Positions 1 to 64,000 of a DNA stretch of 64,000 nt are shown here, piece after piece. The DNA comes from a candidate division WWE3 bacterium. Lineage in GTDB: Bacteria > Patescibacteriota > 4484-211 > GCA-002791395. The notes below the pieces were generated by a model. The model saw only the letters and a list, made by a program, of their open reading frames with translations, did no database searches and had not been told where the DNA came from. Position 1 is the stretch's first letter. Each line of letters opens with the position of its first letter. Made by a program: the position numbers and the translations under genes. The stretch lies in the NCBI GenBank assembly GCA_013335095.1, contig JAAXWF010000001.1, forward strand, positions 214,797 to 278,796, read 5' to 3'.

Positions 1-885
<885 letters not shown>

Positions 886-1752
886 TTAAACTCCAATCAT
901 ACCTGCTGTTATTTCGGCAAGTTCGGTTGTAATGTGTGCCTGCCGAGATTTATTGTACTCCAGTGCTAAAGATTTTTTTATTTCTGATGCATTGTCGGTA
1001 GCATTTTGCATGGCAATCATACGAGCACTGTACTCTGACGCAACCGTCTCAAGCCTGGCCTGATAAACCATTGTTTCAAGATACAATGGCACCAGCTCTC
1101 CCAAAACCTCTCCAACAGTTGGCTCAAATGTAAATACACTGGAAGATTGATGAGCTGTTACCAAATCATTGTCGCTTATAGGCAACAATTGCTCGGCGAT
1201 TGGATGTTGAGTAAGCGCATTCTCAAAATCCGGATAAATCATAATCACACGATCAACCTGACGATGCATAAACATTTCTTCGATCAATCGAATAATTGGC
1301 CGAACATCTGCGGTTGTTAAGTTCTCCGGTATATCCGAAAAATCAGCATCAATTCGATAACCCCGACGAACCAATTGATCGCGGAGTTTTCTTCCGAGTG
1401 TAACTAAATAAGCCTTGCCATTTTTACGTTCAGTTTCAAAAATAAGATTACTCGCGAAACGGAGTAAATTTGCCGGTAAGCTCCCTGCCAGTCCACGCTG
1501 AGGTGAATACAGAATAAATAATGTGTCCACTCCATCTACACGTTGTTCAAGCAATGGATGAGGGGATGGACCGGCAGAGGATGCTACTTTGGCAAGCATC
1601 TCACGTAGTTTTAACATATACTCTCGCCCCTGTTTGGTGGTCTGCTCAGCTTTACGCATCCGCGAGGCCGCAACCAACTGCATTGCATACGTAACCTGAG
1701 CAATATTATTAACTGACTTAATCCGGCGCTTTATTTCGCGTAATTTACTCAC
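886..1752 (-). CDS. atpG: ATP synthase gamma subunit
   Basis: 288 aa, [37 protein letters not shown] is typical of gamma. Sits between atpA and atpD. Confidence 0.9.
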
Positions 1753-3230
1753 ACGCTCTCCTTTTCATAGTTGAAAGACTTTAAAAAATCAACAATAGCC
1801 TCTTCAAGATCTGGTTCTTTCACGGTCTCTAAGTAGGCAACAAATTGGGTCTTAAATTCGGCAATGGCCGAGACAGGAAGCGTATCTAAATGCCCATTAT
1901 TCACGGCGTATAATAACCCGACCTGAGCGTCAACCGAGATTGGCGAATATTGAGGTTGCTTAAGGATTTCACGAATTCTTAATCCTCGGTCAATACGTGA
2001 TTTAGTTCGCGCGTCAAGATCACTACTACCAAACTGAGCAAATGCCTCAAGCTCTCGAAACTGGGCCAAGTCTAGTCGCATTTTACTCGCGACTTTTTTC
2101 ATCGACTTTGTTTGTGCCGATGTACCAACACGTGAGACTGAATTTCCGACATCAATCGCAGGTCGCATACCAGAGTTAAACAGATCCGATTCAAGAAAAA
2201 TCTGGCCGTCGGTAATTGATATGACATTCGTCGGAATATAAGCACTCACATCTCCAAATTGAGTCTCAATTACAGGTAATGCGGTAATAGATCCTCCGCC
2301 TAGATCTTCGTTCAACCGACATGAACGCTCTAAAAGACGAGAATGTAGGTAGAAAATATCTCCCGGGAAAGCTTCTCGCCCAGCTGGACGACGCAAAATT
2401 AATGAAATTTGACGATATGCCCAAGCATGCTTCGTTAAGTCATCATAAATTATCAATACGTCGCGTCCTTTCTCTAAAAAGTATTCGGCTATAGATGTAC
2501 CTGAATAGGGTGCAATGTATTGCATTGCCACCGAATCGGATGCTGGTGCATCGACAATTATTGAATACTCGAGTGCGCCATAATCTTTGAGTAGTTGTGT
2601 GAGTTGGGCAATACGTGATTCCTTTTGTCCGATCGCTACATAAATACATATGACTGGGTTTTCAGCATTCTTTTGATTCAAGATCGTATCGATAGCAATC
2701 GCCGTTTTTCCCGTATTTCGATCACCAATAATCAATTCTCGTTGTCCTCTTCCAATAGGAACCATTGCATCAATAGCCATAATTCCCGTTTGTAATGGAA
2801 CATTCACAGGTTGCCGTTGGATTACACCAGGTGCAATCTTTTCGACAGGCATCATTTTTTCTACATGGATTTCGGAACTGAGTCCATCAATTGGCTGCCC
2901 TAATGCATTAACGACCCTACCAACGATTTGATCTGACACACCAATTGACATAATCTCTCCTGTAGATTCGAATTCGTCTCCCTCAGTAAGAAGTGTATAG
3001 TTCCCCAACACAATTGCGCCGACTTCATGATTAGTCAGATTCAATACCATAGCGTGGATATTTTTTTTCCGGCAATAAATGCGCTCCGACATCTTGGCGG
3101 TAGATAGGCCATCAAGAGTTGCAATTCCGTCACGAACACTTAGCACGTTACCAACGTTCCGAATACGACTAACATTACTGTCAGTTTTTAATGATGATTC
3201 AATTTCGTTTATTATTCCATTAATATCCAT
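1749..3230 (-). CDS. atpA: ATP synthase alpha subunit
   Basis: 493 aa with a P-loop ([19 protein letters not shown]) and conserved alpha C-terminus. Has a 4-nt overlap with atpG. Confidence 0.95.
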
Positions 3231-3233
3231 TAA

Positions 3234-3554
3234 TTATCTCCCCTTTAACTGTGATAGTCTGCCTAACACCGAATCGTCATAAACATAATCTTCAAATACA
3301 ATTCGAACGCCTCCGATTAGTGTCTCGTTTAGTACAAAAGAGACCTCATGCACCGTATCAAAACGCTGACGAATTGCATTCTCGATTTGATCTTTTTGCT
3401 GTACGGTTAATTCACCAGCGTATTGAACAGTGGCATTTTTTCTTTTTAGGTATTCCTGTAATTTTTCTAATGTTCGTTGTATTAATTTTGGCTGATTACT
3501 CTCAACCAAAGCTTTTACAATTTGATCACTTTTCTTCTCGATATCACGAACCAT
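3234..3554 (-). CDS. atpH: ATP synthase delta (OSCP) subunit, unusually short (106 aa)
   Basis: Position between atpF and atpA. The C-terminal ...IGGVRIVFEDYVYDDSVLGRLSQL resembles the delta C-terminal domain. The N-terminal alpha-binding domain appears to be missing. Confidence 0.6.
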   Translation of the reverse strand: MVRDIEKKSDQIVKALVESNQPKLIQRTLEKLQEYLKRKNATVQYAGELTVQQKDQIENAIRQRFDTVHEVSFVLNETLIGGVRIVFEDYVYDDSVLGRLSQLKGR

Positions 3555-4041
3555 ATTCCTTTAACCTCCTAACGGATTGGTCGGCAAGTTGCTTCTGTTG
3601 ATCTGGAGTAACTCCATCTTTTAGGACCTGCTCTGCAACCTCAATGGCGACTTGTTTAACTTCTTTCCGCATTTGATTCCACATTTCAGCCTCTCTTAAT
3701 GCCAAATCCTTCCTACCCTGTACAATTAAATTTTCAGCATGCTTTTGGGCATCTGTTTCAAGCTGCTTTGCTAGTTTTTCACCGCGTTGGCGCGCTTCAA
3801 TCACCATCTGTTCGGCTTGCTTACGCGTCTCCTTTACCATCTGCTCACGCTCCTTATGAAGGTTATCTCGTTCTTTATTAAGCTCTGATCGTAATTCTTC
3901 GGAAGCGGCTATCTGCTGTTGCCTTTTTTCTAGCACATCCATTAGCGGACGGTATAATAACCGTTTCATCACGTACAACAACACGATGAAGTTAAACATC
4001 TGAATACCAATTATTAGTGGGTTAATGCCTAATTGTTCCAT
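3544..4041 (-). CDS. atpF: ATP synthase subunit b
   Basis: 165 aa with an N-terminal TM helix followed by a long charged coiled coil (KQAEQMVIEARQRGEKLAKQLETDAQK). Operon position supports the call. Confidence 0.8.
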   Translation of the reverse strand: MEQLGINPLIIGIQMFNFIVLLYVMKRLLYRPLMDVLEKRQQQIAASEELRSELNKERDNLHKEREQMVKETRKQAEQMVIEARQRGEKLAKQLETDAQKHAENLIVQGRKDLALREAEMWNQMRKEVKQVAIEVAEQVLKDGVTPDQQKQLADQSVRRLKEYGS

Positions 4042-4047
4042 AATTCC

Positions 4048-4278
4048 TTACATTACAAATAATACGATTAAGGCAATAACAAGGCCAAAGATCGCTAAGG
4101 AGTCGACTAGCGCAATCGCCAAAATCATGTTTTGACGAATGTTATCCGAGACTTCTGGATTACGTCCCATGGACTCCAACGCACCTTTTCCTATTAGACC
4201 AGCTCCGATACCGGGACCGATCGTACCTAAACCGATTGCGAGTGCTGCGGCAATTAATTTTAATGCTCCTGCATCCAT
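4048..4278 (-). CDS. atpE: ATP synthase subunit c
   Basis: 76-aa two-TM hairpin protein with a GxGxGxG-rich helix and a conserved acidic residue in helix 2 (LAIALVDSLAIFGLV). Confidence 0.9.
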   Translation of the reverse strand: MDAGALKLIAAALAIGLGTIGPGIGAGLIGKGALESMGRNPEVSDNIRQNMILAIALVDSLAIFGLVIALIVLFVM

Positions 4279-4353
4279 AGAATAACACCTCCTTTATATG
4301 TCGCATCGAAACGACGCACTTCTACTTTATGCATTGTAACAGCCATGATCGTT

Positions 4354-5100
4354 TTATGCATGACTATATTCGACAGCTCCTCCCATATATACGAGTGCTA
4401 ACATGGCAAATACAATGGCTTGAATAAATCCGACAAAAAGCTCTAGAACAGTAAACGGCAGCGGTACTATGTACGGTAGTAAAAATGAAATCACTGTAAG
4501 AAGCACCTCGCCAGCAAATATATTACCAAACAAACGAAATGCGAGAGATATCGTTTTTGAAAATTCAGAAATTAATTCTAGGATGCCGACATAAAAATTG
4601 ATTGGAGAGCTAAACGTAATAAATCGCGAGATATAGCCCCGAAATCCAGCATTTCTAATTCCATAATATTGGACGGCAATAAAGACTAAGAGAGAAAGCG
4701 CAATCGTTGTGTTAATATCGGTAGTTGCTGCCCGAAACAAAGGGACAAACTCGGTAGAACCATGGTTCTGAATATTGATACCAATACCCGAGATACCAGG
4801 AAGTAAACCAAACCAATTGGAGAACAAAATAAACACAAATAACGTCATCGCAATCGGGAAAAACTCATCCACGTGACTTACGGATATACTTTTAGCGGTC
4901 TGATACATCCAACCGGTGATCATTTCGGTTACTAATTGAAATTTTGATGGCACGATTGACAGCGTTGATTTAAGTGAAAACGCCAAGATTATTATCAGTA
5001 ACGATACAACTCCGGTAGTAAGAAGCGAGTTAGTTATAGGGAAACCTAAAATTTCCGTTAATTTTTCTGCCGCAACAACAATGTGTGGTGTATGTTCCAT
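4354..5100 (-). CDS. atpB: ATP synthase subunit a
   Basis: 248-aa polytopic membrane protein with the conserved R-containing helix (LAFRLFGNIFAGEVLL) of Fo-a. First gene of the atp cluster. Confidence 0.85.
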   Translation of the reverse strand: MEHTPHIVVAAEKLTEILGFPITNSLLTTGVVSLLIIILAFSLKSTLSIVPSKFQLVTEMITGWMYQTAKSISVSHVDEFFPIAMTLFVFILFSNWFGLLPGISGIGINIQNHGSTEFVPLFRAATTDINTTIALSLLVFIAVQYYGIRNAGFRGYISRFITFSSPINFYVGILELISEFSKTISLAFRLFGNIFAGEVLLTVISFLLPYIVPLPFTVLELFVGFIQAIVFAMLALVYMGGAVEYSHA

Positions 5101-5102
5101 AA

Positions 5103-5615
5103 TTATTTATCGTCTTCAAGGAAAACAATTTGTGAGGAGTTCTTTATTGTATCATAATAGGCAAAGCTGGCCTTTCCAGGTTTCCCAAATTGAATCCCGC
5201 ACACTGCCCCTGGATTAAGAAGTAACGAACTACCGACATATTCGCTCTTGGCGATATGGTTATGCCCATGAAATACGGCATCATATTCCCCGGTTTTAGC
5301 CAGTAATTCAGCTAACCTTGGATAATGACAAAAAGCAACTGTCCGATTATCAAGTTCAGCAGTACCATATTCCTGAGATAAGTTGAACCAAGTAGCGTTT
5401 GAACCAAGCTTTGAATGAATACCAATCTGATCCTCATCATTATTCCCGAGACAAGCATATATTGGCCTTTCAACACGACCCAAGATCTCGGCTGAAAATG
5501 GCGCGCAAAAATCTCCACAATAAATTACAGCATCAACCTCGGTTTTTATCATTGCGAGGATTTTCTCAAGATTCCAAATATGGTCATGTATGTCAGAAAG
5601 TATTGCAACTATCAC
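5103..5615 (-). CDS. Calcineurin-like metallophosphoesterase (YfcE-like)
   Basis: Has the motifs LSDIHD, GDFCAPF, GNNDED and HGHNH of the MPP superfamily. Confidence 0.7.
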   Translation of the reverse strand: MIVAILSDIHDHIWNLEKILAMIKTEVDAVIYCGDFCAPFSAEILGRVERPIYACLGNNDEDQIGIHSKLGSNATWFNLSQEYGTAELDNRTVAFCHYPRLAELLAKTGEYDAVFHGHNHIAKSEYVGSSLLLNPGAVCGIQFGKPGKASFAYYDTIKNSSQIVFLEDDK

Positions 5616-5659
5616 AAGGATAGTGTAACAAATACCACTAAGAGTACAATATAAATAGT

Positions 5660-6154
5660 ATGTACATTAAGGCTATTGTTTTCACCATATTCGTAATTGC
5701 GCTCATCGTAGGTTCAATCTTATTTGTTAACCCATTTACTGACGTGAAGAGTGCCAAAATACAACACGAGACAATAGTAACAATCACCAACCCCCAAACA
5801 AATCGCCCACATACGTTCATTGTAGAAGTTGCTAATACTCCAATTAAGAGAGAAGAGGGGTTAATGAACAAAGAAAGGCTAGACTCTAATAAAGGTATGC
5901 TATTCACGTATGACCAACCACAATTAATGACATTCTGGATGAAAAACACTCTCATTCCGCTCGATTTAATCGTAATAAATAATAATAAAGTCGTCGATAT
6001 TATCGAATCAATGGAACCGTGCACAGATCAAACCTCATGTACGATATATAAAAGTAAGGTATCTGGTGATAAAGCAATGGAGATTAATGGTGGACTGGTT
6101 GAAAAGTTAAACATAGCAATTGGAGACACCATCTCGATCGAAAACAACCCATAG
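5660..6154 (+). CDS. DUF192 (COG1430) family protein, signal-anchored
   Basis: N-terminal TM, then EVANTPIKREEGLMNKERLDSNKGMLFTYD...TFWMKNTLIPLDLIVIN matches the DUF192 consensus. Confidence 0.6.
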   Translation: MYIKAIVFTIFVIALIVGSILFVNPFTDVKSAKIQHETIVTITNPQTNRPHTFIVEVANTPIKREEGLMNKERLDSNKGMLFTYDQPQLMTFWMKNTLIPLDLIVINNNKVVDIIESMEPCTDQTSCTIYKSKVSGDKAMEINGGLVEKLNIAIGDTISIENNP

Positions 6155-6233
6155 CATTGACTAATCTTTTCAAATTTGTCATAATACTTCACATGATGGG
6201 AAAGCGGCCGAAGCAATGCGAAAGGAGTCGCTA

Positions 6234-6452
6234 ATGGCGACAGATCTGCCCCAAAAAGCAACGCCAAACAAGGCGAATGCCTTGATGCGGTTTTTAACCG
6301 CCACTGATCAGCCCACCTGGTTACGGTGGGTTGTCGGAATCGCCTTTGTCATCAACATCCTCATCCCAGACCCATCTCCATTACTGGATGAAATTCTGAT
6401 GGCAGTGTGGCTATATGTGGCATGGAGGAACTCACAGCAGGCTCCAGAGTAA
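6234..6452 (+). CDS. Small membrane protein (possibly DUF1232-like)
   Basis: An AAAGGAG RBS lies 7 nt before the ATG at 6234. Has a hydrophobic helix and an IPDPSPLLDEILMAVWLY segment. A stem-loop followed by a T-rich tract sits downstream at 6467-6495. Confidence 0.3.
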   Translation: MATDLPQKATPNKANALMRFLTATDQPTWLRWVVGIAFVINILIPDPSPLLDEILMAVWLYVAWRNSQQAPE

Positions 6453-6557
6453 CGTCGTAACCTTAAAGTGCGGGGGTTTGTAATACAACCCCTGCTATTA
6501 ATTCTCAAATTCGTATAGTCAAATCAATTGAAGGAATAGCGTACAAAAAGCTTTATA

Positions 6558-6635
6558 TGGTCGGGGAGGTCGGACTCGAACCGACGGCCTCCAGCACCCC
6601 ATGCTGGCGCGCTAGCCAAACTGCGCCACACCCCG
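6558..6635 (-). tRNA. tRNA-Pro (anticodon GGG)
   Basis: The reverse complement folds as a cloverleaf: CGGGGTG-TG-GCGC..GCGC-G-CCAGC-AUGGGGU-GCUGG-AGGCC-GTCGG-TTCGAGT-CCGAC-CTCCCCG-A-CCA. CCA is encoded. There is one U-U mismatch in the acceptor stem. Confidence 0.85.
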
Positions 6636-6707
6636 ATGACTTGTTTATTATATCGCATTACATGTACATCCAATTACAACAAAATGATAACATTGTATGT
6701 ACTATAT

Positions 6708-7307
6708 ATGTCGGAAGATAGTAAAAAACTAGCAGAACGCCTCCCTAATAACCCGCACATCCAACATGCTATAAAGCTGATCAATCAAGAGTTTGGAGAT
6801 CGATTACGCAAAGACAAATCAGAACCAATGATTAATCACTCACTACGAGTAGGAAATATTATAGCTCCCTATGTAAAGGATAATGACGAGATAATAGCTG
6901 CTCTCCTTCATGATATTCTGGAGGATTCAAAAGTAAGCGCAGATCAAATAAACCAACACTATGGAACGAGAGTAATAAGCCTAGTGGAATCACTCACTGA
7001 GGACAACAGAAATGATAGTTGGGAGGAACGGAAGAAAATGGCTTTGATCAAGCTATCTTCTGCATCAGATGAGGCTTTATTAATCAAGACCGCCGACCAA
7101 ATTGATAATTTAGAAACATTTATCCGATTTGCTAAACAAAATCCTAAAGATATCGAAGTAGCTTGGTCAATATTCTCAAGAGGTCGGAATGCAAGACTGG
7201 CTCAATGGAAGGCCATGTTTAAGCTCATCTCTCAAAGATATATAAATATTCCAGAAGCTCTTCTAAAGCGTTATGTAACTGCGCTAGAAGAAGTTAATAA
7301 TCTGTAA
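6708..7307 (+). CDS. HD-domain phosphohydrolase ((p)ppGpp-hydrolase/Mesh1-like)
   Basis: H..R...LLHDILEDS HD motif. The start is ambiguous between ATG 6684 and ATG 6708. The upstream part of the ORF overlaps the tRNA and is unlikely to be coding. Confidence 0.6.
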   Translation: MSEDSKKLAERLPNNPHIQHAIKLINQEFGDRLRKDKSEPMINHSLRVGNIIAPYVKDNDEIIAALLHDILEDSKVSADQINQHYGTRVISLVESLTEDNRNDSWEERKKMALIKLSSASDEALLIKTADQIDNLETFIRFAKQNPKDIEVAWSIFSRGRNARLAQWKAMFKLISQRYINIPEALLKRYVTALEEVNNL

Positions 7308-7320
7308 ATAAAATTTATTA

Positions 7321-7734
7321 CTAACGCTTTGAGAATTGAGGTGCTTTACGTGCACGTTTGAGACCGTATTTTTTACGCTCTTTCATGCGGGGATCACGAG
7401 TCAATAAGCCGGCATCTTTAAGTAACGGGCGCAAATTAGCGTCAGTGAGTTCAATAGCCTTTGCAAGACCAAGAACAACTGCTCCTAACTGAGATTTTTT
7501 ACCACCACCAACAACTTTTACCGAAATATCATACCCCTTATGATCTCTACCAGTAACCTTAAATGGTTGTAGTAATCTCGATTGGTCTAATGTCGCTGGA
7601 AAGTACTCTTCCATGCGGTGCTCACCATTTATTATAAATTGACCGAATCCAGGAGCCATCTTTATCCGTGCGACAGCGGTTTTTCGACGACCTGAAATCC
7701 AAACTGTTTTATCTTTTCCTAATATTTTTGCCAT
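7321..7734 (-). CDS. rpsI: 30S ribosomal protein S9
   Basis: 137 aa with a C-terminal ...RKKYGLKRARKAPQFSKR. Confidence 0.95.
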   Translation of the reverse strand: MAKILGKDKTVWISGRRKTAVARIKMAPGFGQFIINGEHRMEEYFPATLDQSRLLQPFKVTGRDHKGYDISVKVVGGGKKSQLGAVVLGLAKAIELTDANLRPLLKDAGLLTRDPRMKERKKYGLKRARKAPQFSKR

Positions 7735-7735
7735 G

Positions 7736-8158
7736 TTATTTTATTTCCTCAGGTTGTTGTGCAAGATGAGGATGTTCGCTTCCAGTATACACGTATAGTT
7801 TTTTTATCATATCTTTAGCTAATCGATTTTTAGGCAGCATACCCTTCACTGCTTCTCTAATAAGATTGATTGGTTTCTCTTGACGTAATTTACCTGCGGT
7901 AGATTGCTTCAATCCTCCTGGATGGCCAGTATGTCGATAGTAGACTTTCTTTTCTTCTTTTCGCCCAGTTAAAACGACCTTTTCAGCATTAATAATAATG
8001 ACATTATCCCCCATATCCCATTGTGGTGAATAGTATGGATGGTTCTTACCCTGCAGTATTAATGCGACATCTGTAGTCATTCGACCTAATACTTTATCGC
8101 TTGCATCAATAACAAACCATTTGCGGGTTATTGTTTTAGGGGTAATATTAGTTTTCAT
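7736..8158 (-). CDS. rplM: 50S ribosomal protein L13
   Basis: 140 aa, KWFVIDASDKVLGRMTTDVALILQGK is typical of L13. Located upstream of rpsI. Confidence 0.95.
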   Translation of the reverse strand: MKTNITPKTITRKWFVIDASDKVLGRMTTDVALILQGKNHPYYSPQWDMGDNVIIINAEKVVLTGRKEEKKVYYRHTGHPGGLKQSTAGKLRQEKPINLIREAVKGMLPKNRLAKDMIKKLYVYTGSEHPHLAQQPEEIK

Positions 8159-8585
8159 TCTTTACTCGTCCTTTCTTTGTGCTTGATTTCCCTTTTGTTT
8201 CTTCATCTTTCGAACTTTCTGCTTTCGCTTCAACTAATAGTATAATAGCTTCTTCTGCACCATCACCTTGACGCTGTCCAAGTTTAATAATACGAGTATA
8301 ACCACCTTGGCGATTCTCACTAGTATAACGAGGGCCAACTTTTTCTATAAGGATTTTTACCACATCGCGGTCAAATAATACATTAGCTAACAACTGCTGT
8401 GAATGTGCTGAATCAGATTTAGCGCGGTTTATGATTGGCTCAACAAACGGCCTAAGCGCTTTTGCTTTTGCTAAGGTTGTTCTTATTTTGCCATGACGAA
8501 TTAGTTCTTGTGAAAGATTTTTTAATAACGCTTTACGATGTGAAGTTGTTCGACTAAGTTTTGTTTGAGCTTTCCTTTTACGCAT
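8148..8585 (-). CDS. rplQ: 50S ribosomal protein L17
   Basis: MRKRKAQTKLSRTTSHRKALLKNL... is an L17 signature. Follows rpoA. Confidence 0.9.
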   Translation of the reverse strand: MRKRKAQTKLSRTTSHRKALLKNLSQELIRHGKIRTTLAKAKALRPFVEPIINRAKSDSAHSQQLLANVLFDRDVVKILIEKVGPRYTSENRQGGYTRIIKLGQRQGDGAEEAIILLVEAKAESSKDEETKGKSSTKKGRVKNEN

Positions 8586-8631
8586 TGTTTTACCATCCTA
8601 ATTTAATAATGAGAAGTTATGAGCTTGAGGC

Positions 8632-9552
8632 TTATTTCGCTTCTTCTACTTTTTTGAGCAGCATCTTTACAGTTTTAGGACCAATGTTTTTTACACCTTT
8701 CAGTCCCTCTTCACCAGACTCACGAACATCTCGAGCTGTTTCAAATCCTGATTTTTTTAATGTATTAAGAACACGAGTAGGTAAATTCAATTCTTCTAAA
8801 TATGTTTCTTTTGTGGTTGATTTGGTCTCAACAACTTGTTCTGTCGATTCTTTTTCAACGGCTGCTTGGTATACAGATGTATCACCAGCTAAAAGTTGGA
8901 AATATTCTACTAGTATCGCTGATGCTTGTTGAATAGATTCTTTTGGTGTTATTGAACCATTAGTCGTAACATCCATAACTAATCTGTCCAAGTTGGTGAC
9001 GCGACCAACACGAGTATCTTCAACTGTGTAATCAGCAAGAACAACTGGTGAGAAATTTGCATCGATTGGAATAATTCCAACAGTCTTCTTTTCACGATCC
9101 TCTGGCAATCGATATCCCTTACCATATTCAACCGTAATTTCCATTTTCAAAGAACTTTTCTTATCTGATAATGTAGCTAAATGATGATCCTTATTAACGA
9201 CCTCAATACCTGTAGGGCACTTTAGATCTCCAGCGGTAATATCTCCCTCGCCAGAAGCATCAAGGGTGACTATTGTTGTTTTGATTTGCGACATCTTGAA
9301 ATTTACGCCCTTTAAATTCTGAACTAACGCAACTACATCTTCATGAACTCCTTTAATGGTAGCAAACTCATGTGTAGCACCATCAATTTTTACGCGAGTT
9401 ATTGATGCACCAGACAGTTGACCAAGAAGAACGCGTCGCAAAGCGTTTCCTAATGTGTGGCCAAATCCGCGCTCTAAAGGCTCAATTGAAAATACATCTC
9501 GATTTCCGCCTTTGTTCTCTAAAATGTTAAATTTAATCTCGTAGTTTGTCAT
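8632..9552 (-). CDS. rpoA: DNA-directed RNA polymerase alpha subunit
   Basis: 306 aa with an N-terminal dimerisation domain (GHTLGNALRRVLL) and a C-terminal alpha-CTD-like region. In the conserved S4-rpoA-L17 position. Confidence 0.95.
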   Translation of the reverse strand: MTNYEIKFNILENKGGNRDVFSIEPLERGFGHTLGNALRRVLLGQLSGASITRVKIDGATHEFATIKGVHEDVVALVQNLKGVNFKMSQIKTTIVTLDASGEGDITAGDLKCPTGIEVVNKDHHLATLSDKKSSLKMEITVEYGKGYRLPEDREKKTVGIIPIDANFSPVVLADYTVEDTRVGRVTNLDRLVMDVTTNGSITPKESIQQASAILVEYFQLLAGDTSVYQAAVEKESTEQVVETKSTTKETYLEELNLPTRVLNTLKKSGFETARDVRESGEEGLKGVKNIGPKTVKMLLKKVEEAK

Positions 9553-9581
9553 ATTTATTTCCTGGGGCTAACCCCACTCGA

Positions 9582-10160
9582 TCACCTTGAATAATACTCG
9601 ATAATCAGCTGTAAATCAACATTTACTTGCAGATCATCTTCACTCGGTACTGATTTTACCACACCGATGTGTCCTTTACGCTCTAACCAACTTGGTAATT
9701 CTTGAGCGCGAGCAGAAGACAAGGATTCTACCACTAGTGGATTGCTTACTAAAGAATCAACTAATGCAACTGTTTGCCCTGCTTTAACATTATACGATGG
9801 AATGTCAAGCCTTTTCCCATCGACAATTATGTTGCCATGAGTGACTAGCTGTCTAGCTGCCCGGATCGTTGAAGCTAATCCAAGGCGATAAACGACGTTG
9901 TCTAATCGTGACTCGAGTAATTGTAACAGAACTTGTCCAGTGTTTTTAGGGTTACGTTTTGCTTGCGCAAATAAACGACGGAATTGCTTTTCTTGCAGAC
10001 CATACATAAACTTCAATTTTTGTTTTTCATCAAGACGCACTCCATATTCAGACTTTCGGCGAGGACGCTTTGCTCCAGGAATATAAGTTGGTGTTGTTAC
10101 CGTAGGCAACAAACCATAACGTTTCTGTTTTTTTACCACCGGACCGGTGTATCGAGACAT
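9582..10160 (-). CDS. rpsD: 30S ribosomal protein S4
   Basis: True start MSRYTGPVVKK is internal to the listed ORF. S4 domain present. Confidence 0.9.
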   Translation of the reverse strand: MSRYTGPVVKKQKRYGLLPTVTTPTYIPGAKRPRRKSEYGVRLDEKQKLKFMYGLQEKQFRRLFAQAKRNPKNTGQVLLQLLESRLDNVVYRLGLASTIRAARQLVTHGNIIVDGKRLDIPSYNVKAGQTVALVDSLVSNPLVVESLSSARAQELPSWLERKGHIGVVKSVPSEDDLQVNVDLQLIIEYYSR

Positions 10161-10558
10161 TAGACTCTCCTCCTTTTCCGTGGTCGACATCCATTATGTG
10201 GGATAGGACTTATATCAGCTATTGAAGTAATTTCTAAACCAGCGGCTCTAAGTGCTCGAACAGCAGCATCTCTACCCATTCCAATACCTTTAATAAAAAC
10301 GTCAACTCTTTCCATACCTCTATTTTTAATGTCGTCAGCGACTCTCTGTACACTTGTCGTGGCTGCAAATGGAGTCGATTTTCGAGTTCCCTCAAACCCT
10401 GCAGTACCTGCACTACCCCAACCTACGACATTACCATTTGCATCGGAAACGGTAACAATTGTATTGTTAAACGTTGCGGTAACAAATACTTTACCTTCAG
10501 TTGATAAACGTGTTTTCTTTTTCGCTGTTGTTGTCTTATTTTTTACTGTTTTAGCCAT
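10160..10558 (-). CDS. rpsK: 30S ribosomal protein S11
   Basis: 132 aa with the GVVHIKSTFNNTIVTVTD-type motif (here TATFNNTIVTVSDANGN). Confidence 0.95.
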   Translation of the reverse strand: MAKTVKNKTTTAKKKTRLSTEGKVFVTATFNNTIVTVSDANGNVVGWGSAGTAGFEGTRKSTPFAATTSVQRVADDIKNRGMERVDVFIKGIGMGRDAAVRALRAAGLEITSIADISPIPHNGCRPRKRRRV

Positions 10559-10561
10559 ATA

Positions 10562-10951
10562 TTATGTCTTTGACACTGCCTTTCGAACACTAACGCCACC
10601 GACAGTACGCTTTGGACCTTTCCTCGTGCGACCATTTGAACGTGTTTTTTGACCTCGCAATGGGAGTCCTTTTTTATGACGTCCCCCTCGATATGATCCA
10701 ATATCTGCTAATCTTTTTATATTATCCTTGATTTGTCGATTTAATTCACCCTCGACGACCCATTCTTTATCAATTACCGATGTTAAACGACTAACATCAT
10801 CTTCGGTTAATGCAGAGGCGCGCATGTTAGGGTCCAATCCTAACTGAGCAATAATTTTTTCCGCAGCAGGACGGCCAATACCCTTTATATACGCGAGTGC
10901 GAAAGGTAATTTTTTATTTTCTGGTATATCAACTCCAACAATTCTTGGCAT
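10562..10951 (-). CDS. rpsM: 30S ribosomal protein S13
   Basis: True start MPRIVGVDIPENKK. Has a KRLADIGSYRGGRHKKGLPLRGQ core. Confidence 0.9.
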   Translation of the reverse strand: MPRIVGVDIPENKKLPFALAYIKGIGRPAAEKIIAQLGLDPNMRASALTEDDVSRLTSVIDKEWVVEGELNRQIKDNIKRLADIGSYRGGRHKKGLPLRGQKTRSNGRTRKGPKRTVGGVSVRKAVSKT

Positions 10952-10955
10952 ATTT

Positions 10956-11072
10956 TTATCCTTGACGCTGATTATGGCGTTTTTCACGACTGCATCGCAC
11001 AATAATAACGCCTTTGCGCTTAAATACTTTACAATAATTACATCGTGGTTTAACAGACGCTCGTACTTGCAT
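10956..11072 (-). CDS. rpmJ: 50S ribosomal protein L36 (Zn-ribbon)
   Basis: A 38-aa ORF I translated by hand: [38 protein letters not shown]. It is not in the supplied ORF track, which presumably has a length cutoff. It sits in the conserved infA-rpmJ-rpsM position. Confidence 0.85.
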
Positions 11073-11080
11073 TTTTTCTC

Positions 11081-11377
11081 CTATTTCGCTGGCTGCATTG
11101 TGTTTCGATCCTTGTGTCGATAGACAATCCTGCCTAAGGTTAAATCATAAGGTGTTAACTCAACATCTACAATATCTCCCGGAAGAATCCGAATGTAATT
11201 CTTTCGCATTCGACCAGCAATCATAGCTGTTATAATCTTTTCTTCAGCTTGCTCGCTCGTTTTAGGATTGCTTGCATTTGAGCGAGCAGGATCCATCAAC
11301 CGAACACGAAACATAGTATTTGGTAATGTTTCGGTAACTTCTCCTGTAGCAACAATTACATCATCCTTTTGAGCCAT
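11081..11377 (-). CDS. infA: Translation initiation factor IF-1
   Basis: S1-like OB fold, ...[44 protein letters not shown]. Start taken at MAQKDD. Confidence 0.9.
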
Positions 11378-11437
11378 ACTACGCGTGGATTTTAACCTAT
11401 CCACGCCATTTACGCAAGGCCGTAGCCCGACCTATTT

Positions 11438-12223
11438 TTATAAAGATCGTTTCAATCGTTCTTTTGGCCTTTCAGTCAAAATACGAGGGCCTGAAGATGT
11501 TATCGCAACGGTATGCTCAAACATACCTGATAGTGAACCGTCTGCAGTGACGGCAGTCCAGTCATCATCTAAGATTTCGACCTCATAATCCCCCATAGTG
11601 TACATTATCTCAATTGCTAAAACTAATCCTTCTTTTAACTGATATCCTCGCCCAGGAGTTCCATATCCTGGCACTTGAGGATCTTCCTGCAAATCCTTGC
11701 CGACTCCATGACCAACGAAAGCACGAACGACATTAAAGCCTGCCCCCTCAACGACCGATTGCATTGCATATCCAATATCACCCAGATGATTCCCCACGAC
11801 ACATTGATTGATACCTGCATGCATAGCTTGTTCTCCAGTTTTTAAAAAAGATTGAACAGAGTCATCAATCTCACCAACTTGAATGGTATATGCAGTGTCG
11901 GCATGAAACTCTCGATAAATACAACCGAAATCGATTGTTAATACATCACCTGAGGCTAATATTCGATTCGATGGCATACCGTGAACGACCTCATCATTTA
12001 AACAAATAACAAGATTATACGGAAAGCCTTGATATCCTTTAAATGAAGATGTTACCTGATGCTTTTTTAATAATTCGGCTGCAATAGCTTCCAATTCAAG
12101 TGTCTTCATTCCAACCTTAGCACTATCAATCAACGTTTCTAAGATCTGACCAGCGCGAATACCCGCCTCGGCCATAATCTCGATCTCGCCTTTACTTTTT
12201 ATAGTGATATGGTCTCGTGACAT
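11438..12223 (-). CDS. map: Methionine aminopeptidase type I
   Basis: 261 aa with pita-bread fold motifs (DFGCIYREFHADTAYT, FVGHGVGKDLQEDPQV). Confidence 0.9.
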   Translation of the reverse strand: MSRDHITIKSKGEIEIMAEAGIRAGQILETLIDSAKVGMKTLELEAIAAELLKKHQVTSSFKGYQGFPYNLVICLNDEVVHGMPSNRILASGDVLTIDFGCIYREFHADTAYTIQVGEIDDSVQSFLKTGEQAMHAGINQCVVGNHLGDIGYAMQSVVEGAGFNVVRAFVGHGVGKDLQEDPQVPGYGTPGRGYQLKEGLVLAIEIMYTMGDYEVEILDDDWTAVTADGSLSGMFEHTVAITSSGPRILTERPKERLKRSL

Positions 12224-12225
12224 GA

Positions 12226-12795
12226 TTAATTAGATAGATATGATTGAATGTGGTCCCAAATCTGTTGGTGGACGTTGTCAATGGGTTGAGTCCCGTCAAT
12301 CATAACGACCGGAATTCCGTCTTTTTCGAATTTCTTTAATAGCGGAAGAGTATGCTGTTCAAATGCATTTAAACGGCGTTCTATCGCCTCTTCGGTCTCA
12401 TCTTTTCGTTTCTCAATGACCTTGCGGCTTTCAATTCGTTGCATATAAACCTCTCGATCAACCGTAAGATCAATAACAGCGGCAACTGGTCTTTTAAATA
12501 TCTTCTCCAATTCAGTATACTGCCCCTCTTCGCGGGGGAACCCCTCAAGGACATATCCCTTAATATTTTTATGTTCAGCAATCTGTTCTAGGAGGATTTT
12601 ATGCATTAAGTCATTCGGGACGAGATGCCCCTCAGACCAGTATTCCTCAGCTTCGATTCCCATAGGCGTATTAGCGGCGTATAGGTCCCGTAAAATAGTT
12701 CCAGTGGAGATAAGATATAAACCGAGGCGTTGGGATAATAACTTAGCTTGCGTTGATTTTCCGGACCCTTGAGGCCCCATAATTACAAATACCAT
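12226..12795 (-). CDS. adk: Adenylate kinase (short form, no zinc lid cysteines)
   Basis: P-loop GPQGSGKSTQAKLL, in the conserved secY-adk-map order. Confidence 0.9.
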   Translation of the reverse strand: MVFVIMGPQGSGKSTQAKLLSQRLGLYLISTGTILRDLYAANTPMGIEAEEYWSEGHLVPNDLMHKILLEQIAEHKNIKGYVLEGFPREEGQYTELEKIFKRPVAAVIDLTVDREVYMQRIESRKVIEKRKDETEEAIERRLNAFEQHTLPLLKKFEKDGIPVVMIDGTQPIDNVHQQIWDHIQSYLSN

Positions 12796-12817
12796 GTTTG
12801 TTTTATTCTCTCATCTA

Positions 12818-14116
12818 TTAACTAATAAATCTATCATATCCTCTCATAACCATCATAGCTTCAAGAGAACGAACGGTCTCGACAGTTACTGAGACTACGA
12901 TTAACAAGCTCGTGCCACCAATTGTTACGATAGATCCCACTCCAGGGAACATAAACTGGATCAAAATAGGCATAATAGCAAGCAAACCCAAAAAGATAGA
13001 TCCAGGGACAGTAATTCGGGTTAACAGTCGATTGAGATACTCAGAGGTTGCTCGTCCAGGGCGAACTCCTGGAATGAATCCACCTTGCTTCTGCAAATTT
13101 TCAGCGATTCGATCAGGATTAAAAGACACCGCAGTATAGAAAAAAGTAAATGATACAACCAAAATAAAATACGTGATTGCATACGAAATCGATTGCGGAT
13201 TAAAAAAGTTGGCGACGCTTTGTGCAATATTGGCTACTTGACCACTCGTAACACCTACCAAAAACTGTGCAACTGTTCCAGGTATTAAGACCATAGAAAC
13301 CGCAAATATTATTGGCACAACGCCTGCCTGATTCAAGCGAAGTGGTAAATAGGTAGTTTGCCCGCCAATCTGCTGGGATCCTTTGATTCGTCGGGCATAC
13401 TGAACTGGAACTTGGCGAGTAGCTTCATTAACCAATACGATCCCTGCAATAACTAATATAGAGATGGTTGCAAATAATGCTAAATCTAGTAACGCACCGT
13501 TTTGTTGAGTGCTGAATAACTGACTTAGAGTTAACGGCAAGCCCGAGATAATTCCGACGCTAATTACAATAGATGTTCCATTACCTATTCCATATTCAGT
13601 AATTAATTCGCCAAGCCATACAAGAAACAAAGATCCAGCAGTCAAGCTAAATATCATGACCACTAATTGCACTGGGGTTAATTGAGTTATAAGAGATTGT
13701 TGCCGAAGAATAAAGTACACAGACAACGATTGAACTATCGCAAGTGGAACACTTAACAATCGAGTATATTGATTGATTTTTCGCTGTCCAGATTCCCCAT
13801 CTTTCTGCAGTTCTTCAAGGCGAGGGATTACCAGAGTCATGAGTTGGATAATAATTGACGCATTGATGTATGGATTAAGACCAAGTGCTAATAGTGAAAA
13901 GTTAGATAAAGCGCCACCTGAAAACATATTTAACAATCCCAAAAATTGAGATTGGGCAAATAGATTGCGAAGAGATGCAAGGTCAACACCCGGCAATGGA
14001 ACATGTGAAACGATACGGTAGATCAGTAAAAGAAATGCAGTCAATAAAATCTTTCTCCGCAGGTCTGGTGTTTCCCACGCATTTCGTAATATTTGTGTTA
14101 TACGCTCCATAGGCAA
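12818..14116 (-). CDS. secY: Preprotein translocase subunit SecY
   Basis: 432-aa 10-TM protein with a conserved SecY N-terminus and in the expected operon position. Unusually, it is not preceded by L15. Confidence 0.95.
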   Translation of the reverse strand: MPMERITQILRNAWETPDLRRKILLTAFLLLIYRIVSHVPLPGVDLASLRNLFAQSQFLGLLNMFSGGALSNFSLLALGLNPYINASIIIQLMTLVIPRLEELQKDGESGQRKINQYTRLLSVPLAIVQSLSVYFILRQQSLITQLTPVQLVVMIFSLTAGSLFLVWLGELITEYGIGNGTSIVISVGIISGLPLTLSQLFSTQQNGALLDLALFATISILVIAGIVLVNEATRQVPVQYARRIKGSQQIGGQTTYLPLRLNQAGVVPIIFAVSMVLIPGTVAQFLVGVTSGQVANIAQSVANFFNPQSISYAITYFILVVSFTFFYTAVSFNPDRIAENLQKQGGFIPGVRPGRATSEYLNRLLTRITVPGSIFLGLLAIMPILIQFMFPGVGSIVTIGGTSLLIVVSVTVETVRSLEAMMVMRGYDRFIS

Positions 14117-14131
14117 GGCTTATTGTACCAC

Positions 14132-14473
14132 TTACAACCAACCGAAAATCCGATTTAAAATATGCACGATAACAAAAAGGAGATACAGACTACTTAGTGA
14201 ACTAATTGACATGATTATGTTAACTAAGAACGGCTGTCGACGATATAACAATGCAGTAATGATAAGATCTGTGGATAAAATCCCAATGGATAATCCTGGC
14301 AATAACCAAATCCACTCGCGGGACGCTAACTGAGGTTCTCCCCAAGGCTGCAAAAACCATAGAGGTATCGCCGTTGGAATCCAACGATAGTTTAGAAACA
14401 CTAGCCAGAAAATACACTGACTAATAAATAACGCAAACAATGTATTGGTAAAAACACCGCGATTTTTAAACAT
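14132..14473 (-). CDS. Hypothetical small polytopic membrane protein
   Basis: 113 aa with about 3 hydrophobic helices. Occupies the slot upstream of secY where rplO normally sits. Confidence 0.35.
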   Translation of the reverse strand: MFKNRGVFTNTLFALFISQCIFWLVFLNYRWIPTAIPLWFLQPWGEPQLASREWIWLLPGLSIGILSTDLIITALLYRRQPFLVNIIMSISSLSSLYLLFVIVHILNRIFGWL

Positions 14474-14475
14474 AT

Positions 14476-15273
14476 TTATTGTATTGCGAACAAACTTAGA
14501 GCATTGGTATCGGTCTTTGATATAACATCAGCAGGACTTATTCCCCAGCACTCTCCGACAGTATTCGCCACTAATTCTACCATCCAGGACTCATTTCGCT
14601 GTCCTCGATATGATTGGGGAGCTAAAAACGGTGCATCGGTCTCAAGAACTAATCGATCATGCGGAATCTGCGTAATTGCTTCCCGCAACAATTTTGCTGA
14701 TGGATAAGTAGAAATGCCGTTTATACCTATGAATAGATTTGTATTCAGTACTTGTTGAGCAGCTACAGAGTCGCCTGTAAACGAGTGCCAAACGCCTTTA
14801 AGTGTCGTATTTGCGAAGTCGTTAAGTATTTCTAAAGTATCCGGAGTGGCCTCTCGAGAGTGGATTATAACCGGAAGATTATGTTCTAATGCAAGCTCAA
14901 GTTGAGAACGAAATAACTCTTTTTGTAACGCTACCGAAGATTCCAAGATAAGTTCAGAATGATAATCTAACCCGGCCTCGCCAATAGCTACAATTTTTGA
15001 AGTAGATGACGGGGTAATAAGTAATATAAGTTCATTTACTGCGGCTGAAATAGAGCCGAAATCCTTAATAATCGAATCGACTTCTTCAGGGTGAATACCT
15101 ATTGATGCAAACATAAAATCATTTTGTAAAGCCAAATCTAGGGCGGCTTGACTCGTTTTAATATCTATTCCGACATTAATTAGGGCACGCAACTTTTCGT
15201 GACATCGACCAATAACAGCACTCCGATCTAAGTCATATTGTTCAAAGTACAAATGAGCATGAGTATCAATCAT
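14476..15273 (-). CDS. TatD-family metal-dependent hydrolase (DNase)
   Basis: MIDTHAHLYFEQYD... and ..ETDAPFLAP.. motifs of the TatD/amidohydrolase fold. The start is trimmed to MIDTHAHL. Confidence 0.8.
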   Translation of the reverse strand: MIDTHAHLYFEQYDLDRSAVIGRCHEKLRALINVGIDIKTSQAALDLALQNDFMFASIGIHPEEVDSIIKDFGSISAAVNELILLITPSSTSKIVAIGEAGLDYHSELILESSVALQKELFRSQLELALEHNLPVIIHSREATPDTLEILNDFANTTLKGVWHSFTGDSVAAQQVLNTNLFIGINGISTYPSAKLLREAITQIPHDRLVLETDAPFLAPQSYRGQRNESWMVELVANTVGECWGISPADVISKTDTNALSLFAIQ

Positions 15274-15338
15274 GAGTTTAATTATACGTTGCAGTGCATA
15301 ATTCATCAGTTCTTAAACGATTTTGATATCATAAAAGG

Positions 15339-17159
15339 ATGATAAAAAAAATAACCTTAGTTGTATCGACTTTCTTTTTTATCTTCACAGTTCTATCGAC
15401 AAATACTGCCTTTGGTGATCAACTAGACGATCAATTAAGTGACACACAACAGAAACTGAACGCTGCGGTCGCTGAAAAAAATAAAACACAATCAGAGCTC
15501 AATAGACTGGAAAAGCTTAAACAACAATATACCGGATCACTAAGATCCTTACAAAATACGATTGCCATAACCAATCAACAAATAGACCTTACCAACGAAA
15601 CCATTAAAAACAAGGAGAACGAGATGAATCAAGTAAAAGATGATATTAAAAAATCTGAAGACGATATTAATCACCGTAAAGACCAACTCAAGAATACAAT
15701 ACGGGCTTTTTATATGATTGGACAACCGAACAAATTTGAATCCATCTTGAATCCCCTGGGAAATACAGCCGCAACACAAGGATTTGTGTATCGGATGAAT
15801 GTTATTGCGAACAGTAAAGTACAAATACTCGATCTCAATAATGATTTAGCTAAAATAAATGAGATCAAAAAATCTCTTGAGGAGCTGCAAGCTCAACTTC
15901 AGAAAGATAAAACTGATCTAGAACAAAAAAAGACCGACTTACAACGAAGTATTCAAGCGACACAAGGCAATCTTGCAACGACCTCGTCACAATCCCAAAA
16001 TGTTCAACAATCGTTATTAGGATTAGAAGGGCAAATATCTTCCCTTACTCAAAAACAAAGAGAGATTTTAGCCGCCAAAGCAGCCGCGGCACTAGCATCT
16101 ACAACCGTTGGAAATACGGAAATTAACAAAGCAGCAATCGAAAAGAATGCACCGAAAGACGGCAATGTTTACTTTTCTTTTTGGACATATGGATACCCAC
16201 ACCGTGTGGGACTTAGCCAGTACGGCGCATTAGGCAGGGCGTGGTCTGGACAATCCACGGAGCAAATATTAAAGGCATATTATCAGGGAGTGACCTTAAC
16301 AACATGGGAAGCACCAGCTTCAATAACCATTTCAACAGCGAACGGTAATCAAACCATCCCGTTTGAGGAAGATTACTTAATGGGGATTGGCGAAATGCCC
16401 TCTTGTTGGGGAGATTCCAGTCACAAGGGACTTGAAGCCCTAAAAGCCCAAGCCATAATAGCCCGCACGTATGCGCTCAATTATACAAATAATGGAACTC
16501 AACCCATTTGCACAACTCAATCGTGCCAAGTGTACATAGGTGCAAGCAAAATAAACGGGGCATGTGGAAATTATTGGAAACAAGCGGTTGAAGAAACCAG
16601 AGGACTAGTCCTAACTTCCGCAGGCCAGCTAATCTCTGCCGTGTATGCCTCCACGTCTGGTGGATTTACCTTAAACTCGGAGGATGCAAGTCCGCACTTT
16701 AACTCGTATCGAAGCTATTTGCGTGGTATTGCAGATTTTGATGCTAATGGTAAACCATATGAAGGACCAGATTACGGCGGATCCCCTTGGTATCACAAAG
16801 CCTGGGGTGATCAACCGTGGCTAAGTATATCTCAGGTAGCGGATATGTTTAATGCCGCACTTCTACCCGAAAGCTATAATAACCAACTCAGCACAATCTC
16901 TAAAGAGGACATCGTTAATCAGTTAACACAAAACGGCATTACTCCAATAACTAATTTTAAAGCTCTTGAGATTATCGATCAAAATGGAAACAAAGGAGCA
17001 AACACGGCGCAGGTTGCAAAGGTTCGGGCTTATTTTGGAGAGGGACAAATGGCTGAAGTTACAGGCGCTCGATTTAAATTTGTGTTTAACTTACGATCTC
17101 CTGGAACTGATGCTATTTGGACAACTCGCTTTGATGTGATAACTGCAGCTGAATTATAA
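15339..17159 (+). CDS. Secreted SpoIID/LytB-domain protein with N-terminal coiled coil
   Basis: Signal peptide, then ~250 aa of heptad-rich coiled coil. The SpoIID/LytB-like region covers GYPHRVGLSQYGALGRAW...EALKAQAIIARTYALNY...CTTQSCQVY. Confidence 0.65.
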   Translation: MIKKITLVVSTFFFIFTVLSTNTAFGDQLDDQLSDTQQKLNAAVAEKNKTQSELNRLEKLKQQYTGSLRSLQNTIAITNQQIDLTNETIKNKENEMNQVKDDIKKSEDDINHRKDQLKNTIRAFYMIGQPNKFESILNPLGNTAATQGFVYRMNVIANSKVQILDLNNDLAKINEIKKSLEELQAQLQKDKTDLEQKKTDLQRSIQATQGNLATTSSQSQNVQQSLLGLEGQISSLTQKQREILAAKAAAALASTTVGNTEINKAAIEKNAPKDGNVYFSFWTYGYPHRVGLSQYGALGRAWSGQSTEQILKAYYQGVTLTTWEAPASITISTANGNQTIPFEEDYLMGIGEMPSCWGDSSHKGLEALKAQAIIARTYALNYTNNGTQPICTTQSCQVYIGASKINGACGNYWKQAVEETRGLVLTSAGQLISAVYASTSGGFTLNSEDASPHFNSYRSYLRGIADFDANGKPYEGPDYGGSPWYHKAWGDQPWLSISQVADMFNAALLPESYNNQLSTISKEDIVNQLTQNGITPITNFKALEIIDQNGNKGANTAQVAKVRAYFGEGQMAEVTGARFKFVFNLRSPGTDAIWTTRFDVITAAEL

Positions 17160-17171
17160 ATCGTAGAATGT

Positions 17172-17927
17172 TTAGTGAAATCGAATTTCCAGAGGCAATG
17201 AGAATGTATCTTCCTGAGATAAAGATTGATCCGCTCCCCAAACTGAAACATCAATAGTCGCCTGTTCTCCCGGGGTCAGTTTAATAGTGCGGGTTTGTGC
17301 AGATATTATCGAGTTCGGCTCAACTACGATAGCACCGGTATATACTGTTTGACCTACATTATGACGCTGCATTAATGGAGTGACAACAAGACCATCTGTA
17401 GAGACGACAAGAACCTTTGTAGACTCATTCTCAATCCAAATAAGGTCACCTTCTTTAAATAGGGTCGGATCAGCTACTTGAACTAGGGTCGCTCCTTTTT
17501 CTATAGACTTCGTTAAAGTAGTACTATGATTTGAAGAACTAATGGTGATCAACAAACGATCGAATTTAGTAAACGATTCAGATGCCGGCAAACTAGGGGC
17601 GACAACCTCAACATCAAACGATTCGGTCGCACTTACATTATAGAGTGAATAGGCGCCGTAATACGTTGCCTTTTGGTTACGAAAAGAAGTCAGACTAATC
17701 GTATCAGTATATTTACCATTGGCAAGGGAGGTTGGAGAAAAAGCAACGTACCCGTTAAAGTCTTTTACATTAGGAATAACATTGATATTTTCTGGAGCAA
17801 CGACACGAGTTCCTGCAACAACTCCAATTTGCGCAGGTAAACGTAACATCCATTCCGATCCGACGAAAGGAAATCCCAGCAAGACGAATAACATTAATAG
17901 TAGTCCAATATTAAGCAGTGTTTTCAT
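17172..17927 (-). CDS. Hypothetical secreted protein
   Basis: 251 aa with an N-terminal signal/anchor and a beta-rich, Ser/Thr-rich body. No recognised motif. Confidence 0.4.
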   Translation of the reverse strand: MKTLLNIGLLLMLFVLLGFPFVGSEWMLRLPAQIGVVAGTRVVAPENINVIPNVKDFNGYVAFSPTSLANGKYTDTISLTSFRNQKATYYGAYSLYNVSATESFDVEVVAPSLPASESFTKFDRLLITISSSNHSTTLTKSIEKGATLVQVADPTLFKEGDLIWIENESTKVLVVSTDGLVVTPLMQRHNVGQTVYTGAIVVEPNSIISAQTRTIKLTPGEQATIDVSVWGADQSLSQEDTFSLPLEIRFH

Positions 17928-17929
17928 TA

Positions 17930-18454
17930 TTATAGTTTACTTGGCTCCATTTCTCTTTCAACATCAGCAACAACAAACCATGTAGAAAATATTGCGACCA
18001 TAAAAGAAACAAAGAGTAACCAGGATTGGCCCATATTTAGTAAGGTTTGAAATCCAATTAACATCGTCGTTAACCAAACTAATGCTAACCAAACAGTTGC
18101 TTGATGGTAAATATCTTCTGAACTGACAATAAGGGCCGTTAAATTTAATGATAATAAACGAAGCACAATCTTTGGCTCAATATGACTTTCATGCAAATGA
18201 TATGCTCGCAACAACACCCATACCAAACCGCACAAGGCCACAAATAGCATCACTAGATTGGAATAAGTGTTAATAAAACTTAGGCGGATAGGATCTTCAA
18301 TTATCAGTCGAGGAACAACTGTTTGGGGATCCAACCGCCACCCCACCGCACTTGTTTGAATCAAATATAAAACAGCAATTACTTTCGCTAGAAAAACAGA
18401 CAATGCAGGAATTATTGATTCGTCAATGAGTCGTAATAGAATGCGTGAAGACAT
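17930..18454 (-). CDS. Hypothetical polytopic membrane protein
   Basis: 174 aa with 4-5 predicted TM helices. Separated by 3 nt from the downstream secreted protein, so probably co-transcribed. Confidence 0.4.
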   Translation of the reverse strand: MSSRILLRLIDESIIPALSVFLAKVIAVLYLIQTSAVGWRLDPQTVVPRLIIEDPIRLSFINTYSNLVMLFVALCGLVWVLLRAYHLHESHIEPKIVLRLLSLNLTALIVSSEDIYHQATVWLALVWLTTMLIGFQTLLNMGQSWLLFVSFMVAIFSTWFVVADVEREMEPSKL

Positions 18455-18513
18455 GATGGCTTTAGTATAGGAACGGGTCTAAATCGATGTCAAGTAAGAA
18501 CATTAACAATTCA

Positions 18514-19533
18514 TTAAAAACCGATGACGTACACTTTTCCAAAATTCGTATTCGTAGCGACTGCCCATTTTCCGGTTTTATCAAGAGCAATATTATTCAA
18601 GCCCTCCGCAACATTAAATGCCGAAGTTAATTTAACAACCTGGGTCATTCGTCCCTGATCAAGATCAACAACACCAACCTCATTTGACGTAAAGCCCGTT
18701 ACATACATCTTTCTATGGGCGTTATCTAGTGTAAGGTCAAGAGGCGACTGAACAACATCTATAGTCTTTACAACTTTATTGGTTGTAGTATCGACCTTAA
18801 CTAATTTGTCTCCGTAAATATCAACGAGCCATAATGTATCGCTATCTAATTCAGCTAGTAATTCCCGTGGTCTTCCGACAGGATCGACAAGTCCGACAAC
18901 TAACCTGTTATCTACACCAATAACAGATAAAGTACCATCAACATCATTTGCTACATAAACGAAATCATTATTCCGATCAATTGCGATTCCCTGCGGAGCG
19001 TTGCCAACTCGAATAGTACTCACTACTTTGAACTCATATAAATTTACAACACTCACTGTATTATCAATCTCGTTTACGACAAATAAGGTGGAGCCATCAT
19101 TAGTCATCACCATATTTCCAGGTTTTGATCCAACTTTAATTTGTCCTAAAACCTGAAATGAATCTAATGATAGTTTATACAAAGTATCTGACGAAGAGGT
19201 AACGTACAAATAATTGTTTATTTTATCAACATATAACTTATTGGCACTTGGTACTGAAATTTGACCAATAATTTTTCGTGATTCAGCACTTAACGTATAA
19301 ATAATACCTTCATCATAGCTTGTAATTAAAAAGACATTGCGGCTTGATACATAAATAACATCATTTAGATCATCTCCAGCACTAACCCCTTGGACGTCAA
19401 CCAGTTCATTTGGCTCAATAATAGCGGGCTCCGATATAGAAGATGTATCTTTATGAGACCAGCTCCAATAGCCAAGTCCAATTAGTAAAAGAAGAATTAA
19501 TCCTAATATTATTTTAGTTACAATATGTTTCAT
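18514..19533 (-). CDS. Membrane-anchored YVTN-type beta-propeller repeat protein
   Basis: N-terminal TM, then ~40-residue repeats with the pattern (L)YV(T/A)N...T(L)SVID characteristic of the YVTN family (e.g. LYVTSSSDTLYKLSL, LFVVNEIDNTVSVVNL, VYVANDVDGTLSVIGV, MYVTGFTSNEVGVVDL). Confidence 0.55.
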   Translation of the reverse strand: MKHIVTKIILGLILLLLIGLGYWSWSHKDTSSISEPAIIEPNELVDVQGVSAGDDLNDVIYVSSRNVFLITSYDEGIIYTLSAESRKIIGQISVPSANKLYVDKINNYLYVTSSSDTLYKLSLDSFQVLGQIKVGSKPGNMVMTNDGSTLFVVNEIDNTVSVVNLYEFKVVSTIRVGNAPQGIAIDRNNDFVYVANDVDGTLSVIGVDNRLVVGLVDPVGRPRELLAELDSDTLWLVDIYGDKLVKVDTTTNKVVKTIDVVQSPLDLTLDNAHRKMYVTGFTSNEVGVVDLDQGRMTQVVKLTSAFNVAEGLNNIALDKTGKWAVATNTNFGKVYVIGF

Positions 19534-19535
19534 AT

Positions 19536-21269
19536 TTATTCTTGTAATGGACTAATCCATCGTATAAAGGACATAAACATATTACTTGATGCTTCAGTAG
19601 ATGAAGGTTGAATCGCTGCGATAGAAGAGCACGCAGCATTAGTATAATCCATATACGTTGCCGGACAGAGTGTACTACCACTTCTAATAATTTCATATTC
19701 CAAATGGTTGTGTGTAGTATTTCCCGTCAATCCGACAACACCAATATAATCTCCAGAATTAACGGCAAAACGTGTAACTTCGATATCACTTCCAAAGCAT
19801 GGTGAGTCAGAAGGATGAGTAGTAGCCACAGCATCCCCCGGCAATTGGGTCGCTAAATGAGAACTAATAGTACGATATACACCATCTATTCCGATAACGA
19901 TCACATATACACCACGAGATGCATAGGTCGTTGTAGATGTTTCATTAATACATCGATATGCGGTACCTCTTAGGGTGGCAAATATGGGGAAGACACCTTC
20001 TATGTCGACTTTTTGACCACTAGAAACACCGTTAGCACAGTACGTAGCATCAGCTGGACAATGTCCAGGATTATTGTTAGGTGACGAACATCCCGACGTT
20101 ACGGTACGGCTTGTAGATGAATCGTTTGGCCACCCACAAGGAACTGGTGGAAGTAGGGTTGGTGTAGGCGTTGGCGTGTCTGAAATATCAGGATTAATAG
20201 TAGGTTCAGGAATTACGATGGCATTGTATTGCCCCATTTTTCCAAAAGGCATGGGGGGGACTTCTACGTACTGCCCCGTATCGTAATCATAGTAACGGAA
20301 TGACCTAGCATCACCAGAATATGCAGTACCGTCTTTCTGTCCTTTATCTTGGTTGGTAGGTCGACGAGGATATAACGGACTAACCATCGCTGGGGGTACA
20401 ACTTTTGCACAAGTCTTACATTCAATATCTCCATCCGGAATTAACTCCTCACCACGCGGACACGTATTTGCATCAAACCTCACATTTGCATTGGTAACAA
20501 ACCACTCTGGTGGATAACACGTATTCTCCTCACCCACCGGTAATACATAATACTTGCGAGGTGTTGGACCTACATACCCCCAATTATTATTAGGAGTAGG
20601 GGTAACACTGAGTAACGGAGGATCATCATTAAATCCGGTACACGCGACTCGAGTCCAGTCTATTGTAGGAAACGCTGATTGCAGAGTACTCAATGGCCAG
20701 ACTTGTCTCATTGCTGTATACCAATCAACCCCACCAGGATGGTATTCATAGTGCCACCATTCTAGTACTCCATCAGTTGTGTGCTTGGGAATACGATTCC
20801 ATCCTTGAGCTTCAAATAACGCCGTGACATCAATACTCCCCAATGGACCATTTGCTACCACTCTAAACAGCTGCCCCTCAGGAGTAACTGTAAATGCTCC
20901 TGAAGTAGGTAGATTATATAAACTCGTTGTATATAAATCGACAGCACGACCAGTTTTATGCCAAGATCGATTAATAGAACCAGTACCAGCCGGAAGACTG
21001 GCTGGTCGCAACATATCCGAAGTTCTTCCTAGCGCATCAACACCAGTAGCGGCTAATACAGCTTGCCTGATATTTAAAAAACTATCATGCGCATTTGGAA
21101 TTAGCTTAGCCATTGATGCAACAGAATTCTGAACTCCATCGACGGTAACAAGTGGTAGATTGGGGCAACTATCCTGAGCATGGGCTTTAGATATATTATG
21201 TGGTAACTGTTTAGCCAGTACGACAAATAAAATAAATGCAGAAAGTGAGACTATTGTTAATCGTTTCAT
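19536..21269 (-). CDS. Secreted two-domain peptidoglycan hydrolase: N-terminal M15-like carboxypeptidase and C-terminal M23/LytM-like domain
   Basis: Signal peptide. SWHKTGRAVDL fits the M15 SxHxxGxAxD motif. A Pro/Thr linker (PTPTPTLLPPVP) follows. The C-terminus has HCPAD (HxxxD) and VGLTGNTTHNHLEYEI (M23 HxH motif). Confidence 0.55.
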   Translation of the reverse strand: MKRLTIVSLSAFILFVVLAKQLPHNISKAHAQDSCPNLPLVTVDGVQNSVASMAKLIPNAHDSFLNIRQAVLAATGVDALGRTSDMLRPASLPAGTGSINRSWHKTGRAVDLYTTSLYNLPTSGAFTVTPEGQLFRVVANGPLGSIDVTALFEAQGWNRIPKHTTDGVLEWWHYEYHPGGVDWYTAMRQVWPLSTLQSAFPTIDWTRVACTGFNDDPPLLSVTPTPNNNWGYVGPTPRKYYVLPVGEENTCYPPEWFVTNANVRFDANTCPRGEELIPDGDIECKTCAKVVPPAMVSPLYPRRPTNQDKGQKDGTAYSGDARSFRYYDYDTGQYVEVPPMPFGKMGQYNAIVIPEPTINPDISDTPTPTPTLLPPVPCGWPNDSSTSRTVTSGCSSPNNNPGHCPADATYCANGVSSGQKVDIEGVFPIFATLRGTAYRCINETSTTTYASRGVYVIVIGIDGVYRTISSHLATQLPGDAVATTHPSDSPCFGSDIEVTRFAVNSGDYIGVVGLTGNTTHNHLEYEIIRSGSTLCPATYMDYTNAACSSIAAIQPSSTEASSNMFMSFIRWISPLQE

Positions 21270-22237
21270 CTTTTATTTAATAAAATAACTTTACCTTCTG
21301 GACCAGAAAAAATATAGGCCGGCAATAATGTTCTTTTCTCGTTAATTGAGTGAAACAAATAATTATCGGCATAATACGCGGGTGTAATAGAATCCACATG
21401 AATATATCTATTTTCAGGATCTGTTAAATAAATGGCATCTGCAGCGCCATTTTCCATTTTACGACGAGCCTCCCCTATTGAAAGAACATTAGTAAATGAG
21501 TCCTCATTACGCACATTAGGTAAGAATAACGATAGGTTACGAATAGTACCCGTTGAATCTATCATAATAGACGTAGTAATGGGCAAGATTATTGATGCAC
21601 CATTCATTGAATAGGTAATATCACTAATTAATAATGGGCCAGATCCGGTAGCGGAAACCTGTATGTTTCCATCAGGATCTAAAAGCATATAACGAACATT
21701 TACTAAATCTACACTAATAAAGTCTTTTGGTAACTTTACTTTATCTAAAAATGTAGTCAATGCTTGTGATAGCTGTTCTGGAGACGGTTTACCTTCAGCT
21801 AAATTATTAGGACCAAGATTAAATGCTGTTGAAAAATTAATTACTCCCATCTTAGGATCAATTGATAAAACTTTATTATCCTGAGACCAGATGAACTGCT
21901 CACCCTGGTTCGATACTGTCGCTTTATCAGTAAGTCCCAAGGTAAAACCAATTAGCTGCATTGTACTGTTAGTAAACCAACGGCTCTCTGGTAAGGCTAA
22001 TTCAATATCTGCCATACGAGAAACATTCATTTCTTGCCGACCATCAACAAATTCAATATCAACTGGAGAATTACTTAATTCATCTACGAGGGTCGGGCTA
22101 CCGCCTAGTTTTATAACCGATTGAGTTGGTCTACGAGCGAAATATTCAAATAACAATGCGATCCCAAACAATAATACGATCGCAATTATGGACCCAACTA
22201 AAAGAGACAGTTTGTGTTTATTAATAAAATTCATCAT
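21266..22237 (-). CDS. Hypothetical signal-anchored extracellular protein
   Basis: 323 aa with an N-terminal TM anchor (LSLLVGSIIAIVLLFGIALLF). 4-nt overlap with the upstream hydrolase gene. Confidence 0.4.
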   Translation of the reverse strand: MMNFINKHKLSLLVGSIIAIVLLFGIALLFEYFARRPTQSVIKLGGSPTLVDELSNSPVDIEFVDGRQEMNVSRMADIELALPESRWFTNSTMQLIGFTLGLTDKATVSNQGEQFIWSQDNKVLSIDPKMGVINFSTAFNLGPNNLAEGKPSPEQLSQALTTFLDKVKLPKDFISVDLVNVRYMLLDPDGNIQVSATGSGPLLISDITYSMNGASIILPITTSIMIDSTGTIRNLSLFLPNVRNEDSFTNVLSIGEARRKMENGAADAIYLTDPENRYIHVDSITPAYYADNYLFHSINEKRTLLPAYIFSGPEGKVILLNKR

Positions 22238-22270
22238 TTATTATATTTTAACTATTTCTAAACTATATTC

Positions 22271-24007
22271 TCAATCACCAGTTGGTACCGCCGTCGGTCT
22301 TGGGGTACTCGTCGGAGCACCGGGAATTGGGGTCATGGTCGGAGTTGGCGGAGGTGTGATAAAGCCAGCATTTACATATACAGGCCCACGAACTTCATCA
22401 TTACGTTTTCGATTTAGTGAGAAGAAGTAACCTGGTAACGCGTTAGTAAAGTAGTCTTCACCTCGACATACTTCAATAAAAGGATTGTCGCGACAATCAA
22501 AATCATCTAGTCCGATACCTAATGTAGATAAGTATCTATTAGTAATAATTTCATACTGAATATGACGACGGCCAGGAGTCCCACTATCTCCCATTAAACC
22601 TAACTGCTGACCACGAGCAACATATGGTCCATAACCATAAGGGAGCTTAGTCATTCTCTCAGTTGAAGAACTTGAACCGCTGACTAAGTTAGACAATGAT
22701 ACAAAATAATCAGGTCCATAATAAGTACGCCTATAATGGACATCATTCAACATTAAGGTATATGGCATCAAATGTGTATACCGAGTAATCATGTCCGGAA
22801 CATTATCTCGGTTTAAATCAGATTCAATTTGAATCATCCATCCTTTTTCGCGAATGTACTGAGGTGCCGGTCCTGCATATGTTACAAAACCAGCATGCGT
22901 ACTATACACATGCATTGTATTTGCTAGGCTATTATTTGGCTTAACATCAATACCTGGATGAACCCAGCCTTCACGAATAGTCGGCAAGATTATTGTTGGC
23001 ACTCGATACGGAACATCAGTCGGACCTGCACCAATAGGTGTCGGAGATCCGCTAGCACTGGGTGTATAGTTTGGACAACTATTATGAGCATATAAAGCTG
23101 CGACGATATTAGCTAGAACTTGTTTGTGCCGCTGACAAATATATCCGTATGCACAATCTTGTGTTTTTAGAGCCCTAACTAAGTCGCCGGTGCTAACTGC
23201 CTGACTATTGAATGCTGATGCAATCGCCGGATCTTTACCAATTATCATGGTAAAGTATTGGCGTCGATCTGGATCAGCACCAGTACGAGAAATAGCCTCG
23301 CCTCCAGTATTTGCAATATCATCAAATGTAGCCGTATTAATTTGAGATCTATACGTACCTAACCCACCAGCTTGCCCAGAATTGAGATAGTTCCAGGCAT
23401 CCCGTTGAGCTCGTGGACTATTATTAACAATCTCATTCATCTTGGATCGCAACGTTGCAACACTTGAACCATAAAAACTTATGAATACATCTTTCCAGTG
23501 TTTACGATTCTCACCAGCCTGGTATCCACCAATTTGGTAATTTCGATAAGAACAGAATACTGATACTTGGCTTAAAGATCGATTATCATTACAGTTCACT
23601 AGATACGGATCAGGCCTCCCGCTTGTAGTATTTGAAAATGGATATCCATTCTCAAACCAAAGCCATGCGGTATTTAAATAGCGAATAATAGTAAATCCAT
23701 GACTTGCTGCATAGGCTTCACCTGATAACATTTGATTGACATCCCACTGGGTGTTTGCATCAGATTGGATTTTGGCACGAAAGGCTAAATAACCGGTGGA
23801 GCCCGTAGCTTCAGGTTGAGGCAAACCCATTGCTGCATAATCAGGTTCGGCAGGGCAGGCCTGTGCACTAACCGAAACAGGTTGGTGAAAATAAAAGGAC
23901 AGTATGAAGACAGATAAAGAACCGATGAAAACTCCGATACTAAGTCCAAGATAGTTCAAGCGAAATTTTCCGAGTTTTAAATTAGAATTAAGCATCTTTC
24001 TTAGCAT
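22271..24007 (-). CDS. Secreted LytM/M23-domain protein, possibly catalytically degenerate
   Basis: Signal peptide. GWVHPGIDV (HxGxD), then ...LGLMGDSGTPGRRHIQYEI, where the second His of the M23 HxH motif is Gln. C-terminal Pro/Thr-rich tail. Confidence 0.5.
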   Translation of the reverse strand: MLRKMLNSNLKLGKFRLNYLGLSIGVFIGSLSVFILSFYFHQPVSVSAQACPAEPDYAAMGLPQPEATGSTGYLAFRAKIQSDANTQWDVNQMLSGEAYAASHGFTIIRYLNTAWLWFENGYPFSNTTSGRPDPYLVNCNDNRSLSQVSVFCSYRNYQIGGYQAGENRKHWKDVFISFYGSSVATLRSKMNEIVNNSPRAQRDAWNYLNSGQAGGLGTYRSQINTATFDDIANTGGEAISRTGADPDRRQYFTMIIGKDPAIASAFNSQAVSTGDLVRALKTQDCAYGYICQRHKQVLANIVAALYAHNSCPNYTPSASGSPTPIGAGPTDVPYRVPTIILPTIREGWVHPGIDVKPNNSLANTMHVYSTHAGFVTYAGPAPQYIREKGWMIQIESDLNRDNVPDMITRYTHLMPYTLMLNDVHYRRTYYGPDYFVSLSNLVSGSSSSTERMTKLPYGYGPYVARGQQLGLMGDSGTPGRRHIQYEIITNRYLSTLGIGLDDFDCRDNPFIEVCRGEDYFTNALPGYFFSLNRKRNDEVRGPVYVNAGFITPPPTPTMTPIPGAPTSTPRPTAVPTGD

Positions 24008-24019
24008 ACGTTTAGTTGA

Positions 24020-26272
24020 CTAGTTTTTACAATAACGATATTCACCGTAATCTTGTGATGGGTTACCGCGATATGGACCTTGAGAATCAGCTTCGCCTGT
24101 GTATCCCCACTCCTGGCTAATTTGTCCGGACACGGGCCACCCATATGGCCTTGCTTGATCATCTGAAAGACGACCACCAATTGGTATCGATGCGAGGATT
24201 ACTGAACGCGATGCACGATCTTCCTCTAGCCCTCCAAATTCAGCCGATACTTCGATTGGCCCGATTACTGAATTATTTGAGGAAGCGTTATAACCGCAAC
24301 CACCAAATGCAGTAACATCTCGATACAGATAGAATAAAGGATTTGGTGTGGTGTCAGGCTTCTTCGGTAAAATTAAGACTCGTGGATCAGTACCTAAACA
24401 ACGTCCATCTTCAGTACGATTACCCGATAGCTGATCATATTTATCACACACAAAATTGTAGTCGCGAGGAACCAACCCACCTAATCCAGATATTGATGGT
24501 GGTGCGATATCGATACAAGGAGTAAAACAACCCATGGCGCTCGCAGCTGGTGGATTTACTGTTTGGAACAGTCGCTTTATAGGTGCTGGAATAATCATTC
24601 GATCTTCAAGCCAAGACATAATGTCTGAGTTTTTATCTTCAGGTGCCTTCACTTCGCAAGTCGGTCCAGAACAATCAGCATATGGAATTAAATCGCCTTC
24701 TCCATCACCATTTAAATCAGGACATTGGCTTAACGAACCACGTCCCTCACTCTGCGCTCTTTCATAGCACCATGGTGGAGGACAACCAGGTACAGTATAT
24801 CCGCCTTGGTCACAAGTAAATCCGCCCGCATGAGTCTGGTCAGCAATAGTAATTCCATAATACTGGGCACATTCTTGTATTGTGGGTTGGTGATCTGGTC
24901 GGTATTGACATCCCCATTCACCACCATGTAACTTAACCCCCTGACATTGACACGGAACCGCTGGTTGTGAAAGTTTATACTCCCCGAGTGTTTGTGAGGA
25001 TGTAATCGAATCTGTAGTATCCGGTAACACAGTAATCTCTGAAGAAGACGGCTGTAACGGCAACTCTTTTATCTCTCCAGCCTGTAAGGTGAATGGTCCA
25101 AACACAATTTGTGGACTGGTAACATCTGGACGTGTCTCTAAATACATAGGTACCCCATTTATCGTTCGTATCAGAATCGACGGCCAATCAGGGTTAGCAG
25201 AACCATATAATCCGATTTGTTCGGTTAAATATTCATCCAGGGAAGAACCATGTATATAATTCACTGGATTTAGAGGATTGTCTGTAGCACCTCCACGTGC
25301 AACCAAAAAATCAACGTTGTGCGCAAAGGCGTCTTCACCTCGTGCATCAAATGTTTTTGTATTAAGACGAACTAAAATATTATCGATTTCTAGATCACTT
25401 GTATTTTCAGCCTTGACGTATAACGAAATTGCATTAGATGCGTATACCTCTGTATGAAATTCAACGTATGCTTCGTCTTCACATGATCCAGTAAAACAAT
25501 CACGCACGCACTTATAAGAATATCCATCACGCCGAATAAACTTATTTGAGATAGAATTCGCCAAACCAAAGGTATTTGGACCTTGCGCCGCATGGCTAGT
25601 AACAGGAACAGCTCCCCAGTCAGCCATCACGGGAGATTGGCCACACCAACCAGCAATAACATGACGTATCCCCGAAACATGACAACCACTCTCAGGACAA
25701 ATCTCCCAATGCGGTGGTTCATCAGTTGGGGTCGGTACGGTAAAGGCATTAGCTGTTTCTCCAATCAGACCATTTAAACTAGTCGGAGTATTCAGCTCAG
25801 TACTCGCAAGAGGTGAATTTTGTTCTTGTATTCCACTACGGACTCGTCCTGGACCACATTGAGGACAAGAAATAAGACTTTCATGTAATTCTTTCAGCGG
25901 ATCTTCGACAGTTGGGACAAAGGCTTCACCACCAAGGGATACGGTATCCCACTCTAAAGATAACTTAACTTGTTTTATCATATTTGGAGCAGGAGGAACT
26001 CCCGGAGGAACCTCACCAGTAGGTACAGGAGCATCTGAGGGCACATTAGCAGGACCTTGAATTACAGCACCTCCAGGAAATGCACCAAAGAAGCCATCAA
26101 AGATAGAATCAAGACGATCTCGAAATCCACTGAAGATACCACTATTATTTCCGCTACCATCAAATATTCCACCCGCATGAGAAATACTAACGGGTCTAAC
26201 GATACAAAGTAAGGTAATCAAAAACAAAAACAGCAGTCGAGTAAGACTAGAAAAAACAGTTTGTTTATTCAT
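24020..26272 (-). CDS. Large secreted cysteine-rich protein (750 aa), function unknown
   Basis: Signal peptide, a Gly/Pro-rich N-region and many paired Cys (CPQCGPG, CQCQGVK...GCQYRP, PGCPPPWCY, CSGPTCEV). The extreme C-terminus carries YGWPVSGQISQEWGYTG, which resembles the opening strand of an M23 domain, but the protein ends before any HxGxD. Confidence 0.5.
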   Translation of the reverse strand: MNKQTVFSSLTRLLFLFLITLLCIVRPVSISHAGGIFDGSGNNSGIFSGFRDRLDSIFDGFFGAFPGGAVIQGPANVPSDAPVPTGEVPPGVPPAPNMIKQVKLSLEWDTVSLGGEAFVPTVEDPLKELHESLISCPQCGPGRVRSGIQEQNSPLASTELNTPTSLNGLIGETANAFTVPTPTDEPPHWEICPESGCHVSGIRHVIAGWCGQSPVMADWGAVPVTSHAAQGPNTFGLANSISNKFIRRDGYSYKCVRDCFTGSCEDEAYVEFHTEVYASNAISLYVKAENTSDLEIDNILVRLNTKTFDARGEDAFAHNVDFLVARGGATDNPLNPVNYIHGSSLDEYLTEQIGLYGSANPDWPSILIRTINGVPMYLETRPDVTSPQIVFGPFTLQAGEIKELPLQPSSSEITVLPDTTDSITSSQTLGEYKLSQPAVPCQCQGVKLHGGEWGCQYRPDHQPTIQECAQYYGITIADQTHAGGFTCDQGGYTVPGCPPPWCYERAQSEGRGSLSQCPDLNGDGEGDLIPYADCSGPTCEVKAPEDKNSDIMSWLEDRMIIPAPIKRLFQTVNPPAASAMGCFTPCIDIAPPSISGLGGLVPRDYNFVCDKYDQLSGNRTEDGRCLGTDPRVLILPKKPDTTPNPLFYLYRDVTAFGGCGYNASSNNSVIGPIEVSAEFGGLEEDRASRSVILASIPIGGRLSDDQARPYGWPVSGQISQEWGYTGEADSQGPYRGNPSQDYGEYRYCKN

Positions 26273-26347
26273 GCATTAATAGCAACAGTACCTAAGTTGT
26301 AACACCTATTTATTATCATTTCAAGTAATGTCACAGTCATTAACGAA

Positions 26348-26770
26348 CTAAGCATTATACTTTGCTTGATTAGAAAGGTAATCCCTTAATAATTCCTTTG
26401 CCGATTCAGAATGTCCCAGATTATGAGATAGAGATAAGCCATCATGTCGCATATTTTTCTCGGCCTGAAATGTTGTTAAGAATTCAGAAAATAATATAAT
26501 ATCTACTCCAAATTGTTTTTTAATTTTTGTAAAGACTTTTTGAAAATTATCAGGTAATTTTTTCTCACCCATATCTCCGACAAGAAATGCGGTAACATCA
26601 AATTCTTTCACGATGTTCGATAAATATTCAAAAAAGAGGAATTCATTCTTGTACTGATGCGATGATAAACTTTCAATCCCATACGCAGGACGATAAATAG
26701 CCAGGCCAATATATCGAAGACCCAAATCCACACCAATAATTACCTGTTCATTTTTATGTTTGACTGTCAT
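26348..26770 (-). CDS. YqgF/RuvX-like RNase H-fold nuclease (putative Holliday-junction resolvase-like)
   Basis: VIIGVDLGLRYIGLAIY plus downstream acidic residues fit YqgF. About 140 aa. Confidence 0.55.
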   Translation of the reverse strand: MTVKHKNEQVIIGVDLGLRYIGLAIYRPAYGIESLSSHQYKNEFLFFEYLSNIVKEFDVTAFLVGDMGEKKLPDNFQKVFTKIKKQFGVDIILFSEFLTTFQAEKNMRHDGLSLSHNLGHSESAKELLRDYLSNQAKYNA

Positions 26771-28274
26771 TTCCACTACGCACCTCAACCTTCACCTCAA
26801 GTCTATCTGAAATATGCGGCATAGATCGGAATGCATCGGGGATATATGGCCAGAGATTCATATCATAACCATCAACATGCTCCATCGACTTTAATATCGA
26901 CTCAGCTTGTGCAGGACGTATATTTAATAATTGGTCATGGATCTGATTTAGATTGAGATCAGGAACGACCATTGTTGCTAACTTTGCCTTTACGGTTATA
27001 GCCGAATTTACTTGACCTTCAATTTTTTCTAACGCAAGAGAATCTTCATTGTCTGTTACGACGAATCCATCTGGTATATTATCACGGGCGACTTTACTCA
27101 ACAGTTCTTTTACATCGCTTTCAGAAAATGCAACTACACTAGCAGAAATTTTTAACGTCAGAGCAAAATTTGAAGCCTCTGCTCCTACTGGATGATCATA
27201 GTCAGCAAATTTAGTATCAAATGAAATCATATCATCAGAAAATGTCTCACCTTCTTTTAATTCAGATTTTACTTTTGTCGGTGCATCAGCCTGTAATTTA
27301 CTCTTCAATTGCTTAAGAGCATTGGATTGATCGTCGGCCGATACAACAGTTACCTCACGAGTCAATCCTCCCGTTAATGCTTGTGGATTCGTCGCTCGAA
27401 CTGATCCAAGACCTTTTACCTTAAACTCGCCAACCGTAAAATCAGAATTAGCAGAAAGATTATATGTTTCACCAATATCAAGGGCTCCAATAGCAAGAGG
27501 CGAAGATTCACCCGGATCGAGGACCATTTGACCATCCTTCTCACTAATAGTCACCTCATCAACACGAACGGATTTATTTAGTACATATGACAAAGTCCCG
27601 CTTTTAAGAATAGTTCCAACAGGTAACTCAAGTGCAGAGTCACGGAAATTTTGGATAACAACCTGACCCGTCGCTTTTTCTCCAACCTGCTTTTTTCCAG
27701 AAGATGGGAATGTTTCACTTTGTTCAATTGTTGTTTCGACCTTTCGTCCTGGAATTTTCGAATTTGACTCATCAATTGTTTGAATATCTGGGTCAACCGT
27801 AACAATAGAACTTTTTTCAATAACTCGCTGATTAACGTAGAGCGTTACAACACCACGAGGTAGATAGTATAAGACAAATCCTGCCGTGGCTAATCCGGCT
27901 AGCAACAGAATAATCAAAAACGTAGCAATTAATCTTTTTGGAGTAAGGACTGATTGATGATGTTTATGTTTTTCATTCTTTGCAATCGGAGTATCAGCTT
28001 GTTTTAGCTCGTTCTTGTCATCGAGTACGCTCTCAGTAGATTCTTCGGAGGGCTCACTATTCTCCTGCACACTCATTGGTTGTCCACCTTCATGAACTAT
28101 ATGTATTTTTTTTCCTGTACGTTGGGCTACTTTCTCTAAAAGCGATAAATTTGAATGATACGACTTGAATACAGATCCCTCTGGCAAAAACAATTCGATA
28201 TCTTCACCAGAATACTGCTTCATCCCGTGAACTACTTCATATAATCTAATATGGTCATCTAATATTATTTTCAT
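26754..28274 (-). CDS. Bitopic membrane protein with a large extracytoplasmic domain (PilN/PilO-like partner?)
   Basis: 506 aa: a ~115-aa cytoplasmic N-region, one TM (LIATFLIILLLAGLATAGFVLYYL), then a ~370-aa outside domain. Translationally coupled to the actin-like ATPase upstream. Confidence 0.4.
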   Translation of the reverse strand: MKIILDDHIRLYEVVHGMKQYSGEDIELFLPEGSVFKSYHSNLSLLEKVAQRTGKKIHIVHEGGQPMSVQENSEPSEESTESVLDDKNELKQADTPIAKNEKHKHHQSVLTPKRLIATFLIILLLAGLATAGFVLYYLPRGVVTLYVNQRVIEKSSIVTVDPDIQTIDESNSKIPGRKVETTIEQSETFPSSGKKQVGEKATGQVVIQNFRDSALELPVGTILKSGTLSYVLNKSVRVDEVTISEKDGQMVLDPGESSPLAIGALDIGETYNLSANSDFTVGEFKVKGLGSVRATNPQALTGGLTREVTVVSADDQSNALKQLKSKLQADAPTKVKSELKEGETFSDDMISFDTKFADYDHPVGAEASNFALTLKISASVVAFSESDVKELLSKVARDNIPDGFVVTDNEDSLALEKIEGQVNSAITVKAKLATMVVPDLNLNQIHDQLLNIRPAQAESILKSMEHVDGYDMNLWPYIPDAFRSMPHISDRLEVKVEVRSGNDSQT

Positions 28275-28276
28275 AG

Positions 28277-29407
28277 TTATAATTCAACCCTGGTTAACGC
28301 TTCAATATTTGGTAACTTACCCGAGATTGTTTCTATCTTAGGGAAATTAACAAAATGTAAAAACTTAGTCCAAGGATACGCTGATAAACGCGATTTAATC
28401 TCACTTAGATGGCGCGATTCACCTGAAATAATAAGCCGCGGTGGGAGGTCATTTACTTTGAATTCTGAGAGCGCCGACGCGATGCCTTCTACCCAGATTT
28501 CGAGCGCAGTCTCTATCGAATGTTTTGTCATTCGTCCACGATCTTGGTCTAAATGTCCTTGGGCATATTCTAATTTCAAGTTCTCAGCATTATCATATGA
28601 GGTATTAAGATCTTGCTGTATTTGCCAGGTAATATCATTTCCTCCAATAAATAAGACTTCGTTTCCAACAACTTTCCCGCTCACAACAACAACGACCTCA
28701 GTCGAGTCGCCACCTACGTCTAAAAGAATAAAATCATTTCCGTCTTTTGACAAATCGACAGCGGCTTGCACCGATGTTTCAATAAGTGACACGATTTCAA
28801 GATTAAACTGATCAATAAGCGCATTGATCGTGTTTAGTTTAGTTTGGTCAATAAAATAATGTAGCACAGCTACCTCAATTTCGTTACCGGCTAGACCAAT
28901 GGGAGTCGAAACACGGGCCCCATCGACTTCAAAACCAGTAAAACTTGTTTCAACTCGAGTTAGTTCAGAACCACACTTTGCCTGAAGCTCTTGTAATGCT
29001 TTGTTCAATGTTTTTTCTTCTATTTTTTGGGCAATGACTTCAAACTCTTTCTCGGTTAATATCTCGGTCGGATGGCTCCGTTTGGTCCTGACTCGAAGGC
29101 CTCGAACATGAATCATCCCACCTGATAAACCTAATACAACCTGATTAGATTGCGAATCTGATTTTAGAGTTGCTTCATCTAATGCTAGCTTAAGGGAATC
29201 GGTTACGGCATCTAAATTTGTAATTTGCCCTGCATACATACTTTTTCGGCCCTGTATCTGGGATCCCATCCCAATAATCCTTGACTCGTGTTGTTCATCT
29301 GCAGGTTCAAATACAGCCACACGAATAGCAGAGCTACCTAAATCGATAGCGGTGTAGTATGGGGTCTTCTTTTGTTTAAAAATATTACCTAAAAGTTTTC
29401 CCTTCAT
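28277..29407 (-). CDS. Actin-like ATPase of the FtsA/PilM family
   Basis: YTAIDLGSSAIRVAVFEP (phosphate-1), ILLDVGGDSTEVVVV (phosphate-2) and a C-terminal adenosine motif. No ftsZ follows, so PilM-like is favoured. Confidence 0.6.
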   Translation of the reverse strand: MKGKLLGNIFKQKKTPYYTAIDLGSSAIRVAVFEPADEQHESRIIGMGSQIQGRKSMYAGQITNLDAVTDSLKLALDEATLKSDSQSNQVVLGLSGGMIHVRGLRVRTKRSHPTEILTEKEFEVIAQKIEEKTLNKALQELQAKCGSELTRVETSFTGFEVDGARVSTPIGLAGNEIEVAVLHYFIDQTKLNTINALIDQFNLEIVSLIETSVQAAVDLSKDGNDFILLDVGGDSTEVVVVVSGKVVGNEVLFIGGNDITWQIQQDLNTSYDNAENLKLEYAQGHLDQDRGRMTKHSIETALEIWVEGIASALSEFKVNDLPPRLIISGESRHLSEIKSRLSAYPWTKFLHFVNFPKIETISGKLPNIEALTRVEL

Positions 29408-29472
29408 ATTCCATTTACTGTACTGTTTTTATAATGAATTATCAACTTGACGTAAGCTTTTATAGATGAGAA

Positions 29473-29500
29473 AGCCCGGCACTTTCTCAAATGCCGGGCT
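29473..29500 (-). terminator. Intrinsic-terminator-like hairpin (AGCCCGGCA...UGCCGGGCU) with a weak U-tract on the minus strand
   Basis: 9-bp perfect stem seen directly. Lies between the GC-rich ORF and the pilM-like start. Confidence 0.3.
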
Positions 29501-29699
29501 CAAAATGAATCAACGTTTTCTGACTGGTACCTAGTCAACCGATAATTGATCGGTAACGATATTGACTAGGGTTATAACCATCAGTGATTATTGTGTCGCA
29601 CATCACCGTAGTGCGGGACTCAGTTCGTACTCAGAAGGTATTCGTTCGGGAATTTAATCCCACGCGACGTGCCTATCGCGCCTTCTGGATGCTTGCTAT

Positions 29700-30548
29700 T
29701 TACTCAAATGAGGTCGTCGATTCGAGTAAGTACGCGAGCACCGCCTCCCGAGTAATTCTACTCGGACGAAACCGTGCGATGACCGCACCCAGATGCTGGC
29801 TCCAGGCATCAACATCGGCTTGGGCTAGATCCCATCGCGACTCCATGTGGTTACGGAGTAGATACTGACCCTCCTGCGGCGCTAAAGCCCTAATTCGAAC
29901 CGCAATCGGACCGAGATGCCGCCGGATCAGCTCAGGTATGATCTCCAATTCCGGATACGAAGCCCCTTGATTAAAGAAGCTTGCAAATGCCGGATTGGGT
30001 CCGACCTCTGCAAACCACTCGAGCCACACTTCGATCAGATCAATGGATAGATCAGACATGTGCTTCCAGCTTGGCCGCAGTTGATCAAGCCCCATCAAAG
30101 ACAACGCCTTGTAAAAAGCCGACCAGACCAATATAGCCCGAACCTCATCTTCATGTCCTTCGCGGACGAGATGAAAATCATGTGTGTGCCGGGGACAATC
30201 GTCCCGAGATACAACATATCGAGTTTCGACTTCGATATGAGGTTCCAAAACTTTCTTCCACTCGAAGGCACAGATGACATCGGTATCATCCCGACGTACT
30301 TCGTTTCGAATCAACCAACGGCGAAAACCACCGTTGACATCATCGCTCTCCAGAACCATTCGGTTTTGAGGGATAACAATCCCTTCCACCGTTACAATCG
30401 CCCCTCGGCTTTCTGATGTTATGCCGATGACCGTCCCCACGGGAAAATGGCGAATCGAATCACCCGCCACATTTCGAGGAAAGCCTCGGTGGCTATACAT
30501 TTTCCCATCTGATCCAGTGATTATCCCAATACCAATGACCTCAGACAT
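29700..30548 (-). CDS. Hypothetical protein encoded in a GC-rich island
   Basis: 282-aa ORF with strikingly higher GC than its flanks (visible in runs such as gcgacgtgcctatcgcgccttctgg). No family recognised. Confidence 0.5.
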   Translation of the reverse strand: MSEVIGIGIITGSDGKMYSHRGFPRNVAGDSIRHFPVGTVIGITSESRGAIVTVEGIVIPQNRMVLESDDVNGGFRRWLIRNEVRRDDTDVICAFEWKKVLEPHIEVETRYVVSRDDCPRHTHDFHLVREGHEDEVRAILVWSAFYKALSLMGLDQLRPSWKHMSDLSIDLIEVWLEWFAEVGPNPAFASFFNQGASYPELEIIPELIRRHLGPIAVRIRALAPQEGQYLLRNHMESRWDLAQADVDAWSQHLGAVIARFRPSRITREAVLAYLLESTTSFE

Positions 30549-30727
30549 GGTCTGCTCCTTCGTTGCAGCAAAGCTGCGCTATAAATCGTACCCGGCAATT
30601 CGCCAGGCACCCATGTCGGTATTATCCGACAAGCCGTATTTAGGCCAAAAGATCAGTATTCTTAATACTAAGCTATTGTCCTAAACAAGTGTTATTTATT
30701 ATAGGATGTAAACACAAGAAATACAAC

Positions 30728-32539
30728 TTATGATTGAACCCGCACGTACACTCTCCGAACACCTTTGCCAACGGACTCTTGTTTGTATAATTCAAGCTTC
30801 CCAATTTGATCAGTATTTGAAACATGAGGCCCACCACAAAACTCTTTACTGAACGCAGACTCTAAGTCATCCCCAATATAGTACACCTTTACTTGATCAC
30901 CGTATTTTTCACCAAAAAAATGAAGAGCTCCCGATTCTTCAGCCTTGTCCTTAGGTAAGATAACATAATTAACAGGTATCTTATCAGTAATCTTTTGGTT
31001 AATAAGAAGCTCTATCTGCTTAATTTGTTCATCGGATAATTTATCGGAATAATTAAAATCAAATCGTAAGCGTTCACCAGTAATATTACTTCCACGTTGA
31101 GAAACATCCGTACCAAGAACTTCACGAAGTGCCCAGTGTAACAAATGAGTAGCTGTATGATATTTCACAACTTCATCACTTTGATCGGCCAAGCCTCCTT
31201 TAAACTTTTGCTCTGCACCTGCACGAGAGCCAGCCTGATGCTGTGACTGAGAACTGTGGTATTGATCTTCGATCTTATGACGATCAAAATTGATCCCTTT
31301 CTCTTCTAGTACTTCGATGAACATCTCAATGGGAAACCCAACAGACTGATATACCTCAAACGCCATTTCGGTTATATCATCACCACGCTCAAGTCGTTTT
31401 TCAACCTCGCGTAATCCTCGATCTAATGTTTTAGAAAACTTCTGCTCTTCTTCGCCAAATATCGAAGTAATCTGTGGCTGTCTTTCAATTAGTTCCGGAT
31501 ACATCCACTGTAACGTCTCTGCTACCGTACTAACTAAACGAACCGAAATATTCTCATACACACCCAACTTTCGACCAAAGCGGACAATTCTTCGCAAAAA
31601 TCGTCGTAACACATATCCTTGATCTTTATTTGAAGGAACCACACCATCCATCGCAAGAAAAGTCGCAGTACGAATATGATCAGCAAGGATCCGCATTGCT
31701 TTTGTGTCTTCGGACCCCTTTCCATATAACCTACCCGACAATTCCTCGACCTTATGAATAATTGGTTCAAACATATCGGTCTGATAAATATCGGATTTAT
31801 CATCAGACACTAACGTGATACGTTCTAAACCGCCACCAAAATCAACGTTTTTTTGAGGCAAGGTTTCCCAACCACCATCATGTGTTCGACGATACTGCAT
31901 AAACACTGAATTACCTATTTCTAAAAACTCAGAGTCATTCTCCGCTGGAGATTTCCCGAGTCCATTGCCATCTTTTCCAATATAATAAAAGACTTCGCTA
32001 TCAGGACCTCCAAGCTCTCCCGGAGCATCCCCGCGTTGCCACCAATTATCTTTTCGTCCACATGCAAAAATTCGTTCTCCAACCTTCGCGTCAACTCCAT
32101 ACTTAGCAAAAATATCTTGAAGAATAGCGATAGATTCATCATCACGAGGCGCATAATTATCACCTTCGAATACAGTCGCATATAAACGATTTACATCTAA
32201 ACCAATCTCTTCGACAAAAAACTGGTATACCCAAGGGAGTTGGTCTTTTTTGAAATAATCTCCCAGACTCCAATTTCCAATCATATGGAAACATGTTGTG
32301 TGGTTATAATCTCCGATCTCCTCTAGATCTTCAAATCTCAAAGCCCGCTGAACGTTGACTAAGCGTGATCCAGCAGGATGTTTTTCTCCACTTAAATAAG
32401 GAACGAGCGGAAACATTCCAGAGTTAACAAACAGTAGTGTCGAGTCACCTTCGGGCACCAAGGACATATTAGGGATCAACTTATGTTGTCTATTCTGATA
32501 AAAACTAATGTACTTCGATAGAATATCTTGACTACGCAT
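30728..32539 (-). CDS. alaS: Alanyl-tRNA synthetase, compact form lacking the C-Ala domain
   Basis: The N-terminus (SKYISFYQNRQHKLIPNMSLVPEGDSTLLFVNSGM) matches class II AlaRS. Editing-domain HTATHLLHWAL and CGGPHVSNTDQIG are present. 603 aa, with no C-terminal oligomerisation domain. Confidence 0.85.
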   Translation of the reverse strand: MRSQDILSKYISFYQNRQHKLIPNMSLVPEGDSTLLFVNSGMFPLVPYLSGEKHPAGSRLVNVQRALRFEDLEEIGDYNHTTCFHMIGNWSLGDYFKKDQLPWVYQFFVEEIGLDVNRLYATVFEGDNYAPRDDESIAILQDIFAKYGVDAKVGERIFACGRKDNWWQRGDAPGELGGPDSEVFYYIGKDGNGLGKSPAENDSEFLEIGNSVFMQYRRTHDGGWETLPQKNVDFGGGLERITLVSDDKSDIYQTDMFEPIIHKVEELSGRLYGKGSEDTKAMRILADHIRTATFLAMDGVVPSNKDQGYVLRRFLRRIVRFGRKLGVYENISVRLVSTVAETLQWMYPELIERQPQITSIFGEEEQKFSKTLDRGLREVEKRLERGDDITEMAFEVYQSVGFPIEMFIEVLEEKGINFDRHKIEDQYHSSQSQHQAGSRAGAEQKFKGGLADQSDEVVKYHTATHLLHWALREVLGTDVSQRGSNITGERLRFDFNYSDKLSDEQIKQIELLINQKITDKIPVNYVILPKDKAEESGALHFFGEKYGDQVKVYYIGDDLESAFSKEFCGGPHVSNTDQIGKLELYKQESVGKGVRRVYVRVQS

Positions 32540-32596
32540 ATTCGTGATTATAACAAACTAACTCTTGGGATTTTAATAGATAGAAACGAAGGAACG

Positions 32597-33640
32597 TTAC
32601 TGGATTAATTCTTTCTCAACAAAGTCTAGTGAAGGAGCAAGGTTCTCCGAAATGGTTTCCCAGTTTACCTGCATTGGTTTAATAGTACTCACATCAGGTA
32701 CATTTGCTGGACGGTCTACACCGGGTAATAACGGCATCTGCACCGATTTAGTCGCCGCTAATGCAGCCTCAGTTTTCTCGGAAATCAAGTAATCGAATAA
32801 TTTATGTGCTGCATCGACATTCTTAGCACCTTTAATCATCATCAGTGTGTTTGGTATTACCAAAGTTCCCATGCCGCCCTCACCTTGATCTGGATAGACT
32901 ACTTTGACTGGCTTACCATCAGATAAGGCTTCATTTGCATCATCAGTATCGGTAAAGCCAACCACCATCTCCCCATTTGAAACCTTCTCCATTGTTTGAC
33001 CGTTGCTCTGTGCAATGTTTAAACCATTTGCTTTTAGGTCTGATAAATATTGCTCGGCGTCAGCTTGCCCAAGCACTGTATATAAAGCAGCAACGTGTGA
33101 ACCAGTAGAACCCGCCCGAGGATCAGCGATCGTTACTTTATCTTTAAAACGAGCATTCGTTAGATCGTATAATGAATCTGGATATTGAGCTTCTGTAAGT
33201 AAGTCAGTGTTAACCAACACTACGCGAGCTCGGGCAGCAAATCCAGTCCAAAATCCATTTGCATCTTTATAAACGCTTGCTAATTTATCAAAATTAGGTG
33301 TTTTGTATGATTCAAGAACGCCTTCTTTCTTCAATTGGATGGTACGTGAGACTTCGTTATTCCAAAATATATCGGCCTGAGGATTGTCCTTCTCGGCAAT
33401 TAGCCTATTAACTAAACCTACAGACTTTGATGCCTCAGTATCATAAACCGCATTAACTTTGATCCCAGTTTCATCTTCAAAATCCTTTAAAATCGGCTCG
33501 GAGTAATCCTGATCGTGGGCGACATATATAGTTACTGCATCAGTTGAAGGTTTGATACTACGGAAAAAGAATATTCCGACAATAGACACGACTAAGACGA
33601 TGAGTAAAATTAATAATTCTCCAGAACCGCGTCTATTCAT
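32597..33640 (-). CDS. ABC-transporter substrate-binding protein (family 1 SBP, iron/thiamine/polyamine type), orphan
   Basis: N-terminal anchor, then VTIYVAHDQDYSEPILKDFEDETGIKVNAVYD typical of FbpA/PotD-like SBPs. No permease or ATPase genes adjacent. Confidence 0.55.
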   Translation of the reverse strand: MNRRGSGELLILLIVLVVSIVGIFFFRSIKPSTDAVTIYVAHDQDYSEPILKDFEDETGIKVNAVYDTEASKSVGLVNRLIAEKDNPQADIFWNNEVSRTIQLKKEGVLESYKTPNFDKLASVYKDANGFWTGFAARARVVLVNTDLLTEAQYPDSLYDLTNARFKDKVTIADPRAGSTGSHVAALYTVLGQADAEQYLSDLKANGLNIAQSNGQTMEKVSNGEMVVGFTDTDDANEALSDGKPVKVVYPDQGEGGMGTLVIPNTLMMIKGAKNVDAAHKLFDYLISEKTEAALAATKSVQMPLLPGVDRPANVPDVSTIKPMQVNWETISENLAPSLDFVEKELIQ

Positions 33641-33710
33641 ACTTAGAAAATATTAAAAAAAGAGGCTACCGATGTCAAGAAGTAAAACGCAACGGATGTG
33701 TTTCTCAAAT

Positions 33711-34019
33711 CTACATACGAACTTCGATGGATACACCAGCTGGAAGGTCCAAGTTAGATAATGCATCTAACGTTTTAGGGGTTGGATTAATAATATCTAT
33801 TAATCGTTTATGGGTACGTTGTTCAAACGCTTCTTGTGAGCGTTTATCAATATGTGGTCCTCGAATAACTGTATACCGCTCAATGTTGGTCGGGAGTGGC
33901 ACAGGTCCAATGACCCCAGCCCCAGACTGTAATGCGGCATCTAAGATTTCCTCAACCGTACGGTCGAGAACCTTGTAATCATAAGCTTTTAAACGAACTC
34001 GTATTCTTACTCCAGACAT
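33711..34019 (-). CDS. rpsJ: 30S ribosomal protein S10
   Basis: 102 aa, IRVRLKAYDYKVLDRTVEEI... Follows tuf but is not followed by rplC. Confidence 0.95.
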   Translation of the reverse strand: MSGVRIRVRLKAYDYKVLDRTVEEILDAALQSGAGVIGPVPLPTNIERYTVIRGPHIDKRSQEAFEQRTHKRLIDIINPTPKTLDALSNLDLPAGVSIEVRM

Positions 34020-34082
34020 AATTTTTTTGTGTAACTAATTGATCAGTAACAGCCAATTAGTTAATGTACATCTTCGCTATGT

Positions 34083-34088
34083 ATTATA
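34083..34088 (-). promoter_or_regulatory. Candidate -10 box (TATAAT, preceded by TG) upstream of rpsJ. A hairpin on the same strand at roughly 34100-34140 lies just 3' of tuf
   Basis: The minus strand reads CGAAAGGU...ACCUUUCG stem, then ACTGTATAAT about 60 nt before the rpsJ ATG. Confidence 0.25.
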
Positions 34089-34141
34089 CAGTACTCGCGA
34101 AAGGTGGTCCCCCAAATCATTGGAGAACCGACCTTTCGTGA

Positions 34142-35326
34142 CTACTTAGCAACTTTAGTCACAACACCAGCACCAACAGTACTACCGCCTTCACGAATAG
34201 CGAAACGCATTCCTTCTTCGATAGCGACTGGTTGGATTAACTTAACCTTAAATGTAACGTTATCGCCAGGCATTACCATTTCAACGCCATCGGCTAAAGT
34301 TACTTCACCCGTCACGTCTGTCGTGCGGATATAGAACTGTGGTCGATATCCACTAAAAAATGGAGTATGTCGGCCACCTTCATCCTTGGACAATACGTAT
34401 ACCTCAGCCTCAAATTCGGTATGAGGAGTTATTGATCCAGGTTTTGCTACAACCATACCACGTTGAACATCATCATTCTTGGTACCGCGGAGTAAAATAC
34501 CAACGTTATCGCCGGCCATACCCTCGGTTAACTCCTTGCGGAACATTTCAACACCAGTTACAACTGAGTTTTGTATATCAGGGCGAATACCTACAAGTTC
34601 AACAGGATCGTTGACTTTAATGATACCTCGGTCTATACGACCAGTAACAACGGTACCGCGACCTTCAATAGAGAACACGTCTTCAACTGGCATCAAGAAA
34701 GGCTTATCGGTGTCTCGTTCAGGAACTTCAAAGTAGCTATCCATTGTTTCTACCAACTTCCCGATTGAAGCAATCGCATCAGCATCACCTTCAAGAGCTT
34801 TAAGCGCAGAACCGCGTATAACAGGCGTATCTGAAGGATATTCATTCTTTTCCAACAGTTCACGGATTTCGACCTCAACGAGATCCGCTAACTCAGCATC
34901 GTCAACCATATCCATTTTGTTCATGAAAACAATTAGGCGAGGAACGTTAACCTGTCGTGCTAACAAGATATGTTCACGCGTCTGTGGCATCGGACCGTCA
35001 GCTGCAGAAACCACCAACACAGCACCGTCCATTTGGGCTGCACCTGTAATCATGTTTTTAATATAGTCACGGTGTCCAGGAGCATCGATGTGTGCATAGT
35101 GGCGAGCGTCAGTCTGATATTCGACGTGAGTAATATTGATGGTAATACCACGCGCACGTTCTTCTGGTGCATTATCAATATTTTCATACGCCTTAAATTC
35201 GGCCATACCTTTTTCAGAGAGGTACTTTGTGATCGCGGCAGTCAATGTAGTTTTGCCGTGGTCAACGTGCCCAATAGTTCCGACGTTTAAATGTGGTTTG
35301 GTTCGTTCAAAGACTTCTTTTGCCAT
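34142..35326 (-). CDS. tuf: Elongation factor Tu
   Basis: 394 aa with [15 protein letters not shown] and NKMD motifs. Confidence 0.97.
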
Positions 35327-35431
35327 ATTTGCTTCACCCCCTCTCGCAGTTACCCTCGTTAAACAACCCTGTTCCAGAGGGGTTTTTCCGTATTATATCA
35401 CTACTTTTCTTCAATGTAGCTGTTACTGCGA

Positions 35432-37540
35432 TCAAGCAGCATTAGCAACAATCTTTTCAGTAATATTCGTAGGTACAATTTGATAGTGACTTGGGACAAG
35501 CATAAAGCTCGCACGTCCTTGTGTCATCGAACGTAAATTAGTTGCATATCCAAACATTTCGGCTAGTGGAACTTGCGCAACAATAGATACCGCGTTTCCA
35601 CGTTGATTGGTTGTAACAATTTGACCACGTTTACCAGAGAGATCTCCTATAATATCCCCCATAAATTCTTGTGGAGTAACCACTTCCAGCTCCATTATTG
35701 GTTCGAGTAACACTGGTTTTGCTTGTTTTACACCTTCACGGGTAGCAATTGATCCTGCTAATTTAAAGGCGATTTCAGATGAGTCAACATCATGATAAGA
35801 ACCATCCACAAGAATGATACGAACATCCTGCACAGGATAACCGCCCAAGACACCACTATCCAACGCCTCCATCACACCTTTTTCAATAGGATTTATAAAT
35901 TCATTTGGAATTGCTCCCCCCTTGATCTTGTTAACAAACTCTCGCCCCATACCTCGATCTAAAGGTTCGACATCAATCATCACATCACCATATTGACCTC
36001 GACCGCCACTTTGACGAATATATTGCCCACGTACATTCTTAACAGGTTGAGTAATAGCTTCACGGAAAGCAACCTGAGGTCGTCCCACATTCGCTTCGAC
36101 CTTAAATTCACGTAATAAACGATCTACCATAATTTCTAAATGTAACTCGCCCATTCCTGAGATTAGCGATTGACCTGTGTCTGGATTTGTTTGCAACTTA
36201 AATGTTGGATCTTCTTCTTGTAACTTGCGGAGACCCTCACCAAGTCTCTCCTGGTCAGATTTTGATTTTGGTTCAATAGCGAGTGAAATGACCGGATCTG
36301 GAAATTGAATCGTTTCCAAAATAACTGGATTCGCTGGATCACACATTGTTTCTGATGTGACGGTATCTTTTAATCCTACTGCAGCACCAATATTTCCAGC
36401 AGTTAGCTCAGAAACTTCTTCACGTTCGTTGGCATGCATAAGAAGAATTCGTCCGATTCGTTCTTTAATATTTTTAGTCGGATTAAAGACAGTATCACCA
36501 GACTTAATTTTCCCAGAATAAACTCGGAAATACGTTAATCGTCCAACATAGGGATCTGTTTGTACTTTAAATGCTAATGCTGAAAATGGATCATTAATAT
36601 TGGGATGACGTTCAACCTCTTCATCTGTATTCGGATTGATACCCTTCGTATGTACAACTTCTGCTGGTGATGGCAGGTACTCTACGACCGCATCTAATAG
36701 AGGTTGCACACCTTTATTTCGTAGGGAAGTACCAGTTAATACAGGTACTAGCTTTAGAGCAACAACAGCCTTACGCATGCTTGCTTTCAGGCGATCAATT
36801 TCGATCTCATTACCCTCTAGATAATCATTTAATAATTCGTCATCTGTTTCAGCAATCTTCTCAATTAATTCTTGTCTAAGCTCTTCGGTCATTTTGCGAT
36901 GAGCTTCATCAACCAATTCGCATGAATCGACATCGAATGCTTCAAACTTGGCACCGAGCTCTTCACCATTCCAGATGAGGGCCTTACGAGTAAGCAAATC
37001 GATAACACCTTTGAAGTCTGATTCTGTACCAATTGGGATATTATATGCGACTGCCGGCAAGCCTAATCGATCTCGAACCTCTTTGAGGGTGTTTACGTAA
37101 TCAGCACCGACTTTATCGATTTTATTAACAAAAATTATTCGTGAAATATGATATTTATCAGCTTGACGAGAAACTTTCTCGGTTTGAGCTTGTACGCCTT
37201 CAGATGCATCCAGAACCATTACAACGCCATCAAGAACGCGAAGAGAGCGTTCTACCTCAGCCGTGAAATCAAGGTGACCAGGAGTATCGATAATGTTAAT
37301 TCGGTGATTTAACCAAAAAGTAGTTGTTGCAGCAGAAGTTATGGTGATACCACGTTCGCGCTCTTGCTCCATCCAATCCATGGTGGCAGCACCTTCGTGC
37401 ACTTCGCCGATTTTATAAGTACGCCCAGTGTAATACAGAATCCGTTCAGTAGTAGTTGTTTTCCCCGCGTCAATGTGTGCAATGATCCCGATGTTGCGAA
37501 TCTTTTCAATCGGTGTTTCGTTGATTTTTTTCTCCGCCAT
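35432..37540 (-). CDS. fusA: Elongation factor G
   Basis: 702 aa with AHIDAGKTTTTE, DTPGH and NKID motifs and five-domain length. Confidence 0.97.
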   Translation of the reverse strand: MAEKKINETPIEKIRNIGIIAHIDAGKTTTTERILYYTGRTYKIGEVHEGAATMDWMEQERERGITITSAATTTFWLNHRINIIDTPGHLDFTAEVERSLRVLDGVVMVLDASEGVQAQTEKVSRQADKYHISRIIFVNKIDKVGADYVNTLKEVRDRLGLPAVAYNIPIGTESDFKGVIDLLTRKALIWNGEELGAKFEAFDVDSCELVDEAHRKMTEELRQELIEKIAETDDELLNDYLEGNEIEIDRLKASMRKAVVALKLVPVLTGTSLRNKGVQPLLDAVVEYLPSPAEVVHTKGINPNTDEEVERHPNINDPFSALAFKVQTDPYVGRLTYFRVYSGKIKSGDTVFNPTKNIKERIGRILLMHANEREEVSELTAGNIGAAVGLKDTVTSETMCDPANPVILETIQFPDPVISLAIEPKSKSDQERLGEGLRKLQEEDPTFKLQTNPDTGQSLISGMGELHLEIMVDRLLREFKVEANVGRPQVAFREAITQPVKNVRGQYIRQSGGRGQYGDVMIDVEPLDRGMGREFVNKIKGGAIPNEFINPIEKGVMEALDSGVLGGYPVQDVRIILVDGSYHDVDSSEIAFKLAGSIATREGVKQAKPVLLEPIMELEVVTPQEFMGDIIGDLSGKRGQIVTTNQRGNAVSIVAQVPLAEMFGYATNLRSMTQGRASFMLVPSHYQIVPTNITEKIVANAA

Positions 37541-37665
37541 ACAGCGCCGATTATAACAGAGTGGGGAACAGTGTCAACAGAAATACAACACTAAAATAAA
37601 GCAAAAATATGTAATTTAAACTTTATACTTAATCTAAATAAATATGTATGAAAAAATAACAAAGA

Positions 37666-38136
37666 TTACCACTTAAAGTGAGCAAAGGCTCGATTTGCTT
37701 CGGCCATTTTATGCATGTTTTCGCGTTTCTTTATTGCATCACCTTCATTTTTGATTGCGTTGACGAGTTCTTCAGCGAGCTTCATTTCCATCGGGCGACC
37801 CGAGCGCTCATCTGCAGCTTGAATCATCCACCGCATCGCCATTGCCTCACCTCGTGATTTACTAACGGGAACAGGGATTTGATAGGTTGCGCCACCGACA
37901 CGCCGTGGGCGAACTTCTACTTCGGGACGAATAGTCATCAATGCTTTTTCAAATAACTCGGAGGGGGTCATGCCTGCTTTTTCAGCTGCGACATCTAGTG
38001 CACCATATACAATTGTTTTTGCTTTATCTTTTTTACCGTCGCGCATGACGTAATTTATAAATTTAGTAACACGAATATCTTGATAGCGCTCATCAGGTTG
38101 TAATACTTTTCGTCGAACTAATTTACTTCGTGGCAT
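37666..38136 (-). CDS. rpsG: 30S ribosomal protein S7
   Basis: 156 aa with the conserved C-terminus ...KMAEANRAFAHFKW. Confidence 0.95.
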   Translation of the reverse strand: MPRSKLVRRKVLQPDERYQDIRVTKFINYVMRDGKKDKAKTIVYGALDVAAEKAGMTPSELFEKALMTIRPEVEVRPRRVGGATYQIPVPVSKSRGEAMAMRWMIQAADERSGRPMEMKLAEELVNAIKNEGDAIKKRENMHKMAEANRAFAHFKW

Positions 38137-38139
38137 AGT

Positions 38140-38568
38140 TTATTTGGCTCCCTTCTTTTCATTTGGTTTTTTGGCACCATACTTGGATCGTGAAGTCATA
38201 CGACCTTGAACACCAGAGGTATCTAGAGTACCTCGAACAATATGATATTTAACACCTGGCAAATCCTTTACACGTCCGCCTCGAATCATTACGATACTAT
38301 GCTCTTGAAGATTATGTCCTTCACCTGGAATATACACGGTAACTTCTTTTTTATTTGAGAGACGAACACGAGCAACTTTTCGTAATGCTGAGTTTGGTTT
38401 CTTAGGGGCCATGGTTCGGACCAATAGAACGACTCCGCGCTTAAATGGATTAGATGCAGTTGTTAAACGACGCTTTGAATTATTCCACTGTCCATTCAAT
38501 GCAACTGACTTAGCTTTTTTATTTTTTGTTCCGCGTGGTTTGCGGATGAGTTGATTTATCGTTGGCAT
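38140..38568 (-). CDS. rpsL: 30S ribosomal protein S12
   Basis: [12 protein letters not shown]... and [11 protein letters not shown]. Confidence 0.95.
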
Positions 38569-38583
38569 GACGGGGCGATTCTA

Positions 38584-40236
38584 TCACAAATTGATCATAA
38601 CCGGCAAGATCATTGGTTCACGTTTCGTTTTTTTGTAGAAAAAGCGCTGTAGATCAGCCTCTATGACATCTCGAACTTTCGACCAATCGTTAGCAGTTTT
38701 ACCTTCAATATGGTTTGAGGCTATCTTCTGGGCTTGCTTAATCAAAGCATCTGATCCGGCCATATAAATAAAACCACGACTTACAACATCGACAGAGGAA
38801 ACCAAGTTGCCGTTATTTTGTTTTTTCACGATGACAACGAAGATACCTTCTTCAGCCATCTTTTGACGATCTTCTAGTACGACCCGACCAACATCACCAA
38901 CTACACTGCCATCAACGAAGACGTCTTTTGTAATAACATCATCCCCCACCCGAGCTTTACCTTTTATAAATTCGATTGTTTGGTTCTCTCGTAATTCAAA
39001 CACTGTTTGAGGATCAAATCCCATTCTCTCAACGAGGGCAGCATACCCCTTCTGATGCCGTGGTGTACCACCAATAGGTACAAAATATTTAGGTCTGGTA
39101 ATTGCAGCCATGATTGATAAGTCGCCCTGCGTACCATGTCCACTAACATGTAAATCGTCTTGAATCTCTGAATAGACAACTCGGGCGCCAGCAGTAGTTA
39201 GATTATCAATTACCGCACCGACCTGATCAAATATTCCTGGGATAGGATCGGCTGAGAAGATAACAACATCATCTTCTAATAATTGAACATTTCGATTCTC
39301 ACCTCGAGAGAGACGGTCTAACGCCGAACCCTTTTGACCAAAACTCCCCGCGATAATGTAGGTGATTTTTGATGGATGGATTTTATGAGCCTTTTCTAAT
39401 GGTACAAGAATGCCCTCAGGAACGTTTAAATAACCCAAATTAACTGCAATCTCGATATTTTGATCAATACTGCGACCGACTGGCACAATTTGCCTACCGT
39501 ACTTCACTGACGCATTAATAGCTTGCTGCATACGAGAGATGTTTGATGACATGGTGGTAATAAAAACTTGTCCTGGTGCGTTCTCCATTTCACGTTCAAA
39601 AGAGTGCTGTATTTTACGTTCAGATTCTGTGTATCCTTCGGCATTCGAACCTAAACAGTCAGAAAACAGGGCTAATACACCTTCCTCGACTAATCGAGCT
39701 AGTTTTCCGATTTGAAAAAACTTACCGTCAACAGGAGTCCAGTCGAATTTGAAGTCAGGTGAGTGAACCAAGTTTCCAAATGGGGTTCGAATAAAAAATC
39801 CTAACGTATCTGGTACAGAGTGATTTACACGATATGGAGTTATTTCAAATTCTCCAAGTCGAATCGGTGGACCGTCTGGATCAATTAAATTTAGCGTCTG
39901 ACCTTTTAATAAATTGAACTCTGACAATTTGTTTTGGATAAAACCACGCGGCAATTTTGCGGCATAAACGGGAGGACGCCCAAGGTCTTCTAGAACATAG
40001 GGTAAACCACCTATATGATCTTCATGAGCATGTGAAATCAGAATGGCACGGATACGATCTTTACGATCACGCAAATAACCAACATCTGGAATCACTACAT
40101 CAACGCCAAGTTGTTCAGTTTCAGGAAAACCAATACCAGCATCAATGACGATGATGTCTTTGTCGCTTTCCCAAACATGCATGTTCTTTGTGACTTCACC
40201 AACGCCACCTAATGGAATGTACCGTAATTTATTCAT
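38584..40236 (-). CDS. rnj: Ribonuclease J (metallo-beta-lactamase/beta-CASP)
   Basis: HAHEDHIGGLPYVL (HxHxDH) and beta-CASP region, 550 aa. Confidence 0.85.
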   Translation of the reverse strand: MNKLRYIPLGGVGEVTKNMHVWESDKDIIVIDAGIGFPETEQLGVDVVIPDVGYLRDRKDRIRAILISHAHEDHIGGLPYVLEDLGRPPVYAAKLPRGFIQNKLSEFNLLKGQTLNLIDPDGPPIRLGEFEITPYRVNHSVPDTLGFFIRTPFGNLVHSPDFKFDWTPVDGKFFQIGKLARLVEEGVLALFSDCLGSNAEGYTESERKIQHSFEREMENAPGQVFITTMSSNISRMQQAINASVKYGRQIVPVGRSIDQNIEIAVNLGYLNVPEGILVPLEKAHKIHPSKITYIIAGSFGQKGSALDRLSRGENRNVQLLEDDVVIFSADPIPGIFDQVGAVIDNLTTAGARVVYSEIQDDLHVSGHGTQGDLSIMAAITRPKYFVPIGGTPRHQKGYAALVERMGFDPQTVFELRENQTIEFIKGKARVGDDVITKDVFVDGSVVGDVGRVVLEDRQKMAEEGIFVVIVKKQNNGNLVSSVDVVSRGFIYMAGSDALIKQAQKIASNHIEGKTANDWSKVRDVIEADLQRFFYKKTKREPMILPVMINL

Positions 40237-40272
40237 ATTCTATTTTTCTTATCGCAGTTAATATTAACATAT

Positions 40273-40911
40273 TTAAAACAATGACGGTTGATCCGATTTA
40301 TTATCGGTCTGAACTGAATTATTTGATTCCTTTACAAACAACGAAAAACCATCGCCTAGGCTACTTTTCAGTAGCAATGATAATGTTTCTACATCTTTAT
40401 TAAAAGCGGCCAGAACCTCGGAAGCCCGTAAAGCAGCTGCGGGATGATACAGGGGAAATATGGTTATACCTAATGAAGTTTCCACTTTATTTCCGTGACA
40501 CCGTGAAATCTTTTCTTCTGGCAAAAACCAATTCATTGCAAAACGTCCCAAAGTAACAATCACCTTAGGTTCAATAATAGCTAACTCACGCTCTAAATAG
40601 GGACGATATATACCGATCTCTTCGGGTAAAGGATCTCGATTTTCAGGTGGACGAGCTTTAACAATGTTCGTTACCCAAAATGCATTACGATCCAATCCAT
40701 ACTTAGCTAGAGTGGAATTTAACAGTTTACCGGCTTGACCGACAAATGGTCTTTTCTCTTTGGCTTCAAAAAAACCGCCTGCCTCGCCAATGAATACGAC
40801 GTAGTTATTCGGATTACCATCGCCTGGTATAAGCGGTGATTGATCGGTTAAAGGGAGATTGGCACCTTCCATTTCGAAGAATAATTCGGCTAACGCCTTT
40901 TGTTTTTCCAT
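40273..40911 (-). CDS. Uracil-DNA glycosylase superfamily protein (family 4/5-like, without Fe-S cysteines)
   Basis: GEAGGFFEAKEKRPFVGQAGKLLN (motif A-like) and HPAAALR (motif B). Only one Cys in the protein. Confidence 0.7.
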   Translation of the reverse strand: MEKQKALAELFFEMEGANLPLTDQSPLIPGDGNPNNYVVFIGEAGGFFEAKEKRPFVGQAGKLLNSTLAKYGLDRNAFWVTNIVKARPPENRDPLPEEIGIYRPYLERELAIIEPKVIVTLGRFAMNWFLPEEKISRCHGNKVETSLGITIFPLYHPAAALRASEVLAAFNKDVETLSLLLKSSLGDGFSLFVKESNNSVQTDNKSDQPSLF

Positions 40912-40921
40912 CAGTAAGTTA

Positions 40922-42085
40922 TTACAAATAATCGGGCATGTATTCTTTGATGTTATCGAGGGTGATTACAAAATGGTCACCACGCCCTTCAGCCATACGC
41001 AATGCGACTTTACGAACTACTGAGTTTATCGTTCGCTCCATTGTACGAATACCTGCATCATACCCAAGCGGCCTAGTGATGCTTGTCCAAACATTTGGCT
41101 CGAATTCAACCGCGTCAGCGGGCATACCAGTTAGTTTTATTTGCCGAGGAAGAAGATAATCACGCGCAATAATAATTTTTTCCTCATCTGAATATCCTGG
41201 CATTTTAATCAGTTCCATACGATCAAGTACCGCATTGCTAATTCCTCCGGTATTGTTTGCCGACGCTAAGAACATTACCTGAGATAGGTTAAAGGGATAA
41301 TCGACATAATAATCTTCAAAAGCAAAGTTCTGCTGAGGATCAAGCAACTCTAGTAAAACGCCCATAATCTGCCCACGAGCCTGCTCAGCAGTTCGGTCGA
41401 CCTCATCCAGTAAGATTACCGGATTTCTCGTTTTCGCCCGTAATAGACCCTTTATAACCTGCCCTGGTTCGGCTTCGGCAGAGGTGCGTGCTTCACCTCG
41501 AAGCTGTAGGGCGCTGCCCATACCTCCACACGGTATACGAATAAATTCGCGATTCATCGCCTTAGCAATAGAGTAAGCGATTGATGTTTTACCGATTCCT
41601 GGTAAACCGACAAAGAATAAAACAGATTGCGCTGCATGTCCTTGATTCTGCTCATCTTCCAGAATGGCGGCACGAGCGGGATCTTCTTTAGCTATTTTTT
41701 GCAAACGGAGGATTGCTATGTACTCTAAAATACGTTGTTTAACACTTTCTAAACCATGATGGGACGAAGTGAGAATCTCGTGTGCCCGATCAATATCAAG
41801 ATTATCCTCGCTCGTATTAGTCCAAGGAAGTTTTGTAACAACATCAATATATTTTTCAATCTGGTCAAAGCTAGCATTAAATGCAGCTTCACCAAATTGT
41901 CGGTTTACACTGGTCAAAAGTCGTAGCAATTTATTAATAAGTTCACTAGGGAGCTCAATTTCAGAAACTTGAGTAGCGATGCGCCGAATATCTTCGACTT
42001 GGATATCGTCAGATGCTAACCATTTCTTCAAACGGTCAATCGGAGATTCTTCGGATAATATTTCAGGGGCGATAGCAACTTCCAT
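40922..42085 (-). CDS. Lon-derived AAA+ ATPase lacking both the N-terminal LAN domain and the C-terminal protease domain
   Basis: VGLPGIGKTSIAYSIAKAMNREFIRIPCGGM...ILLDEVDR...ASANN..LDRMELIKMPGYSDEEK aligns to the Lon AAA+ module. The ORF ends 10 nt before the next gene. Confidence 0.7.
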   Translation of the reverse strand: MEVAIAPEILSEESPIDRLKKWLASDDIQVEDIRRIATQVSEIELPSELINKLLRLLTSVNRQFGEAAFNASFDQIEKYIDVVTKLPWTNTSEDNLDIDRAHEILTSSHHGLESVKQRILEYIAILRLQKIAKEDPARAAILEDEQNQGHAAQSVLFFVGLPGIGKTSIAYSIAKAMNREFIRIPCGGMGSALQLRGEARTSAEAEPGQVIKGLLRAKTRNPVILLDEVDRTAEQARGQIMGVLLELLDPQQNFAFEDYYVDYPFNLSQVMFLASANNTGGISNAVLDRMELIKMPGYSDEEKIIIARDYLLPRQIKLTGMPADAVEFEPNVWTSITRPLGYDAGIRTMERTINSVVRKVALRMAEGRGDHFVITLDNIKEYMPDYL

Positions 42086-42130
42086 ACAGAATTAGTATAC
42101 GCAAACAGAAAAAAAAGACAAATACAACAA

Positions 42131-42622
42131 TTACTCTGAGTCAGTAGATTTAGGAGACTCGGCCTGCTCGCTGGGTGCAGATTCTTTAACAGACCCGCCG
42201 GCTTTTGTAATTTTTTCTAATGCCTTGCGAGAAAATTTAAATGGTCCATCAAATACAAAGGCTTTTGTAGTTAAACCGTAGCTTAACACTTTGACGACTT
42301 TTACTTTATTAGAGACTAAATTCTTTTCTTTTAGTCCATCAAGAGTAATAACCGCATTAGTGTCAAAGAATTTGTCTATCTGACTTATATTTAAACTGGT
42401 CGGTTTGACTCGAGAGCTTCTAAACTGTTTACCTCGTAAAAACGGCAACCGAATAACAAATTTAGTTTGTCCACCTTCAAAACCTCCAGCAACATGGTTG
42501 CGTGCTCGTTGACCTGTTTGTCCACGTCCGCTCGTCTTACCTTTTCCGGAAGAATATCCACGACCAACCCTCTTACCTCGTGGATGTACGACTTTAGTTA
42601 GTTTATGCAAAACAGTACTCAT
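42131..42622 (-). CDS. rplO: 50S ribosomal protein L15
   Basis: 163 aa with a Gly/Arg-rich N-terminus (GRGYSSGKGKTSGRGQTGQ). Confidence 0.9.
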   Translation of the reverse strand: MSTVLHKLTKVVHPRGKRVGRGYSSGKGKTSGRGQTGQRARNHVAGGFEGGQTKFVIRLPFLRGKQFRSSRVKPTSLNISQIDKFFDTNAVITLDGLKEKNLVSNKVKVVKVLSYGLTTKAFVFDGPFKFSRKALEKITKAGGSVKESAPSEQAESPKSTDSE

Positions 42623-43134
42623 TATTTTTTATCCTTTCCTTTGTTTTTCGAAATTCTCCTTGAAGCTTCGGATTTTAACATAGTTAATGCTTCAAGTGTT
42701 GTATCTACGTTACCCTTTTTACTATTAGACCCTAAAATTTTTGCAACAACATTTTGTAGTCCAGCTGCCTCCAAGACCGCTCTTACCGCACCGCCAGCAC
42801 GAATGCCTGTACCTGCTGGAGCTGGTTTTAGTAAAATTCTATTTGCACCCCGTGCCAATTCAATTTCATGCGGAATAGTTCGAGCTTCACCAACGATAGG
42901 AAATGTGATCATTTCTTTACGAGCTCGACGCATTGATTTCTTTACTGCTGGTAAAACTGAAGGAGCGTGCGATAACGCAGATCCGACTTTCCCATTGCGA
43001 TCTCCTACAACAGCTAAGCAGGTAAATCCTAACCGATTTCCACCTTTAGTCTTCTTTGATGTTCGTTTAATTTGAACAACAGTTTCAACAATCTCTTGTT
43101 TATTTTCGTCTCGTGTATTTGAAGTTTCATTCAT
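42622..43134 (-). CDS. rpsE: 30S ribosomal protein S5
   Basis: 170 aa with dsRBD and S5 C-terminal domain. Abuts rplO directly, so there is no L30 gene. Confidence 0.95.
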   Translation of the reverse strand: MNETSNTRDENKQEIVETVVQIKRTSKKTKGGNRLGFTCLAVVGDRNGKVGSALSHAPSVLPAVKKSMRRARKEMITFPIVGEARTIPHEIELARGANRILLKPAPAGTGIRAGGAVRAVLEAAGLQNVVAKILGSNSKKGNVDTTLEALTMLKSEASRRISKNKGKDKK

Positions 43135-43136
43135 AA

Positions 43137-43496
43137 TTAAAACTGTAAACCTCCTTCTCTTGCACCATCAGCAACGGCTTTAATTCGACCATGATAGCGA
43201 TAGCCGGCACGATCAAATACAACTGTTTTTATACCTTTTTCAGTAGCCTGTGCGGCGATTATTTTACCAATTTCAAATGATTTTTCTACTCCTCTTTTAG
43301 TCTTCATATCTACTTTCTTATCATTATCAAGGGATGAAGCACTGCATAATGTTTTCCCCGTTTCATCATTGATAAGTTGTACATAAATATGCTCATTAGA
43401 GCGATATACAACTAATCGTGGTTTATCACCACTACCATTTAGTTTTCGTCGCAATCTAAATTGTCTTTTCTTTCTTAATACTTCTCGTTGATACAT
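43137..43496 (-). CDS. rplR: 50S ribosomal protein L18
   Basis: 119 aa with ...RLVVYRSNEHIYVQLI... signature. Confidence 0.9.
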   Translation of the reverse strand: MYQREVLRKKRQFRLRRKLNGSGDKPRLVVYRSNEHIYVQLINDETGKTLCSASSLDNDKKVDMKTKRGVEKSFEIGKIIAAQATEKGIKTVVFDRAGYRYHGRIKAVADGAREGGLQF

Positions 43497-43497
43497 A

Positions 43498-44040
43498 TTA
43501 TCCTCCTGATGCCTTTGCTGCCTTTCCAGGCTTCAATGTAATCTGTTCACCAGCATAACGGATACCTTTTCCTTGATATGGTTCTGGTGGACGAACGCGT
43601 CGAATATTTGCAGCTGTTTGTCCTACTTTTTGTTTATCAATCCCAGTAACCTTTATTAAGCCATTTTCGATATTGAGCTCAACTCCTGCAGGTGGTAAGA
43701 AATCAACCTTATGTGAATATCCAACCGCTAATTCTAAACCCTCACCCTTTTTCTGAACACGATATCCCACGCCGACTAATTCTAACTCACGGGTAAAACC
43801 AGTTGTAACTCCATGAACTGCATTAGCTAATAAACTACGCCATAATCCCCATTGTGCACGAGCTTCTCGGCCTTCACTTACAGGCGTTACGATAAGCTTA
43901 CCTTCTTTGATTTCGATGGTTATGTGGTCTGGAATGTCGAGCGTGAGTTCTCCTTTAGCGCCTTTGACATTAACAACATGACCTTGGGTCTCGATTGTTG
44001 CTCCATTTAATTCAATTGGTTTTTTTCCTATTCTTGACAT
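43498..44040 (-). CDS. rplF: 50S ribosomal protein L6
   Basis: 180 aa, MSRIGKKPIEL... with two L6 repeats. Confidence 0.95.
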   Translation of the reverse strand: MSRIGKKPIELNGATIETQGHVVNVKGAKGELTLDIPDHITIEIKEGKLIVTPVSEGREARAQWGLWRSLLANAVHGVTTGFTRELELVGVGYRVQKKGEGLELAVGYSHKVDFLPPAGVELNIENGLIKVTGIDKQKVGQTAANIRRVRPPEPYQGKGIRYAGEQITLKPGKAAKASGG

Positions 44041-44052
44041 AAATTTATCCTC

Positions 44053-44448
44053 TTACCAAACGTACGCAATAACTTCTCCACCTAAATTTTTCTTCTGTGC
44101 ATCTTGTCCAGACATAACACCCTTACTCGTTGTTACTATGCTGATACCAAATCCACCACGGATTGCAGGAATAGCTTTAGACTTTGTATACTTTCGTAAA
44201 CCTGGCTTACTTACTCGACGAATACCTTCAATAACTGGTTTACCTTGAGCATCATATTTCAATGCAATCAATAAATGTTTTTCAATGCCTTCACCATCAA
44301 CAATAACACCATCAATGAATTCATATGATTCAAGGACTTGTGCAACACCTTCTTTTAATTTGGAATATGGAACCACAACATCGAGCTTGCGAGCGAGATA
44401 TGCGTTTCGGATTCTAGTTAATAAATCAGCAATTGGATCTGTATACAT
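44053..44448 (-). CDS. rpsH: 30S ribosomal protein S8
   Basis: 131 aa, MYTDPIADLLTRIRNA... Confidence 0.95.
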   Translation of the reverse strand: MYTDPIADLLTRIRNAYLARKLDVVVPYSKLKEGVAQVLESYEFIDGVIVDGEGIEKHLLIALKYDAQGKPVIEGIRRVSKPGLRKYTKSKAIPAIRGGFGISIVTTSKGVMSGQDAQKKNLGGEVIAYVW

Positions 44449-44454
44449 AATTTC

Positions 44455-44649
44455 TTACCAGCTTGATTTTACAACGCCTGGCAACTCTCCTTTCAAGGCT
44501 TTTTCACGAAAACAAATTCTGCATAAACCGAATTTTCGCATGTATCCATGTTTACGACCACAGCGCCAACAACGGTTTACGAGCCGTACACTTGGTTCAT
44601 TTCTTTTAATTCGTTGTATATTCCTATGTTCAGTTGATATCTTAGGCAT
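44455..44649 (-). CDS. rpsZ: 30S ribosomal protein S14 type Z (zinc-binding)
   Basis: [23 protein letters not shown] CxxC...CxxC. Start trimmed to MPKISTEH (~64 aa). Confidence 0.85.
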
Positions 44650-45202
44650 TTTGCTCCTTTTCAAACGGCGTTCCAAGCATAGTTAATAATTGACGTGCTT
44701 GTTCATCATTTGTAGCACTCGTAACCAATGTTATTTGTAAACCCCGAGAACGAGTAACTTTATTTGGATTGATCTCCAAAAACGTCATCTGCTCTTCAAA
44801 ACCAAATGAATAATTACCATTTCCATCAAATCCCTTTAATGACAATCCCTGAAAATCTCGCCCGCGTGGAAGGACAAAGTTAAAAACTTTATCTAGAAAA
44901 TGATACATTTTCTTTCCTCGAAGCGTAACTTTAGCACCAACGTCCATGCCTTCTCTTAATGAAAAGGCCGCAATTGATTTTCGAGCTTTCGTAACAACGG
45001 GAGCTTGACCGGTGATTGCTCGAAGCTCTTCAACAGCACTCTCGACTTCCTTAGCATTACCTTTTGCGGCACCCAGTCCCATGTTAATGACAACCTTCTT
45101 GAGAGCCGGAATGGCCATTTTACCACGATAATCACTACGTGCAACCCAGTATGGTACAACTTCTTCAGTATATTTTTGTTGAACAGATTTTATCTCTTTC
45201 AT
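44642..45202 (-). CDS. rplE: 50S ribosomal protein L5
   Basis: 186 aa in the conserved L24-L5-S14 order. Confidence 0.95.
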
Positions 45203-45507
45203 TATTTAATCTCCTTTTTACATTGTTTACAAAAACGGACCTTATTTTCACCTTCAACTCGATATCCGATACGGGTTTTCATCGAACAATGAGGACAGAC
45301 AACCATGACATTGCTCGCATCAATCGGAGCGGACATTTCGATTCGTCCAGCAGGTCGGTTACCTTGTGCCTTTCTATGCTTCTTTACTAGGTTTAGTCCG
45401 CCAACAACAATACGACCCTCTTGAGGTATTATTTTTTCTACAACGCCTTTACTTCCCCGTTGCTTACCCGTAATAATTTGTACAGTATCATTTATTCTTA
45501 TATTCAT
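45202..45507 (-). CDS. rplX: 50S ribosomal protein L24 (KOW), with a C-terminal CxxC...CxxC
   Basis: N-terminal KOW (VQIITGKQRGSKGVV). C-terminal ...VVCPHCSMKTRIGYRVEGENKVRFCKQCKKEIK. Confidence 0.85.
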   Translation of the reverse strand: MNIRINDTVQIITGKQRGSKGVVEKIIPQEGRIVVGGLNLVKKHRKAQGNRPAGRIEMSAPIDASNVMVVCPHCSMKTRIGYRVEGENKVRFCKQCKKEIK

Positions 45508-45509
45508 AA

Positions 45510-45878
45510 TTACCAGACCTCTTTCGCTAGGGATGCTACTTTTTTATATCCATTATCACGAACTTCGCGAGCAATAGGTCCCATTACCCGAGTTCCGATC
45601 GGCTCGCCATTTTTATCAATAAGTACCGCTGCATTATCATCAAAGCGTACATACGACCCGTCGTCTCGTTTCCTTTCTTTAGCGGTACGTACAATAACCG
45701 CTCGAGCCTTAGTCCCATCGACCATCGAGCTACTTGGATCAACTCCACGCACGACAACCGAGATTTCATCACCAACGTATGCATACTTTTTCTTACTTGT
45801 CCCTGGGATAGAAAGAACTTTCAAAAGTTTCGCACCGCTATTATCAGCTGGTCTTAAAGTTGCTTCGACCTGAATCAT
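45510..45878 (-). CDS. rplN: 50S ribosomal protein L14
   Basis: MIQVEATLRPADNSGAK... Confidence 0.95.
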   Translation of the reverse strand: MIQVEATLRPADNSGAKLLKVLSIPGTSKKKYAYVGDEISVVVRGVDPSSSMVDGTKARAVIVRTAKERKRDDGSYVRFDDNAAVLIDKNGEPIGTRVMGPIAREVRDNGYKKVASLAKEVW

Positions 45879-46114
45879 GCAACCTCCTTAATCGAAATTA
45901 CTTGCCAACTTTTAGTTTTAGAAATTGGACGACATTCTTCAAATTCGACAATGTTACCAATCACGGCTTTATTTTCTGCGTTATGGACATGATACTTCTT
46001 TCGTCGTAGCATTTTCTTTTTATACAAGGGATGCTCTTTTACGACTTCGACCTCCACCACGACGGTTTGATTCATTTTGTCTGATATAACTGTGCCAATT
46101 AATCTTCTTTTCAT
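45875..46114 (-). CDS. rpsQ: 30S ribosomal protein S17
   Basis: 79 aa OB-fold protein, GTVISDKMNQTVVVEV. Confidence 0.9.
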   Translation of the reverse strand: MKRRLIGTVISDKMNQTVVVEVEVVKEHPLYKKKMLRRKKYHVHNAENKAVIGNIVEFEECRPISKTKSWQVISIKEVA

Positions 46115-46116
46115 AA

Positions 46117-46353
46117 TTATTTAGATTCCTTTCCTACGCTACTATTACTCTCCTGCTTTTGATTTAACAAGGTCAATACCCGCGCTCGATCTCTCTTTAA
46201 AGATTTTAGCTCGTGAACATTATACTGGTTTTCTCCAAAATGTCTTGTGATATCTTTTTTTTCAATATCATGGCGCATTTCTTCGGACTGCTGAGTTAAC
46301 TCTCCTACAGTTTTTTCTTTTATCTTTTTAATAAATTCAGATCGTTTGCTCAT
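46117..46353 (-). CDS. rpmC: 50S ribosomal protein L29
   Basis: 78-aa helical protein between L16 and S17. Confidence 0.8.
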   Translation of the reverse strand: MSKRSEFIKKIKEKTVGELTQQSEEMRHDIEKKDITRHFGENQYNVHELKSLKRDRARVLTLLNQKQESNSSVGKESK

Positions 46354-46766
46354 TATGCATTCTCCTTTTTAACAAATCTTGTTTTAACACTCAATTTATG
46401 AAGTCCGCGTCGCATTGCTTCTTTACCGACTTCCTCGGTAACTCCGGTCATTTCAAATAATACATGGCCTGGTTTAATAACCGCAACATAGTGAGAAAAG
46501 GGACCTTTTCCTGAGCCCATTCGCACTTCTGGCGGTTTTTTAGTTATCGGTTTATCGGGGAAAATACGAACCCATAAACGCCCACCACGCTTAACGAAAC
46601 CACGAATAGCCTTACGAGCTGCTTCAATTTCTCGAGAACTAATCCAACCATGCTCAGTTGCCTGCAGACCGTATTCTCCGAATTCCAATGAATTACCTCG
46701 CAGTGCAAGGCCACGATTTTTACCACGATGTGTTCGTCGATATTTTAAGCGCTTTGGTTCTAACAT
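46353..46766 (-). CDS. rplP: 50S ribosomal protein L16
   Basis: [19 protein letters not shown]... Confidence 0.95.
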
Positions 46767-46769
46767 AGT

Positions 46770-47402
46770 TTAACGTTTCTCCTTTTTCTCTGGTTGCGTA
46801 ATCCACACTTTTACCCCAACAGTACCTTTTTTAGTCTTTGCAAATCGATATGCGTATTTTACATCAGCAGTCAACGTGGAAGTTGGTACCGATCCTTCAT
46901 AAAATTTCTCGGTACGAGCGATGGTATTACCATCAAGCCGCCCTGCGAGTACGATACGAACCCCTTTAGCTCCCGAATCCATTACTTTTTTAAGCGCACC
47001 ACTTACTGCTCGTTTGTAAGGATAGCGTCGTTCTAAAGCACCAGTAATGTTCTCGGCAACTAAAGCCGGAGACAAGTCAACATTTGGTACCTCAACAACG
47101 TTTAATCGTATCCGTCCTTCAATAATGGAGGCCAATTGTTTCTTCACCGCTTCAATCATTGCCCCACCACGTCCGATGACTAGCCCTGGTCTTGCGACCC
47201 TTAAGTCAATGCTGACATCATTATTTGAACGCGAGATAGTAATTTCATCAATACCAGCAGATCCGATCATTTGGTATAAAAGATTACGAATCTTTTCGTC
47301 TTGTTGAAGAAGTTTTGCATAATTTTTATCATCAAACCATACACTTCCCCAGTTCTTTTGAATAATTAACCTAAATCCAGTTGGATGCGTTTTCTGAGCC
47401 AT
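46770..47402 (-). CDS. rpsC: 30S ribosomal protein S3
   Basis: MAQKTHPTGFRL... with a KH domain. Confidence 0.95.
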   Translation of the reverse strand: MAQKTHPTGFRLIIQKNWGSVWFDDKNYAKLLQQDEKIRNLLYQMIGSAGIDEITISRSNNDVSIDLRVARPGLVIGRGGAMIEAVKKQLASIIEGRIRLNVVEVPNVDLSPALVAENITGALERRYPYKRAVSGALKKVMDSGAKGVRIVLAGRLDGNTIARTEKFYEGSVPTSTLTADVKYAYRFAKTKKGTVGVKVWITQPEKKEKR

Positions 47403-47849
47403 TTATTTATTTTCTCCTTTCGCTTGCTTCTTTTCTTTACTTGGGGCAACTTCCTTATCTTTTTCAACAACTGGTTTTGCTTTTACTTGTTTCTTTGGTG
47501 CTACCTTTGGTTCTTCAATAACATTCAAAACGACCCGTATATGACTATATCGTGAACGAATAGTATCGACTTGACCACGAGCCCGATAGTTCGGCTTACG
47601 AATTCGTCGACCTTCATTAATCTGAATTTCACCTAATACTAATCGATCTTCTTTTACGCCTAAATTGGACTTAGCGTTCGCGACTGCTGAATTTACTGCT
47701 TTCAATAAATACTGAGCTGACTTTTTGGGTGAAACACGTAGCAATTCACGAGCCTCATCCAATGGTTTATCTTTTACGAGAGTCGACATAACACGCATTT
47801 TAAATGGCGAATGGCGAATATTTCTTAAGTGTGATAGTACTGTTTGCAT
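47403..47849 (-). CDS. rplV: 50S ribosomal protein L22 with a Lys-rich C-terminal tail
   Basis: L22 core plus a KKQVKAKPVVEKDKEVAPSKEKKQAKGENK extension. Confidence 0.9.
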   Translation of the reverse strand: MQTVLSHLRNIRHSPFKMRVMSTLVKDKPLDEARELLRVSPKKSAQYLLKAVNSAVANAKSNLGVKEDRLVLGEIQINEGRRIRKPNYRARGQVDTIRSRYSHIRVVLNVIEEPKVAPKKQVKAKPVVEKDKEVAPSKEKKQAKGENK

Positions 47850-48136
47850 TATGATGCTCCTCCATCCTTCGGCATACCCTTCTTAGAATGTCCACCAAAT
47901 TTACGAGTCGGTGCGAATTCACCTAACTTATGGCCAACCATAGATTCAGTAACATACAGTTCTTTAAAATTCTTACCGTCATGTATCATAATGGTATAGC
48001 TAACCATTTTGGGGTGTATAACTGAGTCCCGAGCCCAAGTTTTAATTGGTTTACGCTGACCAGCAGCTTCGAGTGCTTCAATCTTTTTTAATAATTTAGG
48101 GTCTACAAATGGTCCTTTTTTTGCTGATCGTGACAT
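47849..48136 (-). CDS. rpsS: 30S ribosomal protein S19
   Basis: [12 protein letters not shown]... Confidence 0.95.
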
Positions 48137-48966
48137 TATTTCTTTCTCCTTGACTTAACTATATATTTATTCGAAATTTTATTTTTCTTGCGCGTGCGAA
48201 CACCATGCGCTAGTTTACCATATACGGTCCGAGCAACACGACCTGCACCTGTGCGACCTTCTCCACCACCATGTGGGTGGTCACCAGCGGCCATAGCAGT
48301 TCCGCGAACTTTTGGTCGTCGACCAATATGACGGCTAGCTCCAGCTTTTCCTAGCTTTTTTCGAGCATGTTCAAGATTCGATAACTGTCCAATAGTTGCA
48401 TAACATTCACGGTTAAACAACCGGATCTCACCCGAAGGTAATTTGACATGAACAAGAGCTCCCTCTTTTGCCATAACTCGTGCAACTTGCCCTGCAGAAC
48501 GAACTATTTTTCCACCCTGTCCCGGATTAAGTTCAAGATTATGGACTTCAGTTCCCACTGGGATATCCCGTAGTGGTAATGCATTACCGACACGCACTTT
48601 TGCGCCCTCGCCATTCATAACGGCATCATTAATCTGCAGTCCTTTAGGTGCTAAAATATACCGTTTTTCCCCATCATCATATACTACAAGAGCAATATGC
48701 GCGGAACGATTTGGATCATATTCTAAAGACGCAACGACACCAGAAATATTTACCTTATCATATCGCTTAAAATCGACAAGTCGATACATTCTTTTATTAC
48801 CGCCGCCCTGACCACGGACACTAATAGTACCACGTGATCGTCCCGCATTTTTCTTTAAAGGTACAATAAGACTCTTTTCTGGTCCTTTATTAGACAGGTG
48901 ACCATTTTTTAAGGAAACTCGATGTCTTCGTCCTGCTGAAGTTGGTTTAAATCGCTTAGTTGCCAT
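48136..48966 (-). CDS. rplB: 50S ribosomal protein L2
   Basis: 276 aa with ...GGGEGR... C-terminal motifs. Confidence 0.97.
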
Positions 48967-49285
48967 CTGCTACCTCCAATACTTTATCGAAACCATCTAT
49001 TCGTTGGCCATTTTTTAACTTTATTACGGCATGTTTTGTTGGAGATGTACGAGATACCTTACGACGCTTCAAATCCTTACGTACTTTACCGTGACGAATT
49101 ATCGTATGGATAGAAACAGCATCAACACCAAAGGTACGCTTCACTGCATCAGCAATTTCTTTCTTATTAGCATCTTTTGCAACAATGAACGAATATTGAC
49201 CCTCTGTTACAAGTCTCATCGTTTTTTCGGTAATCGCTGGTCGAATTAAAATTTGCTTACTTTGCACGATTAAATACCTCCTCAA
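48956..49285 (-). CDS. rplW: 50S ribosomal protein L23
   Basis: 109 aa between L4 and L2. Confidence 0.85.
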   Translation of the reverse strand: MRRYLIVQSKQILIRPAITEKTMRLVTEGQYSFIVAKDANKKEIADAVKRTFGVDAVSIHTIIRHGKVRKDLKRRKVSRTSPTKHAVIKLKNGQRIDGFDKVLEVADGN

Positions 49286-49892
49286 TTACTGGTAATACGT
49301 CATTCACCATTACTACTTTATCAGCATTCAGCAACACCACAGGATTTAATAAACGAGCTTCGGTTATCGCTACGTTTGGTAAATTACGAACTGACTTGAC
49401 TAACTGTTCATTTTTCTGCGGTACAACAAAAAGAACTTGTAAGTCTTGTATGGATAGTTTCTTTAATATGTCGACAACAACTTTTGTTTTAGGGTTATCT
49501 ATTTGTACATCATGCAAGCTAATAATTCGCTCGTCTTTTGCCAAGAGAGAGAGTGCACTTCGCAAAGCCTTTTGTCGCATTGGCTTACTAACGCGAATTC
49601 GAACATCAGAGGTTGGAGATATAGGATGAGCATGGCCACCACCGACCCATAGAGGGGAACGAATCGATCCATGTCGAGCTCGGCCAGTACCTTTTTGACG
49701 CCAAGGCTTATGGCCACCACCAGCAACTTCACCACGACTCTTGGTCTTTTTGGTTCCTAATGCTTTTCGCTGACGATGAACATGTATGTATTGAGCAATT
49801 AATTCAGGATTAAATTCTTGTTCAAATAGGACTGATGAGAGTTCGACGTGACCTATTTCTTTTCCATTAATATCGTATTGTTTAGCTTGCAT
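49257..49892 (-). CDS. rplD: 50S ribosomal protein L4
   Basis: 211 aa with an L4 fold signature and extended loop. Confidence 0.9.
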
Positions 49893-50337
49893 TTTCGACT
49901 CCTTCCTCGGCAGACTTTACATTGTATACAACTTTGACAATACTGTGACGAGCCCCCGGTACTGCACCGCGAAGTAAAATCTCATTTTCACGAACTTCAA
50001 TGACATCTAAGTTCTTTACGGTAACGCGAGCTCCGCCCATGCGTCCAGCCATGCGCTGACCTCGCCACACTTTACCAGGATCAGTACCGCCTCCAATAGA
50101 ACCAGGAGCACGATGACGATCTGATTGACCGTGAGTCTTAGGTCCACCAGCAAAGCTCCAGCGCTTTACAACACCGGCAAAGCCCTTACCCTTACTGGTT
50201 CCAATAACCGTAACTACGTCTCCAGATTGTAAGAGGGTGGTATCTTCGACCTTTAATACAGTAACAGGAACAACTGTTCCATCTTCACGGAATATTTGGG
50301 TCATTTCTACTTTTCGTGCGGTCAATTCATTTTTCAT
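49882..50337 (-). CDS. rplC: 50S ribosomal protein L3, compact form (151 aa)
   Basis: [18 protein letters not shown]...[15 protein letters not shown]...APGSIGGG aligns with L3, but about 60 residues are missing internally compared with E. coli L3. Confidence 0.8.
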
Positions 50338-50345
50338 AAAGCTAA

Positions 50346-50368
50346 TAAAAAGGAGCCTTCCTGGCTCC
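50346..50368 (-). promoter_or_regulatory. Hairpin (GGAGCC-AGGAA-GGCUCC) followed by U6, 14 nt upstream of the rplC start codon. Candidate attenuator or leader element
   Basis: The perfect 6-bp stem and T6 tract are read directly from the minus strand. Located between tRNA-Cys and rplC. Confidence 0.35.
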
Positions 50369-50437
50369 GCAGCAATTCACAATACCCTAGGATGTAATTA
50401 TCCAATAAGAATCAAAAGAAATTGCATGCGCGATGGT

Positions 50438-50466
50438 ATTCTAACAAAGGGAATTGACTTTGACAA
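50438..50466 (-). promoter_or_regulatory. Candidate sigma70-like promoter for the rplC operon (TTGTCA, 17 nt spacer, TAGAAT)
   Basis: Hexamers read directly on the minus strand. Position is about 100 nt upstream of the leader hairpin. Confidence 0.25.
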
Positions 50467-50571
50467 GGCAGAAAACATACAGTCCTCCTCCATGTACGAG
50501 ATGGAATCAACAAAGAGGGGCAGTTGAATAACCTTTTACATCAGCTTATCCATTTACCAAACCCTAGTAAA

Positions 50572-50645
50572 TGGAGGCCTGGAGGGGAATCGAACCCCTG
50601 GTGAGGGTTTTGCAGACCCTGGCCTTACCACTTGGCTACCAGGCC
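50572..50645 (-). tRNA. tRNA-Cys (anticodon GCA)
   Basis: The reverse complement reads GGCCTGG-TA-GCCAAGTGGTAAGGC-C-AGGGT-CUGCAAA-ACCCT-CACC-AGGGG-TTCGATT-CCCCT-CCAGGCC-T-CCA. Discriminator is U73 and CCA is encoded. Confidence 0.85.
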
Positions 50646-50864
50646 ATCCCGTAACTGAAAGGCTAATCAAACTTTATCAATCGGCAATGCCGTTTATTGG
50701 ATAAAATTTTGTTCGTTTTGATTATAACAGGTTATGTCGGGAAATCTGTCTTTTGTAGTCAACCGGCTCACGTATTAGGTAAATACAGAACCTTCTTGGA
50801 ATACAGCTGCTCTGATCTAAATAAATAATTTTGTTACCAGACTAAAGTATAGTAAAATTGCTTT

Positions 50865-51437
50865 ATGACAGCATTGCAGCCATTTGCCACATTTTTATAT
50901 GACGAAGATCAGATACGATCAATCCAGTTCGCTACGCAACAGAACGATGAAGTAATTAAGCTCTTTGTTCGAAGAGACGGCATAACAAACGTACCGTGGA
51001 TTGCCCTAACGGTACTGCTCCTATTACTACCTCAAATATTGACCTCAATATCCGGAGCAAACGATTTTGTTGGTTTACAGGGATTAATAGATTCGCTGTC
51101 ACCTGCCGAAATACTGTTCTCTTGTTTCTTATATTACTTAGTAGTCATGTACTATGCCTTCCTTCGATTTTTAGAATGGTATTTCACTGTATTAATTGCA
51201 ACGAACAAACGAATTCTCGATTTTGACTATAATCCTCCTTTTTTTAGGGAAACCACCCAAGCCCAATTGAGGGATATCCAAGACGTCAGCCATACCCAAT
51301 CTGGTATCTTTGCGATTATATTCAATTACGGCACGGTGCATCTGCAAACTGCAGGAACTCGGCAAAACATCTCATTGTCCCAGGTACCAAATCCACACCA
51401 AGTCCATAATATTCTTATTAATCTATTAAAAAAATGA
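50865..51437 (+). CDS. bPH_2 (DUF304/YdbS-like) membrane protein
   Basis: Two TM helices followed by a PH-like domain (YFTVLIATNKRILDFDY...GTVHLQTAG). Confidence 0.5.
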   Translation: MTALQPFATFLYDEDQIRSIQFATQQNDEVIKLFVRRDGITNVPWIALTVLLLLLPQILTSISGANDFVGLQGLIDSLSPAEILFSCFLYYLVVMYYAFLRFLEWYFTVLIATNKRILDFDYNPPFFRETTQAQLRDIQDVSHTQSGIFAIIFNYGTVHLQTAGTRQNISLSQVPNPHQVHNILINLLKK

Positions 51438-51688
51438 ACTCAATTAATGACCTAACCACAATTAGCCCGTTCGATATTATTAATGACACTTACATATTTT
51501 TTATTATCGTGGGAGTAATACTCTTAACACTATTCGCGGTTGTAAGCTATCGAAATGTATTGCTATTGAATCAAACGATTCGAACAAACATCTCCCCAAT
51601 TATTAACTTTATCGGGTTGTTGTTTTTACTGTCATCCATTGGTACACTTTTCCTAACACTCACCCAATGGATCAAACTGTCAGCTTAA
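51434..51688 (+). CDS. Small two-TM membrane protein
   Basis: 84 aa with two hydrophobic helices. Overlaps its neighbours by 4 and 22 nt, giving an operon-like arrangement. Confidence 0.3.
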   Translation: MNSINDLTTISPFDIINDTYIFFIIVGVILLTLFAVVSYRNVLLLNQTIRTNISPIINFIGLLFLLSSIGTLFLTLTQWIKLSA

Positions 51689-53397
51689 TACAAAAAAAAA
51701 TACTTCAATCTAGAGATAACTCCGATCAATTTGCTGATATCTACTATCATGCCCCACTTTCGGCTGAGGACCGGGATCATAAAGGTGCGATTATTGTGCA
51801 TATCAGCCTCCATAAGTTATTTCCTGTTGAAAACAAACCAGTTGATTTACCCAAGTTATGTCAGGAGTTATTTATCGTTATTCAAGAGGCGTACTACCAC
51901 AATAATGATACTGGGAGCCCCCTTGAGGCCTTAGAACATGCACTTCAGATGGCGCAAGAAAAAGCCATTCTTCAAACTGAAAAATCCGTACAAGGACTAT
52001 TTGGTGCATTGGCGGTTTGGGGTAAAACCATGATTTACGCGAATCCCGATAATACTTTTATTGGCATACGTCGCAACCATGAATTTATCGAATTAGATCA
52101 AGATCCCTATGGAAATGAGGTCTTAAAAGATGATGATCTAATAATTTTGGCTACTTCGGTTCTAAAAAATTACCATATCGAACCACTTTTACGGGATAAA
52201 CAGGAGCTAAATAATACCGATTTTGCCGAAGAAATGACTCATGTTAATTCTGAATCCTTAGCAGAAAAGGATGCCCCCGCGGTTGGGTACACCGTCCATA
52301 TTCAAATAGATCGAGTTCCGGGCGATGAAGAAATAATCGAAATTCAGCTCCCCCCTCGTGAAGATACTGTGTCTAATAAGAAATCCCCCGTAGATCTGAT
52401 GAAATTCTCTAAGAAAAATCAAACCGAAAAGCAAGATTCAAAGAAACACCTGGACGATCCGGCGATTTACCTAAGACCTTCAAAGCCCAAAAAGAAAAGG
52501 ACTATATTGTTTTTCTTGATCTTACTTATCTTGTTAATCGCGAGCATATATTTTTCCTACCGTTACAATCAACAACATGAGCAACAAAAGCAGCTTGAAC
52601 AAACATTAGAAAAGGGCCAGCAACAATTAGACAGAGCCCAGCAACTCGCATCCTTAAATCCCAAAGAATCCGAAGCATTGCTTGATGAAACGACCTCATT
52701 ATTAGGCCAAGTAAAAGGGGTAAAGCAGGATATTGATCAAAAGGCTAATGCACTTCAGGATCAAGCGGTGGAGATTCGCCGTTCAATATATAAAACCCAA
52801 GAAATAACTCCGCAATTAACCGACCTTTCTGAGGGAGCAGCAAAAAGAGCATACTCGATGAATAGCCGAACTGTAATTAATTCTCTCGGAACCGTAACCC
52901 TTCAAGACTCAAGTGAATGGCAAAATCCGATTGAAGTCGATACATATTCTGAAAACATTTATGTCTTAGACCCAGCGGCATCAGCACTGTGGAAGTATAT
53001 AAACGTCGGAGGACGCTATGCGGCCGCAAGTAATTACTTCCGTCAATCTCCGAATATCCAGGGAGCAATTGATGTGAGCATAGATGGCTCGGTTTACGTG
53101 CTTTATCCAGATAAATTAGAGCGATATACATTAGGAGTCCGCGATGACTTCAAGCTTAGCGGAATATATCCCGACTTGAGTTCCACCTCACGAATAGCGG
53201 TTGAACCAGATAGCAAGTCTTTGTTTATTAGCAGCAATAATAGAATCCTGGTTTTTGGCGAAGATGGTCGTTACCAACGACTCCTAGTAAGTGATTCGTT
53301 GGACGTCATTTCTGATCTTATTAGTACCGATAAAGGTACGGCACTGTGGATAAAAGATTCTCATGGGTGGTGGAAGGTTAACCCCTCGCAAAAGTAA
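51667..53397 (+). CDS. Hypothetical bitopic membrane protein (576 aa)
   Basis: Cytoplasmic N-domain, TM at ~aa 275 (ILFFLILLILLIASIYF), a coiled-coil stretch, then a beta-rich C-terminal domain. Confidence 0.4.
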   Translation: MDQTVSLIQKKILQSRDNSDQFADIYYHAPLSAEDRDHKGAIIVHISLHKLFPVENKPVDLPKLCQELFIVIQEAYYHNNDTGSPLEALEHALQMAQEKAILQTEKSVQGLFGALAVWGKTMIYANPDNTFIGIRRNHEFIELDQDPYGNEVLKDDDLIILATSVLKNYHIEPLLRDKQELNNTDFAEEMTHVNSESLAEKDAPAVGYTVHIQIDRVPGDEEIIEIQLPPREDTVSNKKSPVDLMKFSKKNQTEKQDSKKHLDDPAIYLRPSKPKKKRTILFFLILLILLIASIYFSYRYNQQHEQQKQLEQTLEKGQQQLDRAQQLASLNPKESEALLDETTSLLGQVKGVKQDIDQKANALQDQAVEIRRSIYKTQEITPQLTDLSEGAAKRAYSMNSRTVINSLGTVTLQDSSEWQNPIEVDTYSENIYVLDPAASALWKYINVGGRYAAASNYFRQSPNIQGAIDVSIDGSVYVLYPDKLERYTLGVRDDFKLSGIYPDLSSTSRIAVEPDSKSLFISSNNRILVFGEDGRYQRLLVSDSLDVISDLISTDKGTALWIKDSHGWWKVNPSQK

Positions 53398-54088
53398 ACG
53401 CATACACGTGAGTTACGTTCTTAGTCTGCTTTAATAGCCTGGCAGCCTCTCGTAAAGTGCTTCCGGTAGTAAAAACATCATCAACCAACAGCACTTTTGA
53501 TGGTAAATTCTTACGATAATGCGGATTTAGTCGAAATGCATTTTGTACATTCTGATGGCGGTCTTTTCGGGACATCTGGCTCTGAGGTTGACTGAATGAT
53601 GTCCTTTTTAGTAGGTTCGACTCCATAGGGATGTTGAAAATAGAAGAAATAATTCCCCCGATCTCTTCAGCCTGATTGAATCCACGCATTCGATAACGAA
53701 AAGGATGCAATGGAACCGGAATAACGACGCAGTCACTCCACCACGGGCACTCGATATCTATTGATGAAAAACGTGTTAGTTCTTCAATAACCTCTAACGC
53801 ACACCGTACTGCAGGATAAAACTTAATCTCACCAATCAGTGACGCAATTGGATCGTGATAATAACAAATGCTGTACAACTGATCGATTGGGCTTCGATAA
53901 CAACGTTCGTGGCGAAATCCCAGAACAGAATGCACGCCACATCGAGGACAATACTGTTCAGTAACGTAACCAACTTTTGACTTGCATTCATTACATAAAT
54001 AGCTTCCCCAATACCCGCATGCACTACACTGTTTTGGGAAAAGAATATTTAGAATGAAAAGGGCTATAGACCTGACCTTTTTTATCAT
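53378..54088 (-). CDS. comF: ComF-family protein (phosphoribosyltransferase domain with N-terminal zinc ribbon)
   Basis: CSACGYWGSYLCNEC...CPRCG, and the PRTase motif VLLVDDVFTTGSTL. Confidence 0.75.
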   Translation of the reverse strand: MIKKVRSIALFILNILFPKQCSACGYWGSYLCNECKSKVGYVTEQYCPRCGVHSVLGFRHERCYRSPIDQLYSICYYHDPIASLIGEIKFYPAVRCALEVIEELTRFSSIDIECPWWSDCVVIPVPLHPFRYRMRGFNQAEEIGGIISSIFNIPMESNLLKRTSFSQPQSQMSRKDRHQNVQNAFRLNPHYRKNLPSKVLLVDDVFTTGSTLREAARLLKQTKNVTHVYAFTFARG

Positions 54089-54147
54089 AATTGTTTACAT
54101 ATATTTTACTATATAAGCCAATATTTAAACATGCTACAATATTATGT

Positions 54148-54600
54148 ATGTCTACAATAGCGATAAACCGTAAAGCCCATCATGATTTTTTCATTCTAGA
54201 AAGCTGGGAAGCTGGAATCCAATTAACTGGGGCAGAAGCAAAATCAGCAAAAGCTGGGCACTTACAAATCTCTGATAGCTTTGCCAAGATTTCAAGTGCT
54301 GGTGAGATATATTTATACAATTGCTACATTGCTCCGTATAAACCTGCTGCCGATAAAGAATATCAACCGTATAGGGCTCGCAGATTACTCCTCCATAAGG
54401 ATCAAATATCACAATTAATCATTCGGATGCGGGGCGAACACATCACTGTTGTACCGATAAAAATATATACCAATGAACGTGGATTGATAAAGTTAGAGCT
54501 AGGCATCGCTCAAGGAAAAAAGAAATACGATAAACGACAAGCCGAAAAAGAGAAAGCGGTCGATCGAAATATCGCTCAGACGTTGAAAAAGTTCAAATAA
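54148..54600 (+). CDS. smpB: SsrA-binding protein SmpB
   Basis: NRKAHHDFFILESWEAGIQLTGAEAKS...RARRLLLHKDQI... and a C-terminal basic tail. Start trimmed to MSTIAIN. Confidence 0.85.
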   Translation: MSTIAINRKAHHDFFILESWEAGIQLTGAEAKSAKAGHLQISDSFAKISSAGEIYLYNCYIAPYKPAADKEYQPYRARRLLLHKDQISQLIIRMRGEHITVVPIKIYTNERGLIKLELGIAQGKKKYDKRQAEKEKAVDRNIAQTLKKFK

Positions 54601-54663
54601 TGTGGTAAATTTATGCACAAGTGATGTATAAACCGCATTATAGTGCATACATTCACCATTCAT

Positions 54664-54984
54664 GGGGATGCTCAGCATCGACAAAAGCATTTTTTACAAC
54701 TAGCAAGCCGAGTTTTGATTATCAACTCGCTAAACAAATAATCGCAAACAATAAATGGCGTTAATAATAGTTACGCTCCAGTCGCCTACGCTATTGCGTA
54801 AAGCCCTGGCATCGGCCTTTTCTTACTACTCCTGACAAGAGAGTTAACCGGTGTAATATTAGTCAGGAATCTTTATCATTGCACTTTTATCTTTATCCCG
54901 ATGGCTAAAATCGGGAAGAAAGCTTGTAAACTAGCTGTACACAAATCTTATTGGACGAGGGTGCAAATCCCTCCATCTCCACCA
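54664..54984 (+). ncRNA. ssrA: tmRNA (ssrA)
   Basis: The 5' GGGGAUGCUCAGCAUCGAC pairs with the 3' ...GGAC-GAGGG-UGCAAAU-CCCUC-CAUCUCC-A-CCA, which is collinear with E. coli tmRNA ends, including the G3-U70 Ala identity pair. It lies immediately downstream of smpB. An internal short ORF ends at TAA 54799-54801. Confidence 0.8.
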
Positions 54985-54990
54985 TGATCA

Positions 54991-55016
54991 GAGCCACCCT
55001 AAAGGTGGCTTTTTTC
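54991..55016 (+). terminator. Rho-independent terminator after ssrA (GAGCCACC-CUAAA-GGUGGCUC, then U6)
   Basis: Perfect stem and T-run read directly. Confidence 0.55.
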
Positions 55017-55030
55017 GTATAAATACCTTT

Positions 55031-56643
55031 TTAAGTGCGAGTTGTTTCGTTCATTAGATAAATAGCATTCTTGTATGACATTGCGGTAATCCAAATTCCA
55101 CCGTTCTCTCTGTTTTCCATATATGAATCAAGGATAGTCGATGAACCTGAATTTTTTCTTAGAATTTCTTCAAAGTACCCTCTTTTCCATCCCATGGAGA
55201 AAAAAATTACCCTATTGATTGGATGCTGGTTATTCAATTGTTCTAATTGCGGTAATAAGACTCGATAATCTCCCCACGAAGGACGAACCTCCCATATCAT
55301 TCTAAATAGTACTGGTTGGGACATAAATGATCCCATAGCTGTTTCGTGGGTAAACATATCATTTGTGAATGAATTTTCGGCGAATGCCAAAGTTAAGCCC
55401 CCCTGTTTATCGGAAAGAATAACGTCACCTGGTTTAAGTATTTGTTTTAAATGTTCCATTCCGTTCTGATAATTCTCTAAAGTGGTTGGAAATTCGGCTG
55501 TCGATACATAACCGTGATCACGAAAAAAGTTATTCGAAGCATAAACTCCTACCAAAACGGCATTAAATAAGATTGAAGATATAAGTATTCCAGCTCGAAT
55601 AAATGACCGATAAGAAGACTTATAATTCAAAATCCGATGCACGAGCGTTTCAAGACCAACAGAGACGATTAACACATATGGAATAAATAGATGCAAGATA
55701 TGACGAGTTCCCGAGTACGGATATAACGATAAAACACCCAACATAAGCGTAGCAAGTAATCCCCCATAGAACGAATATACGAAAACACGATTCGTAGATC
55801 TCCATAAAATCATACTTCCGTAGGCTAATCCGAGTGCTCCTACTACAAAAAACCCAATAGTTGGACCGGATAAATAACATAATATGGTGATTGAGTTACG
55901 GATAATTTCTATACATGAATGCGGAAAACCGTTAGCTAACCACCCTTGTGTAAAGCCGACATTAAAACTCGATCCATACAACCACTCATTATGACCGTTA
56001 TATAAAAATGCTATGACAATGACTGAAATGATTAGGATATAACCGGCTAAGGAGCCGTTGAGCCGGACCTTTTTTGCTGAACCGGATAAATGGTTCATCA
56101 TGAAAAAAAGTACCGGCAACACAATAGCATAGTGGGTTAAAACAGATAGAAAAGACAATGCGTAATACCCCCACAGCACAAGGAGTGATTTAGACTTCTG
56201 GTACTTCAAAAAGAGCCACCAACTTATAGATAAAAATACTAACGCCAAAGAATACTGCCGCAAAACTTGGGATTGCAATACGAGTCCAAGATTAAAGGTT
56301 GTCAGCCAGGCAGCGATTAATCCCACACGCTTGTTAAACCAATCACGACCCAACAAATACATCACCCAGATCAGCATAATTCCAGGAATTAATCCCAACA
56401 ACCTCAACCAGATGGGATGAGATCCGACCTTTAACAAAAAATGTAAAATGACGTACATCATTGGAGGATGAACCTCTAAGAAATTACGATTCAACACGTC
56501 AGAAAGAGTGTGTCCGCTTGAGATTCCGATACGTAATAAGTCGTCCGGAGAAAAGAAATAATAAGATAAATCAGATACCCGTATAAAGATACCTAAGATA
56601 CTTAGAAAACAGAGGTGTAAAAAAGACAAATTGATTGGTCGCC
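55031..56643 (-). CDS. GT-C-fold glycosyltransferase-like polytopic membrane protein (ArnT/PMT-like)
   Basis: About 12 TM helices with a DD motif in the first extracytoplasmic loop (FFSPDDLL). The start is reassigned to ATG 56643, which is preceded by AGGAG, because the longer ORF would overlap the lepA start. Confidence 0.45.
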
Positions 56644-56725
56644 TAAATTCCATTGAGACACTCCTATTGTACCCTGCATTGATGACTGCCCGACAATAGC
56701 CTATCTCTGATATCATCTTCATAGC

Positions 56726-58531
56726 ATGAATACCACACATATTCGCAATTTTTGTATTATCGCTCATATTGATCATGGAAAATCGACCTTGGCCGACCGC
56801 CTGCTTCAACGCACGGGCACTGTTTCTGACAGGGAGATGCAGGATCAATTCTTGGATAAGCTCGATTTAGAGAGGGAGAGGGGCATCACCATCAAGTTAC
56901 AAGCAGTGCGGATGGAGTGGAAAGACGCGATTAACGAGCAATACGTTTTAAACCTCATCGATACCCCAGGACATATCGATTTTTCGTATGAAGTAAACCG
57001 CGCCCTGGCTGCATGTGAAGGGGCACTGCTATTAGTCGATGCCAGCCAAGGAATACAAGCCCAAACGTTGGCGAACTACTTTAAAGCCGTTGAGGCAAAA
57101 CTTAAAATAATTCCCGTTGTAAACAAGATCGATTTACCTTCGGCAAGGCCAGAAGACGTTGCACTAGAGATTATTGAAACATTTGGTTTTGATCATGAGG
57201 ACATTATCTTTGCGAGCGGTAAAACGGGTGCTGGTGTCGATGAATTGCTCGAAGCAATAATTAAAAAGATACCCGCTCCCCTAGAATCGCAAAATAATAT
57301 ACCAAAAGCGTTAGTATTTGATAGTTATTATGATAGCCATCGCGGAGTGGTAGCAATGATTCGCGTAATTGAAGGAGAGTTGCATCATCAACCGATGTAT
57401 CTGGTTAATTCCCAACAAGATTTCAATCCAATAGAGATTGGTTATATGACGTCATCTCAGGTAAAAACAAAACAAATATTAACAGGAGAAGTTGGATATA
57501 TTGCGACCGGGTTAAAAGACATTGAGCGCGTACGTGTTGGTGCAACAATTACCCATGAAGAAAATTGGAATTCGGTGACACCTTTACCTGGATATCAAGA
57601 GCCAAAGCCGATGGTTTTTGCGAATCTGTTTCCAGTCGATGCCGATAAATTTAAGGAGCTACGGGAGTCGGTGCTTAAATATAAACTGACCGATGCTGCG
57701 TTCGTATATGAACCAATTCATTCCCAGGTATTAGGAGCTGGCTTTCGGTGTGGGTTTTTAGGGCTCTTACACTTAGAGGTTGTTCGGGAACGTATTGAGC
57801 AGGAATACAATATCGAAACGCAAGTAACGTCTCCTAATGTGTTGTATGAAATTGAGTTTCGCGATGGCAGAAAAGAAGCGCTCCAATCACCCGAAGATAT
57901 GCCCGATCCGAGTACGATCAGTAATATTTTCGAACCATGGTGTAAGGTAAAGATTTATACCCAAAAAGATTACATTGGTGATTTGATGAAGATATCCGAC
58001 CAACATCGTGGAGTGTTTATCGATATGAGCTACTTAGCCAGCGATAAAAGCGGATCTCGCGTTACCCTTGAGTATGATATGCCTCTTGCCGAAGTGATAA
58101 CGAACTTCTTTGATCAGGTTAAATCGGTTTCGGCTGGTTATGCATCGCTTGATTATGAGCTCACTGACTATCGTTTAGTCGATTTAGTACGCCTCGACTT
58201 GCTTTTAAACGGTGAAAGCCATGAAGCATTGGCACGATTGGTTGTCCGATCCCAGGCTCATGAGATCGGAAATAAATTGGTCAGTACACTCAAAGAGACG
58301 TTACCGCGACAACAGTTTGCCGTACCGATTCAGGCAGCCATAGGAGGAAAGATTATTGCCCGCGAAACATTATCGGCGGTCCGTAAAGATGTGACAGGAT
58401 ATTTATATGGTGGAGACCGAACCCGTAAAGATAAACTACTTAAAAAACAAGCCGAAGGTAAAAAACGTATGCAAGCTATGGGATCGGTTACGATTCCTCA
58501 CGATGTGTATAAACGTATAGTATCTCTTTAA
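56726..58531 (+). CDS. lepA: Elongation factor 4 (LepA)
   Basis: IIAHIDHGKSTLADRLL, DTPGH, NKID and the LepA-specific C-terminal domain. Confidence 0.95.
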   Translation: MNTTHIRNFCIIAHIDHGKSTLADRLLQRTGTVSDREMQDQFLDKLDLERERGITIKLQAVRMEWKDAINEQYVLNLIDTPGHIDFSYEVNRALAACEGALLLVDASQGIQAQTLANYFKAVEAKLKIIPVVNKIDLPSARPEDVALEIIETFGFDHEDIIFASGKTGAGVDELLEAIIKKIPAPLESQNNIPKALVFDSYYDSHRGVVAMIRVIEGELHHQPMYLVNSQQDFNPIEIGYMTSSQVKTKQILTGEVGYIATGLKDIERVRVGATITHEENWNSVTPLPGYQEPKPMVFANLFPVDADKFKELRESVLKYKLTDAAFVYEPIHSQVLGAGFRCGFLGLLHLEVVRERIEQEYNIETQVTSPNVLYEIEFRDGRKEALQSPEDMPDPSTISNIFEPWCKVKIYTQKDYIGDLMKISDQHRGVFIDMSYLASDKSGSRVTLEYDMPLAEVITNFFDQVKSVSAGYASLDYELTDYRLVDLVRLDLLLNGESHEALARLVVRSQAHEIGNKLVSTLKETLPRQQFAVPIQAAIGGKIIARETLSAVRKDVTGYLYGGDRTRKDKLLKKQAEGKKRMQAMGSVTIPHDVYKRIVSL

Positions 58532-58535
58532 AAAA

Positions 58536-58572
58536 TCCCGAAGCGATAAGTCGCCCCGGGATCCTTTCAGTT
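58536..58572. terminator. Nested-palindrome hairpin after lepA (UCCCG..GCGA-UAAG-UCGC..CGGGA), probably a bidirectional terminator
   Basis: Read directly. Lies between the convergent lepA and the GC-rich ORF. Confidence 0.4.
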
Positions 58573-58583
58573 TGCGAAATTTA

Positions 58584-59087
58584 CTATTCCTCTGGCGGAG
58601 AGGGTAGCATGTCGAGATCGGACCGCATCAGTCCGAGTACGATGTCTCGCTCCATCTGGCTGGCCCAACCGACCATGATAAGGAAGGCCAACCGCAGTCG
58701 GTAACGATCCAACGACTCAAGCGGATACAGATCAAGCAAGTGCTCGATCCGGTCGATCGGCCACTCTTCCCTGGAGGCAACCCCCTGAATTAGAAGTTGC
58801 ACCAGCAGGTACGAGACACCCAGTTGATCAGCGATCAACTGGCGGCGAAGACGACCGTGCGTAACCTCGAAGATATTGCGTACCCAAAGCGAGGCAGTGC
58901 GCCGTTCAGCATACTCAGGCGTACCCATCAGGGCCGCCCAACGCCGCACGACCTCGGTCATGCGGGATTCAAACTCCCGCTCCTCCTCGGTTTTCTCCGA
59001 AGCATTGATTTCGTCAATCTCTTGGTCGGTCAGACCGAGGTCTCGAAGTGCCTGCCGATCAGGGTCTTCCGCTGGTACCTGGGACAT
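58584..59087 (-). CDS. Hypothetical protein (GC-rich island)
   Basis: High-GC ORF. The start is uncertain (MSQVPAEDPDRQALRDLGL... is preferred). No family recognised. Confidence 0.4.
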   Translation of the reverse strand: MSQVPAEDPDRQALRDLGLTDQEIDEINASEKTEEEREFESRMTEVVRRWAALMGTPEYAERRTASLWVRNIFEVTHGRLRRQLIADQLGVSYLLVQLLIQGVASREEWPIDRIEHLLDLYPLESLDRYRLRLAFLIMVGWASQMERDIVLGLMRSDLDMLPSPPEE

Positions 59088-59200
59088 ACAGCCCCTCCTT
59101 TGCATAGATTCCACCAAACTTAGCCCTTATATTTTACCACACCACTATAGGATGGTATAATTTAAATACAGTGTCTAAGGGGACTATCAAGGAGGATGCA

Positions 59201-59638
59201 ATGCATCCAAAGGACCTGCTCGGGTTGCTGGCAATGATATCGGTGGTGGTCGTAGTTTCGTGGGGCCGTTTTTCTAGCATCCCAACCGAAACCAACGTTG
59301 CCACAATCGATTGTCCGTCCGCAATGGAGCTCCCTGTGGGGAGCATGTGTGAGTCGAAAGGCGTACAGGCGGGCTCTGGCAGCCTAATCCAACTCGGTGG
59401 CTGGAAGTACGCCCAAGCCACATTCTTCGGCGGTGCCGCGCTTCGTCAAGCCGACAACATCCAGATAAAGGATACGGCTGGCAAAGTTACCGGGTCCGAC
59501 CGGCTGCTGAATGGCGTCTATACCATTCAGATCGGCAAGGGTGAGGCCCGTTTGGGTATCGACGATCCGATCACAACGGATCCCAAAGAGGTGAGCGTAC
59601 AGCTTACCCTCTTCCGCCCAACCGCCCCGGCCCCGTGA
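59201..59638 (+). CDS. Small secreted or anchored hypothetical protein (GC-rich island)
   Basis: AGGAGG lies 5 nt before ATG 59201. The N-terminal hydrophobic segment is LLGLLAMISVVVVVSW. A strong terminator follows. Confidence 0.45.
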   Translation: MHPKDLLGLLAMISVVVVVSWGRFSSIPTETNVATIDCPSAMELPVGSMCESKGVQAGSGSLIQLGGWKYAQATFFGGAALRQADNIQIKDTAGKVTGSDRLLNGVYTIQIGKGEARLGIDDPITTDPKEVSVQLTLFRPTAPAP

Positions 59639-59644
59639 TAATGT

Positions 59645-59682
59645 CCCCTGGCGCGCACCACGCGCGTCAGGGGATTTTTTTT
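59645..59682 (+). terminator. Rho-independent terminator (CCCCUGGCGCGC-ACCA-CGCGCGUCAGGGG, then U8)
   Basis: Read directly, immediately after the stop at 59638. Confidence 0.65.
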
Positions 59683-59739
59683 CACCTCATATGATATGAT
59701 ACGACTATCGGCCGAATAGAGTTGCAAGGAGGTCACTTC

Positions 59740-60213
59740 ATGACCGAACCCCGGATACTTCCGTTTGAAGTAATTTTCTGCCCCCAATGTGGGCAAGAAA
59801 CCCCCAAAGTGGGGAATAAGTGCATGATGTGCGGGGCCGGGTTAGTAAAGTTCAAGTCAACCCCACCAACGCCTGAACTGGAATGGCTGACGGTCGCACC
59901 CGATGCCGATACCACCCTAATCTCATTGGAGTTATCCAAAAAGATTAGCCTAACCACGCCACCGATTCCAATCGAGCTAATCATCCAGGCCCTAGACCAG
60001 TTGGCAAAAATCAATCCCCAACACGTCCAGGTCCTCATTCGATGGTATGGACTGGATGGAAAACCACCCCGAACCTTGACCGAAATCGCCGCATCAGTTG
60101 GAAAAAAAATCGGCTATGCCAGCCGACTTCGGACACAAGGGACACGCAAAATTAGGCACCCAGAATATGGGCTGCAGCAGGCGATCAACGAGCTAGAAGG
60201 AGAAAAAGAATAA
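59740..60213 (+). CDS. Zinc-ribbon protein with a C-terminal sigma-70 region-4-like HTH (GC-rich island)
   Basis: AGGAGG lies 7 nt before the ATG. The Zn ribbon reads CPQCG...CMMCG. The C-terminal LTEIAASVGKKIGYASRLRTQGTRKIRH resembles sigma70 region 4.2. Confidence 0.45.
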   Translation: MTEPRILPFEVIFCPQCGQETPKVGNKCMMCGAGLVKFKSTPPTPELEWLTVAPDADTTLISLELSKKISLTTPPIPIELIIQALDQLAKINPQHVQVLIRWYGLDGKPPRTLTEIAASVGKKIGYASRLRTQGTRKIRHPEYGLQQAINELEGEKE

Positions 60214-60220
60214 CAATAAA

Positions 60221-60256
60221 AGCCACGTATTCACTATCCGAATACGTGGCTTATTT
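60221..60256. terminator. Perfect 12-bp hairpin (AGCCACGUAUUC...GAAUACGUGGCU) followed by a U-rich tract. Bidirectional terminator between convergent genes
   Basis: Read directly. Confidence 0.5.
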
Positions 60257-60273
60257 AATATTGGCACCACAAC

Positions 60274-60696
60274 TTATCGCCCGGTGTTCCCGGTAACTCT
60301 GATCAACAGGCCAATTCGATCCGCATAAAGTCGAGAAACAAATAATTCCAGGTCTTCAGGATAATTTCCCAAAACACCCAGAATAACTGTTTCCAACCAC
60401 GCGCGATCATCGGTATCGATACCGAGAACGATAGCGAGTTGTTTTACCTTATCCAAACCGAACACTTGGGGCTTAATTAAGCCGCACTCTAAAAGGGAAT
60501 ATACGGATGCATCGATCTGCAGAGTATCGACTATTTCGGTGATGCTCAAACCACACAATAGTCTCCGCAAAACGATATATTGGGCGCATAACCAGTGTAC
60601 AAGCTCTTCTCCAATTCCTGGTCTCTGAGAAAAGAGCCGATCAACAAACGGGTTTTCAAGCGACATAGAAGTCGCATCCGATAATGGTGATGGCAT
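60274..60696 (-). CDS. XRE-family helix-turn-helix transcriptional regulator
   Basis: AAAGGAG lies 8 nt before ATG 60696. The HTH-like segment is LSITEIVDTLQIDASVYSLLECGLIKP...LAIVLGIDTDD. Confidence 0.5.
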   Translation of the reverse strand: MPSPLSDATSMSLENPFVDRLFSQRPGIGEELVHWLCAQYIVLRRLLCGLSITEIVDTLQIDASVYSLLECGLIKPQVFGLDKVKQLAIVLGIDTDDRAWLETVILGVLGNYPEDLELFVSRLYADRIGLLIRVTGNTGR

Positions 60697-60796
60697 TACA
60701 GCGCTCCTTTTTACTACAATGGACAACCGTACAAAAGGCAGTATAACATATATAAAACCCGCAAAGAATGGATCACCGATACGATACAATACAGTG

Positions 60797-61840
60797 ATGA
60801 AAATACTTGGAATCGAAACGAGCTGCGATGAAACATCAGTAGCAATTGTCGAGGATGGAACGAAGATCATTAGTCATGTACTTGCGACAAGTTTAGAAAT
60901 CCAACAACAATATGGTGGGATCGTGCCTGAAGTAGCCTCACGTAAACAGGCCGAATATATGATCCCAGTATTACACGAAGCAATAAAAAAAAGAGGCCTC
61001 ACCATTGATGAGATTGATGCAATTGGAGTAACGGTTGGACCAGGATTAATGGGATCATTAATGGTTGGACTAGAGACCGCTAAAACACTCAGCTATATTT
61101 GGCAAAAACCACTCATACCGGTTAATCATTTAATTGGGCATATCTACTCGGGATGGTTGGATTCAAACGCAACAATACCACCTCAATTCCCATTAATGGC
61201 TGTGGTTGCATCGGGTGGGCATACCGATGTCGTATTAATGCACGATCATGGGCAAATTGAACTATTAGGAGCGACACGAGATGATGCGATTGGCGAAGCG
61301 TTTGATAAAGTGGCCAGGCTTCTAGATCTACCGTATCCAGGCGGTCCACAAATTGAAAAATTAGCTCAACAGGGTGATCCGCGTGCGTTCGACTTCCCTC
61401 GCCCATTACTCCATAGTCAAGACATCGAATTTTCGTATAGTGGATTAAAGACAGCGGTGTTATATGAGACTAAAAAGATAGATACGTTAACCGATCAAAT
61501 AAGAGCTGATCTAGCTGCATCTTTCCAACAAGCCGCCTTTGAAACGTTAGTTATTAAGACTATGCAGGCAGCAAAAAGGTTTGATATTACCTCACTTCTA
61601 CTTACCGGTGGTGTTGCTGCCAATCAATATCTTAAAAGTATGTTCATAAGCTATGCTCAAAAGGAAATACCACACGTACAACTGTATACTCCACCACTCT
61701 CCTTAGCGACCGATAATGCGACCTACATAGCGGCAGCGGCTTACTTTACTCAAAAAGCATCGTTAGATCCGAAAATTAACGAACAACAGCTGGCTGAATT
61801 AGAACCGAATCCATCATTACTGGTAACTGACCAACTATAG
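60797..61840 (+). CDS. tsaD: tRNA N6-adenosine threonylcarbamoyltransferase TsaD (Kae1/YgjD)
   Basis: MKILGIETSCDETSVAIV..., HxxGH-type metal site (VNHLIGHIY) and ASKHB fold. Confidence 0.9.
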   Translation: MKILGIETSCDETSVAIVEDGTKIISHVLATSLEIQQQYGGIVPEVASRKQAEYMIPVLHEAIKKRGLTIDEIDAIGVTVGPGLMGSLMVGLETAKTLSYIWQKPLIPVNHLIGHIYSGWLDSNATIPPQFPLMAVVASGGHTDVVLMHDHGQIELLGATRDDAIGEAFDKVARLLDLPYPGGPQIEKLAQQGDPRAFDFPRPLLHSQDIEFSYSGLKTAVLYETKKIDTLTDQIRADLAASFQQAAFETLVIKTMQAAKRFDITSLLLTGGVAANQYLKSMFISYAQKEIPHVQLYTPPLSLATDNATYIAAAAYFTQKASLDPKINEQQLAELEPNPSLLVTDQL

Positions 61841-61892
61841 CTCTGCGATTTTTTGGGCAATGCCCTTTTGACTAGAAGCCTATAATCACTTT

Positions 61893-62540
61893 ATGTATTT
61901 CTCATTAAAGCAAGATACTGATGAAAAGCTCGCCATAGCGGCCGTAGTAGAAACAATCAAGAAAGGAGGAGTCTGCCTACTCCCAACCGATACCTGCTAT
62001 ATTTTAGCGGTCGATGGACGAAACGAACATGCAATCGAAAAAGTGTTCAAAATCAAAGGTCGAGATTCTCAAAAACCAATTCATTTGAATATACCCGAGA
62101 CTTCGATGTTAAACACACTGGTTCATACTAACCCGAGGGCACAAACCATCGTTGAAACATACTTTCCAGGTCCACTTACGGTAGTTTTAAACAAAAAGTC
62201 CCACGTTTCAGATCTACTAACTGGTGGACTTCCAACGCTTGGCCTAAGAATGCCAGATCACTTTTTTATCCATCGGCTGAACACACAGATAACCACACCA
62301 TACACGACTACATCGGCTAATAAATCAGGTTGCCCAACCCCTTATTCTGTAGCAGAGGCACTCGCTCAACTCGATCAATCTCAAATAGATACTATTATTG
62401 ACGTCGGGGTACTTCCATTCAGGCCAACTTCTACAGTTGTAGACTTAACGACAAACAAGATAAAAATATTGCGTGAAGGGCCAATTTCAATTGAACAACT
62501 ACTACTGACACTGGGAATCCGGAACGATAAACGTGAGTGA
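61893..62540 (+). CDS. tsaC: L-threonylcarbamoyladenylate synthase (YrdC/Sua5 domain)
   Basis: YrdC fold (VCLLPTDTCYILAVDGRNEHAIEKVFKIKGRDSQKPIHL). Adjacent to tsaD. Confidence 0.8.
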   Translation: MYFSLKQDTDEKLAIAAVVETIKKGGVCLLPTDTCYILAVDGRNEHAIEKVFKIKGRDSQKPIHLNIPETSMLNTLVHTNPRAQTIVETYFPGPLTVVLNKKSHVSDLLTGGLPTLGLRMPDHFFIHRLNTQITTPYTTTSANKSGCPTPYSVAEALAQLDQSQIDTIIDVGVLPFRPTSTVVDLTTNKIKILREGPISIEQLLLTLGIRNDKRE

Positions 62541-64000
62541 ATACGGTTCAGTTCTTGATGGCAACTCTCGTTCCGACCATTGAATTGACTCAGAATTTGG
62601 TGCTCCGACTGATCCGAGTTTCATTTTAGTGCTTGGCAGAGGCAGGCTTAACGTTAAATATTCGGAAGCATCAACCGATAGAATTCCCACTTGGCGAACA
62701 TAACTATCATCGGAGCGTTCAGCAGAATAGGTGAATAAATCCGAAGTAATCGTAACGGTCTTGGCAGCATCCTTACCATCGACGATTCGATCTACTAACT
62801 CATACGTGCCTACTGGTTTTCGATGATTGGGACAAACAAGTCCAATCTCTAGATCCCACGATTTCGCACGAGTAGGCGTGGTAACAACCTGTACAGTGGC
62901 TTGGTTTGAACTCATTGAATTTAACGAAATGGTGAGGCCGTTTTTCTCGTCGGTAAATGATTGAGTTGTCGTAACGTTAGCATCACTCCAATTATTTTTA
63001 GTATCAGATGTAACATCAACCAGATAAGAATTGCCGCGGGCAGAATTAATTGAATCAGCTTTATAAATTAACAGTCCGGATAAGTCAGGCCGATATTCGA
63101 CATAATACCCACCTAATTCATCCGACGACGAAATTGGGATAATAATACCGCGGAATGTGTCTGCAGGAGTCGTTGAGTCAGAATCCGAAATAAGAGAGTA
63201 TTCTTTATCCACATCCCCAACATGATAGGCAATCGCCGAAGAAGATATCCATCCTAAACGGTATTTGTCGTATATCGAAAAAGTCATCCCGTTTTCAGAC
63301 ATGACACTATAGGGATCGCTAAACAATGAAATATCGCAATATTCGGACTCGTTACGTATTGGTTTAGTGCAAACCGTTGCATGAGCACTCCCTGCCCCAA
63401 TTGCATATCCGAGCGAAGACAGTACGCTCGACTGCTTAATATCGCCGTTAATCCAAATTTCACCAGAGGTTGAGGTCTTTATAGACCAGTCACAAGAAGA
63501 AGTGTGCGGCATTACAAAAATGGAGATGTCACCAAACAAAGCTGACGAGTCATCTTCCTTAATAACTTCACCTAATTGGTTCTTCCAAAGTGAAGGATCA
63601 CAATTTAGCGACGAACTATCAATGGTCTTTTTAAGATAGATGGTGGGTAGGTCGGTTGTGGTTCCAGCCAGCGTTAAATTATGCATAGATTGAGTTTCAA
63701 AAAGAGTTCGAGCGACCTCTAAATTCGATTTCAGTTTAGCAGGTCGATCATTTGGCCCGCTTAAATCCTGAAAATCAAATGGAATAGCCGTAACAGATCT
63801 TCTTCCAATGCTTAATGTATGAGGCAGTGCAGTTGCTTCAATAGCCGAATTATCATTTATGGCTAAATACTTATCTAATAAAAAACCACTGGCTTTAACC
63901 ATGCCGGGTAAAAGTAATATCGTGCCGTCGGACCCTATAAGATGGTATCGTTTCTCATCGTAAGTTCGAAGATAATAAGAGACTTCATCGGTTGTATTAT
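62502..64000 (-). CDS. Large hypothetical secreted/surface protein (N-terminal end lies outside the window)
   Basis: The reading frame stays open upstream of the listed Met through to the window end. Ser/Thr-rich and beta-rich. No motif recognised. Confidence 0.45.
   Translation of the reverse strand, partial: NTTDEVSYYLRTYDEKRYHLIGSDGTILLLPGMVKASGFLLDKYLAINDNSAIEATALPHTLSIGRRSVTAIPFDFQDLSGPNDRPAKLKSNLEVARTLFETQSMHNLTLAGTTTDLPTIYLKKTIDSSSLNCDPSLWKNQLGEVIKEDDSSALFGDISIFVMPHTSSCDWSIKTSTSGEIWINGDIKQSSVLSSLGYAIGAGSAHATVCTKPIRNESEYCDISLFSDPYSVMSENGMTFSIYDKYRLGWISSSAIAYHVGDVDKEYSLISDSDSTTPADTFRGIIIPISSSDELGGYYVEYRPDLSGLLIYKADSINSARGNSYLVDVTSDTKNNWSDANVTTTQSFTDEKNGLTISLNSMSSNQATVQVVTTPTRAKSWDLEIGLVCPNHRKPVGTYELVDRIVDGKDAAKTVTITSDLFTYSAERSDDSYVRQVGILSVDASEYLTLSLPLPSTKMKLGSVGAPNSESIQWSERELPSRTEPYSLTFIVPDSQCQ

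Follow-up and report, generated by a model that had tools for sequence, protein, structure and literature searches.

The window analysed here, a 64-kb stretch of DNA from a candidate division WWE3 bacterium, contains on its minus strand a complete open reading frame (ORF) encoding a stand-alone AAA+ ATPase derived from LonA (40922..42085). The ORF runs from ATG to TAA and comprises 387 codons plus the stop, the length given in the original prediction, and its product is 100% identical to the NCBI entry 'AAA family ATPase [candidate division WWE3 bacterium]' (P0001), which is encoded on a 536-kb contig. The neighbouring genes lie on the same strand and the gaps between them are short. Upstream, as is usual in WWE3-type loci, is a homologue of rplO, encoding ribosomal protein L15 (42131..42622, minus strand), the end of which is separated from the start of the 387-residue ORF by 45 nt. 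Downstream, a gene of the uracil-DNA glycosylase (UDG) superfamily (PF03167; 40273..40911, minus strand), an insert not always present in the conserved gene order, starts 10 nt past the stop codon. It is followed by a gene for a 550-residue RNase J homologue (38584..40236, minus strand), the family's most conserved downstream neighbour. The tight flanks that had been claimed on both sides are thus real and, as functional genes abut both ends of the ORF, there is no space around it for the domains that it lacks.

The 45-nt upstream gap holds a weak σ70-like site (TTGTCT-16 nt-TATACT, 9/12 matches; 42094..42121, minus strand), which may be the gene's own promoter. By itself this site is not significant: a promoter scan of positions 37500-43500 returned 9 sites, compared with 14.5 expected from shuffled sequences, and hence no excess. 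A terminator scan over the same interval gave no convincing terminators and nothing beyond the shuffle expectation.

A LonA ATPase module that lacks the protease

The domain architecture was established using profile searches and structure prediction. Pfam detects an AAA domain at residues 157-292 (E = 8.6e-19) and a Lon_lid domain at residues 319-368 (E = 1e-7), and no LON_substr_bdg or Lon_C domain anywhere in the protein. The TIGR00763 'lon' model is matched only over positions 242-567 of its 795 (327.5 bits; cutoff 608.05), and NF008053 scores 211.7 bits (cutoff 891), so that by whole-protein score the protein lies below the curated cutoffs for a LonA equivalog. Among solved structures, the best sequence match is Bacillus subtilis Lon (Protein Data Bank 3M6A, E = 3e-68), aligned to residues 33-383 of the query; the aligned region of 3M6A ends where its protease domain starts. 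An AlphaFold2 model of the monomer has a mean pLDDT of 91.1 and, in Foldseek, has AAA+ modules of LONP1 and LonA as its top matches (E ~1e-31). The best coverage of any Foldseek target is reached by 6N2I, an AAA+ fragment of Escherichia coli Lon with nearly the same domain content (TM-score 0.79 normalized to the query and 0.90 to the target). 6N2I is, however, an engineered truncation of a protease, whereas the short form described here is natural, ancient and conserved, and has altered pore loops. Together, these matches bear out the prediction of a Lon AAA+ module without the substrate-binding N domain or the protease domain, and its origin from the ATPase core of LonA.

The N-terminal helical region (residues 1-135; 41681..42085, minus strand) corresponds to the three-helix bundle and pre-AAA helices of LonA, entering TIGR00763 at position 242. 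In the AlphaFold2 model its helices span residues 15-24, 31-42, 47-62, 69-85, 98-108 and 113-132. The PUA-like LON_substr_bdg domain is absent, as judged by Pfam and by a Lon_N profile. The α/β nucleotide-binding domain follows (residues 157-292; 41210..41617, minus strand), and then the Lon-type lid region (residues 297-387; 40925..41197, minus strand). The protein therefore shares its three-helix bundle, AAA+ α/β domain and lid with LonA proteins (3M6A, Meiothermus taiwanensis LonA (MtaLonA), E. coli Lon and LONP1), but is devoid of the LON_substr_bdg domain and of the S16 protease domain with its Ser-Lys dyad that define LonA (MEROPS S16). The ORF stops 4-5 residues beyond the lid. Family members end in a conserved tail, N-[IV]-K-x-[FY]-[LM]-P-x-[WY], which in the window protein reads NIKEYMPDYL before the stop; P384 is conserved in 111 of 117 family sequences, and the last position of the motif is Trp or Tyr in 96 of 117.

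The ATPase site is fully equipped. Walker A (G160-LPGIGKTS-168; 41582..41608, minus strand) has G160, G163, G165 and K166 invariant and T167 conserved in 116/117 sequences; Walker B (I224-LLDEVD-230; 41396..41416, minus strand) has D227, E228 and D230 invariant. The segment from sensor-1 Asn277 (41255..41257) to the arginine finger Arg289 (41219..41221) occupies 41219..41257 on the minus strand, both residues being invariant, as is the sensor-2 Arg347 within the lid (41045..41047, minus strand). The motifs quoted in the original prediction are thus present, and the residues of its sensor and Arg-finger region can be named. All of them are invariant or nearly so across the 117 family sequences and are the same as in LonA, and an alignment of 52 family sequences (46-77% identity) contains 60 invariant columns. 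Read from its sequence, the window protein is one that keeps every motif of a catalytically competent AAA+ ATPase.

To search for a protease domain encoded elsewhere, we built Lon_C and Lon_N HMMs from 58 full-length LonAs and scanned all six-frame ORFs (threshold E < 0.01). Over the window and 88 related loci (1.56 Mb in total), read in all frames, Lon_C gave no match below E = 0.01. Lon_N gave nothing in the window and one marginal match (E = 0.014) among the related loci. As a positive control, E. coli Lon_C was recovered by the Lon_C HMM at 3e-92 and 294 bits, and this score against an HMM made from database LonAs validates the E. coli Lon_C sequence used. A peptidase partner was found neither within ~10 kb of the gene in the 88 loci nor in the 64-kb window, and proteases are not among the conserved neighbours. 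The window protein has no proteolytic domain, in frame or in any other frame, and the separately encoded protease partner that had been suggested was not found in this material.

Remodelled pore loops

In MtaLonA, Tyr397 of pore-loop 1 and Trp431 of pore-loop 2 contact the substrate and are required for degradation (PMC8503904). The pore-loop region of the window protein aligns with that of LonA proteins without gaps, at roughly 32-35% identity, and these alignments place Ser202 at the position of Tyr397 and Ala236 at that of Trp431 (Phe in B. subtilis Lon). Pore-loop 1 (A199-RTSAEAEPG-208; 41462..41491, minus strand) and pore-loop 2 (R231-TAEQARGQI-240; 41366..41395, minus strand) are therefore both remodelled, and pore-loop 1 has in addition become acidic. 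On these alignments, both LonA residues for gripping and pulling polypeptide are lost in the window protein.

The two positions behave differently across the family. Position 202 is the least constrained residue of pore-loop 1, with 16 residue types among 117 sequences (37 His, 21 Phe, 11 Leu and 2 Tyr), whereas position 236 is small in 110/117 (91 Ala, 10 Gly and 9 Ser). Beside the gripping position, the residues A205, E206, P207 and G208 are 92-99% conserved, forming an acidic A-E-P-G motif that is nearly invariant in the short family and new relative to LonA. Among the canonical LonA representatives with parsable loops, nearly all have T-Y-x-G and x-x-P-G in pore-loop 1 and an aromatic residue or Met in pore-loop 2, with a few deviating there; this pattern was found in no short-family member that could be parsed. 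With Ser202, the window protein also departs from the conserved aromatic-hydrophobic pore-loop 1 of threading unfoldases of the ClpX, ClpB and HslU type. The unfoldase role proposed in the original prediction is doubtful on this evidence. Some members of the family may be able to thread, given that about a fifth have Phe or Tyr at the pore-loop 1 position.

A short Lon-AAA family and its gene neighbourhood

Relatives of the short form are present in at least 593 GTDB species genomes, from WWE3, Microgenomates and Dojkabacteria of the Candidate Phyla Radiation (CPR). Carriers of the family include the complete genomes CP055308.1 (Woesebacteria Ch104a) and CP066689.1 (Roizmanbacteria) and the 1.13-Mb contig JBFOMN010000017.1. 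The best 120 database matches are 235-411 residues long (3 of them partial, at <340 residues) and 47-77% identical to the window protein; they have the AAA domain, nearly all of them Lon_lid, and no other domain. At 85 of 85 examined loci the ORF, of 326-405 residues, ends right after the lid, which makes the stand-alone gene a genuine one. We define the short family by a three-helix bundle, AAA domain and lid and no further domain, with a folded core of ~330-410 residues, A-E-P-G in pore-loop 1, a small residue at the aromatic position of pore-loop 2 and the N-[IV]-K-x-[FY]-L-P-x-[WY] chain end. The window protein belongs to it, with its A-E-P-G motif, the small residue at 236, the tail motif and a position inside the clade. 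Among the best 150 representatives there is no domain fusion, nuclease fusions included. Some longer members (P0136, P0142, P0143, P0145, P0162, P0159 and P0139) carry low-complexity tails rich in Pro, Gln, Ser and Thr, without any Pfam domain; tails from different lineages have little or no similarity to each other.

In NJ trees the short forms are monophyletic (27/27) and lie nearer to canonical LonA than to the modules of tandem-AAA Lon proteins. The LonAs with the closest scores are those of Chloroflexi and other Terrabacteria. Tandem-AAA Lon proteins, which have two or three AAA modules followed by Lon_C (for example P0121 from Dependentiae, P0122 and P0124), resemble the short family in their Lon-type modules, some of which have an A-E-P-G loop, but retain Lon_C and the aromatic pore-loop residues. 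Scored with the family profile, each of their modules reaches 180-300 bits, where members of the family reach roughly 340-530, and on average they lie farther from the short family than canonical LonA does. An origin by splitting of a tandem-AAA Lon was rejected on these grounds. An anti-phage defence ATPase was also considered and rejected: PADLOC returned weak, generic P-loop matches (best DolB, 1e-5, 23 bits), and the gene context is a housekeeping one. Other relatives of AAA+ proteases have been retained after giving up one activity, such as the plant FtsHi pseudo-proteases, which keep a degenerate protease domain, and the LonC-type Lon-like proteins, which keep the protease and have a degenerate ATPase. 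In the short Lon-AAA family, by contrast, an intact ATPase remains and nothing is left of the protease domain.

The gene neighbourhood is conserved over much of the family. In 58/74 loci a gene for RNase J (rnj) follows, on the same strand and at most 4 kb downstream, and in 44/70 one for PNPase (pnp) sits directly upstream, the common one-strand order being rpsO-pnp-LonAAA-(udg)-rnj. UDG is often inserted between the LonAAA gene and rnj. The pairing with rnj persists where the upstream neighbour switches from pnp to rplO, as it does in WWE3, the window included. This conserved RNase J/PNPase neighbourhood had been missed by the original prediction. Elsewhere the arrangement is different. At 12 Roizmanbacteria-type loci both rnj and pnp are missing from the vicinity, and in 11 of them groES-groEL lies divergently upstream; Curtissbacteria loci have no rnj within the flank; and the Dojkabacteria locus and one other distant member have unrelated neighbours, without rnj or pnp. 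Heat-shock control shared with groESL was considered and rejected: the groES/LonAAA intergenic regions contain no CIRCE element, only a conserved promoter-like TTTGTCAAG ... AGTCTGCTAA motif. The 80 loci come from related lineages, so that shared gene order may be inherited and not selected, and the presence of UDG and FtsK genes in the same cluster may mean that it is a mere string of housekeeping genes. The synteny signals conflict, leading variously to pnp and rnj, to groESL and to unrelated neighbours, and we have counted this against the explanation that we prefer.

Candidate roles and what they would mean

We consider it probable, from sequence and predicted fold, that the window protein is a functional descendant of the LonA module that acts as an oligomeric, ATP-driven remodeller, and not as a protease or a threading unfoldase of the classical kind. 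The LonA ATPase module would have been inherited vertically as a functional stand-alone gene, with its three-helix bundle, nucleotide-binding domain and lid, and the N-terminal substrate-binding and C-terminal serine-protease domains would each have disappeared a single time, in an ancestor common to WWE3, Microgenomates and Dojkabacteria. Because the arginine finger is conserved, the protein would be expected still to assemble into a ring, probably hexameric, with ATP hydrolysed between subunits. Two considerations count against such a ring: hexamerisation of LonA owes much to the protease ring, and we know of no isolated Lon AAA+ fragment that forms stable hexamers. ATP-driven conformational changes would act on partner proteins, remodelling or holding them as a chaperone or a regulator does, and substrates would not be threaded into a degradation chamber. 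The acidic pore would be suited to basic clients and unfavourable to nucleic acid. The tight same-strand cluster with genes for RNase J, usually PNPase, and ribosomal proteins, in which the gene sits here and in most relatives, makes components of RNA decay and the ribosome the leading candidate clients, and the adjacency of groES-groEL in one clade would fit a role in general proteostasis.

A more specific version of this explanation, possible but unlikely, is that the ATPase serves RNase J and PNPase as a dedicated partner in a degradosome-like assembly, where the Lon-derived ring would remodel ribonucleoprotein substrates, or regulate or assemble the nucleases. The frequency of both genes next to the family, the pairing with rnj that outlasts the change of upstream neighbour in WWE3, and the short gaps without convincing terminators are consistent with it. 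There are precedents. E. coli Lon, together with polyphosphate, targets free ribosomal proteins (PMC9961632), and the archaeal AAA+ ATPase Cdc48a associates with a complex of aRNase J and RecJ3/4, as shown biochemically in Haloferax (PMC10470531). The latter is a functional analogy to the synteny seen here; Cdc48a belongs to another AAA+ clade, and for the short Lon-AAA family the link is one of gene neighbourhood. The Roizmanbacteria-type, Curtissbacteria, Dojkabacteria and other distant loci without these nuclease genes argue against a dedicated partnership, as do the possible housekeeping nature of the cluster (UDG and FtsK genes) and the lack of any nuclease fusion among the best 150 representatives, and an acidic pore speaks against direct threading of RNA. 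In its fullest form, which we hold to be quite unlikely, the CPR Lon motor would have taken on a new function, as the subunit that powers, by ATP, a machine for RNA decay or ribosome quality. The protease-free ring with its acidic pore would work alongside RNase J and PNPase, for example by detaching or holding basic proteins, ribosomal or RNA-binding, to let the nucleases act.

It is improbable that the protein is one half of a split Lon, docking as the motor of an ATP-dependent protease onto a separate peptidase (a Lon_C-only protein, ClpP, HslV or another). Two-component ATPase-peptidase systems such as ClpXP and HslUV are common among AAA+ proteases, and the conserved P-x-[WY] of the tail could be a docking motif comparable to the C-terminal tails of HslU and the proteasomal ATPases. 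This tail, however, matches the start of the LonA linker between lid and protease and may be a structural remnant. Further, the six-frame scan of the window and the 88 loci gave no Lon_C, a peptidase is not a conserved neighbour, and both threading residues for feeding a chamber are lost.

Loss of these residues also makes it decidedly improbable that the protein is a classical threading unfoldase or disaggregase of the ClpB or ClpX kind, which would pull polypeptides through its pore without degrading them. Descent from Lon, the intact ATPase motifs, the divergent pairing with groES-groEL in one clade and Phe, His or Leu at the Tyr position in many members would suit this activity, and chaperone-like activity has been reported for proteolytically inactive Lon (yeast Pim1) as well as for the Lon N domain. 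In the window protein, however, both gripping residues are small (Ser202 and Ala236), and the N-terminal substrate-recognition domain is absent; in the family, the Tyr position is the least constrained of its loop and pore-loop 2 is Ala, Gly or Ser almost throughout. Finally, an artefact or a decaying gene, that is, a frameshifted or truncated piece of a full-length lon of the kind named as a caveat in the original prediction, has the short length as the sole point in its favour and is effectively refuted by the occurrence of the short form in more than 590 species with the same stop in 85/85 loci from independent assemblies, the 60 invariant columns with intact catalytic motifs, the absence of Lon_C or Lon_N remnants in every frame, and the functional genes directly at both ends.

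Searches of the literature turned up nothing published on a Lon without its protease, nor on Lon in CPR, and a paper on complete Microgenomates genomes does not mention Lon; this protease-less Lon ATPase family of CPR appears to be undescribed. Current annotations call its members 'AAA family ATPase' or, in error, 'ATP-dependent Lon protease', and reconstructions of CPR metabolism or proteostasis in which they count as Lon are mistaken. To our knowledge, the fusion of ATPase and protease has been seen as obligatory in Lon. Across this whole bacterial radiation, with genomes of 0.5-1 Mb, the Lon motor alone has been retained, over a very long time. The family is thus a natural experiment in which the ATPase site is strongly constrained and the substrate-gripping residues are lost or changed. 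It poses the questions of what a Lon AAA+ ring is capable of without its protease, whether it can still assemble when the protease ring is missing, and what replaces Lon quality control in these organisms. If the partnership with RNA-decay enzymes were true, it would be a bacterial association of an AAA+ ATPase with ribonucleases that has no described counterpart.

Domain content, distribution and descent

Lon-AAA is encoded by an uninterrupted ORF of 387 aa at 40922..42085 on the minus strand, running from ATG to TAA. Within it, Pfam detects an AAA domain at residues 157–292 (E 8.6e-19) and a Lon-specific lid at 319–368 (E 1e-7), with no substantial match beyond these two. TIGR00763, the NCBIfam equivalog for endopeptidase La, is covered only between model positions 242 and 567 of 795, with a score of 327.5 bits, below the cutoff of 608. 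The closest solved structure by alignment is B. subtilis Lon (3M6A; E 3e-68), and query residues 33–383 align to a stretch of it ending exactly at the start of the protease domain. The Pfam matches, partial TIGR00763 coverage and 3M6A alignment confirm in full the original prediction of a stand-alone Lon AAA+ module, and the Lon motifs quoted there are all located in the ORF (Walker A GLPGIGKTS, residues 160–168; Walker B ILLDEVD, 224–230; sensor-1 N277; Arg finger R289; sensor-2 R347). AlphaFold2, run on 52 family sequences, gives a confident model (mean pLDDT 91.1, pTM 0.86); Foldseek matches it to the AAA+ modules of LONP1 and of bacterial LonA (E ~1e-31), with the highest mutual coverage for 6N2I, an engineered E. 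coli Lon AAA+ fragment. Public databases include an identical protein, named 'AAA family ATPase [candidate division WWE3 bacterium]' and encoded on a 536-kb contig.

The 120 best database matches are 235–411 aa long (117 of at least 340 aa, three partial) and contain AAA and, in nearly all cases, Lon_lid, with no further domains. Their sources are WWE3, Gottesmanbacteria and other Patescibacteria, and several are labelled 'ATP-dependent Lon protease' by JGI. When one genome for each GTDB species was scanned with two family-specific peptide patterns, relatives turned up in at least 593 species genomes, spanning WWE3, Gottesman-, Ames-, Woese-, Roizman-, Curtiss- and Shapirobacteria, and others. 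In 85/85 non-duplicate loci the ORF is 326–405 aa long and ends 3–5 residues past the lid; its usual tail is N-[IV]-K-x-[FY]-L-P-x-[WY]. Profile HMMs of the Lon C- and N-terminal domains, built from 58 full-length LonAs, were searched against every six-frame ORF in the window and in 88 related loci (1.56 Mb). Lon_C gave no match at E up to 10 (positive control, E. coli Lon_C, 3e-92), and Lon_N a single marginal one (E 0.014, locus L069). This domain check bears out the predicted lack of protease and N domains, with no Lon_C in any frame, the window included. A sequencing-error or frameshift fragment of a full-length lon, the caveat attached to the prediction, is ruled out by the shared boundaries in all 85 loci, the occurrence of the short form in at least 593 species and the absence of Lon_C in any frame. 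Protease activity is impossible for the window protein, and purifying constraint on the family is strong across hundreds of reduced genomes. The protein is almost certainly a genuine, functional, protease-less LonA derivative.

Some members carry tails of 70–350 aa rich in P, Q, S and T, N-terminal in database proteins P0136, P0142, P0143, P0145 and P0273 and C-terminal in P0162 and P0159. These tails are probably disordered; they contain no detectable domains, show little or no similarity between lineages, and may represent lineage-specific recruitment or condensate-type regions.

Neighbour-joining (NJ) trees of the AAA+ module group the short proteins in a single clade free of other sequences (27/27), which takes in the Dojkabacteria member and members with long tails. 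Its mean distance is 0.60 to canonical LonA and 0.67–0.68 to tandem-AAA Lon modules. The closest-scoring nameable full-length LonAs belong to Chloroflexi, Deinococcus, Firmicutes and one eukaryote, with no candidate phyla radiation (CPR) source among them. The most parsimonious account is that a LonA lost both its terminal domains once, in an ancestor of these CPR lineages.

Many cluster representatives outside the window (P0121–P0138, P0149–P0158 and others) are tandem Lons of about 890–1400 aa, in which two or three complete Lon-type AAA+ plus lid modules precede a single Lon_C and the pore-loop aromatics are kept. P0121, for example, is from Candidatus Dependentiae, and P0122 has modules at 174–523 and 531–873 and Lon_C at 874–1073. 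By its domain order, such a protein looks like a stacked-ring 'type II' Lon, which would be unusual since Lon is usually described as a single-ring AAA+ protease.

ATPase residues and pore loops

Among the 117 family sequences of at least 340 aa, G160, G163, G165 and K166 are invariant (117/117), T167 is conserved in 116, and D227, E228, D230, N277, R289, R347 and R351 are invariant or nearly so. An alignment of 52 sequences with 46–77% identity to the query contains 60 invariant columns. As judged from sequence, the window protein retains everything for ATP binding and hydrolysis. Since the Arg finger works on the ATP of the adjacent subunit, its invariance suggests an oligomeric ATPase.

The pore loops were mapped by ungapped alignment to Thermus and Meiothermus LonA. 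Ser202 occupies the position of Tyr397 in pore-loop 1 of MtaLonA, and Ala236 that of Trp431 in pore-loop 2; both MtaLonA residues touch the translocating polypeptide and are reported to be required for degradation (PMC8503904). Position 202 is the least constrained of its loop, with 16 residue types in the 117 sequences (H 37, F 21, L 11, T 9, Y only 2), and 110 of them carry A, G or S at position 236. The adjacent A205-E206-P207-G208 is 92–99% conserved and stands in place of the LonA A-[LM]-P-G; position 204 is usually acidic. Of the 150 best cluster representatives, nearly all parsed proteins with N and C domains carry T-Y-x-G, x-x-P-G and D-[FWYM]-RGD (the few exceptions are in pore-loop 2), and no parsed short member carries the canonical pattern. 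The window protein has lost the canonical polypeptide-gripping residues. Loss of the protease domain is accompanied by loss of threading residues and gain of an acidic pore motif, a combination that we read as the signature of changed function, not decay.

Gene neighbourhood

As predicted, the gene is tightly flanked, by an rplO (L15) homologue ending 45 nt upstream and a UDG gene (PF03167) starting 10 nt downstream. The minus-strand order is a spc-type ribosomal cluster, rplO, Lon-AAA, UDG, RNase J, rpsL and rpsG, with fusA and tuf placed after rpsG by synteny with the related locus L001. Intergenic gaps are 10–45 nt; no convincing terminator was found around the cluster, and the gap upstream of Lon-AAA contains one weak promoter-like site. 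Both in the window (37666-43134, minus strand) and in L001, the spc-type cluster stops at rplO with no secY after it, and the WWE3 block Lon-AAA-(UDG)-RNase J runs directly into rpsL-rpsG-(fusA-tuf), linking the spc cluster to the str cluster. In the window, S5 and L15 have no L30 gene between them, and candidate secY-adk-map ORFs, of fitting sizes, are ~28 kb off at roughly 11.4–14.1 kb.

Elsewhere in the window, five consecutive large minus-strand ORFs (577, 323, 578, 750 and 506 aa; 19536-28274) lie directly downstream of a PilM/FtsA-like gene (28277-29407, minus strand). They have no Pfam match at E 1e-5 and may form a lineage-specific surface or pilus-related cluster. GC content peaks at 0.516 at 58001-60000, against ~0.41 elsewhere. 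The peak overlaps several short ORFs and the LepA gene at its 3' end, and Rfam detects neither rRNA nor another RNA family there. A tmRNA gene is found at 54664-54984 on the plus strand (Rfam RF00023, 88.7 bits, E 4.5e-33), with no ARAGORN call. In many bacteria tmRNA-tagged proteins are degraded by Lon or ClpXP; the only Lon relative detected here lacks the protease domain.

Of the 74 related loci with enough flank, 58 have RNase J on the same strand no more than 4 kb downstream, directly adjoining in 16 and with UDG in between in 34; RNase J is usually followed by FtsK. rpsO-PNPase is immediately upstream in 44/70. WWE3 keeps the RNase J pairing although the upstream neighbour is rplO, not pnp. 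Because the 80 loci are from related lineages, common descent rather than selection may account for the shared gene order.

The 12 Roizmanbacteria-type loci have neither RNase J nor PNPase nearby. In 11 of them groES-groEL divergently adjoins Lon-AAA, and in ~10–11 a convergent PF04308 'RNaseH_like' gene follows directly (in locus L080 at 11068-11559, minus strand, E 9.8e-47), a second nuclease-type neighbour in a clade without the RNase J linkage. The groES/Lon-AAA intergenic regions contain no CIRCE element. Within them, ahead of the Lon-AAA start codon, a conserved motif TTTGTCAAG is followed about 10–25 nt on by AGTCTGCTAA (L080 9920-10000; equivalents in L030, L035, L047, L062, L071, L072 and L076). 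This motif, in the region shared with divergent groES, probably serves as a promoter or operator. The contexts of the Dojkabacteria member and another distant member are unrelated.

Possible functions and significance

We lean slightly towards a non-threading, ATP-driven remodeller. Lon-AAA would assemble into an ATP-hydrolysing ring, although assembly without a protease ring is uncertain, and would use ATP to remodel, hold or regulate partners without threading them; basic clients would be the better match for its acidic pore, which would disfavour nucleic acid. RNase J or PNPase is unlikely to be its specific partner: the commonest neighbourhood (PNPase, RNase J and ribosomal protein operons) points to RNA-decay or ribosome machinery, but the linkage is missing from the 12 Roizmanbacteria-type loci, the Dojkabacteria member and the other distant member, and the groESL pairing in one clade points to general proteostasis instead. 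Loose analogies are an archaeal RNase J nuclease complex, whose discovery came from its ATP-dependent association with Cdc48a, an AAA ATPase (PMC10470531), and polyphosphate-Lon, which works on free ribosomal proteins (PMC9961632). A split design with a separately encoded peptidase, as originally suggested, is improbable: no peptidase is a conserved neighbour at any examined locus, a scan of 20 large window ORFs found no protease, and the 1.56 Mb contain no Lon_C. Of the proposed 'unfoldase or chaperone derived from Lon', LonA descent stands (NJ trees, 3M6A), whereas a classical threading unfoldase is very improbable given Ser202 and Ala236 at the substrate-gripping positions.

Lon-AAA uses parts of the LonA motor, but four of five defining LonA features are absent: the N domain, the S16 domain, the pore-loop residues and a score above the equivalog cutoff. 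Pseudo-protease relatives of FtsH are similar in spirit, but here the protease domain has been deleted outright. Full-text literature searches returned no description of a protease-less Lon family, and the window protein is best seen as a new, naturally occurring form of the Lon AAA+ module. Its importance for annotation is that CPR genomes listing it as 'Lon protease' are misannotated, and for the mechanism of Lon that it would provide a natural protease-free ring.
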